64,000 nt of DNA from Candidatus Berkelbacteria bacterium (GTDB lineage: Bacteria > Patescibacteriota > UBA1384 > DTJR01). Location of the stretch: positions 24,555-88,554 of the forward strand of contig JAOUGE010000002.1 in NCBI GenBank assembly GCA_029865605.1, given 5' to 3'. The translations under genes and the position numbers were made by a program. Positions within the stretch are counted from its first letter, which is position 1, and each line of letters starts with the position of its first letter. The notes beneath the pieces were generated by a model. The model was not told where the DNA came from, did not search any database, and worked only from the letters and a program-made list of their open reading frames with translations. Below are positions 1-64,000 of the stretch, one piece after another.

Positions 1-1196
1 ATCTTCCGCGTACTCATGGCTCGGGGCTTTTTACCCGCGGGCAGACCCAATGCTTGACCGTTGCTACACTGGCTTCTCCGGGGATGGAGCAGTTTATCGA
101 CACTATGGAAACGGAAACAACCAAGCGCTACATGCATTTTTATAATTTCCCGCCCTATTCAACTGGTGAAGTAAAGAGGATGGGTTCTGCTTCCAGAAGG
201 GAAATTGGCCACGGTGCTTTGGCGGAAAAGGCATTGCTGCCGGTAATACCAAGTCGCGATGACTTTCCCTACACGGTCAGGTTGGTTTCGGAAATTTTAT
301 CGTCAAACGGATCCTCGTCAATGGCTGCTACTTGCGGCTCCACGCTGGCTTTGATGGATGCGGGAGTGCCGCTTAAAAAACCGGTTGCCGGGATCGCGAT
401 GGGTATGGTCTGCCAGCCTAAAGACCAGGAGGGATCGGGCGTTGAGGGTCTGGGCGAGGATGAAAAGTATAAGTTTGCAGTTTTGACCGATCTTCAGGGG
501 GTTGAAGACTTCGGCGGTGATATGGATTTCAAGATTGCCGGGACCCGTGACGGAATAACCGCGATTCAGCTTGATGTAAAGATTGACGGGTTGTCGCAGG
601 AAATGATAAAAGATACTCTTGCCAAAGCTAAAATTGCCCGTCTCAAAATCCTTGATGTTATCGAAGCCGCCATTGCCGCTCCGAGAGGTGAGCTTTCGCC
701 TTATGCTCCACGGATTATTAAAGTCACGATTGACCCGACTAAGATAGGGGAGTTAATTGGCCCCGGTGGGAAGAATGTTCAAGGCATTATAGCTCAAGCC
801 GGAGGCAAAGAGCTGGTTTCAGTTGATATTGAAGATGACGGGACGGTTTTGATCTCTTCGGCTGACGCTAATGCCGCCAAAATCGCTGAAGATTTAGTCA
901 AGGCCCAAACTGCGTCAGTTGAGCTAGGCCAGATTTACGAAGGCGAGGTCAAATCAATTTTGAAAGATAGAAATACTGGTAAGGAAATCGGGGCAATCGT
1001 TGAAACTTTACCCGGGAAAGATGGAATGGTTCATATCTCGGAGATTGCTAACCGTCGGATTGAAAAGGTGTCAGACGAACTGAAGGTTGGACAACGTGTT
1101 AAAGTCAAAGTTGTGAATATTGACAGCGAGCGCGGCCGCGTTGCCCTTTCAATAAAGAAAGTAAACGGCGAGGATAAGGCTGTTGACAAAAGCTAA
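1..1196 (+). CDS. pnp: polynucleotide phosphorylase (PNPase), 3' portion; the gene continues upstream of the window
   Basis: The frame is open from nt 1 and reads ...HGSGLFTRGQTQ, matching the second RNase PH domain. KH (GELIGPGGKNV) and S1 (GQIYEGEVKSI...RGRVALSIKK) domains follow. Stop at 1194-1196. The listed TTG at 54 is internal. Confidence 0.9.
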   Translation, partial: LPRTHGSGLFTRGQTQCLTVATLASPGMEQFIDTMETETTKRYMHFYNFPPYSTGEVKRMGSASRREIGHGALAEKALLPVIPSRDDFPYTVRLVSEILSSNGSSSMAATCGSTLALMDAGVPLKKPVAGIAMGMVCQPKDQEGSGVEGLGEDEKYKFAVLTDLQGVEDFGGDMDFKIAGTRDGITAIQLDVKIDGLSQEMIKDTLAKAKIARLKILDVIEAAIAAPRGELSPYAPRIIKVTIDPTKIGELIGPGGKNVQGIIAQAGGKELVSVDIEDDGTVLISSADANAAKIAEDLVKAQTASVELGQIYEGEVKSILKDRNTGKEIGAIVETLPGKDGMVHISEIANRRIEKVSDELKVGQRVKVKVVNIDSERGRVALSIKKVNGEDKAVDKS

Positions 1197-1246
1197 GGTT
1201 TATGTTAACCTGAAAGTAGAGTTAAGGGTTCTCTAAAGGTTTTAAT

Positions 1247-1810
1247 TTGGATAAAGACGAAAGTATTTCGCTTTTGGCTGATGAAGTTAAGGCTTGCCAG
1301 AAATGCCCCCTTTATAAATTTGCAAAAAACCCCGTGCCGGGCAGCGGAAGTGTTAATTGCGAAGTCATATTTGTTGGCGAGGGGCCGGGGGAGAAGGAGG
1401 ACGAGCAGGGCTTACCCTTTGTCGGCTCGGCGGGTAAGCTTCTGGACGAACTCCTTGAATCAATTGGTTTAAAAAGAGCTGATGTTTATATCGCTAATAT
1501 TGTCAAACACCGACCGCCCGGCAATCGTGACCCGAAGCCTGAAGAAGTAGAGGCCTGTTGGCCGTATCTTTTACGCCAGATCGAAATAATCAAACCGAAA
1601 TTAATCGTCTGCCTGGGGAGACACTCTTTGGGACGGTTCTTGCCAACTATCGGGCCGATATCTTCCGTTCACGGGAGATGTTTTAAAAAAAGCAATCAAC
1701 ATTTTATGGCTCTTTATCACCCCGCAGTTGCGCTTTACAATGGTTCGTATCGGAAAACCCTTTTTGAAGACTTTAAAAAAATAAAAATAGCATTGAAGAA
1801 AATTAAATGA
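1247..1810 (+). CDS. family 4 uracil-DNA glycosylase
   Basis: Motifs [32 protein letters not shown] and LYHPA. Apparent TTG start at 1247. Confidence 0.75.
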
Positions 1811-1891
1811 TTAACCAACTAGACAATTGCTCAATTGTGAGATTGTAAATTGTCAATAATTTGAACTCTTAAGAAAGGAAAAATATAAGAG

Positions 1892-3847
1892 ATGGAAAAT
1901 AATAAAAATAATGGCCAAGCGAAACAAGCGGTCTATCATGCTTCTTTAGAGGATTTTCGTCCCAATTTTCGCCGGGGCGCATCGGATCGATTCGCCTCGA
2001 TGCGCCAAGACGGGCGAAGCGGGTACCAGAATCGAGGCGGGTCGGGAAATGGTTTTAGTGGTTCGCGAAACAGAAGTCACAGTCAAACTAATCGGGCCGA
2101 TCGATTAAGAAATCGCAATGGAGGTAATGTTAAATTTTCTGCCGGTGCTCCTGCTCAAAAGATGGTGACATTTAAGGCCTCTAAAACGCTAAAACTCTCT
2201 CATCTCGGTGGTCTTGAAGAAGTCGGCCGGAATATGTCCTTTTTGGAATTTGGCAATGATATATTGGTAGTTGATGCCGGTTTTAGCTTCCCGACCGATG
2301 ATATGCCTGGAGTTGACTATGTTATCCCGGACGTATCATACTTGCAAGAGAACAAAAAAAGGATTAAGGGGATAGTTCTGACTCATGGCCACATGGACCA
2401 TATCGGCGCAATTCCCTATATAATCGAAAAGCTTGGCAGCCCGACCATTTATGGGACTAATCTTTCGCTCGGCATTTTGAAAGAAAAGCTTGAAGAGTTT
2501 GGTCTTAAGGATCGGGTTAAAACGGTTGTGGTAAATCCTGAAAAGGACGTGCTGCAGCTGGGGGTTTTTAAAGTCAGCTTTTTTAGAGTAAATCACAATA
2601 TTCCTGACACGGTTGGGTTGGTGATTGAAACTCCGATTGGCAAGGTAGTAAATACGGCTGACTTTAAATTTGATTTAACTCCGATTAATGAACCGGTGAT
2701 TGATCTAGGGCGGATCGCCGAAATTGGCAAAAACGGCGTTTTAGTTTTGATGATTGACTCAACTGGGGCAAGAAATGCTGGTTATGCTATTTCGGAGAGT
2801 GAGATCAAAAATAACTTAAGGGAGATTTTTGCTAAGTCTCGTGGCCGCGTTTTTATTGCTTCCTTTTCAACTTTGATTTCCAGAATTCAGCAGATTGTTG
2901 ATGTAACGGCCGAGATTAACCGCAAGCTGACTGTAACCGGCCGTTCGATGCTCTCCACTATTGAAGTTGCCTCGAAGCTTGGCTATCTCAAGGTTCCGGA
3001 GGGACTTATCGTAACCGCTCAGCAGGGTTCAAGATTGCCTGATGACAAGCTGATTATTTTGTCAACCGGCACGCAGGGCGAGGATGCTTCTGCTTTGACT
3101 CGAATGAGCCGCGGGGAGCATAAATTCTTCAAAATTCGCAGAGGCGACACGGTAATTTTGTCGAGCTCGATTATTCCGGGCAACGAGCGCCAAGTAGTTG
3201 AAGTCTACGATAATCTTCTTCGCGCCGGCGCCAAAGTGATCGATTACAAACAGATGGACATTCACACTTCCGGTCACGCTCATCAGGAAGAGCTGAAAAC
3301 GATGATGCGGCTCTTTAATTCAAAGTATGTCTTTCCTATTCACGGCAATCGCTATATGCGCCAAGCCAATGCTGATTTGGCTAAGTCGCTTGGGATGGAG
3401 GAGGAAAACCTGATCGTCATCGACAATGGCGAGGTGGTTGAATTTACTCCAACGAAATGCGAGATCCTTAAGATCAAAGTCCCGACCTCTTTTGTTTTGG
3501 TGGACGGGCTGGGAGTTGGCGATGTCGGTAATATCGTGCTTCGCGACCGTCAGGCAATGGCCGAGGGCGGTATCTTTGTCGTCATTTTGACGATTGATCA
3601 CAAGACCTCGCAAATTGTAACTTCGCCTGACATTATCTCGCGCGGCTTCGTTTATATGCGCGCCGCCGAAGATTTGATTCATCGAGCCCGCCAGGAGATC
3701 AAAAATATTTTCCGCCGCCACACGTTGCAGGGCAAACCGGCTGACTGGAGCTATATCAAAACTACACTTCGCGAAGATATGGGTGAGTTTTTGTTTAACG
3801 AAACCAAAAGACGTCCTATGGTGATACCAGTGATTATTGAAGTATAA
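1892..3847 (+). CDS. rnj: ribonuclease J (metallo-beta-lactamase / beta-CASP) with an about 90-aa Arg/Gly/Ser/Asn-rich N-terminal extension
   Basis: HGHMDHIGAIPYI zinc motif, beta-CASP region and RNase J C-terminal domain. ATG at 1892 with an AAGGAAA Shine-Dalgarno. Confidence 0.9.
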   Translation: MENNKNNGQAKQAVYHASLEDFRPNFRRGASDRFASMRQDGRSGYQNRGGSGNGFSGSRNRSHSQTNRADRLRNRNGGNVKFSAGAPAQKMVTFKASKTLKLSHLGGLEEVGRNMSFLEFGNDILVVDAGFSFPTDDMPGVDYVIPDVSYLQENKKRIKGIVLTHGHMDHIGAIPYIIEKLGSPTIYGTNLSLGILKEKLEEFGLKDRVKTVVVNPEKDVLQLGVFKVSFFRVNHNIPDTVGLVIETPIGKVVNTADFKFDLTPINEPVIDLGRIAEIGKNGVLVLMIDSTGARNAGYAISESEIKNNLREIFAKSRGRVFIASFSTLISRIQQIVDVTAEINRKLTVTGRSMLSTIEVASKLGYLKVPEGLIVTAQQGSRLPDDKLIILSTGTQGEDASALTRMSRGEHKFFKIRRGDTVILSSSIIPGNERQVVEVYDNLLRAGAKVIDYKQMDIHTSGHAHQEELKTMMRLFNSKYVFPIHGNRYMRQANADLAKSLGMEEENLIVIDNGEVVEFTPTKCEILKIKVPTSFVLVDGLGVGDVGNIVLRDRQAMAEGGIFVVILTIDHKTSQIVTSPDIISRGFVYMRAAEDLIHRARQEIKNIFRRHTLQGKPADWSYIKTTLREDMGEFLFNETKRRPMVIPVIIEV

Positions 3848-3888
3848 GGCTCTTAACGGACTCTTATCTTTTTGCTAAAATATAGTAG

Positions 3889-6015
3889 ATGGCAAAGCGT
3901 GGGCGTAAACCCAAGAACCCTAATGTTTTTGAGTCAATAAATCCCGAACTAACGAGGGAGATTTTTGGCGTGATCCTTGCGATCGTGGCCATAATTTTGA
4001 TCTTGGCCGAGTTTAACGCTGCCGGCAAGCTCGGCGCTACCTTGTTTTCTCAGATAAAATCGTTTTTCGGTGCCACTGCCTATGTCGTAACTTTTTGGAT
4101 CGGCTTTTCGGCAATTTATGTTTTAGCTCCCGATTTTATGCGCCGCTCCAAAGCAATTCTTTGGGGTTCACTAATTTTTCTGGTTTTATTTTCAGCTCTG
4201 ATCGCTCCCTTTGGCTCATCCGGAGGCGTTGTTGGCAACTCGCTTTTTAGTGCTGTTCAGTCGCTCACCGGCCAGTTTTTGGCAATCGTTATTTTCCTGG
4301 GGCTTTGCCTAGCGGCTCTCATTTTTACCTTCAATTTTTCAATCGTTAGTTTTATCAAAAGCGCCCGGATGAAAGCAGAACAGGGGTATACCGGCTTGAA
4401 TGTGAGGGAGGGGGGAGTTTCTGTTTTTAGGACGGTTCGACGCCGAATCGGTATGGGTGATGATAGGAAGAAGCGTGAAGAGGGAGTTCCGGTTATGACA
4501 ACGCCTGACGGGACCTGGGAATTTCCTTCAACTGAACTTCTCGAGGAGTCAACTGGCAAAGCTCAGCCGGGTAATTTAGCCAAAAATGCCGAGATAATTA
4601 TTAAGTGCTTGGCTGATTTTGGAATTGATGCTTCACCCGGGACGATTAATGTCGGTCCGACGGTTACTCAATACGAGCTTAAACCAGCTGAAGGGGTGAA
4701 GATAAATAATATTGTTTCGCGCTCCGATGATTTGGCTTTGACTTTGGCGGCTCACCCAGTCAGGATTGAGGCGCCGATTCCGGGTAAGTCGGCAGTGGGG
4801 ATTGAAGTACCAAATAAGGTGGTGGCCCGTGTTGCTCTGCGCGATTTGCTGGAATCGGAAACTTTCAAAAAGAGATCGTCAAATCTGACTCTTCCCCTTG
4901 GTCTTGATGTTTCGGGCCATGTTATTTTAGCTGATTTGAAAAAAATGCCCCATATGCTAGTTGCTGGGGCGACAGGTTCAGGTAAATCCGTCGGGTTAAA
5001 TTCGGTCCTTTTATCTCTTCTTTTTCAGAATTCGCCGAAGGATTTGAGAGTTCTTCTGGTTGACCCAAAGAGGGTTGAATTTACCTCATACAACGGAATT
5101 CCCCATCTTTTGACCCCGGTGGTAGTTGAGGTGGAGAAAACGGTTAATCTTTTGCGCTGGGCAATCGCGGAAATGGACAGAAGGTTTAAGCTTTTTGAGC
5201 AAGTTGGCTCGAGAGACATCGAGTCTTATAATGGCAAAAACGGTAATTCAAACCAAGGTGGCGAAGGGCGCTCTCAAGAATTGCCTTATATTGTCATTGT
5301 TATTGACGAGCTGGCTGACCTTATGGCCCAGGCGGCCAATGAAGTCGAAGCGGCGATTGTCCGGCTGGCACAGCTTGCCAGGGCAACCGGTATCCATCTG
5401 GTTATTGCTACCCAGAGGCCAAGCGTTGACGTTTTAACTGGTTTGATTAAAGCCAATATTACTTCGCGGGTAGCTTTTGCCGTCGCCAGTCAAGTTGACT
5501 CACGTGTTATTATCGATCAAGCAGGAGCAGAAAAGCTTCTAGGCAATGGCGACATGCTTTTCTTGGGTGGCGAATATAATAAGCCCAAACGCGTTCAGGG
5601 GGCATTTATCTCCGAGCATGATGTTAAAAATGTAACTGATTTTCTCAAGCGTCACGGTTCGGCAGTTTATGACAATTCCATTACTGAATATCATGAGGTC
5701 GCTGGTATAAAAAGCCGCGGCACAGGCACGGCGGGAGGGTTTTCCAGCGGCTCTGACCCTCTTCTTGAAGAGGCAAAAAATCTTGTTGTCGATTCGGGGA
5801 GGGCGTCAGCATCCTTTTTGCAAAGAAGGCTCGAGGTCGGTTATGCTCGAGCGGCAAGACTGCTTGATCTTATGGAGGAAGAAGGCATCATCGGGCCGGG
5901 ACGGGGAGCAAAACCGAGAGATATTTTAGTCGGTTCAATAGATAAAAGGAACTACGACAGGGAGCGTTTCGAGGAAGAGGGAGAAGATCGCCCTCGGTTC
6001 GGAAGATACCGCTAA
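3889..6015 (+). CDS. ftsK: DNA translocase FtsK/SpoIIIE
   Basis: Four N-terminal TM segments, Walker A (GATGSGKS), Walker B (VIVIDELAD) and a C-terminal gamma winged-helix region. Confidence 0.9.
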   Translation: MAKRGRKPKNPNVFESINPELTREIFGVILAIVAIILILAEFNAAGKLGATLFSQIKSFFGATAYVVTFWIGFSAIYVLAPDFMRRSKAILWGSLIFLVLFSALIAPFGSSGGVVGNSLFSAVQSLTGQFLAIVIFLGLCLAALIFTFNFSIVSFIKSARMKAEQGYTGLNVREGGVSVFRTVRRRIGMGDDRKKREEGVPVMTTPDGTWEFPSTELLEESTGKAQPGNLAKNAEIIIKCLADFGIDASPGTINVGPTVTQYELKPAEGVKINNIVSRSDDLALTLAAHPVRIEAPIPGKSAVGIEVPNKVVARVALRDLLESETFKKRSSNLTLPLGLDVSGHVILADLKKMPHMLVAGATGSGKSVGLNSVLLSLLFQNSPKDLRVLLVDPKRVEFTSYNGIPHLLTPVVVEVEKTVNLLRWAIAEMDRRFKLFEQVGSRDIESYNGKNGNSNQGGEGRSQELPYIVIVIDELADLMAQAANEVEAAIVRLAQLARATGIHLVIATQRPSVDVLTGLIKANITSRVAFAVASQVDSRVIIDQAGAEKLLGNGDMLFLGGEYNKPKRVQGAFISEHDVKNVTDFLKRHGSAVYDNSITEYHEVAGIKSRGTGTAGGFSSGSDPLLEEAKNLVVDSGRASASFLQRRLEVGYARAARLLDLMEEEGIIGPGRGAKPRDILVGSIDKRNYDRERFEEEGEDRPRFGRYR

Positions 6016-6122
6016 GAGAATCGCTTTATATTTTCTGATTTTTCTGTATTTTGAGTTTAGTCTGTCTGCCGCCTGCCTGACGGCAGTCGGGGCAGACAAA
6101 AATTTTCTTCTGAAGGAGTCTA

Positions 6123-6791
6123 GTGGCTTTTAGGCACAAAAAGATAGAAACACAAAAGACGGTTGGCAGACGCCTTAAGGAGGCTCGTCGAAAGAAGAGA
6201 CTATCAATCGAACAAGTTGAAGAGGCGACTAAAGTAAGAGCCAAATATCTTGAGGCAATAGAAGCGGATCACTGGAAACAGTTTCCCAGCTTTATTTATG
6301 TTTTAGGTTTTGTCCGCCGTTACAGCGATTTCTTGGGCCTTGATAGCCGGAAGATAGCTGAGGAATTTAAGCGCGAATTTGGCCATACGCCCCGCGCCTT
6401 TCCTTTAAAATCTCAAAGGGAAAAGCTGGTTGTTAATCGCTTAATTATCACTCCCAGGTTGGTTCTTGGGATTGCTGCTATTGCCGTAGTGGTTTTGATC
6501 GTCGGCTATATTATTTATTCAGTCGAAAAATTCTCGCGGGCGCCCCAGCTTGAGGTTACTTTTCCCCAAACCGAGGTGGTAACTCAGAAAGATATTGTGA
6601 TTGAAGGCAATACTTCATCAACGGCTATAGTTGAAATTAATAATCAACTTGTTAGTGTTGACGATGCGGGGCATTTTTCCCAAGCGGTTGAATTAACTCT
6701 CGGCGTAAATTTTTATGAGATTAAGTCGAAAAGCCGTCTTGGCAAAGAATCAACTAAAGTGTTAAAAATATTGTACGAGGCAAATCAATAA
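6123..6791 (+). CDS. RodZ-like HTH (XRE) membrane protein
   Basis: N-terminal HTH (GRRLKEARRKKRLSIEQVEEATKVRAKYLEAIE), one TM segment and a C-terminal beta domain. GTG start at 6123 with an AAGGAG Shine-Dalgarno 5 nt upstream. Confidence 0.5.
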   Translation: MAFRHKKIETQKTVGRRLKEARRKKRLSIEQVEEATKVRAKYLEAIEADHWKQFPSFIYVLGFVRRYSDFLGLDSRKIAEEFKREFGHTPRAFPLKSQREKLVVNRLIITPRLVLGIAAIAVVVLIVGYIIYSVEKFSRAPQLEVTFPQTEVVTQKDIVIEGNTSSTAIVEINNQLVSVDDAGHFSQAVELTLGVNFYEIKSKSRLGKESTKVLKILYEANQ

Positions 6792-6816
6792 AATGTGATT
6801 GGGGGCGGGAGGCTCA

Positions 6817-7896
6817 ATGGCGAGAAAAACGAAAATTGAGGGGAGAAAACTGAAAACTGATACAAGCATAAGTTCAGGCAAGAAGCGCGCCCTTGAGGCG
6901 GCAATTTCTGTCATTGAAAAGCAGTTTGGCGCCGGAGCGATCATGAAAATGGGCCAAACTAAGAGTATGAATGTCGGGGTTATTCCAACCGGCTCGCTTT
7001 CTTTGGATTTGGCTCTTGGTGTGGGTGGCGTACCGCGTGGTCGGATAATTGAGATTTTTGGTCCCGAAGCGTCAGGCAAAACCACTCTTGCTTTATCGAT
7101 TGTTGCCCAAGCTCAGAAAAGCGGAGGGATGTGCGCTTTTGTTGATGCCGAGCACGCTTTTGACCCTGATTATGCCACAAAACTTGGTGTAGACACCGAT
7201 GGTCTGCTTATTTCCCAGCCGGATACCGGCGAGCAGGCGCTGGAGATCACTGAAACTTTAATTCGTTCAAACGCCCTTGATGCAATTGTCATTGATTCGG
7301 TTGCAGCGCTTGTGCCGCGAGCGGAAATTGAAGGAGAGATGGGGGATGCGATGGTCGGGGTTCAGGCAAGATTGATGAGCCAGGCTCTGCGCAAGATCAC
7401 CGGTACTGTTTCGAAATCAAAAACGGCAGTTATCTTTATTAACCAGATTAGAATGAAGATCGGGGTTATGTTTGGCAATCCGGAAACGACAACCGGCGGA
7501 ATGGCGCTTAAGTTTTACTCGTCGGTTCGGCTTGACACCAGGCGGGTTGAGCAAATCAAGCGCGCCGATGAGGTGATCGGCAATCGAATCAGGGTCAAAG
7601 TAGTCAAAAACAAAGTTGCTCCGCCTTTCAGGATGGCCGAATTTGAGCTAATGTACTCGACGGGTCTCTCGCAATCTGGGGAGGCCATCGATCTCGGGAT
7701 GAAATACGGGCTTGTTTTGAAAGCTGGAGCCTGGCTGACTTTGGCTGAGCCCAAAAAGCTGGGTGCGGAAACGGATAAGCTGGGCCAGGGTAGAGAATCC
7801 GCCAGGGGCTATCTCGATAAGAACCCGAAATTATTGGAGAAACTGGTTGATGAAATCAAAGCTCGCTTTCAAGAGGAATCAAAAGAAGATTCTTAA
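6817..7896 (+). CDS. recA: recombinase RecA
   Basis: GPEASGKTT Walker A, the canonical RecA core and C-terminal tail. The ATG at 6817 (MARKTK...) follows a GGGAGG Shine-Dalgarno, and the listed 6799 start is an upstream TTG. Confidence 0.95.
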
Positions 7897-8356
7897 TTAT
7901 GCTCTCTGGTTAATTGGGCGAAGAGCAAGAACCCAGAGGGAAATCGAAGAAAAGCTCTCTCGGAAGGGATTTGATAAAAGCGAGATCCTGAAAACCGTAG
8001 ACAAACTCAAACAGCTCCGGCTGCTTGACGATAAAGAGTATTCCCTTTCATATATTAAGGCAAGCAAGTCCTTAAAACCCAAGGGACGTTACCGACTTTT
8101 GCTTGAGCTGACAAAGCACGGCGTTGATAAGGGGACGGCCCAGCTTGCTCTTGATGAGGAACTAGAGGATACAGGCACTCTGGCCGAAACGGCGCTCAAA
8201 TCTTATCTCAAGCGAAGCGGCGGACTTTCTAAAGAAAAATTATATCAGCGCTCGATGGGCTTTCTTTTGCGCCGGGGTTTCTCGCTTGATGAAGCAAAAA
8301 AAGCGGTTAAAAAAGTTTTGACTTCTGCTTCTTCTTCTGATAATTTTGACTTATGA
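7850..8356 (+). CDS. recX: recombination regulator RecX
   Basis: [36 protein letters not shown] three-helix repeats of about 168 aa. It overlaps the recA 3' end by 47 nt, and its stop overlaps the pyk ATG (ATGA). Confidence 0.7.
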
Positions 8357-9411
8357 TTGCCAGATTTTTTAAACCAAAACTTCCAGATAGAAGAACGAAA
8401 ATCGTATGTACTATCGGGCCGGCAACTTCCAAGGACTCGACTTTACGCAAATTGGTCAAAGAGGGAATGGATTTTGCTCGTTTTAATTTCTCTCACGGGC
8501 ACCTATCGGAGTTTGAACAATGGGCAAAAACAATTAGGAAATTTGCTAAGGCGGAGCGGCGCAAGGTGGAGATTATTCAAGATCTGCAAGGGCCAAGAGT
8601 AAGGGTGGGTACATTGGCTCATGAGGGGCGGACAATCATTGCTGGTCATAAGGTCGTTCTGGTTTTTGACGCAAAGGCCGAGCTCCGCCGAGGCGAAATT
8701 CCGATTGAAAACGATATCGGTTTGGACTTAAAGCGCTCTGATAAGATTTTAATGGATAGGGGGTTGATTGAACTTGAGGTTAAAAAGATAGAAGAGCTAC
8801 GGGTTGTTTGCCGCGCTTTGACCTCGGGGCATATTTTTACCGGCAAAGGCGTTAATTTGCCATCTACTGAAAGTAAGGCCGCTCTAACTCAAAAGGATCT
8901 CGAGGATATAAAGCATGGTCTTGAGATGAGAGTTGAGTGGATAGCGCTCTCGTTTGTTGAGGGCGCGGACGATATACGGGAGCTTAAAAAACATATTAAG
9001 GACTCGGTTAAAATAATCGCCAAGATTGAGCGGCCTCAGGCAATTCATAATTATCACGATATTGTCGAGGCGGCTGATGCGGTGATGATTGCCCGGGGCG
9101 ATTTGGGCATTGAAATTCCGTTTTGGAAACTACCGGTTATTCAAAAGCGGGCGATAAGACGAGCTCGAAATGCGGGAAAACCATCGATTGTTGCTACCGA
9201 TATGCTCGGCTCGATGGTTGTGGCCCAGCGCCCGACGAGGGCGGAGATTTTGGATGTAGCCAACGCGGTGATAGACGGGGCGAGCGCGGTGATGCTCTCT
9301 GATGAAACAGCAGTTGGCAAGCATCCGGTTGAGGCATTAGTTGCAATGCGAAAAATTATTGAAGAAGCCGAAGATTTCAAACGAACTCACGAGCTGAAAA
9401 GCTTATTGTAG
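8353..9411 (+). CDS. pyk: pyruvate kinase, short form (352 aa; no C-terminal regulatory domain evident)
   Basis: KIVCTIGPAT, NFSHG and MIARGDLGIEIP motifs. It ends shortly after the A-domain. Confidence 0.8.
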   Translation: MIARFFKPKLPDRRTKIVCTIGPATSKDSTLRKLVKEGMDFARFNFSHGHLSEFEQWAKTIRKFAKAERRKVEIIQDLQGPRVRVGTLAHEGRTIIAGHKVVLVFDAKAELRRGEIPIENDIGLDLKRSDKILMDRGLIELEVKKIEELRVVCRALTSGHIFTGKGVNLPSTESKAALTQKDLEDIKHGLEMRVEWIALSFVEGADDIRELKKHIKDSVKIIAKIERPQAIHNYHDIVEAADAVMIARGDLGIEIPFWKLPVIQKRAIRRARNAGKPSIVATDMLGSMVVAQRPTRAEILDVANAVIDGASAVMLSDETAVGKHPVEALVAMRKIIEEAEDFKRTHELKSLL

Positions 9412-9470
9412 GGCAAAGGACAAGGGTTGCTTTTTGAGCTCTTTTTTTTTAAAATAAGGGCTACTACGGC

Positions 9471-9499
9471 TTGACTTTCGGGTTAAGCTGTAGTATAGT
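9471..9499 (+). promoter_or_regulatory. sigma70-like promoter (TTGACT-17-TATAGT) at the entry to GC-rich island 1
   Basis: TTGACT at 9471-9476, a 17-nt spacer and TATAGT at 9494-9499, directly after a T9 run that ends pyk. Confidence 0.45.
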
Positions 9500-9633
9500 C
9501 CAGTGTTTCGCCTCTGAAGTACTTGAGGCGAAGCGTTTGTACATTGACGTAAGGTGGCGCTTGAGCGCCGCTATCGCACCACACTCGCACCTGCCCTCCG
9601 TAGCTTTACGCGAAGGAGGGGCACACAGAAAGG

Positions 9634-9960
9634 ATGAAGCAACAGATGAAGCCGACGCGACTTGAAGCTCTGGTTGCTGTTGCTTTTGCGCTTTTTGTTC
9701 TGCTCGTTGCAGGGTGGAATGAGCGGCGCGAAGCACGGCAGGAGCGGAAAGCAGACCAGCATGCAGCGTTCCACTGGGAGGCTGTCTACTACGGTCTGCC
9801 GCCGGAGGGGGTTAAGGCGTATGAGCTCGCTTGCGAGCGAAACGCCGACAACCCTCGGTTCGAGCGACGTCGCGCTCTACGGCAGCTGGCTCTGCACTAC
9901 TCGGGCGATCTCTTACCCGGGAGTGATGCGGAGGAAGCTGTCCGCTGGGCGCACCGCTAG
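9634..9960 (+). CDS. small membrane-anchored protein in GC-rich island 1 (function unknown)
   Basis: 108-aa ORF with an N-terminal TM (LEALVAVAFALFVLLVAGW). About 65-70% GC, unlike the flanks, and preceded by a roughly 130-nt leader with three hairpins. Confidence 0.4.
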   Translation: MKQQMKPTRLEALVAVAFALFVLLVAGWNERREARQERKADQHAAFHWEAVYYGLPPEGVKAYELACERNADNPRFERRRALRQLALHYSGDLLPGSDAEEAVRWAHR

Positions 9961-10021
9961 CATGGCTTCAACCCCGATCCGCCCTCGGGCGGGCGGGGAC
10001 AACGCGAGGGAGGGATCTGGC

Positions 10022-10210
10022 ATGACGGACAGCCCTATCGTTGAGTCGTTGGCCGGCGGCGAGGATCACTCGCCGGGTAGCCTCACGAAGGAAGAACTTC
10101 GGGAGGAGAACCGGCGGCGACGCAGGAAGAAGCGGAAGGAGAGCCGCAAGAGCAATGGCGGCTCTCGCCGCCAGCCCTGCACAGGCCGTCGTGTCAACGG
10201 CCACCGCTAG
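10022..10210 (+). CDS. possible small basic protein (62 aa, RRRRRKKRKESRK) in GC-rich island 1
   Basis: ATG at 10022, followed by a strong GC hairpin at 10232-10258. This could equally be a composition artefact. Confidence 0.2.
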   Translation: MTDSPIVESLAGGEDHSPGSLTKEELREENRRRRRKKRKESRKSNGGSRRQPCTGRRVNGHR

Positions 10211-10297
10211 GGGGTGGTGTCGTACACAGGGGCCGGGGTCTGTATTGACCCGGCCCCTCTTGCTGTCTGAAACTGGTGCCGAGGGAGGTGAACCCAA

Positions 10298-10780
10298 GTG
10301 GCACCGAGGGCAAAAGCGATCAAATTGCCGCTCATGGCAGCTGACATCGTGGCGATCTTGCCTCACCGCTTCCCGTTCCTTCTCGTAGATCGTGTTGTCG
10401 AGCTGGAGCCGGGCAAGCGGGTGGTTGGACTCAAGAACGTCACGGCCAACGAGCCCTGGGCGCAGGGTCACTGGCCGGAAACGCCGGTCCTGCCGGGTGT
10501 TCTTCAACAGGAGGCGCTGTATCAGCTTGGTGGCATTCTGGCTGTGAATAGTGAGTTTGACGGCCGGAAGCCGGTGCGTGGGAATATCTCGGCCGTCGAG
10601 AAGGTTCGCTACCGCGGGGATGGCGTAATCCCGGGCGACCAGCTGGTCCTCGAGGTCGTGTCTCTTCGCGGAAAACCCGGTGTTGGTATTCTGAAGTTCA
10701 GGGGTGCCGCTCGGGTTGGTGAACTCGAAGTCTGTACGATTGAGGAGTTCACCCTCGCTGTTGAGTTCGCCGAGACCTGA
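10298..10780 (+). CDS. fabZ: FabZ-like 3-hydroxyacyl-ACP dehydratase (hotdog fold), GC-rich
   Basis: ILPHRFPFLLVDRVVELEPGKRVVGLKNVTANEPWAQGHWPETPVLPGVL...EAL. The catalytic His and Glu positions are present. GTG start at 10298 with a GAGGGAGG Shine-Dalgarno. Confidence 0.6.
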   Translation: MAPRAKAIKLPLMAADIVAILPHRFPFLLVDRVVELEPGKRVVGLKNVTANEPWAQGHWPETPVLPGVLQQEALYQLGGILAVNSEFDGRKPVRGNISAVEKVRYRGDGVIPGDQLVLEVVSLRGKPGVGILKFRGAARVGELEVCTIEEFTLAVEFAET

Positions 10781-10806
10781 TCGAGCTGCGATGTGGTGGC
10801 ATACAG

Positions 10807-10848
10807 GGGCGTCCTGAGCGTAGTCGAAGGACGCCCTTTGTGGTTTTA
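10807..10848 (+). terminator. intrinsic terminator
   Basis: GGGCGTCCT...AGGACGCCC 9-bp stem followed by TTTGTGGTTTT. Confidence 0.6.
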
Positions 10849-10887
10849 TAGATATTCTTAACCTGATTTGCTAATATTTAACCAGAC

Positions 10888-10977
10888 GGAGAGATGCAGG
10901 AGCGGTTTAACTGGCAGACCTGGAAAGTCTGTGCGCGGGAAACTGCGCCGTGGGTTCGAATCCCACTCTCTCCGCCA
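10888..10977 (+). tRNA. tRNA-Ser (anticodon GGA), type II with a long variable arm, CCA encoded
   Basis: Acceptor GGAGAGA/TCTCTCC, anticodon stem-loop CAGAC-CTGGAAA-GTCTG, variable arm GCGCGGGAAACTGCGCC, T-arm GGGTTCGAATCCC, discriminator G, then CCA. Confidence 0.85.
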
Positions 10978-11098
10978 GCATATGTTGTGTCGACTGAGGG
11001 GTAGACGCAGCCTGTGCGGGAATGGAACTTGAAAGGCATAAGATTAACTTGAGTGCTGCGAGAGCGAATGATAATATGGGAGTGAGCAAAAGGATAAA

Positions 11099-12907
11099 AT
11101 GACTGTGAAAAAAACCGCTTTAAATTTGTTTAGTATTTTGTCAGGGTTGTTAATAATTTTTTACCCGTTTTTTGTCAATGCTTCTATTGATATTTACTAT
11201 GATTGGACTTATTCAATTGGTGGGACTCAGGACGAAGAAATCCGAGATATTGTTATAGATTCATCTGGAAATGTGTATTTTGTGGGATATTTTAAAGGCA
11301 CGGTAGATTTTAACCCCACAGGTGGAATTGATAGTCATACCTCTGCTGGTGATAGAGATATCTTTTTAACAAAAATTAACTCAAACGGAAGCTATGGTTA
11401 TACTTATTCAATTGGAAATACCGGCAAGGATGATGGCATGGGCATAGCAGTTGATGACTCTGACAATGTATATATAACGGGGCAATTTTCACTGACAGTA
11501 GATTTTAACCCCACCGGCGGGACGGATAATCATGCAAGCAATGGGGGGCAGGACATATTTTTAACAAAAATCAATTCAGATGCTACATACGGATACACCT
11601 ATACTGTGGGTGGAAATAGCTTAGATGAGCCTTCTGAAATAACACTCGACTCATTAAATAATATTTATATCTCCGGTTATTTTTACGATACAGTAGATTT
11701 TAACCCCACAGGCGGAACTGACAATCATGCGAGCAATGGTGAAAACGATTCGTTTTTATTGAAAATTAATTCCGACCAAACCTACGGATATGCCTATACG
11801 ATTGGTGGTCTCAATTTTGATGGCGGCAGTGCTGTTGACTGTGATTCATCTAATAATGTTTATATTTCAGGATATTTTACTGGTTTCAATATTGATTTGA
11901 ACCCCACTGCCGGAATTGATAATCATACTAGCAATGGAAATCGTGATGGATTTTACACTAAAATTAATTCCGATGGAACTTATGGATACAGCTATTCTTT
12001 TGGCGGTAGTAGCGCAGACGGCAGCTCCAGTATTGTTCTTGATTCATCTGACAACATTTATATTACTGGTGGTTTTTTTGGCACCGCCGACCTTGATCCG
12101 ACAGCGGGAACAGAAAATCATACCAGCAGTGGCAGCGCAGATTTCTATTTGATAAAAATTAATTCCGATGATTCATTCAACTTTGCTTACACTTTTGGCG
12201 GAACGGAAGGCGACTATTGCTATAAAGCAGAGATTGACTCTCACGGAAATATGTATTTAGTTGGAGGATATCAAGGAACAGCGGATTTTGACCCCACTGC
12301 AGGTACTGATAATCATACTGCCGTAGCATGGTATGACGCATACTTAGTGAGGATTGAAGCGGATGGAAGCTATGGAGGAATGTATAATTTTGGTGGAATT
12401 GACACTGATATTGCCTATGCAACAGCGATCAATAGTTCCGGAACTTTTTATATCGGGGGTTATTTTATGGAAACGGCTGATTTTGATCCTGGGACAGGGA
12501 CGGAAAACCATACTAGCAACGGAGGTTACGATATATTTTTGTCAAAGTATTCAATAGATTCTGCCCCTCCCATAATTAATAGTGTCAATCTTAGTGAGGG
12601 CCAAGTTATCTCTGGGTCTTACCACATAGAAACTTATGCTGAAGATGCCAAGAGCGGTGTGAAAAAAGTAGAATTTTTCATTGATGATAGTTTTCGATCT
12701 GAAGATTACAACAATCCTGCATATGACTACGAGTGGGACACCACCGGCCTTGCTGACGGTTCATATAGGGTTGGGGTTGTTGCTTATGATAATCAGAATA
12801 ACATGGCACAAGTTACTTATAATGTGCTAGTTGCAAATAGATCGTCACAAGTTTCGGTCGCCAGCGAATTGCCACAGACGGGAAGTGATTTAGGAAATTC
12901 ATTTTAG
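11099..12907 (+). CDS. secreted beta-propeller-repeat surface protein ending in LPQTG
   Basis: N-terminal signal/TM, then about ten repeats of (S/T)xGxxDxF(L/Y)xKINSDG(S/T)YGY..., a C-terminal Ig-like region and an ...ASELPQTGSDLGNSF* end. Confidence 0.7.
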   Translation: MTVKKTALNLFSILSGLLIIFYPFFVNASIDIYYDWTYSIGGTQDEEIRDIVIDSSGNVYFVGYFKGTVDFNPTGGIDSHTSAGDRDIFLTKINSNGSYGYTYSIGNTGKDDGMGIAVDDSDNVYITGQFSLTVDFNPTGGTDNHASNGGQDIFLTKINSDATYGYTYTVGGNSLDEPSEITLDSLNNIYISGYFYDTVDFNPTGGTDNHASNGENDSFLLKINSDQTYGYAYTIGGLNFDGGSAVDCDSSNNVYISGYFTGFNIDLNPTAGIDNHTSNGNRDGFYTKINSDGTYGYSYSFGGSSADGSSSIVLDSSDNIYITGGFFGTADLDPTAGTENHTSSGSADFYLIKINSDDSFNFAYTFGGTEGDYCYKAEIDSHGNMYLVGGYQGTADFDPTAGTDNHTAVAWYDAYLVRIEADGSYGGMYNFGGIDTDIAYATAINSSGTFYIGGYFMETADFDPGTGTENHTSNGGYDIFLSKYSIDSAPPIINSVNLSEGQVISGSYHIETYAEDAKSGVKKVEFFIDDSFRSEDYNNPAYDYEWDTTGLADGSYRVGVVAYDNQNNMAQVTYNVLVANRSSQVSVASELPQTGSDLGNSF

Positions 12908-12972
12908 ACCTTTTGGTTTAATGGGACGTTTTGAAAATATGCGCCACAATAATGGTTTTGACAAGAGGCATT

Positions 12973-13149
12973 ATGGCGAGTGAGCCAAAGGAAGAAAAAG
13001 ACTATGGAGCGCTTTTCATCCCGGGCGGATTGCTCCTGGGGTTAGGTGTCGCGCTTTTAATTGACCCGGGCCTGGTTCCTGGCGGACTGCTTGCTGGTCT
13101 TGGCGCAGGCTTTATCGCTTGGGCGATTGTAAGGGTAGCGAAGAAGTAA
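12973..13149 (+). CDS. small membrane protein (58 aa) with a basic tail (RVAKK)
   Basis: ATG at 12973 with an AAGAGG Shine-Dalgarno. Gly/Leu-rich TM segments. The listed 12931 start is TTG. Confidence 0.35.
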   Translation: MASEPKEEKDYGALFIPGGLLLGLGVALLIDPGLVPGGLLAGLGAGFIAWAIVRVAKK

Positions 13150-13212
13150 GGCGGTCAAGATTTTGCTAGCAAAAATATTTTGGTAGAGTAAATTTAATTT
13201 TTAGGGGGTAAA

Positions 13213-13713
13213 ATGCCAAAGCCAACTCAATATGCGACCCCGATTTGCATCGTTCTTTCAATTGTTGCTGTGATTGGAGTCGTTTTGGGCTTTTACCTTA
13301 AAAATCCGCTTATCCCGACCATTTTAGTTTTACCGGCTGTGGCTTATGAGGTTTATCGCACAGAGGGGAAGTCAACCCGCTGGTCATCAATAGGGATCTT
13401 GCTTCTTATAATCGCCGAACTCGTTTTGATATTTGCGAAGGTGAATTTTGATTTGGCGGGCTATCTCGGCCAAGGCGAGAAATATGTCGGCGGTTATCTG
13501 GTGCCACTTGGGGATATCAAAGTCATAACCCCGGTTATTATTGCCGTCTTATCGATTGTTCTTTTCTTTAGGACTTATGGCAAATACACGAAATGGCTGG
13601 CGGTTGTCATTTTTGCCTCTTGTTTTGCGATTATATACATAATCAACCCATCATTTTTCAGCCAGCTGATTAAGGTTGTTGTTGACGAAGGGCTGTACCG
13701 AATCAGATATTAA
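13213..13713 (+). CDS. integral membrane protein, function unknown
   Basis: 166 aa with about five predicted TM helices. Confidence 0.4.
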   Translation: MPKPTQYATPICIVLSIVAVIGVVLGFYLKNPLIPTILVLPAVAYEVYRTEGKSTRWSSIGILLLIIAELVLIFAKVNFDLAGYLGQGEKYVGGYLVPLGDIKVITPVIIAVLSIVLFFRTYGKYTKWLAVVIFASCFAIIYIINPSFFSQLIKVVVDEGLYRIRY

Positions 13714-13714
13714 A

Positions 13715-14923
13715 ATGATATATCTTGCCCCGATTGCGGGTTATATATTGGGCTCAATCAGTCCCTCATATTTTTTGGGAAGAGTTTTGCGCCATATTGA
13801 TTTACGCGAATATGGCGACGGAAATTTGGGGGCGACTAATACTAAACGCGTTTTAGGGCTTGCTCCGGCCGTGATCACGGCTATTTTTGATCTTTCTAAG
13901 GGGGTACTGGCGCTTTATATTGCCATATTACTTGGGGCACCCGACTGGCTTGCCTATTTGACGGGGCTTCTTGCGGTTGTTGGTCATATTTTTCCCTTTT
14001 ATTTGGGCTTTCGCGGCGGCCAGGGTGCGGCCACGGCCATGGGGCTTTTGTTCTATAGTTTTTATCAGATAATCACCGGTAAAATCTATAATTTAGCTCT
14101 TGATACCCTTTTAGCATTGGTTGTTTTGGGTGTATTGGCTCTTGGCGTTTATTTTATTTCAAGACGAGGAAATATTGTCGGCCTGGTTACACTGCCCGCG
14201 GCAATTGCTTTGGTTTTTCTTGTCCTACCGCTTAAAACCGTTCCTATTTATCTGGCCATTATCTTTGCTTTCCATTTTTCTATTCAGGTTTTTAATCTAG
14301 CTAAGGGCAAGGCGACGTTAAATATTCCTGAGCAGGTATCAAGGCAGATATTCAATTGGCGCTCGATCGCGAGGCCTCTCGCGGCACTTTTTGTAGTGAT
14401 TTCATTTTTTGTCTCGCATAATATTTTGCTTTATTTTGTTGGCGTGATCGCCTTGTTTTTTATTATTTTAGACCTCTTGCGGCTTTTAATCGGGCGTGTC
14501 AACTTTTTATTTTTTGCTAAATTGAAGGGATTTTTTAAGGAGAAAGAGAAAGCTAAGTTTTCCTCAATGACCTTGTTTTTAACGGCGGTATTTATTTTGT
14601 ATTTGGTCTTTCCGGGCAATATTGCCTCGGTGGCAGCGCTGTTTTTGATATTTGGCGATTTAATGGCAAAAGTTTTCGGACTTATCTTTGGCAAAACCAG
14701 GTTTGTCACCAAAACGCTTGAAGGCACGACAGCTTATTTTATTTTTTCGCTTTTGGCGGGGTTTATTTTCTCGCTTTTTACTCCATTGCCATTTTGGATT
14801 CTATCTATTGGCGCGTTGACCGCTGCCCTAGTTGAACCCCTTTCAATCTTTGGCATTGATGATAACTTTACCGTGGGGCTGATTTCCGGCTCGGTGATGT
14901 ACGCGCTATTAGTTTTGGTTTAA
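13715..14923 (+). CDS. plsY: PlsY (glycerol-3-phosphate acyltransferase) domain fused to a C-terminal CTP-transferase-1 family (polyprenol/phytol-kinase / CdsA-like) domain
   Basis: N-terminal half: GDGNLGATN, FDLSKG, GHIFPFYLGFRGGQGAATAMG. C-terminal half: LIFGDLMAKVFGLIFGKTRFVTKTLEGTTAYF, matching GD..A...G...GK...K(T/S)xEG. ATG at 13715. Confidence 0.6.
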   Translation: MIYLAPIAGYILGSISPSYFLGRVLRHIDLREYGDGNLGATNTKRVLGLAPAVITAIFDLSKGVLALYIAILLGAPDWLAYLTGLLAVVGHIFPFYLGFRGGQGAATAMGLLFYSFYQIITGKIYNLALDTLLALVVLGVLALGVYFISRRGNIVGLVTLPAAIALVFLVLPLKTVPIYLAIIFAFHFSIQVFNLAKGKATLNIPEQVSRQIFNWRSIARPLAALFVVISFFVSHNILLYFVGVIALFFIILDLLRLLIGRVNFLFFAKLKGFFKEKEKAKFSSMTLFLTAVFILYLVFPGNIASVAALFLIFGDLMAKVFGLIFGKTRFVTKTLEGTTAYFIFSLLAGFIFSLFTPLPFWILSIGALTAALVEPLSIFGIDDNFTVGLISGSVMYALLVLV

Positions 14924-14959
14924 TTTGACTTTTCTGATTTCTGGTGTTGAACTAAGTTC

Positions 14960-16699
14960 ATGGATCACACCGAAGAGATAAAAAAACGTATCGATATCGT
15001 TGATTTTATCAAGGCGTATTTGCAGTTAAAAAAAGTCGGCATCAATTACAGCGCCTTATGCCCTTTCCACGGCGAAAAAGCCCCTTCATTTATGGTTTCG
15101 CCCGAGCGCCAATCCTTTAAATGTTTCGGCTGCAATGAATCGGGGGACGTAATTTCATTTTTTATGAAGATGGAGGGTCTTGAATTTTCGGAAGCGTTGC
15201 GGATTTTGGGCGAGAGAGTGGGGGTTCAGGTCAGTTTTCGGCCCAAAGAAGAGGTGGATAGGGAGAAATCTAGGCGCGATCGTATCTTTAAAATAAACCT
15301 GTTAGCGGCCAAATATTATAAGGTGGTCTTGCACTCTAAGGCGGGGAAGAAAGCCCTAGCTTATCTCGAAGGTCGAGGCTTAAGTTTAGAGACGATTGAA
15401 AAACTAAAATTGGGCTATGCCTCGCCGGTCAATGAGCTCGAAAAATACTTTAAAAAATACGGTTTTTCCTACCAGGAAATAGCTCTGGCCGGTCATCCTG
15501 AGCGCTTTCGCTACCGCATAATTTTTCCAATAATCGGTGTCTTAGGTCAGGTAGTTGGCTTTTCCGGTCGGATTTTTGAAAAAGAATTGCCTAAAGGTGT
15601 ATCAGCTCATCCAAAATATCTGAATACCCCCGAAACGCCTGTTTTTCACAAATCAAAAGCGCTTTACGGGATAAATATCGCCAAAGACGCGATTAGAAGC
15701 GTAAAAAGAGTGATCGTTGTGGAGGGCCAAATGGATGTTGCCGCGGCTTTTGAGGCTGGTTTATATGAGGCGGTGGCAACTTCAGGAACGGCAGTAACCC
15801 GGGAGCATCTGAAGGCACTTTCTCGCTACACGCCTAATATTATTTTCGCGTTTGACGAAGATGAGGCTGGGGAAAAAGCGGCCAAAGCAGCTGTAGAACT
15901 TGCTTATGAGGAGGCACTTGAGCCACGCCTTACAATCCTTTCCGGTTATAAGGATATCGGGGAAATGGTTGAAAAAAACAAAAAAGCTCTTGCTAAAGCT
16001 GTTGACGGTGCCTTGCCGCCGGTCGAGTGGCTAGTCGAAAGAACTCAAAGAAAATTGGCCGCCCATAAGATGGAGGCGACTGATAAAAAAATCCTTGTTA
16101 GGGAAGCGCTGCCGATGATTAAAAGAATGCAAGATGAGATAGAAAGGGCCCATTATGTTGAGTATTTGTCTGCCGCTGTCGGAGTTCCCCGAATTTCGGT
16201 AGAGAAGGCTTTGGAAGAAGCGAAGGCTCCCGCATCCTTAAAATCAGATCAAAAACAATCAGCGAAGCCCGATTTTGAAGCCGACTATCTTTCCTTTGTT
16301 ATTAATTTCCCCGGCGCAGCGGAAAAACTGGGTTTAAGCAGAAAGGTAAAGCTCAAAAATCCTGATTATAAAAAAATTTACGAAGCCGCTCTGGCCTGTT
16401 ATGATAAAAGCAAAGCTAAGGAGTGCCTTTTGGGGTTATTGGGAGGGTTGCCGCGTGGAATGAAAGAAAAGATTACCTCCTCGGCGCTTGTCTGGGACCA
16501 AAGGTTTGCTGAAAATCCCCAAGCGGTAGAGATCGAGTTTGTGGCGATAAAAAGGAGACTTGAGAGCGATAGTTTAGAGTTGACAAAAGAGAGTTTTGCT
16601 AGTAGAATCGCCGAAGCGGAAAGTACTGGAGATCTAGACAAAGTCAAAGAATTACTTAAGGAGTTGCAAGAAAAACTAAAAAGTGGCGCTGACGGCTAA
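14960..16699 (+). CDS. dnaG: DNA primase DnaG
   Basis: CHC2 zinc finger (CPFHGEKAPSFMV...FKCFGC) and TOPRIM (VVEGQMDV, FDEDEAG). Confidence 0.9.
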   Translation: MDHTEEIKKRIDIVDFIKAYLQLKKVGINYSALCPFHGEKAPSFMVSPERQSFKCFGCNESGDVISFFMKMEGLEFSEALRILGERVGVQVSFRPKEEVDREKSRRDRIFKINLLAAKYYKVVLHSKAGKKALAYLEGRGLSLETIEKLKLGYASPVNELEKYFKKYGFSYQEIALAGHPERFRYRIIFPIIGVLGQVVGFSGRIFEKELPKGVSAHPKYLNTPETPVFHKSKALYGINIAKDAIRSVKRVIVVEGQMDVAAAFEAGLYEAVATSGTAVTREHLKALSRYTPNIIFAFDEDEAGEKAAKAAVELAYEEALEPRLTILSGYKDIGEMVEKNKKALAKAVDGALPPVEWLVERTQRKLAAHKMEATDKKILVREALPMIKRMQDEIERAHYVEYLSAAVGVPRISVEKALEEAKAPASLKSDQKQSAKPDFEADYLSFVINFPGAAEKLGLSRKVKLKNPDYKKIYEAALACYDKSKAKECLLGLLGGLPRGMKEKITSSALVWDQRFAENPQAVEIEFVAIKRRLESDSLELTKESFASRIAEAESTGDLDKVKELLKELQEKLKSGADG

Positions 16700-16723
16700 T
16701 AGCTGTCAGCTGAAAGCTAAACT

Positions 16724-17833
16724 ATGGCTAAGCGGGCAATTAAAATGCCGGTTGACAAGCGGGAAAGACTCACCCCAGAACTTGAGAAACTAATTACCAA
16801 GGGCGACCTTCACAGTTTTGTCACCGAGCACGAGATTTTACAGGCGATTCCCGAACCGGAAAGGAATATTCCTCTCCTGGATCAGCTTTACGCAACTTTT
16901 TTTGAGAAAGGCATACAGGTAGTCGAGAAAACTAGGCTTCTTGATATTGAATCATTTCTGGAGGAGGGCAAAGAAGAGCCGGCCAAAGCCGGTGAGCTTT
17001 CTGAAATTTCGGACGATTCGGTTAGGATGTATCTTCGTGAAATAGGCAAGGTTTCGCTTTTAACTGCTGATGAAGAAATGCGCCTCGCCAAGAGAATTGT
17101 TGCCGGGGATAAAGTCGCCAAGAAAAAGCTGGCCGAAGCCAACCTGCGCCTTGTTGTGTCAATTGCCAAAAAGTACATTGGCCGGGGACTATCGCTTTTG
17201 GATCTGATTCAAGAAGGCAATACTGGTCTCCTGCGGGCGGTCGAAAAATTTGATTTTAGAAAAGGTTATAAGTTTTCGACTTATGCTACTTGGTGGATTC
17301 GCCAGGCGATAACGAGGGCTATTGCTGACCATGCCCGAACGATTAGAATTCCGGTGCATATGGTAGAGACGATTAACAAAATGATCAGGGTTCAACGTCA
17401 ATTGGTCCAAGAGCTCGGCCGTGAGCCGATAGTTAGTGAGGTGGCAAAAGAGATGGGCGTAACGCCCGATAAAGTAGAACACATAATGAAAATCTCCCAA
17501 GAAACGGTTTCGCTTGAATCGCCTGTTGGTGAGGAGGAGGACTCAAAACTCGGAGATTTTATTGAAGATAAAGACTCTCTCTCGCCGGAAGAAGCGACTA
17601 TCCGCTCGATGATGAAGGGCGATCTGGACATTTTTTTGGAATTTTTGTCTCCTCGGGAGCAGAAGATATTAAAAATGCGCTTCGGCCTGGAAAGTGGGAG
17701 GACTCATACTCTTGAAGAAGTAGGGAAAGAATTTGGCGTAACTCGAGAGAGAATTCGTCAAATTGAAGCAAAAGCGCTGCAAAAGCTCAAAAAACATGAG
17801 TCCTCGGGAAGACTAAAAGATTATCTCGGGTAA
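16724..17833 (+). CDS. rpoD: RNA polymerase primary sigma factor (sigma-70 family)
   Basis: Regions 1.2, 2 ([28 protein letters not shown]), 3 and 4 ([24 protein letters not shown]). Confidence 0.9.
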
Positions 17834-17835
17834 AA

Positions 17836-19533
17836 TTAGGCCCTCGCCGGCTCTTTTAGTTCCTTAATTTCTTTCAGTTTTAAGTTCTTCAGGCTCTCAT
17901 CGCCCTCAAAAACTTTTCTTAAAACGTGCGAGGCATATTCGCCAGAAACGAGAGTGGGAATTATGACCAAATCGACCCCGTCCTTATAAAGCTCTAATGC
18001 ATCTTGGGTAGAATTAGCGCAGACAATAATCTGCAAATCCCTATTCAATTTTTTATAGGTTTTAACTAATAGTTTATCCTCTTCAAATTTATCAATTGTG
18101 GAGATTAGCATTTTGGCCTTCTCAACAGATAGCTCCTCGGCAATATCGTGATCGACTGCGTCACCGTATATACAGGGCTGATTTTTTTCGACTAGTTCCT
18201 TCATTTTACGCGGGTCGACATCAACGACGACGACATCGCGATTTTCCTTCTTCAGGGTTTCAAGTATTACCGAACCGATTCTGTTGCAGCCGACTAGAAT
18301 TGTGTGATTTTTGAGCTCCTCGGGTAGATTCAGCATTAATCCGTCTTTTTTGCTAGACCGGATAAAGCCTAGGTATGGTCTCAGAGCGGCATAGATTCTG
18401 TCGGAGTGAGAAATGAGATAGGTTGAGACAAAGACGGTGATGATGGCGACGAGGGAAACGAGAGAAACAGCGCTTTGGGGCAGGATTTCAAGCTTCGCTC
18501 CAAGTATTGCAACAATGAAAGAAAATTCGCTGATCTGGGTAAGGGTAATTCCGGTAATAAAGCTGGTTCTTCTTCTAAAGCCCAAAGCCGACATCACTAT
18601 TATTACTATAATTGGGTTGACGATCAGGATAAGCAAGGAGAATATTAGGGCTGGGCCTATTTGGGTGAGGAAATTATCAAAGGCGAGGGTAGTGCCAAGA
18701 TAAATGAAGAAAACCATAATAAAGAAGTCCCGAAGCGGTTTGGTTTTTGCTGCTACGTGAGCACTGTAGGGCAGGGGGGCAAGGGAGATACCGGCCAGGA
18801 AAGCCCCAATTTCGGCCGAGAACCCTAGCGCTAAAGCGATAATGGCTAATAAGAAACACCAAGCTAATCCTGAAAGAAAGAGTAGCTCCTGGTTCCTGGC
18901 GATGCGATGGAAGACGGGGGGTAGGACATAGCGGGCAACGAGGTAAGTCAAAGCGAAGAGAATGATTGCTTTAATCAGGGTTTGGAAAGTGATTTGAAGC
19001 GGTGTTAGGTTTTGGAGTGATGCACTAAAGCCGGAGGAAAGGGCAAGGAGAAGAATGGCGACAAAATCTTGAATTAGAAGCACGCCGATTAAAATCTTGC
19101 CGTGTAAGCTTTCGAGATCATTTCTGTTTGATAAAAGAGTAATAATAATTGCTGTTGAAGAAAAGGCGAAAGCCGCTCCCAGATAGATGGCCCCAGTATT
19201 AGTTAGTCCAATTGCTTTGGCGGCAAGATAATAAACTATGCCTGAAATCACGATTTGGGCTATCCCGATAACCAGGGCGGATTTTCCAACCTCAATTAGC
19301 TTGCGTGGGTTTAGTTCGAGCCCGATGAGATATAGGAGAAAGATAATCCCAATCGAGGCAAAGCTTTCGATCAGCTCACTATTTTCAACTAGGCTAAAGA
19401 CAAATGGGCCGATGATAACCCCGGCGGCGAGATAAGCGAGAATTAGCGGCTGGCGAAGGGCTCTGGCAATTATGCCAAGCCCAGTCGCAACCACCAAAAC
19501 CAAACCAAATTCAATTAGAAATGCTTGGTCCAT
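17836..19533 (-). CDS. CPA2-family monovalent cation:proton antiporter with a C-terminal RCK/TrkA-N domain (Kef-type)
   Basis: About 12 TM helices followed by HTILVGCNRIGSVILETLKKENRDVVVVDVD, a Rossmann GxGxxG-like motif. Confidence 0.75.
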   Translation of the reverse strand: MDQAFLIEFGLVLVVATGLGIIARALRQPLILAYLAAGVIIGPFVFSLVENSELIESFASIGIIFLLYLIGLELNPRKLIEVGKSALVIGIAQIVISGIVYYLAAKAIGLTNTGAIYLGAAFAFSSTAIIITLLSNRNDLESLHGKILIGVLLIQDFVAILLLALSSGFSASLQNLTPLQITFQTLIKAIILFALTYLVARYVLPPVFHRIARNQELLFLSGLAWCFLLAIIALALGFSAEIGAFLAGISLAPLPYSAHVAAKTKPLRDFFIMVFFIYLGTTLAFDNFLTQIGPALIFSLLILIVNPIIVIIVMSALGFRRRTSFITGITLTQISEFSFIVAILGAKLEILPQSAVSLVSLVAIITVFVSTYLISHSDRIYAALRPYLGFIRSSKKDGLMLNLPEELKNHTILVGCNRIGSVILETLKKENRDVVVVDVDPRKMKELVEKNQPCIYGDAVDHDIAEELSVEKAKMLISTIDKFEEDKLLVKTYKKLNRDLQIIVCANSTQDALELYKDGVDLVIIPTLVSGEYASHVLRKVFEGDESLKNLKLKEIKELKEPARA

Positions 19534-19543
19534 CCTTTAGCTG

Positions 19544-20224
19544 TTATTTGAACCTTACCTGGATTGTAACGGTGTTTTTGTCTTCTCCGGTTGCGGCGTC
19601 GGTCTCGTATACCTCAATTGTTCCGGTGTCCGTGGTTGGCGAAGAGAAAGTTAGTGAAGCAGAGTATTTGCCCGGAAGACCGACGTCTGATGCTTCGGTA
19701 GTGATTGTGACGTTACCCAGGATTTGGCCGTTTGAATCTTTGATGCGGGCGTAAATGGTGTTCTCGAAAGCGATTGCAGATCCTGTGATGACAACCGGGC
19801 TGGTGACAAGTTGTTTGGCTACAGGCCTTGTTACGACAATCGGTTGCTCTTCTGTGGCGGTGGGTTGAGTTGAGGCAGTAGGACTAACTGTGGCTGTTCT
19901 TGTAATAGAAGGCGAAGCGACTGCACTGGCCGTGCTAGTTGAGGTTGCTTCGCTCTCCTCGCTGGTTTGGGTGGTTTGCCAGTAGAAGTATCCTGCTGCT
20001 GCAACGGCCAACACCAAAGCGACTACGATAAGGACTATTAGTGTTTTCGACCCGCCTCTCGGCGAGGCAGGTCCGCCTGCTGGTGGGGCAGTCCCGCCTG
20101 ACTGCTTAGACTCGTCGGGCCCGCCCGCCCGCTTTGACTCGTCGGGGCTGGCCGGTGGGGCGGGGCTTTTTGCGTCTTGGGGCGCCGCTTGCTCTGGCGG
20201 CACCGGTTGATTTTCGTCTGCCAT
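19544..20224 (-). CDS. Pro/Ala/Ser-Thr-rich single-pass membrane protein, unknown function
   Basis: ATG with an AAGGAGG Shine-Dalgarno. N-terminal PDESK repeats, one TM segment, an S/T-rich linker and a small C-terminal beta domain. Ends 10 nt before the kef-like gene, suggesting an operon. Confidence 0.4.
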   Translation of the reverse strand: MADENQPVPPEQAAPQDAKSPAPPASPDESKRAGGPDESKQSGGTAPPAGGPASPRGGSKTLIVLIVVALVLAVAAAGYFYWQTTQTSEESEATSTSTASAVASPSITRTATVSPTASTQPTATEEQPIVVTRPVAKQLVTSPVVITGSAIAFENTIYARIKDSNGQILGNVTITTEASDVGLPGKYSASLTFSSPTTDTGTIEVYETDAATGEDKNTVTIQVRFK

Positions 20225-20372
20225 TTTTCCTCCTTGTTTTAACCATTATACCAAAGAAAGATAGATTTTTACCCTTTCTTTCTGAATTGTTCTTGGCGCT
20301 GTTTTAGAGAATGTGGCTTGCTGGCTGAACGGGAAAAGGAGTATTATAAATATAAAACTAGACAGAAGGGGG

Positions 20373-20897
20373 AAGATGGAAGAGAATAGAGTGCCGGGGA
20401 GCGCGCCGAAAGGTCTCGTGGGGTATAAAATAGCTGTTATTGTGCTTGCAGTTGCGGTTTTGGCTGTTTCGGGTGTGCTGGTATTTGTTTATTTGAATAG
20501 AAGTTCTGATTCAGGAGCGGGGACGACAGCAACTAAAACGCCGACTGCCGAGGCGTCATCGGCTGCGGCTTCTGGGCAGAGTGCGACTGTATCGGTTGGA
20601 TCAAGCGCGTCTAGTCGGTCAACAGCTACGGTTGAATCAAGCGGGGAAGGTACAGTTGGAGCTGCCTCTTGCACGACATATGAGTATAATCTCGACGAAT
20701 CGCTATGTCCAAGCCAGCCCCCGGAAAGAGTTTGTGGTGTAATTAGATATGTCTATGATAATGGTCAAGAGGCAACCCTGTCGAGCACTTTTACGAATGT
20801 ATGCGAATATTGTTCCCAGTTTGACGCAAGTGGATTTTTAGAACTTCGTGGCACAAAAATGTACTCCAAGGGATACACAATGGGCCAATGCCAGTAG
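20373..20897 (+). CDS. membrane-anchored secreted protein with a Cys-containing C-terminal domain
   Basis: ATG at 20373 (MEENRVPG) after a GAAGGGGGAAG Shine-Dalgarno. One TM segment, an S/T-rich linker and six Cys in the last 80 aa. Confidence 0.4.
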   Translation, partial: KMEENRVPGSAPKGLVGYKIAVIVLAVAVLAVSGVLVFVYLNRSSDSGAGTTATKTPTAEASSAAASGQSATVSVGSSASSRSTATVESSGEGTVGAASCTTYEYNLDESLCPSQPPERVCGVIRYVYDNGQEATLSSTFTNVCEYCSQFDASGFLELRGTKMYSKGYTMGQCQ

Positions 20898-20949
20898 CAG
20901 AAACCATATTCTCTTTATGCCGTGAAAGATGAAGATGGTCATAAGGTTT

Positions 20950-21540
20950 TTAACTGTATTTGTGTTTGTAAAAGCAATCGAGTAATTCTTGGGGATACTG
21001 GGAGATCATCTCTGGGGTAAATCCGGGATCGCGACGAAATAATTTGGCGTTTATTGAGCATGATTGAATAAATGGGAACAAGGTACATAGTTCAATCGTG
21101 AATAGCAGACTGTTCATTAATATCTCCGAACCGATTTTGAATCTTTCTATCGGGCTGAGGGTTTTTTTGAGGCAACCAGATAATGTTTCGAGGTGTTTCC
21201 TATCGATTTCATTTTTATAATTATGCGCAAAGCCATTGCGTATTTTGTTTAATGCGTTGAGCTTTTCGTATAATTCCCAGCCGTGGGGAAAATAATCGAG
21301 GTCTGACAATAACTTAATTTTTTCTGAAAATCTCTGGTCCTCGATTCTTTTCGGATGGGGTATTACCAATAAAATAATTCTGTTTATCAAAATCTCGACA
21401 AAAAGGTGGGATTTTAGGATTACTGACAGATCGTCGCCGGTATTATTTATATAAGCCTTGAACTCACGCAGTTCTTTTACGTAATTGGTTTCAATTTTAT
21501 ATATTCTGTCGAGAATATTGTCTTCAGATATTTTTTTCAT
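20950..21540 (-). CDS. HEPN-domain protein (Rx4H motif), possible abortive-infection or toxin RNase
   Basis: ...LNKIRNGFAHNYK..., with R-x4-H in the position typical of HEPN. Alpha-helical and 196 aa. Confidence 0.45.
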   Translation of the reverse strand: MKKISEDNILDRIYKIETNYVKELREFKAYINNTGDDLSVILKSHLFVEILINRIILLVIPHPKRIEDQRFSEKIKLLSDLDYFPHGWELYEKLNALNKIRNGFAHNYKNEIDRKHLETLSGCLKKTLSPIERFKIGSEILMNSLLFTIELCTLFPFIQSCSINAKLFRRDPGFTPEMISQYPQELLDCFYKHKYS

Positions 21541-21647
21541 AAAGTTTAATCAAGAAATTTTAGTATATTTTTTCCCATCCGAAAAAATAAATTGCTCGTC
21601 GGTCAAAGTTAGGACGGGATATTTTGTGGATTTTTTGCATGGCCCAG

Positions 21648-22031
21648 TCATATGATCCTTCTTTTTAACATGATTCTCTTGATCAAACCAAGTTCTTTTT
21701 TGTTGAGTTGTTTCATCGAAAATACTTTATGACCAAGGATGGAATAGAGTATTGCCCCTTGGGGAATCGGTTTTTGGGGATACTTTATGTCTTTGTCTTT
21801 TTTGACCCTGCCAATTGCTTGAAAATTTTTAATTCTATAGTTATCGCAACTAAGCTTACCAATGGTACTACTACTCTGCCTATATACTCTAAGCGTAAAA
21901 TCGTTTATATTTCCACCTAGAACAATGTACTCGATTTTCTCTTTAAGAATTGGGCTTTTAGAAATATAGCTCGGCACGATCGGGTTTGAAGACGTCGCGG
22001 ATATCCCAAAAATTACTGTTTCCCTTCTCAT
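21648..22031 (-). CDS. hypothetical protein (127 aa)
   Basis: ORF only. Same strand as the HEPN and ParB-like genes. Confidence 0.25.
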   Translation of the reverse strand: MRRETVIFGISATSSNPIVPSYISKSPILKEKIEYIVLGGNINDFTLRVYRQSSSTIGKLSCDNYRIKNFQAIGRVKKDKDIKYPQKPIPQGAILYSILGHKVFSMKQLNKKELGLIKRIMLKRRII

Positions 22032-22101
22032 TGTTTTATCCTAAAAAAAATTTCTTGAAATCGCCTCAAGTATAAACCTGTTAGTTCAAAAATTCAACCA
22101 G

Positions 22102-22599
22102 TCATATTTTTTCCGTTTGAGCCCTATAATTTTTCCACATTTTTGTGGTTATTTGTGGAATATAATCTCTCGAAATTTTTCGGACTTTAACCGTTTTATG
22201 CCTGAGCTGGTGTGCGCGAGCGAGGCGGTGGTATCCGTCTAGCAATGTCCACTTACCTTTGTTCCGCATTATATCAATTGGATATTGCATATCTGATTCA
22301 ATGATTTTTTTGAAATGCGACGGTTCTTTTTCTGGGTTTTTTAGCGTTTGCGCAGGAGTTAAATTCCAATCGTCCGTGCCCTCTTGCTCCCAAACTGGAA
22401 TTTCTAGATGCCAAACTAGCTCGTCAATGGGCATATCTTCCGCTTCGATCGGTAATTCCCAGACTTTTTTGTCGTCCCAGTCAAACTCAAATCCAGTGTC
22501 TTTAATGATCTGCGGCCTCGGGTCTAAATCCGGTGTTTTTCGAACGCCAGCCCCCAATTCGTGAAAACCATCGTTGGTATTTTTCATTGCCTTCCTCAT
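22102..22599 (-). CDS. ParB/Srx-like nuclease-domain protein
   Basis: ...WTLLDGYHRLARAHQL... matches the xxDGxHRxxA core of the ParB N-terminal nuclease fold. Confidence 0.4.
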   Translation of the reverse strand: MRKAMKNTNDGFHELGAGVRKTPDLDPRPQIIKDTGFEFDWDDKKVWELPIEAEDMPIDELVWHLEIPVWEQEGTDDWNLTPAQTLKNPEKEPSHFKKIIESDMQYPIDIMRNKGKWTLLDGYHRLARAHQLRHKTVKVRKISRDYIPQITTKMWKNYRAQTEKI

Positions 22600-22698
22600 A
22601 TTTTTAGGATATTATTTTTCCTCTTTATTTCAAGGGTTCGGTTGATTTTTCTCGGTTTTAAAGGTAGAATTTGAACAGTTCTTTGAAAGTAATAAGAT

Positions 22699-22773
22699 TC
22701 CGGTGTAGCTCAATGGCAGAGCGGGTGCCTGTTAAGCACTAGGTTGCTGGTTCGAGTCCAGCCACCGGAGCCA
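22699..22773 (+). tRNA. tRNA-Asn (anticodon GUU), CCA encoded
   Basis: Acceptor TCCGGTG/CACCGGA, D-arm GCTCAATGGCAGAGC, anticodon loop CTGTTAA, T-arm GCTGGTTCGAGTCCAGC, then GCCA. Confidence 0.8.
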
Positions 22774-22775
22774 AT

Positions 22776-23030
22776 TTGAATGATGAGTCTCGCTCTTTAG
22801 CAAAAATATGGTATGATGCTCTTGTGAACACGAAAGATAATCAGGCTAAATTTATCGAAGACTACAATTTACTTTTTAATGTTCCCAATAATAAAGCCAG
22901 CAAAGCTACTTGTGAGCAATATAGGAACGAACATACAAACGAGTTCAGAAATTCGGGGTGGTCTATAGATAAACATCGAAAAAAGTTTATGGACTGGATG
23001 TCCGGACAAGTTTACGAAGCGCATAAATAA
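22776..23030 (+). CDS. hypothetical small protein (84 aa; TTG start abutting the tRNA)
   Basis: ORF only. The start is uncertain. Confidence 0.2.
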   Translation: MNDESRSLAKIWYDALVNTKDNQAKFIEDYNLLFNVPNNKASKATCEQYRNEHTNEFRNSGWSIDKHRKKFMDWMSGQVYEAHK

Positions 23031-23041
23031 AAAACCGAGAT

Positions 23042-23069
23042 TTGCATGTAGCAATAAAAGTATTATAAT
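23042..23069 (+). promoter_or_regulatory. sigma70-like promoter TTGCAT-16-TATAAT
   Basis: TTGCAT at 23042-47 and TATAAT at 23064-69, followed by the AGGAGGGG Shine-Dalgarno and the ATG at 23108. Confidence 0.5.
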
Positions 23070-23107
23070 TGAGATAAAGGCTAGACTTGCTGATTTTTAG
23101 GAGGGGA

Positions 23108-25000
23108 ATGAGCCCGAAAAAAGCGCTTTGGCGCAAGGTTTCAAAACTCGTTTTAGTTTTATTTTTGATCTCCCAAGCCGTTCTTTTTGGTTTTAAAGGT
23201 GCTGATAGAGCCGAAGCGGCAAATATGTGGTTTGTGAAAGAGGGCGGGGCTGGGGACTGCTCGAGCTGGGCCAATGCCTGCGGTAATATCTTAACGGCAA
23301 TTTCTACTGCGGCAGAAGGCGATACGATTGCTGTTAAAGCCGGTTCGTATTCAGTTGTAGCTCCGATTATAGTCGATAAGCCCCTTAGTATTATCGGCTA
23401 TAAATCAGACGAGATAACCCCGGCATTTGATCTATATGAGACCGGCGAAGTGGATGGGCCTGATCTGACTGTCGGGGGCGACATAGGCACGGTGTTTTTG
23501 TTTGATGCTAACGAGATCCATCTTTCTGGCTTTCATATTGATACTACCTTCCCCGCGGCACAGGTTAGCGCTATCTGGCTAAATGGCGAGGTCAAATACC
23601 CAGTTATTGAATATAACCGCTTTGATTTTGAGGAGGCCGATTCGGCGATATATGTCGGTCCGCTTGCGAAGTTAGTCGCCCCGGCAGGCATTAATTTCAA
23701 CGTCTTTAATGGACCGGTGAATGCCAATGCTTTCTGGTTTCAGGTCGACACTGGCGGGTCGATTGATTTTGATTTGGGCTTTGGACTGCCTAATGAATTT
23801 GGCTATAGTTTTTTTGACCTTTCCTTTTATCATAACAGCATAAATCAATCCGGGGCGCTTTTTCAATTAGCTAACGGGATTGTAGGTAACGGTATCAAAC
23901 ACATCATATTTCTCTATAACACTTTTAGCAATTCCCAAGGATTCGTAATTTTTGATGAGATTGGAGATGCTGCTACCACAGCTAAACTCGATGACATATA
24001 TTTTATGTATAATACTTTTAATAATTCTCCAACACTTGATAATCAGTACGCGATTTTGCTCGGTGACGGCTTGGACAATGATGATGTCGCCGATGGCTGG
24101 GACGAAGATTTTATAATCCTTTTTAACAAGTTTAATCAGGCGAGGGACGATACCTATCCGACGGTTGGATTTACAAATGCGGGTTTAACCAATCCTACGG
24201 GGAGTATTCTCGCTTGGGCTAACTGGTGGGGGAGCGCTGATGGGCCAACTAATTTCACGACTGGCAGCGCCGCAAACGCGACGGTATCGGACCATATTAA
24301 TTTTAATCCATGGGCTACCGCCTCTAATTTGTCGGGGCTTTTTATTGATGCGTCTACTTTTGCAGATGTTGAATTGGGCCAGAGTTCATTTTTGCCTTCC
24401 CAGTTTACCGCTTATCTTAAACAGGGAAGTTTTATTGTTCCTCTACCCTCATATATTTCCGACCCCGAAACAATGTTTGATGAGGAGAAAATGCTTGGCG
24501 GGGAAGATGATTATAACTACGATATCACCAAGCCGCCGTATCTTGATGTGTATCGCAAAGTCGTCTTTGAGATTCCCAATAACGGGGGCAATATAGTTAT
24601 CACTATTCCTGATGACACTAGAATTTCTCCGGCCACTGGTAATGAAATTGATATCTCAAAGCTCCTGGCGCAAGCGAAGCTGACTTCTGCTCTGACTGGT
24701 CTCCCAAGCGGCTCTGAGGTCTTTGGCGCTGCCGAACTTGGTATCCCCAATCTGGGTCTTAATTTTAGCAAATCAGTTGAGATTAAAATCTATGTCGGCA
24801 CGAGTTTAAACGGCAGGACTTTAAGCGTTCGCCGTTCAATATCCGGCACAGGGGATTGGACGACTGAAGGCATAGAAGTATCGGATTGCACTATCAACGA
24901 GGGATATTGCACTTTCCAGACTACGAAAGCTTCCAATTTTGCTGTCGCTAATATTCCTTCATCTCAAATCTTGCCGGAAACTGGAGCGGGAGCGGAATAG
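23108..25000 (+). CDS. large secreted surface protein ending in LPETG
   Basis: N-terminal signal/TM (LVLVLFLISQAVLFGF). The protein ends ...SSQILPETGAGAE*. Confidence 0.7.
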   Translation: MSPKKALWRKVSKLVLVLFLISQAVLFGFKGADRAEAANMWFVKEGGAGDCSSWANACGNILTAISTAAEGDTIAVKAGSYSVVAPIIVDKPLSIIGYKSDEITPAFDLYETGEVDGPDLTVGGDIGTVFLFDANEIHLSGFHIDTTFPAAQVSAIWLNGEVKYPVIEYNRFDFEEADSAIYVGPLAKLVAPAGINFNVFNGPVNANAFWFQVDTGGSIDFDLGFGLPNEFGYSFFDLSFYHNSINQSGALFQLANGIVGNGIKHIIFLYNTFSNSQGFVIFDEIGDAATTAKLDDIYFMYNTFNNSPTLDNQYAILLGDGLDNDDVADGWDEDFIILFNKFNQARDDTYPTVGFTNAGLTNPTGSILAWANWWGSADGPTNFTTGSAANATVSDHINFNPWATASNLSGLFIDASTFADVELGQSSFLPSQFTAYLKQGSFIVPLPSYISDPETMFDEEKMLGGEDDYNYDITKPPYLDVYRKVVFEIPNNGGNIVITIPDDTRISPATGNEIDISKLLAQAKLTSALTGLPSGSEVFGAAELGIPNLGLNFSKSVEIKIYVGTSLNGRTLSVRRSISGTGDWTTEGIEVSDCTINEGYCTFQTTKASNFAVANIPSSQILPETGAGAE

Positions 25001-25092
25001 ATTAAAAAGTAGAACGGGACTTCATTCCTGGGATGGTTTTTTGGTAAAATAAAGACAAATAAATGCTAGCTAATAAGCAAATAGGAGGGAGA

Positions 25093-25674
25093 ATGCCAGA
25101 GCAGACACAAACTGCGCCTGCGACGCCTGCGGCGCCAAGCACGCCAAGTGCCCCGAATGCGCCCAAGAAGGGCAAAAGTGCTACGACCATAATTATTATC
25201 GTGGTTGTGGTGTTAGCGGTGTTAGGAATCGGAGGATATCTCATCAGCCGTTACCTAGCCGAAAAAACGGCCGAAGGGCTTATTGGTGGGTTAACTGGCG
25301 GCGAAGTTGATGTAAGCGCCAGCAAGGTAACTTACTCGGGCGAGGGCGGTTCTCTTGAGTTCTCAGAGGGTGCCAAATGGCCAACTGATCTGCCAAGCGA
25401 TGTTCCTGAATTTACTTATGGAACAGTTAAAGCGACTGCCAAAACAACGAGTGACGGCAAGGGAAACTGGAGTATAACTTTGGAGAATGTCCAGAGCGGT
25501 GCTTACGACAAGTATGTGAGCGATCTCAAAGCGGCTGGCTGGGAGGAAGCAACTACCTCAACCGCGGAGGGCGTTAACTACATTGATATGTCGAAGGGAA
25601 GCTACGATTTGATCTTCACTTATGAGGAGAACGAAAAAACCGCTTCGCTTCTAGTTTCGTCGAAAAGTGAGTAA
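25093..25674 (+). CDS. single-pass membrane protein with an extracellular domain
   Basis: ATG at 25093 after an AGGAGGGAGA Shine-Dalgarno. Pro/Ala-rich N-terminus and a TM segment (TTIIIIVVVVLAVLGIGGYLI). Confidence 0.4.
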   Translation: MPEQTQTAPATPAAPSTPSAPNAPKKGKSATTIIIIVVVVLAVLGIGGYLISRYLAEKTAEGLIGGLTGGEVDVSASKVTYSGEGGSLEFSEGAKWPTDLPSDVPEFTYGTVKATAKTTSDGKGNWSITLENVQSGAYDKYVSDLKAAGWEEATTSTAEGVNYIDMSKGSYDLIFTYEENEKTASLLVSSKSE

Positions 25675-25700
25675 CTCTCAGGCCGACTAGTTCCGCCTCT

Positions 25701-26258
25701 TTATTTTAGGGCGTTTTCAATTCCGTCAACGATCTCTTTTTGAACTCGTAGAACTCGGTCGTAAGGCGGTATGCTTGTTTCGTACCAAGCCCAGTTGATA
25801 GTTGAAACAAAAGAGGCATCGCCGGTAGCCTCGGCTTTTTGTTTACCGGTTTCAAATTCTGCGTCGGTCCAACCGGTGTAACCGCCGTGAGTCTCAATGA
25901 CAGAGTTTAGGAACTTATAGAATTCATTATAAGCTTGGGCTTTCTTTATTTTTGATTTATAGGAGTTAACCTGTCCCTCGAGATTACTCTTTTCTTTTTC
26001 CAAAGCAGAAACCCTGTTTTTTAATGACTGGAGTTCGGTGCTGGTTGCGGCGGGCGAGGGACTTACCGAGGCACTGCTTAGCTGTTCAAGGAGCGATTTA
26101 TTTTGGTTGGCCAGGTTATCCTTTTCGCCTCGGCTTTTGTAGTATAGATAGCCCAGCACCCCGCTGCCGATAACAAGAATACCCAGCACAACAATTAACG
26201 TAACCAAAGTCCCTTTCTTGCCCTTCGGCTTGATTGGGTCAGGTGTTTGTGGATCCAT
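25701..26258 (-). CDS. membrane-anchored coiled-coil protein
   Basis: ATG at 26258 after AAAGGAGGG. One TM segment and a heptad-like region (LQSLKNRVSALEKEKSNLEGQVNSYKSKIKK). Confidence 0.4.
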   Translation of the reverse strand: MDPQTPDPIKPKGKKGTLVTLIVVLGILVIGSGVLGYLYYKSRGEKDNLANQNKSLLEQLSSASVSPSPAATSTELQSLKNRVSALEKEKSNLEGQVNSYKSKIKKAQAYNEFYKFLNSVIETHGGYTGWTDAEFETGKQKAEATGDASFVSTINWAWYETSIPPYDRVLRVQKEIVDGIENALK

Positions 26259-26367
26259 CTTCCCTCCTTTATTTATTTTAATAATATCACAAAACAAACT
26301 AATCCGAAGGGGGTTGTGTTCAAAAATAGGGGTTGGTTTGCTAAGATTGGTTTGTGGGAGGTAGGAA

Positions 26368-26934
26368 ATGAAAGATGAAATTGTTGGAAAGTGGAGAAAT
26401 TGGCACTATAAAAATACCCTCTTTCTTGCTTTGGGCCTGCTTAGTTTTTTTCTGCTCTTGCGCTCGCCAGCAGTGGTCAGCCTGCTTAAATCGGCAGGCA
26501 ATTTTGGTTATTTAGGTAGTTTTATCTCGGGCGTCTTTTTTGTTTCTATTTTTACCGTTGCCCCGGCGACTGCAGTTCTTTTTGAATTGGCGGAAAATTT
26601 CAACCCGGTTTTGGTTGCTCTTTTTGCTGGTCTTGGCGCGGTTTTAGGTGATTATTTTATTTTTAGGTTTTTGAAGGATAGGGTCTTTCAGGAACTGTCA
26701 GAGCTCTTTAGAGGAGTAAAGAGAGGTTTTATTGGTGGGGTATTTAGGACACCCTATTTCTCTTGGCTAATCCCGCTTCTAGGTGCTTTGATCATTGCCC
26801 TGCCTTTACCTGACGAGATGGGCGTTGCTGTGATGGGGTTATCAAAAGTGAAAACATGGCAATTTGTAGCAATAACCTTTTTGTTGAACTCAATAGGAAT
26901 ACTTCTTGTTGTGACTCTTGCTAGATCTTTTTAA
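26368..26934 (+). CDS. integral membrane protein (about 5 TM helices)
   Basis: Hydrophobic ORF after a GGGAGGTAGGAA Shine-Dalgarno. Confidence 0.4.
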   Translation: MKDEIVGKWRNWHYKNTLFLALGLLSFFLLLRSPAVVSLLKSAGNFGYLGSFISGVFFVSIFTVAPATAVLFELAENFNPVLVALFAGLGAVLGDYFIFRFLKDRVFQELSELFRGVKRGFIGGVFRTPYFSWLIPLLGALIIALPLPDEMGVAVMGLSKVKTWQFVAITFLLNSIGILLVVTLARSF

Positions 26935-26947
26935 ACCGATTTTATTC

Positions 26948-27292
26948 TTACTCGATTCCTAACTGACCGTCTGAAAGCTGGTCTTCGGAATAATCATCAT
27001 TTGAGATTGTGGCAATTGAGCTGTCGAGAGCATTTATCTCGGATTCAATTTCGGTTGAAATCGAAATTGCCCCTGGGGAAGTAACAGTCGAAGTAGAGGT
27101 TGGGCTTATTGAGACCGGTGAACTTGCCTCTTCCGACACGGGAGCATACTTTAGGGCCAGAAAGAGACCGATAACGGCTAGAACAAGGACTGCGACCAGA
27201 ACAACCAATAACGGTGTATGCTGGGGCTTTTCGGTCTTAATTTCCGGCTTTACTTCGGTTTTTGGTTCCTCAGTTGGTTTTTGCTCTTCCAT
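26948..27292 (-). CDS. small acidic membrane-anchored protein
   Basis: N-terminal Glu/Lys-rich region, a TM segment and an S/T-rich tail. Confidence 0.35.
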   Translation of the reverse strand: MEEQKPTEEPKTEVKPEIKTEKPQHTPLLVVLVAVLVLAVIGLFLALKYAPVSEEASSPVSISPTSTSTVTSPGAISISTEIESEINALDSSIATISNDDYSEDQLSDGQLGIE

Positions 27293-27300
27293 ATTCCTCC

Positions 27301-27864
27301 TTATTCGCCGGAACTTGGCGACGCGGTTTTAGTTGAATTGGAAACTGCCCCCGGATTTTGCTGCTTTAGGGCCTTGAGATCCTCTTTGATGGTTGTTCCA
27401 ATGAAGGCTCTGATTTCAGCTGCTTCTTGGTGGGCAAACTTCAGCTGGTTTTTAACTTCAGCTAGTTTATCTTTAAAATCCTCGGGTTTGCTGCAGGGAT
27501 AACCCTTCATTTCTCTTAGGGCATTCATGTATCGGTTGTGAGCCTCGGAGAATTCAGTAATCATGCCGTCAAGCTTTGCCAAATCTGCCTCTAGCTTTGT
27601 TGTGTCATAACCTTTGCTTTTAATTCTTGAGGCAAATTTGGTCAGCCTTTCCTTCATATTGCGGTATACGTTCATGTGGGCGTTTTGAATCGTTTCGAAG
27701 GCAGAAAGCCTAGATTCGATCTTACCCTCAACATTTGCGCAGTTTGCTCTAACCCTTTCGGTGTATTCGTTCTGATTCTGGTTATTTTGGGGGGCGGCTA
27801 TGGCGAAGCCAGTTAGGGCATAAACCCCCAAGGCTGCTAAGACACCAATCAAAATTCTTTTCAT
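27301..27864 (-). CDS. secreted alpha-helical protein (signal peptide)
   Basis: MKRILIGVLAALGVYALTGFAIAAP signal. Confidence 0.4.
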   Translation of the reverse strand: MKRILIGVLAALGVYALTGFAIAAPQNNQNQNEYTERVRANCANVEGKIESRLSAFETIQNAHMNVYRNMKERLTKFASRIKSKGYDTTKLEADLAKLDGMITEFSEAHNRYMNALREMKGYPCSKPEDFKDKLAEVKNQLKFAHQEAAEIRAFIGTTIKEDLKALKQQNPGAVSNSTKTASPSSGE

Positions 27865-27910
27865 AGACTCCTTTCGTTATCCCTGGTTTTTTGTAGCAAA
27901 TCTTGAGCTA

Positions 27911-28333
27911 CTATTCTTTTTTGGGCTCGGTTTTTTCTTGGGTTTGAGCGGGGGCTTCTGTTTCAGCAGGGGCGCTGGCTTTCTTGGTCCCAATGCCTTT
28001 TTTAACGACGCCGAAGTAGTAGATTAAATCCATTAGCCAGATGAAACCGAGGAAGAACGACAGGATCATCAGGATAAGATAAGTCCCTCTTTGGGGAAAG
28101 TCTCGGTTGACAAGGTCAACCATGAGTACAATCCACCAGATGAGAAATGCCAGTCCAATAATGCCTGCGATTATCCAGAAGATAATAAACCCGCCAGCCA
28201 GAACTCCAAGCCCTAAACCAGCAGCTTCTGCCGCGCCCTCAAGTTGCCCCCAATCAATAGATATTGTTGCTTCGGGCGCTGCGTCAACAGCTCCCTCGAG
28301 TGCACCTTCGGCTTGCGCTAATAACATTAACAT
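27911..28333 (-). CDS. small membrane protein (2-3 TM helices)
   Basis: Hydrophobic core and a C-terminal E/K/T-rich tail. Confidence 0.4.
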   Translation of the reverse strand: MLMLLAQAEGALEGAVDAAPEATISIDWGQLEGAAEAAGLGLGVLAGGFIIFWIIAGIIGLAFLIWWIVLMVDLVNRDFPQRGTYLILMILSFFLGFIWLMDLIYYFGVVKKGIGTKKASAPAETEAPAQTQEKTEPKKE

Positions 28334-28423
28334 TTATCCCTCCCTTATTTTTACTTATCTTTATTTTAATTGAGCTTAGCTCTGGCGTCAACTTTATTTG
28401 TCTGCTAAACTACTTTAGGCAAA

Positions 28424-29422
28424 ATGAAAAATATTATTGAAGTAAAAAATCTAGTCAAAACTTTCAAGGGTGGCGTGAGGGCGGTTGATGATGTTTCGTT
28501 TTCAGTGCAGCAGGGTCAATTTTTTGGCTTTTTGGGCCCAAACGGTGCTGGCAAAACGACGACGATGCGGGTTTTGGCGACTTTAAGTCAGCCGACAAGC
28601 GGCAAGGTTAAAGTTAACGGTTATGACGTCGTCAAAGAGCCAGACGCTGTCAGAAAGTCAATTGGGTTTGCGATGCAGTCTGTCGGGCTTGATGATTTGG
28701 CTACGGCTTGGGAGAACCTGATTTTGATCGGTAACCTTTACGGTCTGACGGTGCTTCAAGCAAAGGACCGTGCTCGAGAGCTACTGGAAATGTTTCATTT
28801 AGAGAAGGCGGCTGATCGTTATGTTCAGCACTATTCAGGCGGAATGCGCCGCCGGCTTGATGTAGCGACTGCTCTCATGCACAACCCCAAAATATTATTT
28901 TTGGATGAACCGACAGAGGGGTTGGACCCCTCCGGCCGTCGGGTTATATGGAAATATCTTCAAGACTTAAATAAGGGGGGAACAACGATTTTTCTCACCA
29001 CTCACTATATGGAGGAAGCTGACTATCTTACCCGTGATTTGGCAATTATAAATCACGGGAAAATCGTTGTCAGGGACACACCCAAAGAGCTGAAACGAAA
29101 AATAGGCTGTTCCTTTATTAATCTCGAGTTAAGCGATAAGGACAGGAAAAAGGCCTTCGATTTAATCTGTGAAAAGTTTAAGAAGTTGAATTGCAGGCTA
29201 GTGCCTGGGGGATTAGAAATTGAAATTGCCGAGGAGGATAATCTCCTGCCAGCCATTATAAGCGCGCTGGACAAAGTGAAGGTTGAAATCGTTAATTTTA
29301 ATTTGCACTCTCCCTCTCTTGAAGATGTCTTTCTCAAATATGCTGGCGAGAGATTTGAGGGCGAGGAAGCGGGTAAAGGAATTGATCCGTACGTAAGAAT
29401 GCGACAGCGGCCGAGGCATTAA
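28424..29422 (+). CDS. ABC transporter ATP-binding protein (ABC-2 / DrrA-like)
   Basis: Walker A GPNGAGKTTTMR, signature YSGGMRRRL and Walker B ILFLDEPT. Confidence 0.85.
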   Translation: MKNIIEVKNLVKTFKGGVRAVDDVSFSVQQGQFFGFLGPNGAGKTTTMRVLATLSQPTSGKVKVNGYDVVKEPDAVRKSIGFAMQSVGLDDLATAWENLILIGNLYGLTVLQAKDRARELLEMFHLEKAADRYVQHYSGGMRRRLDVATALMHNPKILFLDEPTEGLDPSGRRVIWKYLQDLNKGGTTIFLTTHYMEEADYLTRDLAIINHGKIVVRDTPKELKRKIGCSFINLELSDKDRKKAFDLICEKFKKLNCRLVPGGLEIEIAEEDNLLPAIISALDKVKVEIVNFNLHSPSLEDVFLKYAGERFEGEEAGKGIDPYVRMRQRPRH

Positions 29423-30193
29423 ATGAAACAATCTTTTTTCAGGACATTTAGCTATCTATTTATCAGGGCAATCAAGCAGGCCATAAGGCCTTTAATCGCG
29501 ATCCTACCGAGCTTTTTTATGCCGCTTTTTTTCTTTATCGTTTACTCTTATGCCTTTACCAATATCAGCAATCTGCCTGGCTTTGGGGGCTCGAGTTACC
29601 TGGCTTTTTATTCTCCGGTCGCGCTGCTTATGGCGGTCTTTTTTACCTCGGGTGATGCCGGTTTCGAGCTAATGTTGGATATCACTAGCGGATACTTTGA
29701 GAAGCTTCTTTTGGCGCCTATTCCACGCTTGGCCATACTCTTGCCAAGAATAGTAGCAATGGGCCTGAGGGCTCTGGCTCAATCTATCGTTATGCTGATT
29801 TTACTTTTCTTGTTTGGCGCGCCTCTTAAAGGCGGGATAGTGGGAATTCTGCTTATCTTCGGTTTGGTTATAATTTTCGGGATGGGTTGGTCGGGCATTG
29901 GCTTGACCCTCGCCGCTTTAACCAAAAACCCAAGGGTGCTTCAGACCTCATTTATTTTTACTTTTCCTCTAACCTTTATCACAACAGCGCAGCTTCCTAA
30001 GGAGTTGCTGACTGGTTGGTATAAAGTAGCTGTAACAATTAACCCCCTTACTTATATTCTGGAAGGCGTAAGGGGGATTATGACCCAAGGAGTGGACTGG
30101 CACCAAGTAGCCGTTTCTTACCTTGTAGCGTTTTTGATTTTGGTTGTGACATCGGCAAGTTCTATCTGGGCTTTCAAAAGAATGGTACGCTGA
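29423..30193 (+). CDS. ABC-2 family transporter permease
   Basis: Six TM helices. The ATG overlaps the stop of the upstream ATPase gene. Confidence 0.7.
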   Translation: MKQSFFRTFSYLFIRAIKQAIRPLIAILPSFFMPLFFFIVYSYAFTNISNLPGFGGSSYLAFYSPVALLMAVFFTSGDAGFELMLDITSGYFEKLLLAPIPRLAILLPRIVAMGLRALAQSIVMLILLFLFGAPLKGGIVGILLIFGLVIIFGMGWSGIGLTLAALTKNPRVLQTSFIFTFPLTFITTAQLPKELLTGWYKVAVTINPLTYILEGVRGIMTQGVDWHQVAVSYLVAFLILVVTSASSIWAFKRMVR

Positions 30194-30219
30194 AAAGAGG
30201 CTGGCAAGGACTTGCTGTT

Positions 30220-31881
30220 TTAGGGGCCAAAAGATCTCAAGTAAAGCTTTTCGATGTATTCTTTAAGCATTCTTGAAGCGCTAAATTCATCGCTAACCAG
30301 GACTCTCGCTGAATCCATTTTCTTAAACCATTCATCTGAGGGCTTGCCTCGGCCGGAGTTGTAGTATAAAGGCACGACTTTGTTTTTTAAAGTTTCAATG
30401 ATGTCATCGCCGATGTTTTCGGATGATAAAGTCCAGCCGATTTTTTCTAGTCCCACTTCAGCCAGCCAGCCGTCTTTTGTCGAGATAAGCAAAGTTCCGT
30501 TAAGGGCTGCCTTCATTGTCGAAGTGCCGCAGGCTTCCCATCCAACCATGGGTGTGTTAAGCCAGACGTCTGCTCCAGAAACCAAATGTTTTGCCACATC
30601 TAATGAGTAGTTGTCGATGTAGACAAGGTGTTCCCTTAGTTCGGCCCCGGCCAATCTTTTTATTTCATTAACCATCTGGATTCCGGCAGAATCAGCGTGA
30701 TGAGGAACACCGGCGATAATAATTCTTAGTGGTTGGTTCGGATTATTTACAATCGGAACCAGCTCTCTAATTTTTTCAAATAAAGCAAGAGGTCTTTTAT
30801 AAGACACAATTCTTTTTGCCCAGCATAGCACTAGCTCGTTTTGCTCCCACTTTCCGCCTGTTTGGGAGTTGATTCTATCTAAAAGTATCTGCTTGTTTTT
30901 TTGATGTGCCTCGAAGGCATTTTTTCCGGGGCCTATCTTGTCCCAGGTTTTAAGATGAATTCCGTTGGTGACAGCCCCGATTTTAAATTCCGGCCAGAGT
31001 TCTTTGGCCTCGCGACTGTGAAGCTGGCTGACGCAGTTAGTCGCCCCCGAGCTTTTAAGAGCAAGTAAGGTCATGGAAAAGCTTTTCTCTCCGGGTACGT
31101 GCCCGTAGAGTATCAGATCTTGGAGATTAAGACCGTTTTGTCTGGCGTAATTGTTAAGATGGGTTTCGACCAGTTCGACCGGAAAGGCATCATTGCCGAC
31201 TGCGACCAAAGTGTGGTTAGTGTAGGCAATTTGCCTGACCGCTTTTTGCATTGCATTCCTAAACTCGATTTTTTCGTTCTTTGCAATATTTTGGGCTACC
31301 TGATAGGCAAGAAAGGCTCCATAGCTGTCATTCATATGGTAGATCGAGGGTTGGTATCCGGCTGCTTCAAGGAATTTGACTCCGCCGATTCCCAAAATGA
31401 TTTCTTGCATGATGCGGACGTCTTGGTCGCCGCTGTATAGGTAGTCTGAAATCCGGCTGTATTCCGGCTCATTTTCTTCAACATTGGTGTCTAGAAAATA
31501 AACAGGTACGGTCTCTGAATCATAGACCCAGCCTTTTACTACCACTTCCTTGCTATTGACCGAAACAGCTATTTTAATCCTTTCTCCGTCTGACCCTATT
31601 GCTGGTTTTAGTCCCATCTGCTCGGGGGAAAGTGTTTGGTGGTTATCTGTTACGGCTGATTTGTAACCGTGATAGTAAAATAGACCAACCCCTACCATTG
31701 GAAATTTTTGATCAAATGCCTCTTTAACGATATCCCCGGCGAGCACTCCAAGTCCGCCGGCAATTGGGAATTGGTTGTTTATACCAAATTCGGTGCAAAA
31801 ATAGGCAACCGGGTTACGCTCAAATAAAGCCTGGGTCTTACTTTTTCGAAAGTTCTCAAACCAAATATCATGCTGGCTCAT
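30220..31881 (-). CDS. glgP: alpha-glucan (glycogen/maltodextrin) phosphorylase, short GT35 form
   Basis: GGLGVLAGD near the N-terminus and the pyridoxal-phosphate-lysine motif EACGTSTMKAALNG. Confidence 0.8.
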   Translation of the reverse strand: MSQHDIWFENFRKSKTQALFERNPVAYFCTEFGINNQFPIAGGLGVLAGDIVKEAFDQKFPMVGVGLFYYHGYKSAVTDNHQTLSPEQMGLKPAIGSDGERIKIAVSVNSKEVVVKGWVYDSETVPVYFLDTNVEENEPEYSRISDYLYSGDQDVRIMQEIILGIGGVKFLEAAGYQPSIYHMNDSYGAFLAYQVAQNIAKNEKIEFRNAMQKAVRQIAYTNHTLVAVGNDAFPVELVETHLNNYARQNGLNLQDLILYGHVPGEKSFSMTLLALKSSGATNCVSQLHSREAKELWPEFKIGAVTNGIHLKTWDKIGPGKNAFEAHQKNKQILLDRINSQTGGKWEQNELVLCWAKRIVSYKRPLALFEKIRELVPIVNNPNQPLRIIIAGVPHHADSAGIQMVNEIKRLAGAELREHLVYIDNYSLDVAKHLVSGADVWLNTPMVGWEACGTSTMKAALNGTLLISTKDGWLAEVGLEKIGWTLSSENIGDDIIETLKNKVVPLYYNSGRGKPSDEWFKKMDSARVLVSDEFSASRMLKEYIEKLYLRSFGP

Positions 31882-31957
31882 ATCATTATCATACCAGAAC
31901 GAAAAACCATCTTTTGCAAAATTGTCTCTCTGGCTCTAAAATGAACATAGAGGGGAA

Positions 31958-34030
31958 ATGAAGAAAGAAACTTATGGGTGTCTTTCGGGTCGTCCCCATC
32001 CTTTGGGTGCGACTCCGGATGAAAATGGGGTAAATTTTTCTGTTTTTTCGGAGCACGCCAGCTCTGTTGAGCTTTTGCTTTTTTCCCGGCATGATGATCC
32101 AGAGCCGGCTCAAGTTTTTGTACTCGACCCTAAAAAGAATAACAGCTTCCATTTCTGGCACATTTATGTCAAGGGTCTTAAACTTGGGGCGGTTTATGCT
32201 TTTAGGGTTGATGGCGAAAGAGATCCTGCAGAGCATGGTTTTAGGTTTGACCAAGATAAAGTGCTGATTGACCCATATGCCAGGGGAAATACTAATGAGC
32301 TTTGGGATCGCCAAGCTGCTTGTGTTGTAGGTGACAATATGGCGAAATCGATGCGCTCGGTTGTGATCGACACGTCTGTTTATGATTGGGAGGGGGATAA
32401 ACCACTAAAGTTACCGATGAGCAAAACTGTTATTTACGAGCTTCATGTTGGCGGGTTTACTAAATCACCGACTTCGAAGGCTTCGCACCCCGGGAAATTC
32501 AAAGGTTTAATTGAAAAAATCCCTTATCTCAAAGACCTTGGAGTAACCGCAGTCGAACTAATGCCGGTCATGGATTTTGACTCTTCGGAATATCATCTCT
32601 CTCCAGATAAGAGTAAATTGCTGAAAAATTACTGGGGGTATGGCACAATCGGATATTTTGCGCCGGAGAGCTCGTACTGTGTTTCACCTAATGAAGGCAC
32701 GCACACAAAAGAATTTCGCGATATGGTCAAGGCTTTTCACAAGGCGGGTATTGAGGTGATCCTTGACGTTGTCTTTGGCTACAGCGGAGAAGGCGATGAG
32801 CATGGCCCAACCATCAGTTTTAGGGGTTTTGACAACCCCGTTTACTATTTGCTTAGCCCGCAGGATAGAAACTTTTATATGAACTTCTCGGGTTGCGGCA
32901 ATACTTTTAGATGCAATCATCCGATTGTGAGCAAATTCATCATTGATTGCCTTGAATTTTGGGTGAGAGAAATGCATGTTGACGGTTTTCGTTTTGATGA
33001 AGCCTCGATTTTGTCTCGTGGTGAAGATGGGAATCCGATTGCCTATCCACCAGTTCTTTGGAATATTGAACTCTCTAAAATTCTCTCGGGAACGAAAGTT
33101 ATTGCCGAGGCTTGGGATGCCGCTGGCCTCTATCAGGTGGGATATTTTCCCGGCTACAGATATTCGGAATGGAATGGCCACTTCCGTGACGATGTGAGGC
33201 GCTTTGTTCGGGGTGACCCGGGGATGGTTGGGGCGGTGGCCGAAAGGATCGCTGGTAGCCCCGACCTATATCAACCGGCGGGAAGGCTGCCGGCGAATAG
33301 CATTAATTTTGTTGCTTGTCATGACGGCCTGACAATTAACGATCTTGTTTCGTACGCTGAGAAACATAATCAGGATAACGGTTTTGATAATAGCGACGGA
33401 ATCAATGAAAACTTAAGCTATAACTATGGGGCTGAAGGGGCGACTGACGACAAAGCAATTGAGCAAACGAGGTTAAAACAAATAAAGAACTTCTTTACGA
33501 TTTTGATGCTTTCCCGAGGCACGCCGATGATTTCGATGGGGGATGAGATAAGAAGAACTCAACTTGGCAATAATAACACTTACTGCCAGGATAGTGAGAT
33601 CAGCTGGCTTAATTGGGATAATGTTCGCATTCATGCCTCTCTTTTGGGATTTGTCAAAAAGCTGATAGGTTTTCGTAAAAACCACGAAGAGTTTTGCGAG
33701 AATAGCTTCTTCACCGGCGAGGTCAATCCCAGAGGGCTTCCCGATATCGCTTTTCACGGTTGCCATCTTTATAACCCTGGCTGGAGTGATCCCTCAAGCC
33801 GGGTTTTGTCTTTTACAATTGGGGGTAAATCTGATAATCAGGATATTCACGTGGTGATGAATATGGATTTTCAACCTTTAGATTTTGAAATTCCCGAGGT
33901 TGGAGATAGAAAATGGTTCAAAGTGATCGATACCTCTTTGGATATTTCCTTTTCAGAGAGAGGAGATTTGGTTGAGGGGAGGATGCTGACTTTGCCTCCA
34001 AGGAGCATTGTTGTGTTGACAAATAGATAG
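31958..34030 (+). CDS. glgX: glycogen debranching enzyme / isoamylase (GH13, GlgX-type)
   Basis: N-terminal CBM48-like region and GH13 regions (VILDVVFGYS, GFRFDEAS, EAWD). Confidence 0.8.
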   Translation: MKKETYGCLSGRPHPLGATPDENGVNFSVFSEHASSVELLLFSRHDDPEPAQVFVLDPKKNNSFHFWHIYVKGLKLGAVYAFRVDGERDPAEHGFRFDQDKVLIDPYARGNTNELWDRQAACVVGDNMAKSMRSVVIDTSVYDWEGDKPLKLPMSKTVIYELHVGGFTKSPTSKASHPGKFKGLIEKIPYLKDLGVTAVELMPVMDFDSSEYHLSPDKSKLLKNYWGYGTIGYFAPESSYCVSPNEGTHTKEFRDMVKAFHKAGIEVILDVVFGYSGEGDEHGPTISFRGFDNPVYYLLSPQDRNFYMNFSGCGNTFRCNHPIVSKFIIDCLEFWVREMHVDGFRFDEASILSRGEDGNPIAYPPVLWNIELSKILSGTKVIAEAWDAAGLYQVGYFPGYRYSEWNGHFRDDVRRFVRGDPGMVGAVAERIAGSPDLYQPAGRLPANSINFVACHDGLTINDLVSYAEKHNQDNGFDNSDGINENLSYNYGAEGATDDKAIEQTRLKQIKNFFTILMLSRGTPMISMGDEIRRTQLGNNNTYCQDSEISWLNWDNVRIHASLLGFVKKLIGFRKNHEEFCENSFFTGEVNPRGLPDIAFHGCHLYNPGWSDPSSRVLSFTIGGKSDNQDIHVVMNMDFQPLDFEIPEVGDRKWFKVIDTSLDISFSERGDLVEGRMLTLPPRSIVVLTNR

Positions 34031-34111
34031 TGTTAGACTTAGCTTAAGTGCCCCTTGAGGTTCTTTTTTACAGTTACAGATAAGTCTAAATAAAAGGAGG
34101 AAAGCTATTTA

Positions 34112-35422
34112 GTGGCGAAATTTGGAGAAGTATTCAGCCGCGTTTTTCGGCAAGCATTCGGGCAGTTTAAGAGGAGGTCATTGGGGAAAATGCCGAAAAA
34201 TAGTTCTCCTGTTGTAGGGGAGAAGGTTTTGATGTTTGGCTGGGAATTGCCCCCATTTAATAGTGGTGGCTTGGGGGTGGCCTGCTTTGAGCTGGCTCGA
34301 TCTCTTACCCAGTTTGGTGTCAAAGTTACTTTTGTTTTGCCCCAGACCCAGGCAATCAAAATCCCGTTTCTTAAACTGCTCTTTGCCGACCAAGGGAATT
34401 TGAGGGTTAAATCTGTTAAAACTAAGCTGCATCCATACATCAGTTCAAAGCTCTCAAAAGATGATCTGACGGAAAGCGAAAAAGAAAGATATTCGCAGGA
34501 GCTGGTCAGTGAAGTCGAGGGGTACGGCAGAAGAGCAGTGAAGATTGCCAAAAGCGAAAAATTCGATATTATCCACGCTCATGATTGGCTTTCTTTTCCC
34601 GCTGGAGTTGAAGCGAAGAGAGCGACGGGCAAACCGTTAATAGTTCATGTTCATGCGACCGAGTTTGATCGCTGCGGTGGTGAATGTGTTGACGCGAGAA
34701 TTTATGAGATTGAGAAAAGGGGCCTGGAGGCAGCTGACAAGATAATCGTTGTGAGTGATTTTACCAAGAGAAAAATTATTAAATACTACGGTATTAGCGC
34801 AGATAAAATTGAGGTGGTTCATAACGGCCTAACCTCTCTTGATCGCAAAGGAAAGGCAAGCCTTGAAGCATTTAAGAAAACTGGCTATCGCGTAGTTCTA
34901 TTTTTAGGGCGAATGACTTTGCAAAAAGGTCCGGATTGGTTTTTAAAAGCTGCTCAAAAAGTTCTCAGAGTTTATCCTAAGGTGCTATTTATTATGGTCG
35001 GAACTGGGGACATGGAAAGGCAGGTGATTGAAGAAGCAGCCCAAATGGGGATTTCAGACAGAGTTCTTTTTACGGGTTATGTTAAAAATGAGGATTTAAG
35101 CCGGATGTACCGCACTGCCGATCTTTATGTTATGCCTTCTGTATCGGAACCTTTCGGAATTGTTGCTCTTGAAGCTTTGTCCTATAAAACTCCGGTTATA
35201 ATCTCAAAACAATCAGGCGTTGCCGAAACGGTTAACCACGCCCTCAAGGTTGACTTTTGGGACACTGATGAGATTGCCAATAAGATTAATGCTATCTTAA
35301 CCCACCCCTCGCTTCGCCGCTGTCTCAAAAATTATGGCGAAGCCGAGGCGAAAAAGAATAACTGGAGAAAAGCCGCCCTTAAGTGTATCGGGGTGTATCG
35401 GAGTTTTGCAAGTTCGAAGTGA
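34112..35422 (+). CDS. GT4-family glycosyltransferase, glycogen-synthase-like
   Basis: SGGLGVACFELARSL, then the GT-B fold E...E motif region (MPSVSEPFGIVALEAL). The start is uncertain between 34112, 34190 and 34232. Confidence 0.6.
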   Translation: MAKFGEVFSRVFRQAFGQFKRRSLGKMPKNSSPVVGEKVLMFGWELPPFNSGGLGVACFELARSLTQFGVKVTFVLPQTQAIKIPFLKLLFADQGNLRVKSVKTKLHPYISSKLSKDDLTESEKERYSQELVSEVEGYGRRAVKIAKSEKFDIIHAHDWLSFPAGVEAKRATGKPLIVHVHATEFDRCGGECVDARIYEIEKRGLEAADKIIVVSDFTKRKIIKYYGISADKIEVVHNGLTSLDRKGKASLEAFKKTGYRVVLFLGRMTLQKGPDWFLKAAQKVLRVYPKVLFIMVGTGDMERQVIEEAAQMGISDRVLFTGYVKNEDLSRMYRTADLYVMPSVSEPFGIVALEALSYKTPVIISKQSGVAETVNHALKVDFWDTDEIANKINAILTHPSLRRCLKNYGEAEAKKNNWRKAALKCIGVYRSFASSK

Positions 35423-35524
35423 GGCCGCACTATCCATAATTGCTAAGCTAGTTATGTAGTGTAATAATGTATTTGCACGAATACCTAATTTTACTTTTTA
35501 CTTTTTACATTTTACATTTATAGT

Positions 35525-36763
35525 ATGTCTTCAGTCTGTTTTTATTTTCAAGTTCATCAACCACATCGGGTTAAGAAATATACTGTTTTTGATGTTGGGA
35601 GCGACAGGGATTATTTCAAAGATAGTCATAATGAGCGGCTTGATAACAAAAAGATTTTAGAGAAAGTTGCCAGGAAAGCTTATCTGCCTACGACCGCCCT
35701 GCTTTACGAGCTACTTAAAAAACATCCTGAGTTTAAAATTAGCTTTTCGATTTCAGGGACGCTTCTGGAGCAGCTTGAGGAGCATCTGCCTGAAGTAATT
35801 GATTCGTTCAAACGCCTGGTGGCAACCGGGCGAGTCGAGCTTTTAAATGAAACTTACTATCATTCTCTCGCCTTTATCCACTCTAAGGATGAATTTCGCC
35901 GACAAGTTGAGCATCACCAGAGGAAAATAGATTCTGTATTTGCTGTTAAACCAAAAGTTTTTCGCAATACCGAGCTAATTTATTGTAATGATCTCTCGCA
36001 AGAGATAGCAAAAATGGGTTATTCGGGGATGCTTCTTGAGGGAGCTGACCATGTTTTAGGCTGGCGGAGTCCCAATTATATCTATTCGGCTAAGGATAAT
36101 CCTAATCTTAAGTTGCTTCTTCGAAACTATAAGCTTTCCGATGATATTGCTTTTCGGTTTTCAAACCGTCATTGGGAGGAATTTCCGCTTAACTCGAGTA
36201 AATTTGCCGATTGGGTGTCGCAGGTCAATGGAACCGGCGAGGTAGTTAATCTTTTTATGGATTTTGAGACATTTGGCGAGCACCATTGGGAAGATACAGG
36301 AATTTTTGAATTTTTAAGGACCTTGCCTCGCGAGCTTTTAAAACATCCTGATAACGACTTTGTCACACCAAGTGAGGCAATTGAGCGCTATGAGCATAGA
36401 GGGGAGCTCGATGTTCCCGATTTTACTTCTTGGGCCGATATTGAAAGAGATCTTTCTGCTTGGCTTTCCAATCCAATGCAGGCTGATGCGATGAAGAAGC
36501 TTTATGGTCTGGAAAAGAAGATTCTTTTAAGTGGCGATGAGAGGTTAATTGAAGATTGGCGGCGTCTGCAGACTTCGGATCACTTCTATTATATGTGCAC
36601 GAAGTGGTTTGCCGACGGCGATGTCCACAAATATTTTAATCCTTATGAAACTCCCTATGAAGCCTTCATCAACTATATGAATGTGATAGCCGATCTGAAA
36701 TTAAGACTTAAAGAAAGTTCTGCTTTGAGAACTCGCAGAAAAACTAAGCTAAGTCCTAAATAG
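35525..36763 (+). CDS. GH57-family glycoside hydrolase (alpha-amylase / glucanotransferase-like)
   Basis: N-terminal FQVHQPHR, FSISGTLLEQL and ELLNETYYHSLAF resemble the conserved GH57 regions. Confidence 0.5.
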   Translation: MSSVCFYFQVHQPHRVKKYTVFDVGSDRDYFKDSHNERLDNKKILEKVARKAYLPTTALLYELLKKHPEFKISFSISGTLLEQLEEHLPEVIDSFKRLVATGRVELLNETYYHSLAFIHSKDEFRRQVEHHQRKIDSVFAVKPKVFRNTELIYCNDLSQEIAKMGYSGMLLEGADHVLGWRSPNYIYSAKDNPNLKLLLRNYKLSDDIAFRFSNRHWEEFPLNSSKFADWVSQVNGTGEVVNLFMDFETFGEHHWEDTGIFEFLRTLPRELLKHPDNDFVTPSEAIERYEHRGELDVPDFTSWADIERDLSAWLSNPMQADAMKKLYGLEKKILLSGDERLIEDWRRLQTSDHFYYMCTKWFADGDVHKYFNPYETPYEAFINYMNVIADLKLRLKESSALRTRRKTKLSPK

Positions 36764-37415
36764 CTTTTACGAGGTCGGCTTCGACGATTAATCTTCTCCA
36801 GCTGGTTCCGATTGGAACGCAGGTCATAAGGTGAAGGACTTTCGGATTTTGTCCTCCGAAATTAATATTTATCCCGTCGTTGCCTGCGACCTGGTAGATC
36901 TTTTTAACCTTGTAGAAGTAAGTGACGTCTTTTCTTCGGATCGTGATGTCGTCGCCCTCCTTGGCTCTGATAAGCGGAGCAAAGACGCTTTTGTAGCTCC
37001 CCTTGCTCCACCAGTAATAGGAACTGTGTCCAGCGATTAGAACATCGCCGTTGGCGTCGGGGGTTGCTGTGCCATCGAGGTGAATAAGGCTGTCAGGCAT
37101 AAGCCGGTGGACATTGGATTTAAGAACGTTCCACTCAACTGGAGCCTTAATATTCAAGGCCGGATAATAAAGCCAATCGTTTTTGAACTGCTTGGCTAGC
37201 TCTGATCGAAGTTGGGCGAGCTGGTCTACCTGCGGTTTGTACGATATTGAAGTTGCTTTGTCTATTGCTTGAGACGTTGATTCCTCCGCTGAAACGGGGT
37301 TGAACTTAGCTTTGAAGAGCTTTAAGAGTGTTGGAGCATTTAGGGCAATATAAGCTCCGTAGCTTACCAACGCTAAAGCAATGATCGACTTTAAGATTTT
37401 AATCGTGACTTTCAT
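36756..37415 (-). CDS. sortase (cysteine transpeptidase)
   Basis: N-terminal TM, LIAGHSSYYW (His), LHLMTCVPIGTSWRR (the TLxTC-type Cys, and an Arg). The ATG at 37415 (MKVTIK) avoids overlap with the upstream gene. Confidence 0.7.
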   Translation of the reverse strand: MKVTIKILKSIIALALVSYGAYIALNAPTLLKLFKAKFNPVSAEESTSQAIDKATSISYKPQVDQLAQLRSELAKQFKNDWLYYPALNIKAPVEWNVLKSNVHRLMPDSLIHLDGTATPDANGDVLIAGHSSYYWWSKGSYKSVFAPLIRAKEGDDITIRRKDVTYFYKVKKIYQVAGNDGININFGGQNPKVLHLMTCVPIGTSWRRLIVEADLVKAI

Positions 37416-37425
37416 CTGGTAGCGA

Positions 37426-38406
37426 TTAGGATTTGGCGATTCGGTAAACGATAAACCCACCAATTGTAGCGACTAGAACGATAAGAACTATGAACGAGGG
37501 GCCTGATTTGATGCCCGAAACAAGCAAGTTACCGTCTGGCGAAGCGAAGATATTCGCCGTTGTAACTTGAGTCCCTGTGGCAGTCGGCGTTTCTTCAGGT
37601 TCTAAGGATTCGGTTGGTGAAACGGTCGGTGTTGAAGTTAGCTCTGGAATTATTGGTGTTCCGCTGTCGCCGGGTCCGGGTGGAACTGGCGGTGTTCCGC
37701 TGTCGCCGGGTTCGGGTGGAACTGGCGGTGTTCCGCTTTCGCCTGGGCCGGGAGGAACCGGCGGTGCTCCGACCGAGCCCGTAGCTGTAACTATAGCGGA
37801 GGGCGTAACGGTCGCGACTGCTGTAACCCTTCCCCAAACCCCGAGATTGAGCAATTGGGGGGATTGGTTGGAATTATCCGCGATTAGGGTGATTTTATAT
37901 TTTATATATTTGTATTTTCTTGTGCCCAGTCTTGAAGCAAGTTCGACCGTGTCGGTTCGGTTGGAGCTATAGGTAGGGCTCCATGTTTTTCCGTCTCTTG
38001 AAACGTTTACTTCTAGGTTTATCCGCGACGCGTTAGGATAGGGCCTTCTCACGCCAATCTTCACTTTAGTAAGAAGGGAGAGCTGGCTTAAATCGGCCCT
38101 TCCTTCAATCGTTCCTCTTTCTCTTTGTGAAGATAGCACGATCTTGTCGCCGGAGCGGACGACACCAGTTAAAGTATCCTGAGCAAAATGACCCTTTGAA
38201 ACCCTTTTAAATTTTAAAACCCGTTCCTGGGCCGAAACATCGGCTAAGATTTCGATACCTTTGCTCAAGAGGTAGGATCTTAGTAAGAAGAGTCCGGCTA
38301 CGGCCAGGGCCGTAAGCACAATCGTAATAATTATCTTAGTAACTTTCGAGCCCGCTTTGCCTGGGTCGGGCTTTATTCTATCTGCCATTTCCCCTCCATT
38401 CCCCAC
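37426..38406 (-). CDS. surface protein with Pro-rich repeats, an N-terminal signal anchor, and a C-terminal hydrophobic segment plus basic tail (RIAKS)
   Basis: Repeats GTPPVPP(G/E)PG(D/E)S x3. The C-terminus reads ...SGIKSGPSFIVLIVLVATIGGFIVYRIAKS*. It ends 10 nt upstream of the sortase gene. Confidence 0.55.
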   Translation of the reverse strand: MGNGGEMADRIKPDPGKAGSKVTKIIITIVLTALAVAGLFLLRSYLLSKGIEILADVSAQERVLKFKRVSKGHFAQDTLTGVVRSGDKIVLSSQRERGTIEGRADLSQLSLLTKVKIGVRRPYPNASRINLEVNVSRDGKTWSPTYSSNRTDTVELASRLGTRKYKYIKYKITLIADNSNQSPQLLNLGVWGRVTAVATVTPSAIVTATGSVGAPPVPPGPGESGTPPVPPEPGDSGTPPVPPGPGDSGTPIIPELTSTPTVSPTESLEPEETPTATGTQVTTANIFASPDGNLLVSGIKSGPSFIVLIVLVATIGGFIVYRIAKS

Positions 38407-38488
38407 ATCTTATTAAAACAGAAGTGTGGGTTCACCCTCATATTATTAAAATTAACTCTGTATCTATTTTTTCAGGAATTTATTTATT

Positions 38489-38503
38489 TGTCAAAATTTG
38501 ACA
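38489..38503. promoter_or_regulatory. perfect inverted repeat TGTCAAA-A-TTTGACA in a divergent intergenic region (operator-like)
   Basis: 7-bp arms with a 1-nt centre. It overlaps a TTGACA -35-like hexamer (38498-38503) oriented toward the riboswitch. Confidence 0.3.
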
Positions 38504-38544
38504 TATCTTGTTTGTTTTGAAATATTACGAATTGGTTCATTAAA

Positions 38545-38762
38545 AACTAAACCACATGTGCAGCCCCGCCTATGGTGGGGTGGGAAGTGAGGTTGGATTC
38601 CTCCACAGTCCCGCTACTGTAATCCTTTGAGCTTGCCCCGAGGCTTGCGCGAAGGGAGTCAGAAAACCAATATGTGGTAAAACCGCAGTCCGCCTCTTGG
38701 CGGAGGTGGTGCCTCGGTCGAGGGCAAGGTCAAACATGGCTTTGCGCCATGTTTTTGTTATT
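38545..38762 (+). promoter_or_regulatory. cobalamin (B12) riboswitch-like leader with an intrinsic terminator
   Basis: GGGAAGTGAGGTTGGATTCCTCCACAGTCCCGCTACTGTAATCC matches the cobalamin-element core (GGAA..GGUG.AA.UCC...C.G.CCCGC.ACUGU.A). GGGAGTCAGAAAACC resembles the B12 box. Terminator stem AAACATGGC/GCCATGTTT plus a T-run at 38733-38760. Confidence 0.65.
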
Positions 38763-38779
38763 AAAACAAAAGGAGACAC

Positions 38780-39151
38780 ATGAGGATAAAAAATAGTGTT
38801 ATATATAAAGTTATATTGATTTTAGTGTTAGGGGTAGGGATTTTGGGGCTTGCTGGTTGCGCAAGGAAAACGGAAACAAGCAGTGTAGAGCAGTCTAGTG
38901 TTGCTCAGGAGAAGACAATTGAGTATCAGGGGGAGGACGGCAAGACAGTTTGTGACCTCTTGCAGGCAAAATATCAAGTTGAAGCAAGCGAAGGTTCGAT
39001 GGGTATGCTAGTTAATTCAATTAATGGACTTAAAGCAACTGACAAGGAGTTCTGGCTCTATTCGGTTAATGATAAGCCTGGTGAAGTCGCCTGCGATAAG
39101 CAAGAAACAAAAACCGGCGATAAAGTTCTCTGGGAGTATAAAGGGTTTTAG
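38780..39151 (+). CDS. small lipoprotein, DUF4430-like (candidate B12-binding protein)
   Basis: Lipobox LGLAGC. The C-terminal pattern ...FWLYSVNDKPGEVACDKQETKTGDKVLWEYKGF resembles the W.Y.VNg......DGD.v.W.Y signature. Sits directly behind the riboswitch with an AAAGGAG Shine-Dalgarno. Confidence 0.5.
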   Translation: MRIKNSVIYKVILILVLGVGILGLAGCARKTETSSVEQSSVAQEKTIEYQGEDGKTVCDLLQAKYQVEASEGSMGMLVNSINGLKATDKEFWLYSVNDKPGEVACDKQETKTGDKVLWEYKGF

Positions 39152-39152
39152 G

Positions 39153-40511
39153 TTACTTAAATAAATACGACCAAATCGTATAAAAGCTCAGCAGGCCGAA
39201 GAAAAGCCAGATAAGAAAAATAATCACTTTGCGAAGGGTGCTTGTCTCAATTTGATGAGGCAGGGCTTTTCGGTTTAGAAGATAGGTTGCTCCTATGTGA
39301 ACAAACATCGCCACGGCGTTAATTACAGCGCTGGTGATGACCAGGGTGAACGGGTCGGAATAGCCCGAGAGGAAAACGATTATTCCAGCGATTATCTGGA
39401 GCCATAAAATCGTGTAATAAACCTTGGAGAGATTTGCCTCTGTTTTTAAAATAACGAAGTTCTCGCTCATAATTCTTGAAGTTGAATCGAGCACTGTAAA
39501 CTGGGTTGCAAAAAGCATTACCGCTGCGATGAGGATGAAGAGAACCCCCAAAGTACTCCCGAGTATTCCGCCAAGGATTTTTGACTCGTAAAGGATAAAA
39601 TCTATCCCCTGGCTAGTGTCGGACCCGCTGGTTGTTGAATAGGCAATTAAGGCAAGCAAGATTATTGTAAAGGCTCCGGCTAGAAGAAAAACTAAGCCGT
39701 GCTCTATATTGACCGCTTTCCACCAGAGCCGGAAGTTGCTGATGTTTTGATCAGTTAGGCTAAATCTTTCGCCCTTAAGCGATATTTTCTCGCTTTTTCT
39801 GGTCAGGACGCTGGTGATGCCTTTTGCGCCGGCGCACATGCCGTAGCCCTTTTCTTTAATATAGAGAGATTGGGCTAAATTGAGATTACCGCCGGCACCG
39901 GCGTAAGCTAATGCTCCTAGAAAGGTTAGAAGCGGCAAGTCTTTGGGGATAAAAATGAAACCATCGCCAACACCCATGAGGCCAAGCCCCAGAGCTCTAA
40001 GGTCTGATTTTGTCGCTATAAGGCAGGCAATAATAAAAAGCAAGGGAATTCCTACCGATACAATCACTTTTTGAAAGGTTTCAACTGTCTTGTAGAGGCG
40101 AGGACCAAGGGTTAGGATGGCACCGATTAAAAGAAGAAAAATGATTGCCAGGTACTCAAAGTGGGCAATGCCGAAAACCTGGGCGAAAAGTTTGGCGCTT
40201 GATGCAATAATTCCTGGCCAAATCCAAGCAATAAATGTTGAAAATATGAACCAATAGGGCGCCAGGCGGAAATATCGAGAAAAGCCGATAAAGATGCTTT
40301 CGCCCCAGGCCAAGCTGTAGCGCTCAATCTCCATGTTCATAAAAAATTGGGCGGTGATGCCCAAAACTGCTGCCCAAATGATACCAAGGCCGAACTTTGA
40401 AGTTAAGTATGGCCAGAGGATTATTTCGCCCGACCCGAGCCCAAGCCCAAGCAAAATTATGCTTGGCCCGATAAGATACTTAAGCCGAGGGGCCTTTGAG
40501 AGATTTGCCAT
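39153..40511 (-). CDS. NRAMP-related membrane transporter (variant motif GSGE in place of DPGN)
   Basis: About 11 TM helices. GPSIILLGLGLGSGEIILWPYL...GLGIIWAAVLGITAQFFMNMEIERYSLAWG is laid out like NRAMP TM1-TM2. Confidence 0.45.
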   Translation of the reverse strand: MANLSKAPRLKYLIGPSIILLGLGLGSGEIILWPYLTSKFGLGIIWAAVLGITAQFFMNMEIERYSLAWGESIFIGFSRYFRLAPYWFIFSTFIAWIWPGIIASSAKLFAQVFGIAHFEYLAIIFLLLIGAILTLGPRLYKTVETFQKVIVSVGIPLLFIIACLIATKSDLRALGLGLMGVGDGFIFIPKDLPLLTFLGALAYAGAGGNLNLAQSLYIKEKGYGMCAGAKGITSVLTRKSEKISLKGERFSLTDQNISNFRLWWKAVNIEHGLVFLLAGAFTIILLALIAYSTTSGSDTSQGIDFILYESKILGGILGSTLGVLFILIAAVMLFATQFTVLDSTSRIMSENFVILKTEANLSKVYYTILWLQIIAGIIVFLSGYSDPFTLVITSAVINAVAMFVHIGATYLLNRKALPHQIETSTLRKVIIFLIWLFFGLLSFYTIWSYLFK

Positions 40512-40559
40512 AGTTTAATTATACCAAGGATGATTTTTTTGGTATTGTGTAATTGAGTT

Positions 40560-41099
40560 ATGAAAAGAAAACTTAGAATTGCCCTGATAATTATTTTGGT
40601 TGCAGCTCTGGCAGCAGCTGTGGTGTTGTATTTGATTAGCAGGGGGCAAAAAGAATGCGACAGCTGTAACTCGCTCGAGGGAGTTCAGATTAACAGTAGT
40701 ACAGCTTCTGCCGTTAGCACGCCTATAGCATCGGTCAGTAAAAGCTCTTCTCCCCAAACTAGTTCGTTGGTTTATGAAAATAGTATTTACAAATTCAAGA
40801 TTACTTTGAGTGAAGTTTGGAAGGACTACTCCGTAGAGAAGGCTACGGCCCCCTCTGATCAATCGGCTGAAATCCAACTCGACTTTGTTCTGCCGAGCAG
40901 TTCGGGACGAGCTGTACCACTTTCGATTTTGGTCTATCCGATTGATAAAGTAAGTGAAAAACTTACTGGCTCAGTTGAAATTAAACGAAACAGCCAGTAT
41001 GTTTTTGGCTATAAAACCTGGTCGGCAGCGCCTTCGGATCTTCAGCAAGTCACGGAAAAAGAAATCGCCGATCGGCTAGAAACTTTTGTAACATATTAG
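40560..41099 (+). CDS. membrane-anchored extracytoplasmic protein, unknown function
   Basis: N-terminal TM (IALIIILVAALAAAVVLYLI) and an S-rich linker. Confidence 0.35.
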   Translation: MKRKLRIALIIILVAALAAAVVLYLISRGQKECDSCNSLEGVQINSSTASAVSTPIASVSKSSSPQTSSLVYENSIYKFKITLSEVWKDYSVEKATAPSDQSAEIQLDFVLPSSSGRAVPLSILVYPIDKVSEKLTGSVEIKRNSQYVFGYKTWSAAPSDLQQVTEKEIADRLETFVTY

Positions 41100-41171
41100 T
41101 TTGCAATTTTTAAATTTTGAGATTATATTTTTTAAAGTTAAGAATTTAGGGTTTCTCCCGAAAGGAGTTGC

Positions 41172-41336
41172 ATGTCTAAGACCGCATTAAAAATAGTATC
41201 GATATTGCTTATTTTAATGGGGATCGCAGCAATGAGACCGGAAAGTTTTTGGAGCTGTTCGGCTGATTGGTACGCCGTCGCCAAAATCATCGTTGGCGTT
41301 ATCGCCTTTGCCATTGCTTTTTCGGATAAGAAATAA
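41172..41336 (+). CDS. small membrane protein (54 aa), absent from the ORF track because it is under 60 aa
   Basis: ATG at 41172 four nt after an AAAGGAG Shine-Dalgarno. Two hydrophobic segments. Stop at 41334-36. Confidence 0.35.
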   Translation: MSKTALKIVSILLILMGIAAMRPESFWSCSADWYAVAKIIVGVIAFAIAFSDKK

Positions 41337-41343
41337 GTTAGTT

Positions 41344-41901
41344 TTACCAGTTCTTACATCTTGGTTCGTACCAGCTTTGAGGTTTCGCGCAGGCGGGGCA
41401 TTTTTCCGGTGCTTCTTTTCCCTTATGAACGTAACCGCAGTTTAGACATTTCCATTCAATCTCTTGATCGCGCTTGAAGACCGTTCCCGCTTCAACGTTT
41501 TTTAAAATATCTTTATAGCGGTCACGGTGTTTTTCTTCCACCTCTCCGATTTCTTTGAAGATGTCGGCGATTTCATCTTCTCCCTCTTCGCGGGCGATTT
41601 TTTCAAAACTTGGATACATCTCCGTTGTTTCGTAGTCCTCGCCGGCAATGGCGGCTTTTAGATTTTCAGCAGTTGTTGAAACGGGGTCATGAGCGACATC
41701 CGCGGCCGTTTTTGCGCCTTTTTCAACAAATTCCAGTTCTCTTTCGGCATGCTCCATTTCATTCCCGGCAGTTTCCTCAAATATCCTGGCGATTCCCTCA
41801 AAACCTTCGTCTCTAGCCTTGATGGCAAAGAAATTATATTTATTCCTTGCCTGCGATTCTCCGGCAAACGCCTTTAGCAAATTCTCTTGGGTTTTTTTCA
41901 T
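41344..41901 (-). CDS. rbr: rubrerythrin
   Basis: Ferritin-like diiron E..H motifs (EMEHAERE, EDYETTEMY) and a C-terminal rubredoxin-like CLNCGY...CPAC. Confidence 0.85.
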   Translation of the reverse strand: MKKTQENLLKAFAGESQARNKYNFFAIKARDEGFEGIARIFEETAGNEMEHAERELEFVEKGAKTAADVAHDPVSTTAENLKAAIAGEDYETTEMYPSFEKIAREEGEDEIADIFKEIGEVEEKHRDRYKDILKNVEAGTVFKRDQEIEWKCLNCGYVHKGKEAPEKCPACAKPQSWYEPRCKNW

Positions 41902-41957
41902 ATTGCCTTTCTTTTAGTTTTTCCTATTCCAATTGCTATAATAAATCAAGAGGGAGA

Positions 41958-43358
41958 AAAATGGAAGAAGCAAAGAAAAAGCCGAGTAGGAAAGTTTTGG
42001 AGAAATTAGCTAGTGTACCAGCAATAGCCGTTGAAGAGACAATTGAGGCAACTGAAACTGTTGGCAGGACAGTCATCAAGCAAGAGTCGGTTAAAAAAGC
42101 GAAGGAGTACTGGGAAATATTAGGCCCCGGTCTTTCAACCGGCGCGGCCGATGACGATCCGTCGGGAATTGCTACTTATTCCCAGACTGGTGCGCGCTAC
42201 GGATATTCTTTAGCCTGGCTAGCGGCCTTTAGTTTTCCTCTGATGGCGGTAGTTCAGGAGATGTGTGCCAGAATTGGCTTGGTGACGGGCCGCGGTTTGG
42301 CGGCTAACATAAAGCATTATTTCCCCAAATGGGTTCTTTATACGACAACAATTCTTCTTTTTATCGCAAATACCTTCAATATTGGGGCGGATTTTGGCGC
42401 TTTGGCAGCGGCGGTCAGACTGTTTTTTCCCACCCTTAGCTTTACCTTAATCGTAATCGCTTTTGCTGTGCTCATCTTGGGGTTACAGGTTTTTAGTTCC
42501 TATCGCAACTATGCTAAATATTTAAAATGGTTGGCCCTGGTTCTTTTTTCATATGTGCTCTCGACCCTGATGATTAGGGGATTAAATTGGCGCGATGTGG
42601 GTCTGAGTGTTGTCACACCCCACCTTGATTTTTCACGAGATCAAATCATATTGATTTGCGCCATTTTAGGGACGACTATTTCGCCGTATCTTTTTTTCTG
42701 GCAAACATCGCAGGAAATTGAAGAGAAGATAATGCAGGGAAAAACAAAGATTTCTGAAAGGCAGCATGATTTGAAAAAAAAGCATATCAGTGATATGAGA
42801 ATCGATGTTTGGTCGGGGATGTTCCTTTCCAATTTAGCGATGTTTTTTATTATCACTGCTTGCGCAGCAACTCTTAATGCTAGTGGGCTGACCAATATTC
42901 AAACAGCTGCCCAGGCGGCCGAAGCGCTTCGGCCGCTAGCAGGGGATTATTCGTATTTACTCTTCGCCGTTGGCATCATCGGGGTAGGGCTTTTAGGCAT
43001 TCCGATTTTGGCTGGCTCGGCATCATATGCAATTGCCGAAAGTTTCGGCTGGAAGGAAGGACTAAGCTATAAATTGAAGCAGGCCTCCGGTTTTTACGGA
43101 GTAATTATTCTCTCGATTGTGATCGGGCTTCTCCTTAATTTTGTAGGTCTTGACCCGATTAAAGCGCTTATTTACTCGGCAGTGGCCAACGGCCTTGTCG
43201 CACCGGTCGTTTTGGTCTTGATTGTTTTGCTAAGCTCTAATCGAAAAGTTATGAATCAATGGGTCAGTGGCCCAGCAACGAAAATTGTTGGCTGGGCGGC
43301 AACAGTCATTATGGTAATTGCCGGACTTGCTACGATCTATTCTATTTTTACTCTTTAG
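41958..43358 (+). CDS. NRAMP-family divalent metal (Mn2+/Fe2+) transporter
   Basis: GPGLSTGAADDDPSGIATYSQTGARYGYSLAWL...MAVVQEMCARIGLVTG. ATG at 41958 (MEEAKKK). Confidence 0.75.
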   Translation, partial: KMEEAKKKPSRKVLEKLASVPAIAVEETIEATETVGRTVIKQESVKKAKEYWEILGPGLSTGAADDDPSGIATYSQTGARYGYSLAWLAAFSFPLMAVVQEMCARIGLVTGRGLAANIKHYFPKWVLYTTTILLFIANTFNIGADFGALAAAVRLFFPTLSFTLIVIAFAVLILGLQVFSSYRNYAKYLKWLALVLFSYVLSTLMIRGLNWRDVGLSVVTPHLDFSRDQIILICAILGTTISPYLFFWQTSQEIEEKIMQGKTKISERQHDLKKKHISDMRIDVWSGMFLSNLAMFFIITACAATLNASGLTNIQTAAQAAEALRPLAGDYSYLLFAVGIIGVGLLGIPILAGSASYAIAESFGWKEGLSYKLKQASGFYGVIILSIVIGLLLNFVGLDPIKALIYSAVANGLVAPVVLVLIVLLSSNRKVMNQWVSGPATKIVGWAATVIMVIAGLATIYSIFTL

Positions 43359-44610
43359 GTCTTTTAATGATTGCCGTGGCTATTCTTTGGATCGCAATTA
43401 GATAGGCCGCCTCTCGCATCGTTATTTTTTTCTCTCTAGATTCTTGCTGGACGTCTTGGCAGGCTTTTTTCATTTGATCGATCAATTTCTTCTTGGCCTG
43501 CTTATACGAGAGTTTCTTGCCGGAAACATTTTCCTGCCATTCAAAGTAACTAGCTAAAACTCCGCCGGCGTTGGCTAGAATGTCGGGGACAACTACAACA
43601 CCTTTTTTGTTCAAGATAGCTTCTGCATCTTGGTCAATTGGTCGGTTGGCCATCTCAACTATTATTTTAGCCTTAATCTTGTGAGCGTTTTTACGAGTTA
43701 TGACGTTGCCGATTGCGGCCGGGATTAGGATATCTACCTTTGATTCGAGAATTTTGTCGGCTGCGATTTTATGGCAGTCTGTTGACGGCCCGTGGATCTG
43801 GCAGAAGCAGAGCTCGGGAATTTTTTTGCCCCTTTTGCTTTCGCGAGCGGTTTGGTAATAATCTAGGCCATCTTCGTGAACCGTCCCACCGTCGATATCA
43901 GCAATGCCCGTAATTTTGAATCCCATATGGTAAAGATGATGGGCAATATGGGCCCCAACATTGCCGAATCCTTGGATAGCAATCGAGATCTCCGAATTCG
44001 CCTTTTTAAAACATCCTCGAGCGATTTCTTCTGTCACTGCCGCTCCGCCGAGTCCTGTTGCTTCATCTCTTATTTTGATGCCACCGGATTTAACCAGCTT
44101 GCCGGTGATTACTCCCGGCTCTTTTTTGCCGGTATGCTTTTCGTAGGCCTCCTTGAACCAGCTCATTATTTGCGGGTTGGTGTTGATGTCTGGCGCGGGG
44201 ATATCTTTTTTCTCGCCGATAAAATCGGCAATCGCAATTGCGAATCTATGAGTTAGACTCTTTAATTCATTTTCAGTTAATTTCGAAGGATTGACCTTGA
44301 CTGCACCCTTCGCTCCGCCAAAGGGGATATTAATTAAGGCGGTTTTTAAACTCATCAGCGCTGCCAAGACTTTAACCTCATTAATGTCAACCTCTTCGTG
44401 GTATCTTACCCCACCCTTATAGGGACCGCGCACTCCTAGATGTTGGACTCGATATCCTTTGAAGACTTTGAATTTTCCGGTTTTCATTTTGACGGGAAAG
44501 CTGACCTCGATCGTTCTTTCGGGCTCAAGCATTTGGTCAATAATGTCTTCGGGTAATTTCAGCTTTCTGCCGGCTTTTGTTATTAGCTGGTGAATTTCTG
44601 AATAATCCAT
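43348..44610 (-). CDS. gdhA: glutamate dehydrogenase (Glu/Leu/Phe/Val dehydrogenase family)
   Basis: NIPFGGAKGAV (catalytic Lys region) and GFGNVGAHIAHHL (NAD(P)-binding). Confidence 0.85.
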   Translation of the reverse strand: MDYSEIHQLITKAGRKLKLPEDIIDQMLEPERTIEVSFPVKMKTGKFKVFKGYRVQHLGVRGPYKGGVRYHEEVDINEVKVLAALMSLKTALINIPFGGAKGAVKVNPSKLTENELKSLTHRFAIAIADFIGEKKDIPAPDINTNPQIMSWFKEAYEKHTGKKEPGVITGKLVKSGGIKIRDEATGLGGAAVTEEIARGCFKKANSEISIAIQGFGNVGAHIAHHLYHMGFKITGIADIDGGTVHEDGLDYYQTARESKRGKKIPELCFCQIHGPSTDCHKIAADKILESKVDILIPAAIGNVITRKNAHKIKAKIIVEMANRPIDQDAEAILNKKGVVVVPDILANAGGVLASYFEWQENVSGKKLSYKQAKKKLIDQMKKACQDVQQESREKKITMREAAYLIAIQRIATAIIKRPKE

Positions 44611-44750
44611 ATTCCTCCTCTATTTCTTAGACAATTAATAATATTCAGCTTTTACTGCTTTTGGCAAGGGGGGTGTGGGTAGGTTGAGGGTTGCTGGCAA
44701 ATCAATCTAGGGGCTGGTAAAATTGTCTAGAAGATAAAAGAGGGGCAAAA

Positions 44751-45467
44751 TTGAAGGGCGCACTGGTTTTTGGTGGTTCGGGAGGCATTGGCACGGCAAT
44801 TGCCGAGGAACTTAAAGATCTCGATTATAAAATTGTTGTTGCCGACCGCCGCGGGCCAAAACCTGAAACTTGTGACCATTACGTTCCGGTTGATGTGACC
44901 AAAGAAGCTGACATCAAGCGAGCGATCAGCTTTACCCAAGATAATTTTGGTACTTTGGATGCGGTCATAAATTCTCAAGGTATTTATATTCTTGAAGCGG
45001 CGGAGCTGACCAAGGTTAGTGATTGGCGCAAGATTATCGAGGTGAATCTAAGCAGCGTTTTCTTGGTCTGCAAGCATACTATTCCGATAATGAAATGGCA
45101 GAGACAGGGCGGGTATATTATTAACATCGCTTCGATGTCCGGACTTAGGGGACGAGCGGGTAAGGCGGCTTATTGCGCCAGCAAATTTGGGGTGATTGGG
45201 CTAACCGAATCTATTTATGAAGAATTGCGGGGAACAAAAATAAGGATTACAGCAGTTTGCCCCGCTTCAGTTGACACTTCGCTTACTAATAACAAGCATC
45301 TTTTGAAACGCGATGAGATTGAGAAAATTTTGCAGCCGGAGGATGTGGCTCGAGCAGTTGGAGAATTAGTTGAATCGAATCCGCGGGTACTGCGCAAAAC
45401 TGTAGTTTTGGATATTGAGCTAAAAATAGATAAGTTTCAGCGCCTAAAGACCTCAAAGTTGGAGTAG
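44751..45467 (+). CDS. short-chain dehydrogenase/reductase (SDR)
   Basis: GGSGGIGTAIA (TGxxxGxG), NSQG, and YCASK (YxxxK). TTG start at 44751 after an AGAGGGG Shine-Dalgarno. Confidence 0.8.
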   Translation: MKGALVFGGSGGIGTAIAEELKDLDYKIVVADRRGPKPETCDHYVPVDVTKEADIKRAISFTQDNFGTLDAVINSQGIYILEAAELTKVSDWRKIIEVNLSSVFLVCKHTIPIMKWQRQGGYIINIASMSGLRGRAGKAAYCASKFGVIGLTESIYEELRGTKIRITAVCPASVDTSLTNNKHLLKRDEIEKILQPEDVARAVGELVESNPRVLRKTVVLDIELKIDKFQRLKTSKLE

Positions 45468-45512
45468 GGAATAGCTCTTGACATAGTGTAAAGCGTACTT
45501 TACAATTGGGCT

Positions 45513-46244
45513 ATGAAAGAGCCGATTTCGACATATCTCAAGGGTTATAGGGAAAAGGCCGATTTGACTCAAGGGGAGTTGGCGGAAAAGCTGGGGATCT
45601 CGAGACAGTCTATCATTTCGCTTGAATCGGGAAGATGCATTCCTTCGGTTATGCTGGCTTTGAAAATCGCCAAATTTTTCGAGCTTCCAGTTGAGTTTAT
45701 TTTTAGAGAAAATTTTAATCAATTTGAGTCTCTGGTCGATGAAATAATTAATGAAAAGAAGGGAGATAATATGACAAGAGATCTTATGCCTTGGTCGCCG
45801 TGGCGAGAGATGATGAGTCTTCGGGAAAACATTGACAGGTTTTTCGAAGAGCCGATGTCTCCCGCGAGAGCGTCTAGCGGCATCTTCCATCCGGCCATTT
45901 CAATTCGTGAAACGGATAAAGAAATGGTTATTGAGGCCGATGTTCCTGGAGTTAAAGAGGAAGATATTGATGTCGAGATTGAAGATGATAAGGTTATCAT
46001 CAAGGGGGAGAGGAAGCACTCTCAAGAGGTAAAGAGGGAAAACTACTATCATATGGAGAGTTCATACGGTTCTTTCTCCAGGGTAATCGGCTTACCAAGC
46101 CATGTCCGGGCCGATAAAGCGGAGGCGGAGGTTACCGACGGAACACTCAAAGTGAGAATCCCCAAGATAGAAGAGAGGAAACCAAAGAAAATTAAAGTTG
46201 CGACCAAGAAAGTCGAAGCAAGCAAAAAAGCGATAAAAAAGTAA
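45513..46244 (+). CDS. XRE-family HTH domain continuous with an Hsp20 / alpha-crystallin domain (one ORF; an internal Shine-Dalgarno and ATG at 45768 could also give a stand-alone Hsp20)
   Basis: N-terminal LTQGELAEKLGISRQSIISLESGRCIPS. From 45768: MTRDLMPWSPWREM...IRETDKEMVIEADVPGVKEEDIDVEI...GTLKVRIPK. AAGAAGGGAGAT lies 4 nt before the ATG at 45768. Confidence 0.6.
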   Translation: MKEPISTYLKGYREKADLTQGELAEKLGISRQSIISLESGRCIPSVMLALKIAKFFELPVEFIFRENFNQFESLVDEIINEKKGDNMTRDLMPWSPWREMMSLRENIDRFFEEPMSPARASSGIFHPAISIRETDKEMVIEADVPGVKEEDIDVEIEDDKVIIKGERKHSQEVKRENYYHMESSYGSFSRVIGLPSHVRADKAEAEVTDGTLKVRIPKIEERKPKKIKVATKKVEASKKAIKK

Positions 46245-46263
46245 ACTCGCTTTCAAGTAATAG

Positions 46264-46288
46264 AAAAAGCCCCATCGCGGGGCTTTTT
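46264..46288. terminator. bidirectional intrinsic terminator
   Basis: AAAAAGCCCCATCGCGGGGCTTTTT, a GC stem flanked by A-runs and T-runs on both sides, between convergent genes. Confidence 0.75.
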
Positions 46289-46300
46289 CTATATAAAATG

Positions 46301-47998
46301 TTATATTACACTTTTCTGATAGCAATCTTCGCAGTAAACTTTCTCTGGTCTATCCGGTGCATAGGTCGTTTCAAATTCGTTTTTGCAACCTTGGTTCATA
46401 CATTTTCTATGCCAGAGTTTACGGGGGTTGCGTAAGGCAAAACGTTCTTTGTATCTAATATTATAGTGTTTGGTTGGAATAGGTATTTTATTTTTAAGAT
46501 AATATGCTAACTCTTGCGGCATAATTTTAAATGGTTTATTTGATATCTCACACTTTAGTATCCCAGCAAGCAGTTTTTCTCTTTCATTTTCATTTTCGAT
46601 GTATTCATCAATATCATCTTTTGGCTCATAAAATGGTCCGTTGTACTTAATGCCATAATCTTTATCCTGCCACTTAGCATCAAGCTTTAGAGCCCCCTCT
46701 TTTTCAAGAGGAAAGTAGTCCATAGCCACTGTCTCGTTATAGCCAAAGGGACTTATTGAAACAGGGAAAAACTCTCCCCATTCGCCGTCTTTTTGCATTT
46801 TCTCAATTATCTGACCCGTTAACTTCTCATATTCTTGTTTAGAGTATTGTTTATTTAAAATGCAATATTGTTTATGGCGAAGACCGACACAGCCGAAGCA
46901 ACGCGAACAATATTCGCAGTGATTACAATACAGGTTGTTGTCTCCGTATGTAGCCCAAGTGCAAAACAAGTGCTTGTATCCAGCAATGCTTTCTCCCTCA
47001 TAACAGAGCTGCATTTCAGCAGATATATTTAAATCCTGGCAATCTTTTGCATCGCTATCGATATTATAAATTTTTTTGCAACCCTCGCACTTATAAGAAT
47101 TATATGAATCCTTGCAGTTTTTGCATTCGACTAAATAATCACCAGTGCATCCCTCTGATTTCTTATTGTTGTCGGATTTTCTAATGACACCTAGTTTGAT
47201 CCTTTTAAGTTCATTTATCAGGTTCCTTTGGATAGAACGGCTGGACAGATTTATTTTTTTAAATTCTTCAAAATATTTTTCTTTTGTATACTTTTTGTTT
47301 TTGATGTAGTACTGCTTGTTTCGTAGGTTCGTGCATAGCAAGACATTGTTGCACCCCTTGCAATCGTACGAGAAATGGGATTCAGTGCAGTTCTCACAAT
47401 GCTCCAAAAAGGTGGATGAATTACACTTGTCACAGTCAGTACAAAAGTAGCAATTCTCGCAATTCCTAACATAGAAGCAGTCTACGCAATCTTTCACCCT
47501 AAGAATTTCATTCGAGTAATAGCAGCTTTCGGCATATCCAGCGATAAAACACAAATAAGAATCCTTTAGGTGCCAAACTTCTTGGCAATATTCGCAGTTT
47601 TCGACAATTGTGGAGAGGGTTGCGAGTTTTGGAACTTGTCTGAATAAACTTTCGAATTGGGAGAAAAAATCTCGTTTTGAATCAAAATCGCAGCCATATT
47701 TTAGCGGATCCCAGTCGTCTTTCCATATTTCAATATTTTTCCAGACTTTGTATGGTTTGTCCGGAGAGTAGATGCTAATAATATTTTCTTGCGTTTTATC
47801 ACACTTTCGTTTGTATAGATTGGTAGATGCTTCCCAAACCATTCGCCTTTGGTCTCTACATTTTGGACACAGTGTCGGCGGAGGAATTTCGTAGGTTTTA
47901 CCCGCAAAAGTAGGGGAGATTTTTTTATAGAACTCTAAATCCTCGTCCTCAACGACGAATTTCTGATCGCACTGTTTACAGGTCTTATTCATACTCAT
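46301..47998 (-). CDS. cysteine-rich protein, paralogue 1 of 3 (unrecognised family)
   Basis: 565 aa. N-terminal CKQCDQKF...LCPKCR, dense CxxC runs, and a C-terminal ...FETTYAPDRPEKVYCEDCYQKSVI. Its ATG overlaps the upstream stop (ATGA). Confidence 0.7.
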   Translation of the reverse strand: MSMNKTCKQCDQKFVVEDEDLEFYKKISPTFAGKTYEIPPPTLCPKCRDQRRMVWEASTNLYKRKCDKTQENIISIYSPDKPYKVWKNIEIWKDDWDPLKYGCDFDSKRDFFSQFESLFRQVPKLATLSTIVENCEYCQEVWHLKDSYLCFIAGYAESCYYSNEILRVKDCVDCFYVRNCENCYFCTDCDKCNSSTFLEHCENCTESHFSYDCKGCNNVLLCTNLRNKQYYIKNKKYTKEKYFEEFKKINLSSRSIQRNLINELKRIKLGVIRKSDNNKKSEGCTGDYLVECKNCKDSYNSYKCEGCKKIYNIDSDAKDCQDLNISAEMQLCYEGESIAGYKHLFCTWATYGDNNLYCNHCEYCSRCFGCVGLRHKQYCILNKQYSKQEYEKLTGQIIEKMQKDGEWGEFFPVSISPFGYNETVAMDYFPLEKEGALKLDAKWQDKDYGIKYNGPFYEPKDDIDEYIENENEREKLLAGILKCEISNKPFKIMPQELAYYLKNKIPIPTKHYNIRYKERFALRNPRKLWHRKCMNQGCKNEFETTYAPDRPEKVYCEDCYQKSVI

Positions 47999-49725
47999 AT
48001 AACTGCTTTCTGATAACAGCTCTCGCAATATACTTTCTCTGGTCGGTCGGGGGCGTAGGTGGTTTCAAATTCATTTGGGCAACGACTAGAATGTCCATGC
48101 TCTGTTTCTTCACACATGCACTGGCGGTGATATAAATTCATTTTATTGAACATATCCAGTCGCTCTTTGTATCTTACATCAGGATGTTTTCTCGGTATTT
48201 GGAGTTTATTTTCGATATATTGAGCTAATTCTCGCGGGATTATCTTAAATGGTTTCCCAGAAACTTCGCACTTGATTATACCTTTAATGCATTTTTCTAT
48301 TTCATCATTCGCATCGGGGTTGTATTCTATATCATATTCTTTTATATCCTTCGGCTTATAATAAGGCCCAGCATTTTTTGTGGAGTAATCCTTGTCTTGC
48401 CATTTTAGGTCAAGTCTTTTTGCCTTATCTTTTTTAATTGGAAAGTGCTCGAAAGCGTTTGATTCATTGTAGCAAAATGGTGAGATAGCGGTCGGAAAAA
48501 ATTCTCCCCATTCACCCTGTTTTGACATTTGTTCGATAATTCGGGCAACCTTTATCTTGTATTCCTCCTCGGAATATTGCTTGTTCAAAATACAATATTT
48601 TTTGCGATTTAAACTTACACATCCAAACAAATCATTGCTGTTAGTACAGTTATAACAATAATATGAATTTCTGACTGAATCACAAGAAGTCATAAATGCT
48701 GAATTATATAATTTTGTAGAAGATGCGCCCTCATAAATAAGTTCGCCTCGGCCAATTGAGAGGGCATCCATAATCTCTTTCATACTATCAATCATATAAA
48801 CATAACGAGCGTTCTCGGTTTTGTAACAATAATAACTGTCCTTAACATCCTTGGAATTAAGCATTATATCTCCCGTACAATCACCTTGGCAAGAAATCAC
48901 AGTAACATACTTAAAGGGATATCTGAGTTTATTTTTTTTAGACATTGCTTGAGCTCGCATTACCCCCTCATAGCTATCGGTATATTCTTTAACCCTTTTA
49001 AGATACTCTTCTTTTTTTAGTTCTTCGTTAAAAAAATAGTATTTTTTATAACGCAGGTTTGTTGAGCTAAAACAAGAGTTGCATCCAACGCAGTCATTGC
49101 AGAATAAACAATCATTGCACATATGGCAATTGAACAAATATTGACTATCAAAGCATCCTACAGAGAAGACACTATTATGAACTTTATCTGAATAGCCGAC
49201 ACCAAAACAATCTGTCATGTCATTTCCGTGGATACAGCTATTACAATGGAAACAATTTCTGTTGTCGTTTCCTCCAGTACATAAATAACAATTGCTGCTG
49301 TTCATTTCCTGATTTACAAATTCACTATTTTCACAGTTTGTTGCAAAAAGGGTCAGAAGGTAGGTGCTATGCAATAGGTCATCGAATTGCTCAAAAAAAG
49401 ATCTGTTAATATCATAATTCCGCTCGCTTTCATGCTGGTTCCACTTATCTGACCAAAAACAATCCTTGCATAAAGCCTTTGGTTTTTTGTCGGGAGAATA
49501 CACGGAAATTATCTCTCTTTTGCAGATTGAGCACTCATTTTTATAAAACTTTCTTTCGTTTCGCCAATTCATTCTTCTTATCAATCGACACTCAGGACAC
49601 AGTGTCGGCGGCGGAATTTCAAAAGTCTTGCCGGCAAATGTCGGGGAGATTTTTTTGTAAAAGGCTAGGTCGTCATCTTCAACGACGAACTTTTGGTGGC
49701 ATTGTTTGCAGGTTTTATCAATCAT
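47995..49725 (-). CDS. cysteine-rich protein, paralogue 2 of 3
   Basis: 576 aa with the same architecture. Ends ...FETTYAPDRPEKVYCESCYQKAVI. Its ATG overlaps the upstream stop (ATGA). Confidence 0.7.
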   Translation of the reverse strand: MIDKTCKQCHQKFVVEDDDLAFYKKISPTFAGKTFEIPPPTLCPECRLIRRMNWRNERKFYKNECSICKREIISVYSPDKKPKALCKDCFWSDKWNQHESERNYDINRSFFEQFDDLLHSTYLLTLFATNCENSEFVNQEMNSSNCYLCTGGNDNRNCFHCNSCIHGNDMTDCFGVGYSDKVHNSVFSVGCFDSQYLFNCHMCNDCLFCNDCVGCNSCFSSTNLRYKKYYFFNEELKKEEYLKRVKEYTDSYEGVMRAQAMSKKNKLRYPFKYVTVISCQGDCTGDIMLNSKDVKDSYYCYKTENARYVYMIDSMKEIMDALSIGRGELIYEGASSTKLYNSAFMTSCDSVRNSYYCYNCTNSNDLFGCVSLNRKKYCILNKQYSEEEYKIKVARIIEQMSKQGEWGEFFPTAISPFCYNESNAFEHFPIKKDKAKRLDLKWQDKDYSTKNAGPYYKPKDIKEYDIEYNPDANDEIEKCIKGIIKCEVSGKPFKIIPRELAQYIENKLQIPRKHPDVRYKERLDMFNKMNLYHRQCMCEETEHGHSSRCPNEFETTYAPDRPEKVYCESCYQKAVI

Positions 49726-51449
49726 TTCTCTTCATCCCAATAGCACTTTTCACAATACACTTTTTCTGGTTTTTCAGGAGGATATGAAGTTTCGAATTCC
49801 GTCTTACATCTGCCTTCGTGGTCATGGTCTGTTTCTTCGCAATCGCACTGACGATGGAATAATTTTATATGGTTTATTAAATTGAATCTCTCGGTGAACC
49901 GAGTTTCAAAGTGTTTCTGCGGAATAGGTATCTTATTTCTAATATAAAAATGCAGCTCTTGAGGTGTAATTTTATACGGTCTGCCGCTAACTTTGCACTT
50001 TAAAACTCCGTCTAATAGCTCCTGTCGCAATTTCTCGCTTTTTGCATATTCAACAATTGCTTTCGGCTCGTAGGGCGTGCCGTCAAATTTCAGGGAGAAG
50101 TCGTCATCTTGCCACCCAAATCCAAGTTTCTGTGCCTCTTCCTTACTCAAGGGATAATAATCGTTAGCGATCGTCTCGTTATACCCAAAAGCGCTAACAT
50201 TATTTGAAAACCACTCTCCCCACTCCTCATCTTTCTGCATCCGCCCAATTATTTTCGCAACCGTTGCCTTGTATTCTTCTTCGGAGTATTGCTTGTTTAA
50301 AATGCAGTGTTTTTTATGGTTTTTGACTCCGACGCAACCAAAGAGACTGTCGCAGTAGTAGCAGTGATCACAGTAGAACGAGTTGGATAATTGATAGGCA
50401 AAAGAGATAAACGAACTTCTGGTTGTTCCAAGGCCGATGTTTGTTCCTTGATACAGCAGTTCGCCGGTATTGCCGAAACCGGATACATCATAGGAGTCCT
50501 TGGTCGAAAACATCCCGTAGCAGAATTTGCAGTCCTCGCAATTCGTCATCATAAAACATCTCTGGCAGTTTTTAGAATCGAAAATATCCTCTCCTGAACA
50601 ATTTTCGCTCCGCAGCATTTGGGAGAATTTCTTGGGGCGAGAAATTATTATTTCTCTGAATTCTTTTCTATATTCATCTATCTTTGTCTCAAGTCCGGCT
50701 AAAAATTCTTTTTTTACTTTTTCGTATTCGTCTTTTTCAAGTTGTTGATTTTTATAGCAATATCTTTTTCTGTACAGGCAGCTGCATAGGATGCAGTCAG
50801 CACAACTGTTGCAATCTTCTATAAAATACGAATCTCGACAATTTCCGCAGTTTATCGACCAATTGATGTTATAGCATTTGCCAAGGTTTATTCCTTCGTA
50901 ACAAAGTTCGCTAAATGCGCCGAAGGTGAGATCAACGCACGATTTACAATTATCAACGTAGTAGCCGTAATAGACGCTCTCGTTATTTCCGGCTAAAAAA
51001 AGCAGATAGCAGTCTCTGTTTCCGTCGGCCAAGTTGGTATATTCGGAGTTTTCCGATTTTACATTCATAAGGGCCGCCTTTGGAACAGCGGTCTTTAACT
51101 CAGCGAATTGTTGGAAAAACGGCTTTAAGGGATCGAAGTCGCGCCCGTATTTTAGCGGCTCCCATTTGTCTGACCACCAGCATTGCTGGCAATAAACAGT
51201 TACTTTTTTATCTGGCGAATAGACTGTGATTATGTCTTTCTGGCACAAATCACACTTTCTTTTATAGAGTTTCACCACGTTTCTAAAAGCAAAACGGATC
51301 TGCTGCCGGCAATCTGGGCACAACGTCGGCGCTGGCATCTCGTAGGTCTTACCCGCGAAAGTAGGGGATATTTTTTTGTAAAATATTAAATCGTCGGCGG
51401 TGACGGCGAATTTGGTTTTACATTGTCGGCATTGTTTTTCTAGGGCCAT
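49722..51449 (-). CDS. cysteine-rich protein, paralogue 3 of 3
   Basis: 575 aa. Ends ...FETSYPPEKPEKVYCEKCYWDEEK. Starts 9 nt after the L,D-transpeptidase stop. Confidence 0.7.
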   Translation of the reverse strand: MALEKQCRQCKTKFAVTADDLIFYKKISPTFAGKTYEMPAPTLCPDCRQQIRFAFRNVVKLYKRKCDLCQKDIITVYSPDKKVTVYCQQCWWSDKWEPLKYGRDFDPLKPFFQQFAELKTAVPKAALMNVKSENSEYTNLADGNRDCYLLFLAGNNESVYYGYYVDNCKSCVDLTFGAFSELCYEGINLGKCYNINWSINCGNCRDSYFIEDCNSCADCILCSCLYRKRYCYKNQQLEKDEYEKVKKEFLAGLETKIDEYRKEFREIIISRPKKFSQMLRSENCSGEDIFDSKNCQRCFMMTNCEDCKFCYGMFSTKDSYDVSGFGNTGELLYQGTNIGLGTTRSSFISFAYQLSNSFYCDHCYYCDSLFGCVGVKNHKKHCILNKQYSEEEYKATVAKIIGRMQKDEEWGEWFSNNVSAFGYNETIANDYYPLSKEEAQKLGFGWQDDDFSLKFDGTPYEPKAIVEYAKSEKLRQELLDGVLKCKVSGRPYKITPQELHFYIRNKIPIPQKHFETRFTERFNLINHIKLFHRQCDCEETDHDHEGRCKTEFETSYPPEKPEKVYCEKCYWDEEK

Positions 51450-51458
51450 GATTGATAA

Positions 51459-52913
51459 TTACCTGTGAATATAAACCGGTGTTCCGATATCTGCCCAATT
51501 ATACACTGTTTCAGCGCTGCCACGTCCTAGTCGCACGCAGCCATGAGAAACTGGAGTGCCCAGGTGGCTTTCGCCTTCCTTGGCCCCGCTTGGCCATTCA
51601 GGTAGTTCATGAATTCCATAATCACTGCCGATAAAAGACATCCAATAGGGCATATACAGGCCATATTTCTGTGAATATGCCCGGGGATCTTTGTTATTGA
51701 TAGCATACTCTCCGATCGGGGTCGGCATAGACCATTTCCCGGTTGAAACCTTATGACTGCCGACCATGTTCGATCCCTCAAACTGATAAAGCATCTGTTC
51801 AGAGAGATTTATCTCGATGTATCTTCCCGGATATTTGCCGGGGGTGAACCCTGGTGCAACGTATTCCGTTTCTATTTCCGAAGTGGTTACCTCAAGGGTT
51901 GCTTTCGTTTCCTTATTATTAAGAGCGTTGACTAGAATCTCTTTGCTTTTTTTCTCATCAACTTTTAACCCCTCACGACCTTCGGATACGAGAGAGCCAT
52001 CATAGGTTGAAATCTGTTTTGGTCGTGCTCGCTGGTTGATTTTTTTTGAGAGTTCTTTCAAATAATCTTCAATTGACTGATCACCAAAAGTAAGTTTTTG
52101 GTTTAAGACCGTCCTTTCAACGTCAATAAGTTCAAGTATATTCTCTCTCTCAAGATAAGTCCTCCTGTAGGAGTAGGATAATAAAATTCTCGATCGTGAA
52201 ACTTCTTTTATTGCATCTAGAAATGGCACTAGGTCAGAAGTGACGATATTACTTTTTGTTGGATATTTTTCCCCGTAAAGTTTTCCGCTGCATCCGAGCA
52301 GAAAGCACCCTTCAATTCCGTTTTTTAGTCGAGTGTAATTTATGGCATAGCCGGCCTTTTCATCTTCTATTTTTACCTCGTCGTTTTCGAGCTTTAATTT
52401 TGGGTTCTCCGGATCGGCTTTTTTGCTAGGAAATAGTTCGAGAAATGTTTTCTCGGGCGCTTTTATCCAGAGCTTAACTGGTAAGGCATAAATTTCTTTG
52501 TCGGTCGTCTGGCGCAGGTAGGCGGGGGAGGGAAATATTCCGGCCAGCTTACCGAAGTTTAAGATCTTACCTGGGCTTTGGACGTAATCAATCGTGACGC
52601 CGAGTTCAATGTATGATTTCGAGATTTTTTCGCCTTCGAACTCGATTTCAATCTTCTGGTTGTTTTTTTCAATAAAAATTTCTTGGAGCTTTGAGATTAT
52701 TTGCCCCTTATTAAGCCCTCCTAAGTCCTCTCCGTCTACCTTTATAAATGGTAGGGATTTATCTTTATAGGCGTAGGCGAAGCCTCCATAGAATAGGATG
52801 AGAACTCCTAGTAAACACAAAAAAGCCGCCAAAAAATACTTGCCAAATCTAAACCTTTTGGCAGTATTCTTGATCGTTTCTACAATCTTCGCCTTTTTTA
52901 TTTCTTCTGCCAT
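51459..52913 (-). CDS. L,D-transpeptidase (YkuD domain) with an N-terminal membrane anchor
   Basis: C-terminal ...HLGTPVSHGCVRLGRGSAETVYNWADIGTPVYI (His/Cys catalytic motif). TM at residues about 25-47. Confidence 0.8.
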   Translation of the reverse strand: MAEEIKKAKIVETIKNTAKRFRFGKYFLAAFLCLLGVLILFYGGFAYAYKDKSLPFIKVDGEDLGGLNKGQIISKLQEIFIEKNNQKIEIEFEGEKISKSYIELGVTIDYVQSPGKILNFGKLAGIFPSPAYLRQTTDKEIYALPVKLWIKAPEKTFLELFPSKKADPENPKLKLENDEVKIEDEKAGYAINYTRLKNGIEGCFLLGCSGKLYGEKYPTKSNIVTSDLVPFLDAIKEVSRSRILLSYSYRRTYLERENILELIDVERTVLNQKLTFGDQSIEDYLKELSKKINQRARPKQISTYDGSLVSEGREGLKVDEKKSKEILVNALNNKETKATLEVTTSEIETEYVAPGFTPGKYPGRYIEINLSEQMLYQFEGSNMVGSHKVSTGKWSMPTPIGEYAINNKDPRAYSQKYGLYMPYWMSFIGSDYGIHELPEWPSGAKEGESHLGTPVSHGCVRLGRGSAETVYNWADIGTPVYIHR

Positions 52914-52995
52914 TTTATCTTATGCATTTTTATTTTCGCTGAAATTATCTTGCATTTCAAGAGGTAAATGAGGTAAGATGTATAAGGTTTACTAC

Positions 52996-53070
52996 CGGCC
53001 CGTAGCTCAGCGGTAGAGCGGCGCTCTTATAAGGCGTATGTCACAGGTTCGAATCCTGTCGGGCCGACCA
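52996..53070 (+). tRNA. tRNA with anticodon UAU (Ile, AUA-decoding) by manual folding; CCA encoded
   Basis: Acceptor CGGCCCG/CGGGCCG, D-arm GCTCAGCGGTAGAGC, anticodon stem GCGCT/GGCGT with loop CTTATAA, T-arm ACAGGTTCGAATCCTGT, ACCA end, and a downstream terminator hairpin ATGGCGTAAGCCAT plus a T-run. Confidence 0.6.
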
Positions 53071-53279
53071 GAATGGCGTAAGCCATTTTTTTGGTTGGCA
53101 CAGGATTCGAAAGCCGGAGCGCGACCGGCGGATTATTTTTATATATAGATTGTTATATAGAATTTAAGGTTAGAGGAGGGGGCTTCACCCCGCCAGAATT
53201 TCTTCCGGTAAAAGGGACTTCGTCCTCTACTTACAGGAGCGAAATCTGCAAGGGTCTGCGGCCTGACAAAAGTTAGGCC

Positions 53280-53308
53280 TTGACAAAATATATATAAGAT
53301 GTTATATT
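53280..53308 (+). promoter_or_regulatory. sigma70-like promoter TTGACA-17-TATATT
   Basis: Consensus -35 at 53280-85 with 17-nt spacing to the -10 at 53303-08, about 40 nt upstream of the CAP-domain gene. Confidence 0.5.
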
Positions 53309-53345
53309 AGATATGTAATGGCACGAGCGTGAACTTAGAGGGGAA

Positions 53346-53882
53346 ATGAAAAACAAATATCTAATCATAACAGTTCTAACCTCAATTAACCTGACATTAA
53401 TCGGATTATTTACTGTAGGTTTTCAAAAAGAAAAAGTTACTGCTGCAACCTTATCTGAAGCCGCATATCAAGATCTAGCTTTAGTCAATGATTTAAGGTC
53501 TAAATCTGATCACAGTTCTCTTGTTTGGAACGAGAAACTTGCCCAGGCGGCTAGGTTAAAGGCAAACGATATTATTGATAACGACTATTTTGAACATTCC
53601 TCCCCCAAAGGAAAAACCGCTTGGAGTTTTATTGAAGATACTTCTTATTCTTATCGCTTTGCCGGGGAGAATCTAGCGATTGACTTTAGCAATGTTTATG
53701 ATGCCCAGGAGGCCTGGGAGAAAAGCCCGACTCACCTTAAAAATATCCTTTCGGACAATTTTACCGATTTTGGCTTTGCCGAGGTTGAAGGTGAAGTTGA
53801 CGGACAGTTTTCTAGGGTTTATGTTCAGCTTTTTGGTAAACCGCTATCAGTATACGAGCGTGAATTAACTACTAACAGGTAA
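53346..53882 (+). CDS. secreted CAP/SCP (PR-1-like, YkwD-type) domain protein
   Basis: Signal anchor, FEHSSP, AGENLA and THLKNIL...FTDFGFA motifs. Confidence 0.7.
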   Translation: MKNKYLIITVLTSINLTLIGLFTVGFQKEKVTAATLSEAAYQDLALVNDLRSKSDHSSLVWNEKLAQAARLKANDIIDNDYFEHSSPKGKTAWSFIEDTSYSYRFAGENLAIDFSNVYDAQEAWEKSPTHLKNILSDNFTDFGFAEVEGEVDGQFSRVYVQLFGKPLSVYERELTTNR

Positions 53883-53913
53883 GGAGGTTGTAATGTAATA
53901 TATATAGGAGGGA

Positions 53914-53946
53914 GCCGCCCCGAGCATATCGGGGCGGCTTTTTGTT
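53914..53946 (+). terminator. intrinsic terminator
   Basis: GCCGCCCCG-agcatat-CGGGGCGGC followed by TTTTTG. Confidence 0.7.
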
Positions 53947-54099
53947 CGGCATCTGTCTGGCCTTGACATCAAATTTTCCTTTGTTACTCTTGCCCTGCAA
54001 GCTATGGCAAACGCTATGGCCTCGCCCAAATCAGATTGAATGCGAGGCCATTTGTTATATAAGAAGGTATATAAGTTATTTGATGGAGGAAGACTAACA

Positions 54100-55803
54100 A
54101 TGAAGAAGGCATTGAGCGTATTTTTGGCAATATTGGTTGGGGGGACAATTACGGTTTTTGGTAATCCCTTGATTTCAAAAGCTGAAGCCATCTTTGAATT
54201 GTCTTTTCAACCTCGAGGCGGAAATGTCACAGATGGGTATCTTAACTCAACAAACTTATCTTTTCGGGCTCTTGCTTATCTTCCTGATTACACAATCGTT
54301 AAGGAAACTGAACTGTTAATTGATGACGATCCATTTCCTTTGCCGATTTTTGGCTCTTCAACAGAGGAGCCGGGTTACATTGAATTTTTGTCGGGCACGA
54401 TGTCATTTTCTGGTCTGCAAGCACAAGTATCTGGGGGAGAACACGTTTTATCTGTAAAAAAGACATTTCTACCAGGCGAAACGGGTTCTCCGGTGGAGGG
54501 TAGTCTTAAAGTCATTGCTGATTATACTTTGCCAGTCGGGACGATCGCTCCTTCTCCGCTCGGTGGAGTGTTAAAGATTGGGGATACAGCTGAATTTACT
54601 CTTGACGTTTCTCCTGACTCAACCAATGATATTGATTCTGTTTTTGGCTCATATAACGGACGTGAATTAAGCTGGGTAGTAAGCGCCCCGGGCAGTTTTA
54701 TTGGACAATATATTGTTGCCCCTGGCGATCCTGATCAGATCGTTCCCATTCAGATCGAAAATGTGATTATTAGCGATTTGGCGGGAAATACGAGTGATCC
54801 CGTTTCTTCGGCTGATGTAGATTTTACTATCGATGCAAACGCACCGATGGTAGCTATAGCTTCCCCGGTCGAAGGGAAAAACTATAACCAGAATCAAGTT
54901 TTGCTCGACTATTTGGTTGATGATCCGACGGCGGTGGTAGATTTGACTCTTGACGGAGCCCCGCTTGCTTTGGCGAATGGTTCGCCGATTACTGGTCTGG
55001 GCGATGGCGAGCACACACTCATCGTAGAGGCGACTGATTTAGCCGGCAATACAACGGTAGTGGCTTCAGTATTTATAGTTGATACAATTGCGCCATATCT
55101 TTCTCTTACGACAGGCCCTGATGGGGGTAAGATAGAGCAAGGGAGTAAGATAATTTTTGAAGGAACGAGCGAGCCTGGAGCTGGAGTAAAGCTGGAGATT
55201 TTTTCTGAACCTTTGGTTTGGACAACCGTAGCTGACCAGGCGGGCAACTGGCGATTTGAAATTAGCTCGGACGAGTTGGGAATCGGCTCTCACGATGCTT
55301 TTATCACCGTATATGATTTGGCAGGCAATGCCTTAAGGGTTAGGGTAGCTACCTTTGAGGTAACTGCTAAGCCGGTCATCGCGCAGGAGCCGATTAAGGT
55401 AGCGAGGGCGGAGGAGGTGGTAGTAGATGTAGCCGCTGCTCAATGTGCTGGTGAAACCTGTAAACTACCGCCGCAAGAGGTGGCGAAAGAGGGGCAGATT
55501 TTATCGAGCGAAGATGCCAAGGCAACAGGGATTAACTGGAGTGCTTGGATAATCCTTTTAGCAATAATTGTTCTAGCGAGTGCTTTGGCGACTGCCGGCT
55601 ATTATGGCTATGGCTGGGCTCTTCAGGCTGCAAATCAAACGAGAACCGCAAAGATTGGCGATTTGGAATCCAAACTGGGCCAGAAGGGAGGATTGGACGC
55701 CCTGATTCAAGCCCAGAGGAAGAAATCCACTCCACCAGATAAAGTAGATAAAGAACCTCTGGACGAGGAAGAGCCTCCTTCTCGGCCGCCGACTCGCTGG
55801 TAG
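54100..55803 (+). CDS. type-I membrane surface protein with bacterial Ig-like domains (DLAGN motifs)
   Basis: Signal peptide MKKALSVFLAILVGGTITVFG. Repeated ...DLAGNT... beta domains. C-terminal TM (WIILLAIIVLASALATAGYY) and a charged cytoplasmic tail. Confidence 0.6.
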   Translation: MKKALSVFLAILVGGTITVFGNPLISKAEAIFELSFQPRGGNVTDGYLNSTNLSFRALAYLPDYTIVKETELLIDDDPFPLPIFGSSTEEPGYIEFLSGTMSFSGLQAQVSGGEHVLSVKKTFLPGETGSPVEGSLKVIADYTLPVGTIAPSPLGGVLKIGDTAEFTLDVSPDSTNDIDSVFGSYNGRELSWVVSAPGSFIGQYIVAPGDPDQIVPIQIENVIISDLAGNTSDPVSSADVDFTIDANAPMVAIASPVEGKNYNQNQVLLDYLVDDPTAVVDLTLDGAPLALANGSPITGLGDGEHTLIVEATDLAGNTTVVASVFIVDTIAPYLSLTTGPDGGKIEQGSKIIFEGTSEPGAGVKLEIFSEPLVWTTVADQAGNWRFEISSDELGIGSHDAFITVYDLAGNALRVRVATFEVTAKPVIAQEPIKVARAEEVVVDVAAAQCAGETCKLPPQEVAKEGQILSSEDAKATGINWSAWIILLAIIVLASALATAGYYGYGWALQAANQTRTAKIGDLESKLGQKGGLDALIQAQRKKSTPPDKVDKEPLDEEEPPSRPPTRW

Positions 55804-55834
55804 ATCCGTCATACCATAGGGGGAAAACGTTCTC

Positions 55835-56275
55835 TTGTGCTATAATTGCCTCGTGGCAGACAATCTAGAAAATTTAATCGGCCGCGATTCTTTCTGGGGG
55901 AAATTGAAGAATTTCATTTTTCCTATTTTAATCTTGGCGGCAATCGGCTATGTGGTATTCGTTTTGTACCAAGCGATTTATTATAATTTTAAAGTTAACC
56001 AGAAGATTAGGGAACTCAAAACGGAAATAAATGTTCTGGATCAGGAAAGAGGGAAGCTTGAGGCCTTGATTGCTTATTACAAGACAGGGACCTTTCAGGA
56101 GCTTGAAGCGAGGAAAAAACTGGGGCTTAAGTTGCCAGGCGAGAAGGTGGTTAAAGTTGAAGTTCTGGAGGAGGCGACTGCCAGCCCAACCAGCAAGCCC
56201 GAGGCGGTATCTCCTCAAAGTAATAAGCCCAACTGGCAGCTCTGGCTTGATTATTTGCGGGGAGAGGAGATTTAG
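55835..56275 (+). CDS. FtsB/DivIC-like septum-formation initiator
   Basis: Single TM, a coiled coil (ELKTEINVLDQERGKLEALIAYY) and ELEARKKLGLKLPGEKVV. The start codon is uncertain. Confidence 0.5.
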   Translation: MCYNCLVADNLENLIGRDSFWGKLKNFIFPILILAAIGYVVFVLYQAIYYNFKVNQKIRELKTEINVLDQERGKLEALIAYYKTGTFQELEARKKLGLKLPGEKVVKVEVLEEATASPTSKPEAVSPQSNKPNWQLWLDYLRGEEI

Positions 56276-56491
56276 GATCTACTTGACAATTTCTTCTTTA
56301 CCCTCTACAGTCATCTTGTAAAAAAGGGGGATAAGGAGAGAATAAATGTCAGTTTTGATGCGCGCCAAATTTCCGACTGTGAAGGCATTCAGGCGCGTTT
56401 TTTATTTGACAAAATAAAATACAAAGCGAGGTCGACGTTTTGAGAGTTGAGTAATTCCCGCTCCACCATGGAGGGCGGGAAAGGAGAAAAT

Positions 56492-57106
56492 ATGTTAAGA
56501 ATCGCAAAAAGCTTAATCACGATTCTGGCTGTTGCGGCCATTGCTGTCGGTGCTACCGGAGCGTACTTCAGCGACACCGAAACGTCAATCGGTAACACCT
56601 TTTCTGCTGGATCGCTTGACTTGAATATTGACGGGGGAAATACCAACGTTGTAAAATTCAATGTCACAAATATGAGGCCAGGTAATCAACCAAAAGGCTC
56701 GTATACTCTTGCAAATGTCGGAACGATCAATGGCTATCTGGATCTTGAGAGTATTGCGGTTACAGATACAGAAAACGGCTGTGTCGATCCTGAAACTGTA
56801 GCTGGAGATATAACCTGCGATAATCCGGGAGTCGGTCAGGGTGAACTTGGCGATGTGGTCAACCTTCGTCTTTTCGTTGATAGAAACGGAGATGGTTGGA
56901 TTTCAGTTGGTGACACTGTATTCTATAACGACAAAGTGGCAAACTTACCGGCAAGCTTCGATTTGAACGAGCCAATTAATGCTGGCTCCTCGACTAAAAT
57001 CGTTGCTCTTCTGGACTGGTGGTCAACACCTAACGATGACTTGGCCCAAGGTGATTCGATGCAACTCGATATAACCTTTGAGCTAGCCCAGACTACAGGA
57101 CAATAA
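56492..57106 (+). CDS. TasA/camelysin-like secreted protein with a SipW-cognate signal peptide
   Basis: MLRIAKSLITILAVAAIAVGATGAYFSDTETSIGNTFSAGSLDL, the hallmark ...GATGAYFSDTE... signal. ATG at 56492 after an AAAGGAGAAAAT Shine-Dalgarno. Confidence 0.7.
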   Translation: MLRIAKSLITILAVAAIAVGATGAYFSDTETSIGNTFSAGSLDLNIDGGNTNVVKFNVTNMRPGNQPKGSYTLANVGTINGYLDLESIAVTDTENGCVDPETVAGDITCDNPGVGQGELGDVVNLRLFVDRNGDGWISVGDTVFYNDKVANLPASFDLNEPINAGSSTKIVALLDWWSTPNDDLAQGDSMQLDITFELAQTTGQ

Positions 57107-57165
57107 GTTCTTGAGCTTCTCGAGCCCCGACAAATACTGTTTGTCGGGGCGAAGAGGAGTTTACA

Positions 57166-57774
57166 GTGGCCGCTAAAAAATCTGACAAAAGTGGTAGAAA
57201 ATTGAACGCTAAAGCTATTTGGCTAGTTTTGGCTAATGCCATCTTTGTTTTTCTGATATTGGTGGGACTTATAATTGCTGCATCACTTCTGCCTATAAAA
57301 AATAATTTTAAAATTTATGCTGTGATGTCCGGATCGATGGAATCGACTATCTCAACTGGGAGCGCAGTGATAGTCAAGCCACAGTTGATGTACCAAAAGG
57401 GTGACGTTATTACATTCCTTCCGATAAACGCAAAATCGAAGAAGGAGTCCATTACCCATCGAATTGAATCGGTGATCGATGAGAACGGGTTGATATATTT
57501 CCGGACAAAAGGTGATGCAAACGAGAATGTAGACGAGCAGCCTATACCGAGCGATAGGGTTATCGGCAAGGTGCTGTTTTCTATCGCAATAATCGGCTAT
57601 GTTGTCGGTTACATCAAAACCTTACCTGGCTTGGTCCTAATTATCATTATTCCAGCAACGATAATTATTTATGAAGAAGTAAAAAAACTGAAGTCGGAGG
57701 CCAAAAAGATCATAGAGAAGCGGAAGGCAAAAGGTGAGGGTAAAAAGAGTCTTAGAAAAATCAAAACAAAATAA
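57166..57774 (+). CDS. sipW: signal peptidase I, SipW type (S26B)
   Basis: VMSGSMESTI (SGSMEP box), and the TM anchor, His and Asp boxes. GTG start after an AGAGGAG Shine-Dalgarno. Confidence 0.75.
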   Translation: MAAKKSDKSGRKLNAKAIWLVLANAIFVFLILVGLIIAASLLPIKNNFKIYAVMSGSMESTISTGSAVIVKPQLMYQKGDVITFLPINAKSKKESITHRIESVIDENGLIYFRTKGDANENVDEQPIPSDRVIGKVLFSIAIIGYVVGYIKTLPGLVLIIIIPATIIIYEEVKKLKSEAKKIIEKRKAKGEGKKSLRKIKTK

Positions 57775-57811
57775 TGTTATATAGAAATTTATATAAGTGT
57801 AAGGAGTAGGA

Positions 57812-58468
57812 ATGAATAAATATGTAAACTATATAAAGGTTTTGTTCGTTTGCGCAGCGGTCATTTTGATTGGTGTAGTAGCGACGGGGGCATATTTTAC
57901 TGATCGCGAGACCTCGGTGAACAATTCATTTACTGCGGCAATCTGGTCACCAACCCCGTTGCCCTTACCGTCACCGGGTGCTGCTAATATTCTTATCACA
58001 GAGGTTTACTATAATCCGGATGCGAATCACGGCACTGCCGATGACGAGTGGATCGAAATATATAATGCTGGTTCGGGTTCTGTTAATCTGAAAGGCTGGA
58101 TCTTGTGGGATAACAACTCGAGCGAAACAATTCACGAGAATCATATTTTGAATCCCGGGGAATATGCCCTGATATCCTCCAATGCCAGCACTTGGAACTA
58201 CTGGTCCGAGCCGTCAAGTGCCGAAATAATAATTGTCGGCGGGTTGGAGTTATTTAATGGACTGGCAAACACTGGCGACAGGGTAGTTTTGTTTAATCCG
58301 ACGCCTTCTGAAAAAGACGCCGTGAGCTGGGGAACAGACACCTATGCCTTCTCTCCGTCTGTGGCTGTTTTTACTCAGGGCCACTCAGCCGAGCGATCTA
58401 ACCATTCAGTAGATACCAACAGCGCTTCAGATTGGATAGATCAGACTAATCCAACACCAGGAGGATAA
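57812..58468 (+). CDS. secreted lamin-tail-domain (LTD) protein with a SipW-cognate signal peptide
   Basis: ...VVATGAYFTDRETSVNNSFTAA..., then ILITEVYYNPDANHGTADDEWIEIYNAGSGSVNLKGWILWD, the LTD signature. Confidence 0.65.
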   Translation: MNKYVNYIKVLFVCAAVILIGVVATGAYFTDRETSVNNSFTAAIWSPTPLPLPSPGAANILITEVYYNPDANHGTADDEWIEIYNAGSGSVNLKGWILWDNNSSETIHENHILNPGEYALISSNASTWNYWSEPSSAEIIIVGGLELFNGLANTGDRVVLFNPTPSEKDAVSWGTDTYAFSPSVAVFTQGHSAERSNHSVDTNSASDWIDQTNPTPGG

Positions 58469-58469
58469 A

Positions 58470-59441
58470 ATGGCAAAAAAAAGAATGGTTAGAAGAAATA
58501 GTAAAAAGCTTGGTAATCTGCTTGTTGCTATCTCTGTTTGTCTGGGTTTGGTCGGCATGGCTAATTTTGCCCTTAAAGCACAGGCTGACAGCTTGTCGGC
58601 TGGGCCGTTGACAATAACTTATACCGGGAGCGGGCCGATTTTCAACGAAGTTAATATTGCTCCTGGTGCAACCTTCAACAAAGACATCACGGTGACTAAC
58701 GATGGCTCGGTCGCTCATTCCTTTGCTTTGGCGACCGATAATGTTTCCGGTGATTTGGCCGATAAGGTTTATCTTGAGCCGGTCGGCGGGGAAGTCTGGA
58801 AGATGTCGATTAAGGAACTCTCGGAAATTCCCACTGTCAGCAAGACGGTCGTTTCGAGCATTGCTCCCGGTGCTTCGGCGGCAATAACACTGAAAGCGGA
58901 ATTCGATACAGCGGCGGATAATGCCTATCAAAATAAGGGAGTATCTTTCGATTTAGTTTTTGGCTCGCAGGAGGCGGAGCCGACTCCGGTGTCATCTCCT
59001 TCACCTTCGCCAGTGGCGGTTGCTAGCCCAACTGTTGATGCAATTGGCGGTGGCTATCTCGCTTTTGCTCCTTTGCCCGCTATCGTTTCACCTGCGCCCT
59101 CAGCTTTGGCTTCGCCGAGCCCGGAGGGGGAAGTAAAGGGGGCGGGAGAAGAGAAGGAGACGGGCAAGTCCTGGCCGTTGCTTCTGATTGTGCCAGCTGT
59201 GGCAATAGCGAGCCTGCTTATTCCACTCGGCTCGAGAACAGGCATCAGGACTCCTATCGTTGCCGGAGCGGTGGCTGCGATCTTGTCTTATTTCTATAAA
59301 GGGACACTCGAGCCCTGGATTTTCTGGCTGATTCTGATTGTGGAAGTCATCGTTATTCTGGTTGCTGGTTGGTTTATCGTTTCTCGATACAGAACGAGGA
59401 AAGCCAGAGAGAAGAGAGCGGCTTCGAGGAAGAAAAGGTAA
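58470..59441 (+). CDS. secreted protein with an N-terminal signal, a beta-rich domain, an Ala/Pro/Ser linker and C-terminal TM segments plus a basic tail
   Basis: ATG one nt after the upstream stop. Ends ...RYRTRKAREKRAASRKKR*. Confidence 0.45.
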   Translation: MAKKRMVRRNSKKLGNLLVAISVCLGLVGMANFALKAQADSLSAGPLTITYTGSGPIFNEVNIAPGATFNKDITVTNDGSVAHSFALATDNVSGDLADKVYLEPVGGEVWKMSIKELSEIPTVSKTVVSSIAPGASAAITLKAEFDTAADNAYQNKGVSFDLVFGSQEAEPTPVSSPSPSPVAVASPTVDAIGGGYLAFAPLPAIVSPAPSALASPSPEGEVKGAGEEKETGKSWPLLLIVPAVAIASLLIPLGSRTGIRTPIVAGAVAAILSYFYKGTLEPWIFWLILIVEVIVILVAGWFIVSRYRTRKAREKRAASRKKR

Positions 59442-59642
59442 CAACGAGTATTTGATCTTGAGAAAAGCAATAATAACCCACTAACCTTGACTTATGGGGG
59501 GGATTTGGAGTAAGTTAATGCCGACGGTTAAGGAGCAATAGCTTGACCGCGCGGCGCTTTTAGCGCTAGTTTCAAAATCCATGCCCGCCGGCAGGCGGGC
59601 AGTTCGGGCTCAAAGCTCGGACGATATGCGGAGGTCGGAACG

Positions 59643-60407
59643 ATGGGACGGATCGGCCCAGCTGTTCTGATGTTGCTGACTTTCGTCGTCTTGGCCGGAT
59701 GCGGAGGATCCGGCCCCGGAAACGGCGGAGGTGGTGATCTCCAACTCTCTCTCACTGGTGGCGGGCCGCCGACGTCGGGGGGCGGCCGAATGTACTACCC
59801 GATGCTGGAAGGTGAGTCCAGGCCCCTCAAGTGTACCTGGGCCGGTGGGCCGGTCTCGGGTGCTCCGGTGTGGACGATCACATCGGATAACCCCCGGGTC
59901 AAACCTGTTACGGCTCGCTTCAACGCGATGCGCCTGCCCCCTGAAACGCTGGGGGGAAACCTCCTCTTGATGGGGACGGTGTATGAGGAGGGCTGGAACC
60001 GAGTCCGGGTGGAGTACGGCGGCCAGAGCAAGGAGGTATGGGTGAAGGGAGACCCCACGGATTGGTCGCCGCCGAAGATGACTGCTCCACTCAATGCTAG
60101 TGGCGCTCGGCTTGAAGTGGTGGGCGATCCCTCAGTCTGGTCGACCTCGCTGGCCTATGGTAGTAGCAACTACTGGACGGAACAGACCGGGGTCTTGGAG
60201 ATCGGTGCCCAAATCGTGGGAGACTACCCTGGCGCCTCCCCACCGCAGTGGACAGCCGAGCAATCTCGCCTAGAGTTTGTCGGCTTGTCCAGGGGCTGGA
60301 AGGTCAAGTTCGAGATCAAGGACCTGCAGTATGGGCGGTTCTGGCCGTTGACGGCGGAGATCGGGGGGTATGCTGTCACGGTGGGGATCAGCGGGAATGT
60401 GAACTAG
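59643..60407 (+). CDS. lipoprotein paralogue A (GC-rich; function unknown)
   Basis: MGRIGPAVLMLLTFVVLAGCGG, a signal peptide plus lipobox Cys. Conserved blocks YYPMLEGESRPLKCTWAGGPVSGAPVWT, WNRVRVEYGGQSKEVWVKGD and TAPLNASGARLEVVGDPSVWST. Confidence 0.6.
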   Translation: MGRIGPAVLMLLTFVVLAGCGGSGPGNGGGGDLQLSLTGGGPPTSGGGRMYYPMLEGESRPLKCTWAGGPVSGAPVWTITSDNPRVKPVTARFNAMRLPPETLGGNLLLMGTVYEEGWNRVRVEYGGQSKEVWVKGDPTDWSPPKMTAPLNASGARLEVVGDPSVWSTSLAYGSSNYWTEQTGVLEIGAQIVGDYPGASPPQWTAEQSRLEFVGLSRGWKVKFEIKDLQYGRFWPLTAEIGGYAVTVGISGNVN

Positions 60408-60422
60408 CGTTTTCGTTCTCAA

Positions 60423-60450
60423 AGGGGCGGGCCTGTGTAGGCCCGCCCCT
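60423..60450 (+). terminator. intrinsic terminator
   Basis: AGGGGCGGGCC-tgtgt-AGGCCCGCCCCT followed by TTCTCGTATT. Confidence 0.6.
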
Positions 60451-60620
60451 TTCTCGTATTGAGTATTGACTTTTTAAGATATTTATGGTATAGTTTTTGC
60501 CGACGGTTAAGGAGTGATGACTTGACCGCGAAGCGCTTTAAGCGCTAGTTTCAAAATCTATGCCCGCCGGCAGGCGGGCAGTTCGGGCGCAAAGCTCGGA
60601 CGATATGCGGAGGTCGGACG

Positions 60621-61496
60621 ATGGGACGGTACGCTCTGGTCGTTCTGATGTTGACGGCGTTCGTCGTTCTGGCCGGATGCGGATCCGGCCCCGGAGTCAA
60701 CGAGATGTCTGGTGGCGGCTTCGCCGCCGCCTCTGAGAATGGGGAGTTCGTCCCGGCGGACGAGCCGGGCGACCTGGTCTTGGACGAGCCGTTCGATCCC
60801 CAGGCGGCTTTGGAGCTCCCTCTCCCGGAGGTGGCCGCGGCGGCTAGCCCGTTGAAGCTCTGGCTGACGGGGGGCCGGGCGCTGAAGCACGACACTGGGA
60901 CCGGCCGTGACTATTACCCAATGAAGATGGGGGAGTCCCGACCTATCTGCTGCACCTGGAGCGGCGGGACCGTCACTAACCTGCCGGTCTGGACTGCTCC
61001 TCTCGACCCCTACGCTCGGGTCGGGATCAACGCTATGCATCAACCCCCCAGGACGCTGAACCGCAACTTCCTCTACCCTAAGGACGGAGGGGAGCTGTGG
61101 AACCAGGTGCGCGTGAGGTATGGCGGCCGGACGCAGAGCGTCTGGGTCAAAGTGGATGGCCTCTGGCCGCGACCTGGCCAGACTGCGCCGCTGAATCCCG
61201 CCGGGGCGCGGCTGAAGATCGTAGGGAGCGCCTCTGCGTGGTCTACGGGCACCCAGCACGGTGCGCGGTACTTCTGGACTACGCAGAGCGGCATCCTGAC
61301 CTTGCGAGCTAGGATGGTGGGAAGCTACGCTAACTCGCCTACGCCGATGTGGACGGCTGACCAAGCGAAGCTGAAGTTCGTCGGCTCGTCCACAGGGAGG
61401 ACGGTCCAGTTTCGGATCCGTCAGCGGGGTGAGTGGTACCCTCTGACGGCGAAAGTAGGAGTCTTCTCTGTCACGGTCTTGGTCAAGGGGCAATAG
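60621..61496 (+). CDS. lipoprotein paralogue B (GC-rich; function unknown)
   Basis: MGRYALVVLMLTAFVVLAGCGSG, plus the same conserved blocks (YYPMKMGESRPICCTWSGGTVTNLPVWT...). Confidence 0.6.
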   Translation: MGRYALVVLMLTAFVVLAGCGSGPGVNEMSGGGFAAASENGEFVPADEPGDLVLDEPFDPQAALELPLPEVAAAASPLKLWLTGGRALKHDTGTGRDYYPMKMGESRPICCTWSGGTVTNLPVWTAPLDPYARVGINAMHQPPRTLNRNFLYPKDGGELWNQVRVRYGGRTQSVWVKVDGLWPRPGQTAPLNPAGARLKIVGSASAWSTGTQHGARYFWTTQSGILTLRARMVGSYANSPTPMWTADQAKLKFVGSSTGRTVQFRIRQRGEWYPLTAKVGVFSVTVLVKGQ

Positions 61497-61518
61497 CCAC
61501 CTCGACCTCTAGTACTCG

Positions 61519-61547
61519 ATGGGGCGGACCTACATAGGTCCGCCCCA
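61519..61547 (+). terminator. intrinsic terminator
   Basis: ATGGGGCGGACC-tacat-AGGTCCGCCCCAT followed by TCTTGTTT. Confidence 0.6.
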
Positions 61548-61644
61548 TTCTTGTTTAGTTGATATTTCTGTTTGACAGCAAATTCTAATTTGATAGCCTT
61601 AAATTAGTCAGCCTTTTACTGCAATCTGTCCAGAGGAGGAGTTT

Positions 61645-64000
61645 TTGGATGTAAAAAGCGTCACTTCTTTAATAAAGAAGAGACTTGGTCGGATTTTAGC
61701 TTTGGTTATCGCCTTAGCACTTTTGGTTTCAATCTCGATTTTTAGCCACAAGGATATCGGGGCCGAAGCCATCACAATCCCAAATGGGACCTATATTTCG
61801 GCTAAAAATTTCACCTATGACTATTCCGATGTTGTTATTAAGAATGCCGATGTTACAATTGATGGCTATCATTATTTTAAGAAGTTGACGATTGGTAATG
61901 GTGGGACCTTAACCCAAAGCCCGGCCGGTATTTACCGAAAGAACACAAGAAGTCTTGACTATTATGGTTTTGTCAGCCGCTCCTGGGCATTTCATGCCGA
62001 AGGACTCTTTGACCCGGCTGCAACAAAACATTATAAATTTAAGATTACCGATGCCGATGATGCGGTACTTTTTAGAATAAATACCGAGACCTGTTTGAAC
62101 GATCCTCTTGGCTGTGGTTCGGGTAACGCTTATAGTTGGGTGCGCGCTTCTAAATCCAGCGCCGCGGCCATAGCAGCCGGCTGGCCGGCGAACAAAGTAA
62201 CAAGCAACTATGTCTCACTCGACCAAACCAAAAATTATCAAATTGAGTTGTTTTTTGCCCAAGCCAATGTGACCTATGGCACGAATAACGCTGCTTCTTT
62301 CCGCTTAAAATATTGTATGTCGGACACAGGATTACCGGCTGACTGTGATGAGGACGCGGAGTTTAATGACCTGAATACTTCAACAATGATTAAAGACAGG
62401 GACGGAACCGCCTCCCAGCTTGATCTTTCTTTTTATGTTGGCGGCAGCGGGGCGGATGTTGTGGGATTGGATAAAGACCCCCAAGGAGCTAGCCCCGACT
62501 CAACAGACGTCTTTTTTGATTTTACCAACGCTACCTCGATGGTTCACGTTTCGAGCTATAACCTCTTCTCGGCTAAAGCGTACTTCCCCAAGAGTTTAAC
62601 TGCCTCCGGCCAAGCCTATCGAAGCTATACCTCAAGCGGTTATTTGAGCACAAATTCTTCTGACAATATGGAGGATATTTACCCGATTAATCGAGCTTAT
62701 TCTGATGAAAAGGGTGTGGCAACAGCAGCGGCAACAAATCATTATTTTCAGTTTGATTTTAGCAGTTACCATTCGGGTGATAATATTGGCTACACAAATC
62801 CCTTGGGTTATCTTCCCCTTAAACAAGCAAGAGACACCGGCAGTTTTGATTACAAAAGCTATTGGGGCGCTTTTTATTCGCTGGTGGTTCTTAACGCATT
62901 AAGAAATCTGGTGCCGCTTGAAATCGAAGCTGAAACACTAGAAATTCTGAACGAGGGGAAGATAGATTTAACGGGTAAGGGTTATTCTGGGGGAAGATGG
63001 CACTATCGCAAATTTTATGAGTCGGCTTATGGGGTAACTGGCGCTCCTTCGTCGAGCGGTTTTGGCCCGGGGGGCGGTCAAGGTTACTATGCCGGTTCAA
63101 ACCAACAATCTGCCGGCGGCGGCCATGGCGGGGTCGGCGGCGGCCATAACCTGACGGTAAATGAGGGTCTAAAGTCAGTGGGAGGTAAAGACTACGGCGA
63201 GGCGTCAAACCCCCTGATCCCCGGCTCAGGTGGAGGATTGGGTTTTTATAATTCGGACACAAGCGATATTAGAGTAGGCGGGAACGGTGGAGGACAAGTT
63301 AAAATTTGGGCCAGATCGATGAAACTTGTAGGTTCGGCAAAGATAATTGCTGATGGCACTTTAGGCAACGGTTTGCATTTAAACTACAGTGGATATGATC
63401 TGCCTGATTCGTGGATTGGCGGAGGCAATCGCAACTGTACGACTGGCTGCCAAAGCTACGGCGGCGGCGGCGCAGGAGGAGCGATCCAAATAAAGGCGGC
63501 GGTAGAGCTGGTGATTGGTAATTGGGATATATATGATGATAGCCCAAGAGGAGGGATTTTTGCCGAAGGCGCTAGCTCGTTAAGCCTTGGTAATGTCCCC
63601 GATTTTGCCGGAGGGGATGGCGGCGGCGGCGGGCGGATAAGGTTTGCCGTACCGACTGAGGGTTCTCGGTCTACGCTCCAGGACGAAGTTAATAGCGCCA
63701 GTTCGGATATACGTGCTAGCCGCCGCTGCCCGACCGGGGTGACTAGCCGGTGTGGCACAAACGGAACGGTGAGAATTGCCCATGAAGCCCCGGACGCGTT
63801 TTTTACGGGGCTGACTAAAAAGAACACAATTGAAAGGATTGCTTACACTAACAGTTCTCGAGGTGAAGCAGCAAAAGATTTTAACTTCCAAGCCGGGGAA
63901 AAGGTTTTTGTTAGACTAGGAGTTCTAGCTACGGGGAATACAACTGAAGTGGTTTCGCTGGTTGAGGAAGTGAGCCGAATTAGTGGCAGTATCACAGTTA
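61645..64000 (+). CDS. large secreted Gly-rich repeat protein, 5' portion (runs off the window end); TTG start
   Basis: The frame opens after the TAA at 61600-02 and has no stop through 63999. A GAGGAGGA Shine-Dalgarno lies 4 nt before the TTG at 61645. Signal/TM (ILALVIALALLVSISIFS) and internal GGGHGGVGGGHN and GGDGGGGGR glycine runs. Confidence 0.55.
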   Translation, partial: MDVKSVTSLIKKRLGRILALVIALALLVSISIFSHKDIGAEAITIPNGTYISAKNFTYDYSDVVIKNADVTIDGYHYFKKLTIGNGGTLTQSPAGIYRKNTRSLDYYGFVSRSWAFHAEGLFDPAATKHYKFKITDADDAVLFRINTETCLNDPLGCGSGNAYSWVRASKSSAAAIAAGWPANKVTSNYVSLDQTKNYQIELFFAQANVTYGTNNAASFRLKYCMSDTGLPADCDEDAEFNDLNTSTMIKDRDGTASQLDLSFYVGGSGADVVGLDKDPQGASPDSTDVFFDFTNATSMVHVSSYNLFSAKAYFPKSLTASGQAYRSYTSSGYLSTNSSDNMEDIYPINRAYSDEKGVATAAATNHYFQFDFSSYHSGDNIGYTNPLGYLPLKQARDTGSFDYKSYWGAFYSLVVLNALRNLVPLEIEAETLEILNEGKIDLTGKGYSGGRWHYRKFYESAYGVTGAPSSSGFGPGGGQGYYAGSNQQSAGGGHGGVGGGHNLTVNEGLKSVGGKDYGEASNPLIPGSGGGLGFYNSDTSDIRVGGNGGGQVKIWARSMKLVGSAKIIADGTLGNGLHLNYSGYDLPDSWIGGGNRNCTTGCQSYGGGGAGGAIQIKAAVELVIGNWDIYDDSPRGGIFAEGASSLSLGNVPDFAGGDGGGGGRIRFAVPTEGSRSTLQDEVNSASSDIRASRRCPTGVTSRCGTNGTVRIAHEAPDAFFTGLTKKNTIERIAYTNSSRGEAAKDFNFQAGEKVFVRLGVLATGNTTEVVSLVEEVSRISGSITV

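Follow-up and report, generated by a model that had tools for sequence, protein, structure and literature searches.

A GC-rich fabZ island between pyk and tRNA-Ser in a Candidatus Berkelbacteria genome as a candidate resident operon

Genes and RNA elements of the locus

The window, by which we mean the whole stretch of 64,000 nucleotides that was analysed, comes from a Candidatus Berkelbacteria MAG, a member of the CPR with a reduced genome of ~45% GC. Between pyk and the gene for tRNA-Ser(GGA) lies a GC-rich segment in which three open reading frames (ORFs) follow a sigma-70-type promoter and precede an intrinsic terminator (Table 1). The neighbours at the locus are recA, recX, pyk, tRNA-Ser, plsY, dnaG and rpoD; pyk matches PF00224 at 1.1e-93 and is annotated by NCBI as pyruvate kinase. 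An earlier note on this DNA had proposed a consensus promoter belonging to the segment itself, a hairpin-rich leader, a small membrane protein, a possible poly-basic ORF with a strong hairpin behind it, a FabZ-like hotdog dehydratase with its catalytic His/Glu intact, a separate terminator and the tRNA gene just beyond, and all of these elements were recovered in the present analysis.

Table 1. Features of the fabZ locus and of the second GC-rich island (positions in the window)
Feature	Position	Strand	Remarks
pyk	8353-9411	+	352 aa, with the pyruvate kinase barrel as sole domain; host flank on the left; GC 0.47, GC3 0.47
Sigma-70-type promoter TTGACT-17-TATAGT	9471-9499	+	predicted to drive the island operon
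5' leader	9500-9645	+	conserved only at the first hairpin and around SD and start
10-bp stem-loop	9505-9534	+	predicted transcript 5' end; begins 6 nt past the -10 hexamer
Single-pass membrane protein ORF (orf104)	9646-9960	+	104 aa; 108 aa from ATG 9634
GC-rich hairpin, 3' of cistron 1	9971-9998	+	matched by a hairpin at the same place in L171
Poly-basic ORF	10022-10210	+	62 aa; SD GGGAGGG 7 nt before ATG; unannotated in GenBank
Hairpin GGGGCCGGGGTC-TGTATTG-ACCCGGCCCC	10229-10257	+	U-poor tail; precedes fabZ
fabZ-type (3R)-hydroxyacyl-thioester dehydratase	10298-10780	+	160 aa from GTG 10298
Intrinsic terminator of the operon	10807-10848	+	stem 10807-10815/10828-10836, then T-tract; z = -2.7
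tRNA-Ser(GGA)	10888-10977	+	own promoter region; right flank, outside the operon
Second island, two tandem cassettes	59487-61548	+	each with promoter, ~130-nt leader, lipoprotein gene and hairpin terminator
Lipoprotein genes of the second island	59643-60407 and 60621-61496	+	
GGGGCGG hairpin terminators, second island	60424-60449 and 61521-61546	+	

Several of these elements are conserved in L003, L168, L169 and L171, which are diverged relatives from other samples. The promoter takes the form TTGACT-17-TATTAT in L171, L168 and L169. In the stem-loop that follows it, two base pairs are swapped compensatorily between the window and L171/L168, and the structure is proposed to serve as a 5' stabiliser. 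The leader region folds with a z of -2.25 (9500-9650), and its middle hairpin (9553-9572) falls in a leader section that is absent from the relatives. When the leader and the inter-ORF hairpins were compared with Rfam, no family was found at gathering thresholds, and relaxing the search to E <= 10 returned noise only. The hairpin ahead of fabZ is kept in L003 along with the adjoining CTCTTGCTGTCYGAAAC and is proposed as, probably, a partial terminator or a 3' stabiliser. At the operon terminator, GGTGGCATACARGGG and the base of the stem are likewise kept in L003, where tRNA-Ser(GGA) occupies the same position.

The start of orf104 at ATG 9646 is conserved between the window and L171, whose counterpart is a 71-aa ORF; only MKxTRLExLV and the transmembrane segment of the two can be aligned. 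Despite the unalignable remainder, the gene has 61-64% GC in both lineages, with a GC content at third codon positions (GC3) of 0.63 in the window and 0.82 in L171. It matches nothing in Pfam, NCBIfam, PHROG or PADLOC and, in its 104- or 108-aa form, has zero homologues among 5.8 billion proteins; judged by its sequence, it is a fast-evolving ORFan. The 62-aa ORF found no family in the same four collections. Its SD, ATG and first ~16 codons are kept in L171, with an in-frame 3-nt indel, and it is probably a real gene. Because relatives keep the starts at 9646 and 10022, two ORFs that overlap these better-supported genes were rejected, one on the minus strand (9968-10507) and the other of 182 aa (9662-10210).

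For fabZ, the GTG start at 10298 is favoured over the GenBank start (ATG 10334, 148 aa) because its SD, GAGGTGA, is conserved. The protein scores above the cutoffs of PF07977 (1.5e-23, 83.4 bits; cutoff 23) and NF000582 (127.2 bits; cutoff 113) and below that of the strict equivalog model TIGR01750 (128.4 bits; cutoff 155.15). It aligns full-length with solved FabZ structures (PDB 1z6b at 1.5e-30), His58 (in GHWP) and Glu72 (in QQEALYQ) coincide with the catalytic pair of PfFabZ, and 34/34 columns that never vary among 26 aligned FabZ sequences are retained, these two residues included. The AF2 model (pLDDT 87.8, pTM 0.86) adopts a hot-dog fold. Its best 50 PDB matches are all FabZ, headed by 3az8_C (E = 2e-16, TM 0.83/0.92, rmsd 1.9 Å). 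Alignment and model thus identify a genuine family member with predicted dehydratase activity. Only two diverged fabZ sequences are at hand, from the window and from L003 (GC3 0.68 and 0.79). They are 74% identical in amino acids, with pN 0.165, pS 0.51, dS 0.86 and dN/dS 0.22. The gene is intact and under purifying selection, and is therefore in use.

The protein shares fold, catalytic residues and purifying selection with the FabZ of type II fatty-acid synthesis (FAS-II; e.g., PDB 1z6b, 6n3p). It differs from known FabZ in having GHWP for GHFP and WA for the preceding FF (L003 keeps FF), in adjoining no fab, acc, lpx or acpP gene, in its predicted co-transcription with two tiny ORFan proteins, and in its host, since CPR generally lack FAS-II genes (PMC7242380). 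Across the ~66 kb with Pfam annotation, no other FAS-II or ACP gene was called (acpP, fabD/F/G/H/I, acc), the sole further candidate being a generic SDR (44751-45467) with scores under the FabG cutoffs. Partial FAS-II gene sets are reported in some CPR, and the pathway of Nealsonbacteria is near-complete (Probst et al. 2020, PMC7242380). The present genome resembles such cases in carrying FAS-II homologue(s) with no ACP machinery visible nearby, and differs in that the ~66 kb covered here show fabZ and the sub-cutoff SDR only. Nothing specific on fabZ in Berkelbacteria, Patescibacteria or CPR came out of a literature search. Most likely, the enzyme would dehydrate 3-hydroxyacyl intermediates as scavenged acyl chains are elongated or remodelled, and these chains would enter the PlsY route, whose gene lies 3 kb downstream.

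Base composition and a second island of the same design

The earlier note had described an abrupt change in composition between 9460 and 10850. Windowed GC and per-gene GC3 bear out a discrete anomaly but not its left limit: the rise begins at ~9550, and the promoter and first hairpin are at 42-52% GC. In 300-nt windows, positions 9551-10850 have 62% GC (0.619) against a 45% background (window mean 0.451, sd 0.061) and form one of two long segments with GC >= 0.58. In 200-nt windows, GC peaks at 0.64-0.675 within 9700-10300 and stays at or above 0.58 up to ~10800, with flanking values of 0.47 in pyk and 0.315 at 11100-11299. The GC3 of the three island ORFs is, in order, 0.63, 0.79 and 0.68, while 49 other genes range from 0.32 to 0.53. 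GC is elevated at codon positions 1, 2 and 3, a pattern also seen in foreign genes, and orf104 (0.76/0.44/0.63) follows the same style as fabZ.

A GC3 of at least 0.6 occurs in 5/54 genes, namely these three and the two lipoprotein genes of a second island, which shows tandem duplication. The exact promoter TTGACT-N17-TATAGT has two sites in the 64 kb, one ahead of orf104 and the other in the second island (60466-60494), and the hairpin form GGGGCSG..CSGCCCC has 3 occurrences in the window, none of them outside the two islands (0.02 expected by chance). In both islands, the leader begins with a conserved stem-loop at the start of the transcript. Relative synonymous codon usage (RSCU) correlates at 0.68 between the islands, against 0.10 (fabZ island) and -0.17 with host genes. 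Beyond these shared motifs, no DNA similarity was found between the two islands.

The second island also offers a view over longer divergence. Syntenic orthologues of its lipoproteins occur in L174 and L175, with 43-48% amino acid identity, where flanking host proteins are 34-63% identical to those of the window. Synonymous sites of these orthologues are near saturation (pS 0.53-0.63), and GC3 is 0.74-0.83 in every lineage, with ~0.45 in neighbouring genes. A GC3 of ~0.8 at nearly saturated synonymous sites cannot be explained by passive amelioration. Excess mRNA structure, considered as a reason for the high GC and measured against synonymous shuffles, gave a mixed picture, with z from -3.4 to -6.1 in 5 island genes, from -0.6 to -1.3 in 3 others and as low as -3.2 in host pyk. 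For the second island and the first ORF of the fabZ island, the case that high GC is a maintained trait of an autonomous cassette class is strong; by analogy, the same may hold for fabZ.

Conservation in relatives and the question of origin

L171, L168 and L169, whose pyk DNA is 81-83% identical to that of the window (17-19% different), keep the left junction, the promoter, the first hairpin and the starts of the two small ORFs. The right junction is found in L003 in the order hairpin-fabZ-terminator-tRNA-Ser-dnaG, with 84% identity to the window at the DnaG N-terminus. The lineages in which the island was found are those of the window, L171, L168/L169 and L003. Its left end is absent from L172, a single 1.2-kb contig with pyk DNA 100% identical to that of L171, which diverges 15 nt past the stop codon; this hints at gain, loss or replacement at the locus. 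In L170/L173, a rearrangement (duplication) junction lies inside the island promoter. In the lineage of the window itself, the same pyk-island-tRNA path recurs in three assemblies (ENA MEGAHIT contig, JGI/NCBI contig, Logan contig).

The earlier note named homology search and phylogeny as a check on a foreign origin of FabZ; they yielded no donor clade. The closest FabZ outside Berkelbacteria reaches <= 57% identity, and matches in GTDB species genomes and JGI metagenomes are at 43-56% and spread over many phyla; none of these matched loci has a GC excess of fabZ over its flanks like that of the window. In a neighbour-joining tree, the window and L003 proteins form a long branch of their own whose nearest neighbour varies between bootstraps (<= 20/100). 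A near-identical donor gene was found neither among 5.8 billion proteins nor in 185,579 species genomes or JGI metagenomes. The dS of fabZ between lineages is of the same order as that of host pyk (1.1-1.4).

Signs of mobility were sought as well. No neighbouring gene encodes an integrase or recombinase, and the island borders carry no att-type or tRNA-derived direct repeat beyond a 14-mer (10162-10175), which was rejected as an att repeat since 7/100 shuffles match it. Integrase-type insertion at tRNA-Ser was likewise set aside, the tRNA-derived repeat being absent. IMG/VR viral contigs match neither FabZ nor the lipoprotein; the INPHARED phage collection gave 24 FabZ matches, all below 60% identity (43-46% among the matches listed); PLSDB gave a ~100-nt match to ordinary fabZ genes only; PHROGs gave one weak match for fabZ (E = 0.0054), in a family whose function is not known; and PADLOC matched nothing in the island. 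A phage or plasmid origin was rejected for want of a close match in IMG/VR, INPHARED, PLSDB and PHROGs.

It is rather unlikely that the island was acquired by the ancestor of a Berkelbacteria subclade and is still ameliorating, the donor being an unsampled GC-rich organism or an element of the clade's own mobilome. The lipoprotein cassette would then have been taken up separately or together with it, recombination with the donor pool may refresh the cassettes, and the promoter and hairpin style, which is confined to the islands, would be the donor's. GC that deviates at every codon position, and a codon usage with no correlation to that of the host, would suit such a history, as would a fabZ unusual for CPR (PMC7242380); yet no donor appears, FabZ stands on its own branch at <= 57% to anything outside the clade, orf104 lacks any homologue, and the lipoproteins have only 3, two of which were followed to their contigs and lie in syntenic, chromosomal positions. 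The adjoining tRNA gene, the missing left end in the pyk-identical L172 contig and the L170/L173 junction in the promoter also count in favour of this history, but neither an integrase, an att repeat nor a phage or plasmid match accompanies them. The fabZ GC3 of 0.68 and 0.79 at dS ~0.86 could reflect incomplete amelioration; in the second island, GC3 still stands at ~0.8 with synonymous sites close to saturation. For fabZ itself, an ancient transfer into the lineage is plausible, given that CPR generally lack FAS-II genes.

The reading preferred in the earlier note, in which a lone fabZ cassette was recently acquired from a partner organism of high GC, is very improbable. The abrupt composition switch, the self-contained promoter and terminator and a strain-level contig without the left end (L172) agree with it, but the island occurs in at least three further lineages with pyk DNA 17-19% different, fabZ has diverged between two lineages to 74% amino acid identity at a host-like dS of 0.86, a second island has the same design, and the searches described above returned no near-identical donor gene. 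A chimeric contig, in which the assembler joined a GC-rich piece of another organism, can be dismissed because diverged relatives from other samples (L003, L168, L169, L171) reproduce the junctions, and the path recurs in three assemblies; in its favour stand the composition jump alone and a Logan assembly break inside the tRNA-Ser 3' end, which is a ~29-nt overlap within the tRNA, the usual repeat-induced graph branch.

A resident operon and its possible class

We favour, with a probability of about 0.55, the reading that the GC-rich segment is a resident operon of three cistrons with autonomous transcription, that its composition has long been kept and that it belongs to a class of cassettes. 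Transcription would start from the near-consensus sigma-70 promoter, and the first nucleotides of the transcript would form the conserved stem-loop, which may shield its 5' end from, for instance, the RNase J whose gene lies at 1892-3847. The small membrane protein, the small basic protein, the GC-rich hairpin and FabZ would follow in this order, and the transcript would end at the intrinsic terminator directly upstream of tRNA-Ser(GGA). The ~62% GC would be a property of the class, shared with the lipoprotein island at 59.5-61.5 kb, and no mark of recent foreign origin; the same promoter hexamers, the 5' stem-loop, GC3-rich codon usage and GGGGCSG-type hairpins would define its members. Selection on mRNA or locally biased repair or conversion may have kept the GC high.

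Known systems resemble this operon in part. Like tRNA-associated integrase islands, it is a discrete deviant block beside a tRNA gene, with possible presence and absence between near-identical strains (L171 versus L172). Unlike them, it sits upstream of the tRNA 5' end, has no integrase, tRNA-derived direct repeat or donor, and is common to diverged lineages with host-like divergence. Phage morons, a concept of Hendrix and Juhala, are insertions between genes that consist of promoter, gene and terminator and deviate in base composition. The fabZ island is a moron-like unit in that its own sigma-70 promoter and intrinsic terminator enclose genes whose composition is unlike that of their neighbours, but it lies outside a prophage and its position is conserved over long divergence. 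Lassalle et al. in 2015 reportedly attributed the GC3 enrichment of recombining bacterial genes to GC-biased gene conversion. Here too, GC3 is locally held above the genome background and signs of recombination are present, namely the tandem duplication in the second island, the L172 allele and the L170/L173 junction; the island effect, however, is far larger (GC3 +0.2 to +0.35), confined to one transcription unit and tied to the promoter and hairpin design.

More tentatively, with odds somewhat below even, Berkelbacteria may keep a few promoter-defined cassettes of 62-65% GC and GC3 0.7-0.8 in genomes of ~45% GC, through selection on the mRNA, for its stability or resistance to RNase, or through sharply localised GC-biased conversion. 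If true, such cassettes would make up a compositional compartment within the genome that looks like horizontally transferred DNA, with the fabZ operon as one member.

A sharp GC island beside a tRNA gene in a CPR genome is usually flagged as contamination, misbinning or a fresh transfer, and here such labels are either mistaken or unproven. Composition-based filters for horizontal transfer or decontamination would therefore wrongly discard or mislabel what is a conserved part of the chromosome. A FabZ under purifying selection in an expected lipid scavenger provides a handle on acyl-chain modification in an episymbiont. Should the composition stem from mRNA selection or localised biased conversion, the islands would constitute a compact natural test of what sets bacterial base composition.

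Composition and design of the two islands

The first island, a GC-rich three-ORF operon between pyk and tRNA-Ser(GGA), shows a genuine, discrete jump in composition. Measured in 200-nt windows, GC rises from 0.40-0.49 (9300-9600) to 0.64-0.675 (9700-10300), stays at or above 0.58 up to about 10800 and drops to 0.315-0.36 past 11000. Across the 64 kb (mean 0.451, sd 0.061, 300-nt windows), only two long stretches have a GC of at least 0.58, namely 9551-10850 (0.619) and 58951-61550. GC3 is 0.63, 0.79 and 0.68 in the successive ORFs of island 1, 0.74 and 0.79 in the two lipoprotein genes of island 2, and 0.32-0.53 in all 49 remaining genes of the window. These windowed and per-gene values bear out the abrupt switch described in the earlier note and indicate that the genome is not heterogeneous overall, the outliers being two sharply bounded units. 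Through composition alone, messages from the islands have about twice the folding stability of host mRNAs per 120 nt; five of the eight island genes fold better than their synonymous shuffles (z -3.4 to -6.1), while the other three do not and host pyk does.

Features of the two islands and the right flank of island 1
Feature	Position	Remark
Promoter TTGACT-17-TATAGT	9471-9499	pattern present in sequence
Structured leader of island 1		fold z = -2.25
Small membrane ORF (first ORF)	9634/9646-9960	ORF call
62-aa basic ORF	10022-10210	ORF call
Inter-ORF hairpin before fabZ	10229-10257	U-poor tail, no promoter after
fabZ	10298-10780	ORF call
Terminator of island 1	10807-10848	
tRNA-Ser(GGA)	10888-10977	right flank of island 1
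Two tandem cassettes of island 2	59487-61548	paralogous lipoproteins (254 and 291 aa, 53% identical)

All elements of the anatomy proposed in the earlier note, from promoter and leader through three ORFs, hairpin and terminator to tRNA-Ser(GGA), were located. By exact sequence match, the window belongs to a Candidatus Berkelbacteria MAG, in which GenBank already annotates RecA, pyruvate kinase, a 108-aa hypothetical protein and a 148-aa 'FabZ' (MDH4358474.1), and leaves the 62-aa ORF without annotation. The ORF starts at 9646 and 10022 are conserved in relatives, and a conserved SD motif, GAGGTGA, favours GTG 10298 as the probable start of fabZ. No homologue of the first ORF was found in the protein search. 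A GC hairpin follows each cistron, and the 5' stem-loop of the leader shows two compensatory pairs across lineages. Transcription would start near 9505, the terminal stem-loop may protect the message (an RNase J gene lies at 1892-3847), and the inter-ORF hairpin would pass a fraction of transcripts into fabZ by read-through. Inside the 62-aa ORF, 10162-10175 matches the 3' end of tRNA-Ser at 13 of 14 nt (CTCTCGCCGCCAGC vs CTCTCTCCGCCAGC), which is chance level by shuffling, and the surrounding sequence holds no more tRNA similarity.

The two islands are one class of cassettes, sharing a common design without alignable DNA. The exact TTGACT-N17-TATAGT pattern occurs at only two sites in the window, 9471 and 60466, and the window's three copies of the hairpin motif GGGGCSG...CSGCCCC (0.02 expected) all fall within the islands. 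Each leader opens with a stem-loop a few nucleotides past the -10 box, both preserved by compensatory changes. Synonymous codon usage correlates at r = 0.68 between the islands, versus 0.10 and -0.17 with host genes. Within island 2, the stretches of about 200 nt that span leader and signal-peptide region are 86-91% identical between the two cassettes; the lipoproteins match no Pfam or NCBIfam family.

Elsewhere in the window, three consecutive ORFs of near-equal length (about 575 aa, GC 0.36-0.41, no Pfam match) on the minus strand at 46301-51449 may form a paralogous surface-protein array; a further such ORF opens L174, a relative's contig carrying an island-2 orthologue. A cobalamin riboswitch at 38542-38686 scores 38.9 bits, above the gathering score of 31.5, and sits upstream of a DUF4430 gene (about 38780-39151). 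The tRNA-Ile at 52996-53070 has a TAT (UAU) anticodon, which is unusual among bacteria; in most of them AUA is decoded by a lysidine-modified CAU tRNA.

FabZ and its possible role

The dehydratase assignment is solid: family models, alignment and fold model all confirm the FabZ-like enzyme with catalytic His and Glu that had been read from the sequence. The protein matches PF07977 at 1.5e-23 and passes NCBIfam NF000582 (127 bits, cutoff 113), and falls below the TIGR01750 cutoff (128 vs 155). Its alignment to solved FabZ proteins (1z6b, 1.5e-30) is full-length and includes the catalytic His in GHWP and Glu in QQEALYQ, and all 34 columns that are invariant across 26 aligned FabZ sequences are retained. 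The top PDB matches of its AlphaFold model (pLDDT 87.8) are FabZ only (TM 0.83/0.92, rmsd 1.9 Å).

Lipid synthesis is generally beyond CPR bacteria, and partial FAS-II sets without ACP machinery have been reported in Nealsonbacteria (PMC7242380). Among the genes called over about 66 kb, no ACP or other FAS-II gene was found. The sole other FAS-II-like candidate in the window is an SDR oxidoreductase of host-like composition (44751-45467), whose best matches include 3-ketoacyl-ACP reductase (FabG) models, all below cutoffs. A PlsY gene lies 3 kb downstream of fabZ. This homologue (13676-14923; about 413-415 aa) is about twice the usual length; PlsY models match its N-terminal ~200 residues only, below curated cutoffs, and its C-terminal half has no family match. 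As a best guess, FabZ would remodel or elongate scavenged acyl chains.

Conservation in relatives and the question of transfer

The chimeric contig raised as the other possibility in the earlier note is ruled out, since diverged relatives from other samples reproduce both junctions, which is more decisive than the recurrence of the pyk-island-tRNA path in ENA MEGAHIT (97.5 kb), JGI/NCBI (95.8 kb) and Logan contigs. Three relatives' contigs (L171, L168, L169; pyk DNA 81-83% identical to the window) carry the same promoter, first hairpin, small membrane ORF and basic-ORF start downstream of pyk. Another, L003, has the right-hand junction: inter-ORF hairpin, GC-rich fabZ (74% amino acid identity), terminator and tRNA-Ser(GGA), followed by low-GC host genes, dnaG among them. 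The stretch from tRNA-Ser to dnaG varies between lineages: the window (10978-14923) has an SBBP/Big_7 surface protein gene (11099-12907; GC3 0.32, the window minimum), two small ORFs and plsY, and L003 (816-1530) an HD hydrolase. In the Logan assembly of SRR7132115, a break with an overlap of about 29 nt falls within the 3' end of tRNA-Ser (10949-10977).

Recent acquisition of fabZ from a high-GC partner, also proposed from composition, is not supported. Between the window and L003, fabZ shows pS 0.51, pN 0.165, dS of about 0.86 and dN/dS 0.22; pyk dS between lineages is 1.1-1.4, and DnaG keeps 84% identity at its N-terminus. By this comparison, the operon has diverged along with its hosts under purifying selection. 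No close FabZ exists outside the clade among 5.8 billion proteins (best at most 57% identical), and a search of JGI metagenomes and of GTDB genomes, one for each species, yielded no donor, only matches of 43-56% from many phyla. A neighbour-joining tree puts the Berkelbacteria pair on a long branch of its own, with a nearest neighbour that shifts between bootstraps. None of the fetched fabZ loci has a GC excess over its flanks comparable to island 1. The neighbouring genes include no integrase, no att-like repeat was found at the island, and phage and plasmid searches gave no close relative. An ancient transfer of fabZ is possible; its GC3 of 0.68 and 0.79 at dS 0.86 is compatible with maintenance or slow decay alike.

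Long-term maintenance of high GC

The island-2 lipoproteins have only three other homologues, and the two with readable contigs are syntenic, in the Berkelbacteria-like contigs L174 and L175. Identity to the window is 43-48% for the lipoproteins and 34-63% for flanking host proteins; lipoprotein pS, at 0.53-0.63, is near the saturation level for genes of this composition. The lipoprotein genes of L174 and L175 nevertheless have 63% GC and GC3 of 0.77-0.83, against 0.29-0.50 in their neighbours. If an old import were ameliorating passively, its GC3 could not have come through such synonymous turnover unchanged, so the composition is being maintained. The first ORF of island 1 shows the same pattern on a smaller scale, being alignable between the window and L171 at the N-terminus only, with 61-64% GC in both and GC3 of 0.63 and 0.82.

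Localised biased conversion and occasional replacement from a pool are still considered, because two sets of contigs suggest that the island 1 spot is recombinationally active. L172, a 1.2-kb JGI contig from another sample, has pyk DNA 100% identical to that of L171 and diverges fully 15 nt past the pyk stop (1166-1242 vs L171 1228 onward); its novel sequence has a host-like hairpin, then GGAGG-N6-ATG, and ends after 77 nt. It may represent an allele in which the island is absent or replaced, or an artefact of the contig end. Two independent assemblies (L170 1-2913, L173 1-2448) carry a segmental duplication of the recA'-recX-DUF2628-pyk block, in the order frameshifted pyk, about 70 nt of island upstream region to the -35 box, recA C-terminal fragment, recX, DUF2628 gene and pyk, with the junction within the island 1 promoter.

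The more interesting outcome is that these genomes carry a small family of autonomous cassettes whose deviant composition is conserved and maintained.

Follow-up and report, generated by a model that had tools for sequence, protein, structure and literature searches.

The window (the whole 64-kb stretch of DNA that was analysed) contains a gene for a small predicted lipoprotein preceded by a structured leader, which raises the question of which signal controls this gene and which biological role its product might undertake at the cell surface. The stretch belongs to a MAG of a Candidatus Berkelbacteria bacterium (CPR). The explanation that we favor, with a probability of about three in four, is that of a corrinoid-repressed transcriptional OFF switch combined with a surface lipoprotein capturing corrinoids, in a unit predicted to be monocistronic. 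The coordinates of the features are collected in Table 1.

Table 1. Features of the riboswitch leader and of the gene that it precedes, in window coordinates
Feature	Position	Strand	Remarks
Putative sigma-70-like promoter	38498..38526	+	Consensus match only, 10/12 positions: TTGACA 38498-38503, 17-nt spacer with TG (extended -10), AATATT 38521-38526; predicted start just 5' of the aptamer
Cobalamin riboswitch aptamer (RF00174)	38542..38686	+	38.9 bits, gathering 31.5, E 2.5e-6
P1	38551-38559 paired with 38670-38678	+	Perfect 9-bp helix
P2	38564-38580	+	
Aptamer core GGAAGTGAGGTTGGATTCCTCCACAGTCCCGCTACTGTAATCC	~38583-38625	+	
P4/L4	38589-38603	+	
L5, UCCCG	38609-38613	+	
P6 with short hairpin extension	38624-38655	+	32-nt hairpin
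B12 box AGTCAGAAAACC	38657-38668	+	
Variable spacer hairpin CCGCC-UCUU-GGCGG	38690..38703	+	Between P1 and P13
P13 hairpin UGCCUC-GGUC-GAG(G)GCA	38710..38726	+	Bulged purine; conserved in 11-12 type A leaders; -4.9 kcal/mol alone
L13, CGGUCG	38715-38720	+	Its CGG is complementary to the CCG of L5
Predicted antiterminator hairpin GCAAGGUCA-AACA-UGGCUUUGC	38724..38745	+	-9.9 kcal/mol
Predicted intrinsic terminator, stem AAACAUGGC/GCCAUGUUU, then U-run UUUUUGUUAUU	38732..38762	+	9 bp, -11.2 kcal/mol; hairpin 38732-38754, then TTTTTGTTATT up to 38762
Shine-Dalgarno AAAGGAG	38769..38775	+	4 nt 5' of the ATG (38780)
Gene for the 123-aa predicted lipoprotein	38780..39151	+	PF14478 match and lipobox

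Scanning the whole window with cmscan at gathering thresholds returned RF00174 as the only riboswitch match, spanning the full model (positions 1-189), in an output that reports the best family per clan only (here clan CL00101) and gives no RF01482 or RF01689 scores alongside. The cobalamin core and the B12 box that the original prediction had recognized in the leader were thus both located, within a match lying above the gathering score. The GGGAA junction, the GCCACUG-type L5/P6 strand and the B12 box are all present, and UGGGAAG, CAGUCCCGCUACUGUAA and AGUCAGAAAACC align with the RF00174 consensus at high posterior probability. The modest score is due to the short peripheral P6 region (24 nt versus 61 in the RF00174 model) and to a small hairpin missing from the model alignment. 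The same riboswitch was detected at gathering score in 14 further distinct leaders that precede orthologues, while four more leaders fall below the threshold because of insertions or truncation. In the set of 11 leaders used for covariation, compensatory changes on both sides were observed in 14 of the 26 predicted aptamer pairs, with variation in almost all pairs of P1 and also in P2 and P4. Scores above the curated thresholds of Rfam and Pfam, the recurrence in 14 leaders and the compensatory pairs together place the riboswitch and protein matches beyond chance. The aptamer RNA probably binds a corrinoid.

As to which corrinoid this would be, AdoCbl appears to be the logical signal, since the NrdJ and BtuR proteins linked to the family in relatives concern AdoCbl, and, within the clan, the window scores best with RF00174 rather than RF01689. 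It is possible, if somewhat doubtful, that the aptamer instead senses MeCbl or HOCbl, with their small upper ligand, or is promiscuous and class-II-like despite its RF00174 assignment. Such a preference would agree with the P6 extension being only a short hairpin; in orthologous leaders this extension ranges from none to more than 100 nt, and leaders without it match RF01689 (AdoCbl-II), with 41.2 bits for L026 and 31 bits for L019. One study also reports cobalamin riboswitches as broadly corrinoid-sensitive (PMC9600662). Against this weighs that upper-ligand selectivity is not reliably readable from sequence.

Within the 5' leader, the riboswitch reads in the sense direction; it follows the promoter-like site and precedes the DUF4430 ORF. 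A TTGACA was found at an equal distance (102-114 nt) 5' of the aptamer core in eight related leaders, and all related leaders carry an AAGGAG-type Shine-Dalgarno sequence ahead of the start codon. Between aptamer and gene, the position of the spacer hairpin is filled by a hairpin of unrelated sequence in most related leaders, with none in L001. The P13 pairing that follows is preserved in 93.9% of cells, as opposed to 33-53% in slid controls; three of its six pairs change on both sides, and its covariation score was reached by none of 500 shuffles. The 5' strand of the antiterminator shares nucleotides with the 3' strand of P13 (only 3 nt in the window), and its 3' strand comprises the terminator 5' strand plus the loop, which makes the antiterminator (38724-38745) and the terminator hairpin (38732-38754) mutually exclusive. 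A hairpin with a U-run of at least four U was observed in 10 of the 11 type A leaders, with stem sequences that are unrelated. In a folding test that is thermodynamic and leaves out co-transcriptional kinetics and tertiary contacts, forcing P13 in silico brought the terminator to a probability of 1.00 in the window and of 0.92-1.00 in all 11 leaders, and with P13 blocked it fell to 0.03 for the window and did not exceed 0.33 in 10 of the 11; in several relatives the terminator is already favored in the unconstrained fold.

These observations bear on the remainder of what had been proposed for the leader, namely a terminator at 38733-38760, an AAAGGAG Shine-Dalgarno directly after it and, as a whole, the layout of an OFF switch. 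The hairpin and its U-run coincide with the proposed terminator to within two nucleotides at the outer ends, the Shine-Dalgarno sequence is where it was placed, and the OFF-switch layout is supported by a terminator conserved in form, the covarying P13 and the mutually exclusive antiterminator. Two other assignments within the leader were discarded. An antiterminator made of the P1 3' strand and the terminator 5' strand was ruled out, given that it has only 4-5 bp and is not kept in L014, and the one linked to P13 was preferred. A leader peptide starting from the ATGs inside the terminator stem was ruled out as well: these ATGs are a by-product of the stem's palindromic CATG, and L021 and L024 do not have them.

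A connection between aptamer and platform is suggested by comparison with the metE switch of P. megaterium, in which the pairing of L5 CCG with L13 CGG has been validated by mutation (PMC10327014). The leader in the window resembles this switch (Kennedy et al. 2023, PMC10327014) in several respects: the predicted transcriptional OFF logic, the L5 CCG and L13 CGG, with L5 matching the UCCCG consensus, a P13 that contains a destabilizing unpaired element and folds less stably than the antiterminator, and an antiterminator composed of the P13 3' side and the terminator 5' side. It differs in having a very short P13 (6 bp, a GGUC loop and a single bulged purine) that shares only about 3 nt with the antiterminator, a variable hairpin standing separately before P13 and a minimal P6 extension; furthermore, the regulated gene encodes a predicted uptake-type protein instead of metE. 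L5 and L13 are invariant in the type A leaders, the window included. In the type B relatives, L5 covaries with its downstream partner (UCCCG/CG(A)GG, UCCGG/CC(UA)GG and UCAGG/CC(G)UG). An L5-L13 kissing loop is presumed for the window leader from three complementary bases, by analogy with P. megaterium metE and with the type B covariation in its favor.

Control might also be exerted chiefly at translation, or at both levels, if refolding hid the Shine-Dalgarno sequence and the AUG and the hairpin with its U-run were incidental or reinforcing. Ligand-dependent refolding of this kind occludes these elements in E. coli btuB and env8HyCbl. In the unconstrained minimum free energy (MFE) fold of the full leader, the U-run UUUUUGUU pairs with AACAAAAG, which abuts the Shine-Dalgarno sequence, and the P1 5' strand pairs with CACAUG at the start codon; these pairings, however, are A-U rich or dependent on the self-complementary CAUG, and they are not conserved. 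Two relatives (L006 and L019) exhibit no obvious terminator, and control of a ribosome-binding-site hairpin by a kissing loop is the better-studied mode (PMC10327014). Nevertheless, the retention of a stable hairpin and U-run in nearly all type A leaders despite their unrelated stems, and a Shine-Dalgarno sequence located 7 nt past the U-run and outside any conserved helix, render a mainly translational switch unlikely.

Under the transcriptional OFF switch that we prefer, transcription from the putative promoter would yield a leader with the aptamer formed by its first ~145 nt. With intracellular corrinoid bound, L5 would be placed to kiss L13, and the kissing would stabilize the weak, bulged P13 and tie up its 3' strand; the antiterminator would then be blocked, the terminator with its U-run would form, and transcription would end before the gene. 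Without ligand, the stronger antiterminator would beat P13, RNA polymerase would read through, and the gene would be expressed. A B12 scavenger would in this manner be produced only under B12 scarcity.

Whether the gene indeed encodes such a scavenger depends on the protein, for which a 123-aa lipoprotein of the DUF4430 family with a possible capacity for corrinoid binding had been proposed. The family assignment is clear, with the DUF4430 profile (PF14478) matching residues 54-121 over profile positions 1-71 of 72 with a score of 56 bits (cut-off 23.8, E 5.4e-15); NCBI lists an identical protein as 'DUF4430 domain-containing protein [Candidatus Berkelbacteria bacterium]'. The protein comprises a signal or anchor helix (residues 4-21), the lipobox Cys27, a flexible linker (~28-44) and a DUF4430/transcobalamin-like SLBB beta-grasp domain (45-123). 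The lipobox, L24-A25-G26-C27, was recognized as a pattern match after the basic N-terminus MRIKNSVIYK and a hydrophobic stretch, so that lipidation would be expected on Cys27. About half of the orthologues are devoid of the lipobox Cys and are apparently held by an uncleaved helix.

The AF2 model reaches a pLDDT above 90 over residues 45-123, with residues 1-44 forming the anchor and the disordered linker, and exhibits a helix (57-64) followed by a beta-hairpin with strands 67-72 and 75-81, which is the signature of the transcobalamin clade of SLBB domains (PMC1796856). The top 19 Foldseek matches in the PDB were all 3u7z or beta-domains of transcobalamin, intrinsic factor and haptocorrin (TC/IF/HC), with a probability of 1.00 and an rmsd of 1.3-1.7 A over 76 residues, and the next-best matches had probabilities below 0.25. 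At the sequence level, a broad profile of 82 sequences placed 3u7z, haptocorrin and the TC beta-domain as the top three PDB sequences in matches that are marginal, a narrow family profile found 3u7z only (E 0.08), and a single-sequence phmmer search against the PDB yielded spurious matches only. In the alignment, the Trp that is invariant in the family coincides with the (F/Y)W of TC and HC. The beta-domains of TC/IF/HC (5no0, 5np4, 2bb5, 2pmv and 4kki) share with the protein the SLBB fold and its hairpin insert at ~21% identity, and the TC/HC-type motifs (F/Y)W and GD/E-x-I/V-x-W/L are common to both.

The 123-aa protein contains neither the alpha6/alpha6 toroid alpha-domain (Pfam Cobalamin_bind) nor any second Pfam domain; its relationship is thus confined to the beta-domain, and it does not qualify as a transcobalamin. 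Compared with TC, half of the binding site is missing, and the protein is bacterial and predicted to be membrane-tethered. The alpha-domain confers on TC its sub-picomolar affinity, a part which a lone beta-domain does without. CNCbl and cobinamide are bound by the TC beta-domain even when it is isolated (PMC5599065). Corrinoid binding by DUF4430, as originally proposed, is hence supported by the modeled fold, the profile matches, the literature (PMC1796856, PMC5599065) and the linkage to nrdJ, btuR and riboswitches described below; the searchable literature yielded no bacterial DUF4430 protein for which corrinoid binding has been measured. Following export, a lipid on Cys27 would tether the protein to the outer face of the cytoplasmic membrane through a linker of ~18 residues, and the single transcobalamin-beta-like beta-grasp domain would capture external corrinoid and pass it to a membrane transporter encoded elsewhere. 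We infer both the direction of this hand-over and the organism's need for B12.

The best PDB match in both structure and sequence is RUMGNA_00854 of Ruminococcus gnavus (3u7z; Foldseek E 8e-4, profile E 0.008), a stand-alone single-domain DUF4430 protein of similar size but from a Firmicute and with ~18% identity; no published function for it was found in the searchable literature. This closest solved bacterial relative carries its depositors' label 'putative metal binding protein', which brings forward the alternative that the DUF4430 protein binds a metal (e.g., cobalt) or another small ligand, or serves as a structural component of the surface, and belongs to the B12 regulon only indirectly. 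Two Nramp-type divalent-metal transporter genes flank the riboswitch locus, and cobalt transporters are likewise found under cobalamin riboswitch control. SLBB domains in general accept diverse ligands (PMC1796856). Yet the fold match is specific to cobalamin-binding beta-domains, including the clade-defining beta-hairpin insert, and the invariant Trp falls on the (F/Y)W of TC/HC. The relatives are linked to nrdJ and btuR, whose products use or make AdoCbl, and neither cobalt genes nor genes of B12 biosynthesis are among their linked partners; the Nramp_1-like gene lies on the opposite strand and is absent in L008 and L011; and a CPR genome unable to make B12 would presumably have little use for riboswitch-run cobalt uptake. 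We consequently regard a role apart from corrinoids as quite improbable. The alternative of a decaying, relic riboswitch with a constitutively terminated or expressed gene is barely credible, for although the score exceeds gathering by just 7 bits, L007 has lost the aptamer and the L005 aptamer carries an inserted ORF, the GGGAA, L5 context and B12 box are all intact in the window, P1 is a perfect helix, and the helices covary across relatives down to ~50% protein identity.

The corrinoid-capturing lipoprotein of our preferred explanation finds its genomic counterpart in the neighborhoods of related genes. More distant, stand-alone members of the DUF4430 family adjoin nrdJ in L030, L031, L037 and L038, btuR in L035/36, L037 and L038/39, and a gene for an uncharacterized DUF6580 membrane protein in L027, L029, L030, L031 and L035/36; linkage to further cobalamin riboswitches occurs in the family as well. 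This adjacency ties the DUF4430 family to corrinoid salvage. In the window itself and the 8 kb beyond it, NrdJ, MetH, BtuR, BtuFCD/ECF and DUF6580 were not found; Pfam scans of the window ORFs returned no B12-module partner genes, the 8 kb past the window hold housekeeping genes only, and tblastn with BtuR, DUF6580 and NrdJ sequences (from L031, L035, L037 and L038) gave no match (best E 0.44) for either the window or L034. The convergent Nramp_1-like gene (39153-40511, minus strand) was rejected as a cobalt or corrinoid transport partner, owing to its strand, its position outside the riboswitch unit and its absence in the two loci named above.

The linkage to nrdJ, btuR and DUF6580 makes DUF6580 a specific candidate for the missing transporter; for this family, neither a sequence relative in the PDB nor an NCBIfam name nor any publication was found. 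We tentatively suggest, as a speculative extension, that stand-alone tethered DUF4430 proteins could be the receptors of an undescribed corrinoid-uptake route in CPR and other monoderm bacteria, which would pass corrinoid to the six-helix-sized DUF6580, in that case a new class of B12 transporter, and so supply BtuR and NrdJ. In the lineage of the window, the receptor gene would have been split from the module, with the rest encoded elsewhere.

The pairing of a cobalamin riboswitch with a DUF4430 gene is not new in kind: bacterial transcobalamin-like B12 scavengers were predicted in 2007, when the CPR lineage was not yet recognized, and the parts and the logic have already been described. A literature search combining 'transcobalamin-like' with riboswitch found nothing. 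The proteins predicted at that time, secreted transcobalamin-like SLBB proteins of Gram-positives lacking B12 biosynthesis, were considered scavengers of B12 or its precursors (Burroughs et al. 2007, PMC1796856). They share with the protein in the window a signal peptide and a surface location, but are mostly multidomain or encoded in CbiO/CbiQ-type (ECF) operons (PMC1796856), whereas the gene in the window is predicted to be monocistronic with no transporter nearby. The partners of its relatives are DUF6580, btuR and nrdJ rather than CbiO/CbiQ. The same logic is exhibited by BtuG/BtuH of Bacteroides, surface lipoproteins that capture B12, are controlled by riboswitches and feed a transporter, although their folds, a beta-propeller in the case of BtuG, are unrelated to DUF4430 and they belong to a diderm system with the TonB-dependent BtuB.

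The understanding of riboswitches or of B12 binders is left unchanged by this finding. What it indicates is that at least some Berkelbacteria-type CPR bacteria would sense intracellular corrinoids and invest in a predicted surface protein for the capture of B12. CPR bacteria have tiny genomes and presumably rely on neighbors for cofactors, and the locus points to B12 as a traded nutrient, which could bear on cultivation attempts. With 123 aa, the protein also approaches the smallest natural version of the cobalamin-binding module of transcobalamin, a size convenient for biochemistry.

Scanning the entire window with Rfam 15 at gathering thresholds yielded four matches, three tRNAs and one riboswitch, the latter being the cobalamin element that the original prediction had placed before a DUF4430-like gene; the sequence strings quoted in that prediction were all present in 38300-39400. 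The match to RF00174 (Cobalamin; 38542-38686, forward strand, 38.9 bits, gathering score 31.5, E 2.5e-6) spans the model end to end, and its score is modest because the peripheral P6 region is short (24 nt against 61 in the model) and one small model hairpin is missing. On every criterion testable from the sequence, the window RNA is a member of RF00174.

Features of the riboswitch and DUF4430 unit in the window, and DUF6580 (PF20221) copies at loci of relatives (L numbers; coordinates of the respective locus)
Feature	Position	Strand	Remark
Promoter-like site	38498-38526	+	TTGACA, 17 nt with TG, AATATT; just 5' of the aptamer
P1	38551-38559 with 38670-38678	+	ACCACAUGU with AUAUGUGGU; perfect 9-bp helix, RF00174 alignment
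P2	38564-38580	+	RF00174 alignment
GGGAA junction		+	Present in the aptamer, RF00174 alignment
P4/L4	38589-38603	+	RF00174 alignment
L5 (UCCCG)	38609-38613	+	RF00174 alignment
B12 box	38657-38668	+	AGUCAGAAAACC; RF00174 alignment
P13 (conserved hairpin)	38710-38726	+	Type A element; -4.9 kcal/mol
Second hairpin (antiterminator)	38724-38745	+	GCAAGGUCA/UGGCUUUGC; -9.9 kcal/mol
Terminator-like hairpin	38732-38754	+	Followed by UUUUUGUUAUU, just before the SD; -11.2 kcal/mol
SD	38769-38775	+	Precedes ATG 38780
DUF4430 ORF	38780-39151	+	123 aa
DUF6580, L031	3246-3806
DUF6580, L029	3316-3708
DUF6580, L030	3465-3860
DUF6580, L027	565-1005
DUF6580, L035	1360-1917

The close protein family is small (20 clusters in a search of 5.8 billion sequences), and the comparative set comprised the genomic loci of eight family clusters and 20 further metagenome loci. 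Besides the window, 14 distinct leaders carry an Rfam cobalamin-clan match at or above the gathering score directly 5' of the gene (L001, L002, L008/L015, L009, L011, L012, L014, L024, L025, L026 (RF01689), L028, L029, L030 and L035), and five more carry sub-threshold matches to the same clan: L005, L020 and L022, with inserted sequence in L4 or P6; L019, whose aptamer is minimal and lacks a P6 extension; and L033, truncated at a contig end. The aptamer core or B12 box was recognisable by eye in L006 and L018. The sole loci with adequate upstream sequence and no riboswitch were L007, which is rearranged, and L031; none was seen in the 188 nt available upstream at L032. In an alignment of 11 aptamers, compensatory two-sided changes with pairing kept were found in 14 of the 26 predicted pairs, P1 varying at nearly all positions.

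The P6 extension, short in the window, ranges among orthologous leaders from absent (RF01689, AdoCbl-II, matches; L008/L015, L019 and L026) to more than 100 nt (L009, L022 and L028), so that the class I/II boundary is crossed among orthologues within a single leader family. Inserted hairpins also occur in L4 of L006, L020 and L022. The gene for the family member P0004 occurs in two settings: L008 (198-623) has a minimal 109-nt aptamer followed by a structured spacer of ~170 nt, P13 and a terminator, whereas L007 (5583-5826) retains the spacer, P13 and terminator and has lost the aptamer via rearrangement or chimeric assembly. In L005 (7503-7880), the orthologous leader of the family member P0009, the P6 hairpin contains an 81-aa GIY-YIG nuclease ORF (7604-7849) between two 13-nt arms of perfect complementarity (CCCCTCACCCTTC and GAAGGGTGAGGGG); the L5 core lies 5' of the ORF and the B12 box 3', and the aptamer score falls to 20 bits. 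Such an ORF in the apical loop of the P6 helix looks like an insertion of mobile or homing type. Additionally, a motif GCAC(A/C)TTAAAAA is conserved between the promoter-like site and P1, approximately where the transcript is predicted to start, with the window copy (TTCATTAAAAA) in 38527-38550 and further copies at equivalent positions in L001, L006, L008, L011, L012, L020, L024 and L025.

About 12 leaders, the window included, share an expression platform (type A) in which a variable hairpin is followed by the short conserved hairpin P13, YCUYC-GGUC-GAR(R)RG with a bulged purine, and then by the terminator. The P13 pairing holds in 93.9% of cells, and in 33-53% once the partner is slid; two-sided changes affect three of its six pairs (G-C to C-G and C-G to U-A), and its covariation score was reached by none of 500 shuffles. 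A terminator hairpin with a U-run was present in 10 of 11 leaders, the stems having no common sequence. In the window, the second hairpin is built from the last three bases of P13 and from the terminator loop and 5' strand; it therefore excludes the terminator, and its stability is greater than that of P13. Constrained folding of 11 platforms, a purely thermodynamic treatment that ignores kinetics and tertiary structure, put the terminator probability at 0.92-1.00 in every platform when P13 was forced; when the P13 5' strand was made unavailable, the P13 3' strand or loop invaded the terminator, whose probability was at most 0.33 in 10 of the 11 (0.03 in the window). With no constraint the window terminator has a probability of 0.52, and the platform is a balanced switch.

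This platform has the same architecture as the Priestia megaterium metE corrinoid riboswitch, established by mutation and compensation, in which the kissing of L5 C-C-G with L13 C-G-G lends stability to a P13 that an unpaired element deliberately keeps weak (PMC10327014). The window L5 is identical to the consensus quoted there, UCCCG (PMC10327014), and its L13 (CGGUCG) contains CGG; by analogy, the window platform probably works like the metE type. L5 and L13 are invariant throughout type A, and it is a second platform type, type B, that lets covariation bear on the contact. In the leaders with a type B platform (L002, L005, L006, L009, L018, L019, L022 and L026), L5 varies together with its downstream partner, in the combinations UCCCG + CG(A)GG, UCCGG + CC(UA)GG and UCAGG + CC(G)UG, which amount to two independent double compensations with four pairs preserved. 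These compensations provide good evidence that the riboswitch lineage uses an L5-L13 kissing loop, and the window leader specifically would form the same contact.

In type B (L002 7905-7960 and the other seven leaders), a strong SD (CCCGAGGAGG) begins with the partner CG(A)GG and is followed by an AUG at conserved spacing and a mini-ORF of 2-4 codons that ends 6-18 nt before a terminator. This arrangement suggests riboswitch-controlled translation of the mini-ORF, with the ribosome masking the terminator, for which the uORFs of Mycobacterium tuberculosis offer a comparison (PMC11260477).

The assignment of the downstream ORF to DUF4430, originally based on a C-terminal residue pattern, was borne out by PF14478 (E 5.4e-15; 56 bits, cut-off 23.8). 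From its basic N-terminus the protein runs through a hydrophobic helix to a lipobox, L-A-G-C27, and it is predicted to be lipidated. The lipobox Cys is missing in about half of the close orthologues, which seem to be anchored by an uncleaved helix, so that tethering would be conserved and its mode would not. An AlphaFold model built on a 19-sequence family alignment (pLDDT >90 over residues 45-123) has an N-terminal helix (4-21), a disordered linker and a beta-grasp domain in which a helix (57-64) is followed directly by a beta-hairpin (67-72, 75-81), the arrangement that marks the transcobalamin-like clade within the SLBB superfamily (PMC1796856). In a Foldseek search against the PDB, the top 19 matches were all either 3u7z, the stand-alone DUF4430 of Ruminococcus gnavus, or beta-domains of transcobalamin (TC), intrinsic factor or haptocorrin (HC), with probability 1.00 and rmsd 1.3-1.7 Å over ~76 residues at ~21% identity; subsequent matches had a probability of 0.25 or less. 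At the sequence level, the three best PDB matches of a broad 82-member profile were 3u7z (E 0.008), haptocorrin (E 0.17) and the TC beta-domain (E 0.24); the profile aligned the invariant Trp92 of the family with the (F/Y)W found in TC and HC. The window protein is thus a member of PF14478 and of the TC-like SLBB clade; unlike transcobalamin, it has no alpha-domain in the Pfam scan or the AlphaFold model, and is therefore not a transcobalamin.

The isolated human TC beta-domain, lacking the alpha-domain, binds cyanocobalamin and cobinamide, and so tightly that extensive washing was needed (PMC5599065). Burroughs et al. (2007) predicted that secreted bacterial members of the TC-like clade, whose hosts are usually without B12 biosynthesis, scavenge B12 or its precursors (PMC1796856). 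Ligand binding, by the RNA or by the protein, is presumed here. The family profile reached 3,516 representatives (50% identity clusters) at E <=0.001 and 804 at <=1e-10, most of the top matches being stand-alone proteins of 115-180 aa; the stand-alone DUF4430 architecture is common. The functional prediction is nearly twenty years old, and the full-length identical protein is already named at NCBI ('MAG: DUF4430 domain-containing protein [Candidatus Berkelbacteria bacterium]'), where it is placed on a 97,534-nt contig (k141_1197078 in ENA ERZ27296335) of which the window makes up positions 2370-66369. We found no literature report of corrinoid binding by any bacterial DUF4430 protein, nor literature on cobalamin riboswitches controlling DUF4430 genes in CPR bacteria; both gaps are modest. 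A Cys pair, C58/C105, co-occurs in a window-like subgroup (family members P0002-P0006, loci L014-L016) and is replaced jointly by Tyr/Phe and Ala in all other family members, and probably forms a lineage-specific disulfide.

The DUF4430 unit of the window is monocistronic, and its stop lies one base from that of a convergent Nramp_1-type transporter gene (39153-40511, reverse strand; NF037982 match at 305 bits, no Pfam Nramp match). The only forward-strand terminator-like hairpin 3' of DUF4430 (39241-39264) falls inside this gene, to which DUF4430 read-through would therefore be antisense. In L008 and L011 the Nramp_1-type gene is missing from this position, and the next genes 3' of DUF4430 encode two small membrane proteins (40560-41099 and 41172-41336 in the window).

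A role in corrinoid salvage, also part of the original prediction, gained support from gene order in relatives. NrdJ, MetH, BtuR, DUF6580, BtuFCD and an ECF component were all absent from the window and from the 8 kb further left. The orders observed were nrdJ - DUF4430 - DUF6580 with no riboswitch (L031, whose nrdJ scores 580 bits with TIGR02504, cut-off 400, and whose DUF6580 start overlaps the DUF4430 stop), nrdJ - riboswitch - DUF4430 - DUF6580 (L030), DUF4430 - DUF6580 (L029, L027), btuR - riboswitch (41.4 bits) - DUF4430 - DUF6580 (L035/36) and nrdJ - btuR - DUF4430 (L037, and L038 with an extra 285-aa ORF between nrdJ and btuR). DUF4430 is therefore repeatedly linked to BtuR, which makes AdoCbl, to NrdJ, which uses it, and to the small membrane protein DUF6580.

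DUF6580 is a membrane protein family encoded immediately 3' of DUF4430 genes, often overlapping them, in clusters that also carry nrdJ, btuR and cobalamin riboswitches; searches returned no literature match, NCBIfam name or PDB sequence relative for it. From this context it is a candidate corrinoid transporter, to which the DUF4430 protein would hand over its corrinoid. That the two together make up an undescribed corrinoid-uptake system is a tentative reading, which we consider rather unlikely.

The gene content of the window is consistent with a monoderm CPR bacterium and includes a sortase and a Pro-rich surface protein, a glycogen gene cluster, RecA, DnaG, sigma-70, rubrerythrin, two Nramp-type transporters and many ORFs without a Pfam family. 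The sortase gene is overlapped by that of a 326-aa surface protein, the two lying within 36756-38406 (reverse strand); this protein has GTPPVPPxPGDS repeats, carries a hydrophobic helix plus basic tail at its C-terminus and matches no Pfam domain, and its gene is divergent from the riboswitch promoter and adjoins DUF4430 in relatives too. Further along, 46301-51449 (reverse strand) encodes three tandem paralogues of 575, 576 and 575 aa (40-45% identity), with Cys-rich CxxC N-termini (KxCxQCxxKFxV...CPxCR) and no Pfam family.

Follow-up and report, generated by a model that had tools for sequence, protein, structure and literature searches.

Results

The stretch of DNA analyzed here (64,000 nucleotides from Candidatus Berkelbacteria, hereafter the window) holds four genes on the minus strand that run in one direction: a YkuD L,D-transpeptidase (LDT) gene at 51459-52913 (484 aa, OEV37_01000-equivalent), and then those of three paralogues, A at 49722-51449 (575 aa, 38 Cys; OEV37_00995, a "hypothetical protein" for NCBI), B at 47995-49725 (576 aa, 39 Cys; OEV37_00990) and C at 46301-47998 (565 aa from the ATGA start, 41 Cys; OEV37_00985). 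Paralogue A is a 100% match to P0001. Re-reading of the ORF coordinates and translations agreed with a preliminary description of the locus in the order and direction of the four genes and in the size of the paralogues (565-576 aa), and the 9-nt gap between the LDT gene and A, as well as the ATGA stop/start overlaps at 49722-49725 (A/B) and 47995-47998 (B/C), were read directly in the sequence. That description had also taken the genes to be translationally coupled, which is supported by the similar 4-nt overlaps that recur in the arrays of relatives; by contrast, the 40 or more cysteines that it attributed to each paralogue are reached only in C. For this last protein, a second ATG (563 aa, the NCBI call) and a TTG at 48028 (575 aa, the longest ORF) are alternative starts, and the ATGA or the second ATG is favored as the probable one when C is aligned with A and B.

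The LDT was found to be of the YkuD type and membrane-anchored, as had been described, with an N-terminal hydrophobic anchor and the HGC motif in the form SHGC (SHGCVRL) in its translation. In Pfam it matched YkuD (PF03734) at 3.7e-23, with 83.2 bits against a cut-off of 23.4, and PG_binding_4 at 2.5e-10. Its gene is probably co-transcribed with the paralogue array in this window. At the other end, the array finishes at an intrinsic-terminator-like hairpin (46264-46288) that has A- and T-tracts on either side, lies between convergent genes, and would serve in both directions, being common to the array and to a convergent HTH-HSP20 gene. The hairpin was absent from the list of a simple terminator scan, and its folding energy (-21.7 kcal/mol, z = -6.8 versus shuffles) backs the bidirectional terminator noted earlier at this position. 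An Nramp divalent-metal transporter gene is located 3 kb from the array.

A misassembly or a collapsed repeat was also considered as the origin of the three ORFs. The proteins are 40-45% identical (B shares 40% with A and 45% with C) and the identity of their DNA is patchy, from 65 to 83%, so a single repeat was neither collapsed nor misassembled. An NCBI MAG encodes the same three proteins on a contig of 97.5 kb, and this origin was ruled out by the divergence of the DNA together with the independent assemblies.

Each protein of the family is doubly duplicated, in such a way that the N-terminal module corresponds to the C-terminal one (hhalign 99.8%, E 3e-29) and repeat 1 to repeat 2; for the latter pair, hhalign (99.9%, E 9e-34) corroborates the internal duplication already noticed. 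In paralogue A, with all coordinates on the minus strand, the N-module (residues 1-125; 51075-51449) is basic, as in the family (median pI 8.1), and is predicted to be a double treble-clef/LIM-like zinc-finger module. Its site 1 (C7, C10, C44, C47) is at least 93% conserved, with C44-C47 placed by AF2 at the start of a helix, and its site 2 (C66, C69, C87, C90) is degenerate in most members. Cys-ladder repeat 1 follows (residues 126-236; 50742-51074), with its cysteines in one phase of three, making four ladders in a 12-residue frame; it ends in an L-x2-K-x-Y...N-K cap, and its terminal C213/C216/C219/C222 are 81-94% conserved. A Lys/Glu-rich linker helix (residues 237-272; 50634-50741; helix H239-269 in the AF2 model), which is the most variable segment of the protein (entropy of 3.04 bits over residues 251-275), leads to Cys-ladder repeat 2 (residues 273-385; 50295-50633), homologous to repeat 1 and ending in FGCVGL..K.YCILNKQY, where C372 and C382 are 92-94% conserved. 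Next comes an acidic core (residues 386-480; 50010-50294; EWGEFFP...SPFGYNE...W446), which is, together with residues 551-575, the least variable part of the family protein and gave no match to a known fold. The C-module (residues 481-575; 49725-50009) is a homologue of the N-module, with a basic character (pI 9.1, net charge around +6); its site 2 (C535, C548, C566, C569) shows at least 97% conservation, and its site 1 is degenerate.

The three copies had been described as diverged in their middles and near-identical at both ends. The first part holds, with 14-37% identity in the repeats, whereas the ends are conserved rather than near-identical, with 58-75% identity in residues 1-60 and 55-67% in the C-module. 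Both repeats are acidic and rich in Cys, Asn, Ser and Tyr, and their cysteines are strictly spaced on a lattice of 3 residues, with a super-period of 12 residues. The AF2 model of A (pLDDT 82.6, pTM 0.82) suggests, at low confidence, that the repeats form a narrow solenoid like that of the beetle antifreeze proteins; as these regions were modeled with a pLDDT of only 56-68, both the solenoid and the metal sites in it are to be taken as tentative. No TM-like segment or hydrophobic N-terminus was detected in A, B or C, in line with the lack of signal peptides and TM segments reported before, and for this reason, and because of the conserved zinc fingers, the three proteins are likely cytoplasmic.

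Cysteine makes up 6.6-7.3% of A, B and C, around 10 times the background of the window (median 0.63%). CxxCxxC runs are present in 204 of 217 family members, in which CxC and CC average 0.48 and 0.31 per protein. The ferredoxin pattern CxxCxxCxxxCP was found in none of these 217 members and the radical-SAM pattern CxxxCxxC in 14, neither of them being present in A, B or C; at the level of motifs, the Fe-S alternative is without support. Zinc is a plausible metal for the four best-conserved putative Cys4 sites.

The family had been described as unrecognized, and indeed A, B and C gave no above-threshold match in Pfam, NCBIfam, PADLOC (0 families at E ≤ 0.1) or the PDB, either by sequence or by fold. 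In the PDB, neither a single-sequence query nor a profile of 48 sequences returned anything significant for the family, and Foldseek gave weak matches and no significant solved fold. A PHROGs scan produced a weak match only, of the Cys-ladder repeat to one PHROG without known function (E 3.5e-5), and a description of the family was not found in full-text literature searches. A search of databases gave 4,407 matches, and the family amounts to 5,449 representatives at 50% identity, nearly all of them full-length (540-600 aa). Every source that bears an organism name belongs to Patescibacteria, and a GTDB scan yielded at least 586 matches, the best 80 of which are all from Patescibacteria, in many lineages. 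The family is very large and undescribed, and has been seen so far only in this group, also called CPR. It is nearly absent from the viral contigs of IMG/VR (one partial match, at a contig edge), and tblastn against phage genomes gave no match with the full-length protein and, with the repeat region, only matches at E ≥ 0.06 to Cys-rich phage hypotheticals. Longer members exist, such as P0259 (808 aa); on inspection by eye for fused domains, their extension did not look general.

The genomic context of the family was surveyed in 82 related loci. The number of copies per locus goes from one to at least nine, and 61 loci hold two or more, always co-directional; this variable copy number argues against a fixed hetero-oligomer. 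Apparent insertions in some Peribacteria/Gracilibacteria copies, with matches spanning 2-2.5 kb, were actually merged neighboring copies. Paralogues of the same array are 35-47% identical and orthologues across genomes 53-61%; since the latter identity is the higher, the paralogues are ancient, which fits the old duplication kept under selection that had been proposed.

The LDT gene had been presented as heading an operon with the array, and such a conserved partnership was rejected. Of the 82 loci, only 1 has a YkuD gene inside a 10-kb distance, around 10 kb away and on the other strand, and the closest Berkelbacteria relatives, whose arrays lie among ligase, GatCAB and glycolysis genes, do not have it. 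With a single such locus, the link is incidental, and the presence of the LDT beside the array in this window appears to be a coincidence. The Nramp neighbor is likewise not recurrent in the surveyed loci. In a Nomurabacteria-type block, which is a single conserved synteny of five related loci, the family gene has an M15/VanY-like gene on one side and mraY-ftsW on the other, names that come from our reading of the sequences.

Two other neighbors do recur. A TrmB-type regulator is present in 32 of the 82 loci, as a rule 80-300 bp upstream in divergent orientation, sometimes one per sub-array, and a VirD4/TrwB-like (VirD4/TraD-like) ATPase in 16, always co-directional and within 900 bp, though these counts are not of independent events because shared phylogeny links many of the loci concerned. 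Among the 43 Gracilibacteria-class loci, the regulator appears in 27 and the ATPase in 10; both associations are concentrated in this class and seldom occur in Berkelbacteria, Paceibacteria-like and Saccharibacteria-labelled loci, and the window has neither gene. The array-linked ATPase passes the Pfam cut-offs as a member of the VirD4/TrwB family, including TrwB_AAD_bind, lacks TM segments in 14 of 18 cases, and matches weakly the mad8 and HerA models of PADLOC. In the reciprocal test, 14 ATPase loci contained a family member, in every case on the strand of the ATPase and no more than 1.5 kb from it, and five of the six ATPases at 56% identity or more adjoin one. No virB or other T4SS genes recur in the flanks of the surveyed loci.

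Discussion

The cassette formed with the ATPase is the sole functional clue, and a genomic one, and it therefore makes a client or adaptor relation the most likely reading. We tentatively propose that A, B and C, ancient paralogues of a CPR-restricted cytoplasmic family, are zinc-stabilized clients or adaptors of a VirD4-like motor ATPase, a reading that we hold as possible and somewhat short of probable. Each protein would be a pseudo-symmetric, metal-stabilized module, in which homologous basic double zinc-finger modules at both termini flank two acidic Cys-ladder repeats and a highly conserved non-cysteine core adjoins the C-module. The repeats would probably be narrow solenoids, in which a coil takes 12 residues and is held by Cys4/CxxC metal sites, with zinc as the most likely metal. 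We infer that a common partner is docked through the conserved termini and core, as a constant "handle", and that each paralogue owes its own specificity to the diverged surfaces of its solenoids. The anatomy of the proteins, the size and distribution of the family and the statistics of its neighbors are shown here, and metal binding, the solenoid fold and the relation to the ATPase as clients are inferred. In the Gracilibacteria-class cassette, a divergent TrmB-type regulator, a variable number of Cys-ladder proteins and a mostly TM-less VirD4/TraD-family ATPase follow one another, and the proteins, expressed as co-regulated and translationally coupled sets, would be handled as clients or adaptors by this hexameric-type motor.

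The same neighbor could point to nucleic acids or to export. If the proteins were autonomous nucleic-acid-binding structural proteins, their basic zinc-finger ends would grip DNA or RNA, their acidic solenoids would be spacers or DNA mimics, and the TraD/FtsK-like ATPase would be a translocase on the same substrate. The basic terminal modules, in which Arg and aromatic positions following the zinc knuckle (CPxCRxQRR..RN) are conserved, the acidic repeats and the DNA-binding domain of the ATPase family (TrwB_AAD_bind) are consistent with it; nevertheless, no known nucleic-acid-binding zinc-finger family was matched at threshold and the most similar structures, LIM and PHD fingers, bind mainly proteins, so that we consider it unlikely. 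Alternatively, they could be effectors recruited by the VirD4-like ATPase and exported through the Patescibacteria T4SS into or onto host cells, with the conserved basic C-terminal part as recognition signal and the variable solenoids as host-targeting parts. The adjacency to a co-directional ATPase in both directions of the test, the basic C-module, and the restriction of the family to one lineage, in which it is amplified, argue for it. In addition, coupling-protein genes classically adjoin those of their substrates, for example relaxases (PMC12102498), and the T4SS of Patescibacteria appears, according to the literature, to be specialized for something other than conjugation. Against it, TM segments are missing from most of the ATPases linked to arrays, the flanks have no other recurrent T4SS genes, only some lineages show the association, and a T4CP homologue was reported to be non-essential for epibiotic growth; besides, the paralogues are ancient and conserved across classes instead of quickly turned over, and conserved zinc fingers at both ends better suit an intracellular protein. 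We thus see export as quite unlikely. The same holds for its wider form, decidedly doubtful in our opinion, in which the family would be the missing cargo of "orphan" VirD4-like ATPases, the battery of each array being passed to a T4SS or other exit and delivered to the host bacterium.

The remaining alternatives leave the ATPase aside or give it another role. A metal or sulfur buffer or store, or a redox/Fe-S protein, in which the around 38 cysteines mainly hold metal ions or clusters, is suggested by the cysteine content, by the CxxCxxC runs and, in this window, by the Nramp gene; it is quite improbable, though, as this neighbor does not recur, ferredoxin, radical-SAM and metallothionein signatures are absent, and the cysteine content is far under that of metallothioneins. 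Moreover, conserved sequence other than cysteine accounts for around half of the protein and takes in its best-conserved stretch, and ancient diverged paralogues with dedicated regulators would be needless for bulk storage. Tandem arrays with variable central repeats also recall an anti-phage or conflict sensor set, whose diversified solenoids would recognize invader molecules and signal to the P-loop ATPase, and the weak matches to mad8, HerA and a PHROG without known function go in this direction; yet the family has no PADLOC match, the proteins have no effector domain, the arrays are located among housekeeping genes and the old paralogues show no recent turnover, making such a set very unlikely. 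Finally, a partnership with the LDT or with peptidoglycan metabolism, to which the 9-nt gap, the shared orientation suggesting co-transcription and the Nomurabacteria-type block could be ascribed, is largely refuted by the context survey and highly improbable: the single YkuD-bearing locus of the survey, the closest relatives without an LDT gene and the nature of that block as one synteny speak against it, and an LDT works outside the membrane, whereas A, B and C are predicted to be cytoplasmic.

Patescibacteria genomes are of around 1 Mb, and some of these bacteria give at least 15 kb of one locus to the family, with nine or more copies of around 1.7 kb each inside one 21-kb view. Despite its size, the family is still unnamed and without a Pfam model, and PDB searches gave it no structural relative. 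The 3-residue register of cysteines over around 100 residues points to an unusual solenoid, possibly filled or stapled with metal, of interest for structural and bioinorganic chemistry. As uncharacterized CPR families are common, the present value of the family is that of a well-defined target rather than of a demonstrated mechanism. If the proteins were exported, they would bear directly on the manipulation of hosts by epibionts, and if the cargo reading were true, they would give much of CPR its first shared candidate effector family. Patescibacteria encode 5,713 VirD4-like T4CP homologues, mostly far from virB4 and of unknown role, and the reciprocal adjacency of the family to one clade of these ATPases offers a testable handle on what such distant homologues do (PMC12102498).

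We compared the family with known systems. Metallothioneins are small (under 100 aa), with around 30% Cys in CxC/CC/CxxC clusters; the family shares with them the many cysteines and the abundant CxxC, and differs from this class in its around 570 aa, around 7% Cys, large conserved non-Cys domains and rare CxC/CC. Regarding 4Fe-4S ferredoxins and radical-SAM/SPASM maturases, A, B and C have neither the motifs nor a Pfam or NCBIfam match. The narrow beta-helices and solenoids closest to the repeats are the Tenebrio molitor antifreeze protein (TmAFP, 1ezg), the left-handed beta-helix acyltransferases and the gamma-carbonic anhydrases. The family fits neither the TmAFP class (PF02420; a secreted protein with the 12-residue TCTxSxxCxxAx repeat and one disulfide per coil) nor that of the left-handed beta-helix (Pfam Hexapep [LIV]-G-x4 plus a significant fold match).

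At the termini, the family has the same CxxC...CPxCR knuckle-plus-helix pattern as zf_Tbcl (PF13451), zf_Tbcl_2 (PF23477) and LIM double fingers. Both Pfam models matched weakly 18-19 of 48 members (best 9e-6 and 1e-5), a weak LIM-like match of the C-terminal site was obtained in the PDB profile search (E 0.06), and the top Foldseek match, non-significant, was the Stc1 tandem zinc finger. A and C reached 13.4 and 15.6 bits, below the Pfam gathering cut-off of 27 (PF23477), B had no match, and the matched part covers at most around 15% of the protein, in domains without an established transferable function; it is a resemblance, membership not being demonstrated. The VirD4/TraD coupling proteins and their substrates (relaxases and XVIPCD-type T4SS effectors) differ from the system described here in that the array-linked ATPase mostly lacks the N-terminal membrane anchor, T4SS genes are absent from the flanks, relaxase and toxin domains are not present in the family, and the association is lineage-confined; as in those systems, an ATPase adjoins proteins with conserved terminal regions.

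Organization of the four-gene unit

An ORF scan reproduced the four head-to-tail minus-strand genes of the preliminary description, namely the L,D-transpeptidase gene (LDT, 51459-52913, 484 aa) and the cysteine-rich paralogues A (49722-51449, 575 aa), B (47995-49725, 576 aa) and C (46301-47998, 565 aa counted from its ATGA start; the longest mechanical ORF begins at TTG 48028, and NCBI gives 563 aa from the second ATG). The 9-nt gap between LDT and A and the two ATGA overlaps were read straight off the sequence, and a domain search showed that LDT is a true YkuD L,D-transpeptidase, which also carries a PG_binding_4 domain. The terminator proposed at 46264-46288 is a palindrome between convergent genes, with a fold of -21.7 kcal/mol (z = -6.8). 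It is common to the array and to a convergent plus-strand gene of unusual architecture (45513-46244), in which an XRE-type HTH_3 domain (6.8e-13) is fused to an Hsp20/alpha-crystallin domain (1.2e-22) in a single ORF. The upstream boundary of the unit is a plus-strand tRNA-Ile(UAU) gene (52996-53070; ARAGORN, Rfam tRNA 72 bits), located between LDT and a CAP-domain gene. Reading AUA with such a tRNA, instead of a lysidine-modified CAU tRNA, is uncommon among bacteria.

Proteins A, B and C contain 38, 39 and 41 cysteines (6.6-7.3%, versus a median of 0.63% in the 23 other ORFs of the window), in such a way that the earlier count of 40 or more in each holds for C and has to be lowered for A and B. 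Their pairwise protein identity is 40-45%, DNA similarity is restricted to short patches, and identical proteins are present in an NCBI Candidatus Berkelbacteria MAG (OEV37_00985, OEV37_00990 and OEV37_00995, all annotated as "hypothetical protein"). These data show that the three are real, diverged genes, and rule out an assembly artefact, the misassembled collapse of one gene included. The GC content is 36-37% in B and C, 41-42% in A and LDT and 45% in the whole window, climbing to 0.53-0.57 at 58-62 kb; the low values of B and C may stem from a composition rich in Cys, Asn, Lys and Tyr, and not from a foreign origin.

Two further features of the window were annotated on the plus strand. One, at 3 kb from the array, is a gene for an Nramp-family divalent-metal transporter (41847-43358; 8e-83) that shares 11 nt with the end of a glutamate dehydrogenase gene; this transporter does not recur beside family members of other genomes. 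A cobalamin riboswitch aptamer (38542-38686) scored 38.9 bits against an Rfam gathering score of 31.5; the gene that it regulates is not obvious, since the next downstream ORF of at least 150 aa (39153-40511) is on the opposite strand.

Distribution and age of the family

The relatives of A, B and C, here called Cys-ladder proteins, form a very large and uniform family. There were 4,407 matches in a 90% cluster database, and an exhaustive profile search returned 5,449 representatives at 50% identity, 2,343 of them below 1e-30, nearly all 540-600 aa long and matched end to end. Among GTDB species representatives there were at least 586 confirmed matches, the best 80 of which all came from a variety of patescibacterial lineages (Berkelbacteria, WS2, Peri-, Peregrini-, Gracili-, Abawaca-, Nomura-, Staskawicz-, Lipton- and Gribaldobacteria, and bins labelled Saccharibacteria). 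Wherever a source organism was named it belonged to Patescibacteria, and the family was all but missing from a set of 2.9 million viral contigs.

The neighbourhoods of 82 loci were surveyed over as much as 10 kb on each side. Two or more copies were found in 61 of them, co-directional without exception, with at least nine copies in view at four loci, and stop/start codon overlaps are seen again in relatives. Each paralogue of the window has an orthologue elsewhere that is 53-61% identical, versus 35-47% identity to paralogues of its own array, so that the arrays are ancient and vertically maintained and not the product of recent amplification; the old duplication proposed at the outset holds. 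Within otherwise intact arrays, truncated family ORFs of 115-382 aa were detected (L018, L020, L030 and L046), which may be pseudogenes or frameshifts indicating some array decay.

Architecture of the Cys-ladder proteins

Self-comparison and profile-profile alignment revealed two independent internal duplications per protein. In one, the N-terminal module (around 100 residues) and the C-terminal module are homologous (hhalign 99.8%, E 3e-29); in the other, repeat 1 (residues ~126-245 of A) and repeat 2 (~273-398) are (hhalign 99.9%, E 9e-34), this second pair being the duplicated Cys blocks noticed at the outset. In an alignment of 217 full-length members, C7/C10/C44/C47 of the N-terminal module are kept in at least 93% of the proteins and its second site is degenerate; the C-terminal module shows the reverse pattern, with C535/C548/C566/C569 at least 97% conserved and a degenerate first site. 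The two modules have a basic pI (8.1 and 9.1, respectively), whereas the repeats and the core, a conserved non-Cys segment, are acidic (pI 4.7-5.4).

The family has two well-conserved terminal Cys4 sites and a strictly phased Cys lattice in its two acidic repeats. Between residues 135 and 234 the cysteines are confined to one phase of three, 86% of Cys-Cys spacings in the repeats are multiples of three, and the autocorrelation is highest at lags of 3 (0.64) and 12 (0.60) residues, corresponding to four Cys ladders per 12-residue frame. Despite this strict register, the occupancy of single columns is just 25-94%, with the final coil C213-x2-C216-x2-C219-x2-C222 conserved at 81-94%. The least variable segments, which are not rich in Cys, are residues 376-425 (CILNKQYS...EWGEFFP...SPFGYNE) and 551-575; the core gave no fold match. 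An AF2 model from a 48-sequence alignment reached a pLDDT of 82.6 and a pTM of 0.82, though just 56-68 of pLDDT in the repeats, where beta-bridges recur around every 12 residues, and the C-terminal 200 residues, when modelled alone, reached a pLDDT of 90.1.

Recurrent genomic neighbours

Clustering of all flanking ORFs of the 82 loci brought out two genes that recur beside the arrays. One encodes a TrmB-family wHTH protein (around 250 aa) and is present in 32 loci, usually in divergent orientation at 80-300 bp upstream of the first copy; in some cases it is found again before each sub-array. The other encodes an ATPase of around 747 aa, which scores above the cut-offs of the Pfam models T4SS-DNA_transf, TrwB_AAD_bind and TraG-D_C, and is present in 16 loci, in every case co-directional and at most 900 bp from the array; 14 of 18 array-linked ATPases have no TM-like segment. 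Both associations are concentrated in Gracilibacteria-class lineages (27 of 43 loci for TrmB, 10 of 43 for the ATPase), and both genes are missing from the present window. A cassette of TrmB (minus), one to seven Cys-ladder genes (plus) and the VirD4-like ATPase (plus) is repeated in Peri-, Peregrini-, Gracili- and Abawacabacteria (L010, L014, L018, L030, L045, L054 and others). L014 and L068 carry a TrmB gene ahead of each sub-array, which suggests that paralogue sets are individually regulated.

The reverse search was also carried out, with the ATPase subfamily as query against metagenome contigs. A family member was present in 14 of the 80 loci returned, always on the strand of the ATPase gene and no more than 1.5 kb from it. 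For ATPases at least 56% identical to the array-linked clade a family member was adjacent in five cases out of six, whereas paralogues at most 41% identical are almost never adjacent to one. In one class, the genes specifically associated with the family are a TrmB-type regulator and a single clade of VirD4/TraD-like ATPases, most of them without TM segments. For VirD4-like coupling-protein homologues at large, a recent survey reports 5,713 in 2,918 Patescibacteria genomes, just 148 of them near virB4 (PMC12102498).

The nearest Berkelbacteria arrays sit among ligA, gatCAB, pgk/tpi, fba and tig. In Berkelbacteria/WS2 relatives, a conserved hydrophobic ORF of around 100 aa, 70-73% identical between genomes and absent from the window, occurs inside or just after the arrays (L001, 16923-17225; L085, 13068-13370; L005, ~7147-7401), and by eye it looks like a multi-pass membrane protein. 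Nomurabacteria-type genomes (L047, L050, L063, L067 and L080) have a conserved block, with gene names read from the sequences by eye, of scpA, scpB, an M15/VanY-like peptidase (minus), one or two family genes, mraY and ftsW; this is a second and independent case of family genes beside cell-wall genes, yet a single synteny block.

Possible function

The preliminary observation stands after small corrections to its numbers, and its interpretation is partly supported: the unrecognised family, the old duplication and the cytoplasmic location hold, metal binding is plausible, and the grouping with LDT as an operon fails. The Cys-ladder proteins are a real, ancient, tandemly arrayed family with a doubly duplicated architecture. 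We tentatively favour a combined account, possible rather than probable, in which the cysteines would be metal ligands, with zinc as the most plausible metal in view of the CxxC knuckles and the lack of Fe-S motifs, and the repeats would fold as a narrow solenoid of 12-residue coils. The conserved termini and core would form a constant docking handle, the diverged repeat surfaces would confer paralogue-specific binding, and the proteins might serve the neighbouring ATPase as clients or adaptors.

Other readings were weighed against this one. Assigning the paralogues to an operon with LDT would imply a role in peptidoglycan; a YkuD gene was found within 10 kb in just one of the 82 loci, which rules out LDT as a conserved partner always beside the family, and such a role is very improbable. 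Export as T4SS-type effectors shares with the favoured account the VirD4-like ATPase, and we consider it improbable. A metal/sulfur storage or redox role would also use the abundant cysteines; no ferredoxin, radical-SAM, DnaJ or metallothionein signature was found in family sequences, and we rate this role as improbable too. Autonomous nucleic-acid-binding structural proteins, to be considered in view of the basic, zinc-finger-like ends and the acidic repeats, are unlikely. That the arrayed, diverged copies are defence sensors is quite improbable; PADLOC returned no match.

With its scale in minimal genomes, its unusual Cys lattice and its link to the still unexplained VirD4-like ATPases, the family is a promising subject for experiments.

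Comparison with known families

In agreement with the first view of the family as unrecognised, no Pfam or NCBIfam model matched A, B or C at threshold, and a full-text literature search found no description of it. The sole recurring weak matches were zf_Tbcl and zf_Tbcl_2 ("probable treble clef"), in 18-19 of 48 members, and one PHROG of unknown function matches the repeat weakly. Among the protein kinds and systems compared, the family fits none described, a relative among predicted structures being possible; its predicted building blocks, zinc fingers and a Cys-rich solenoid, are familiar folds.
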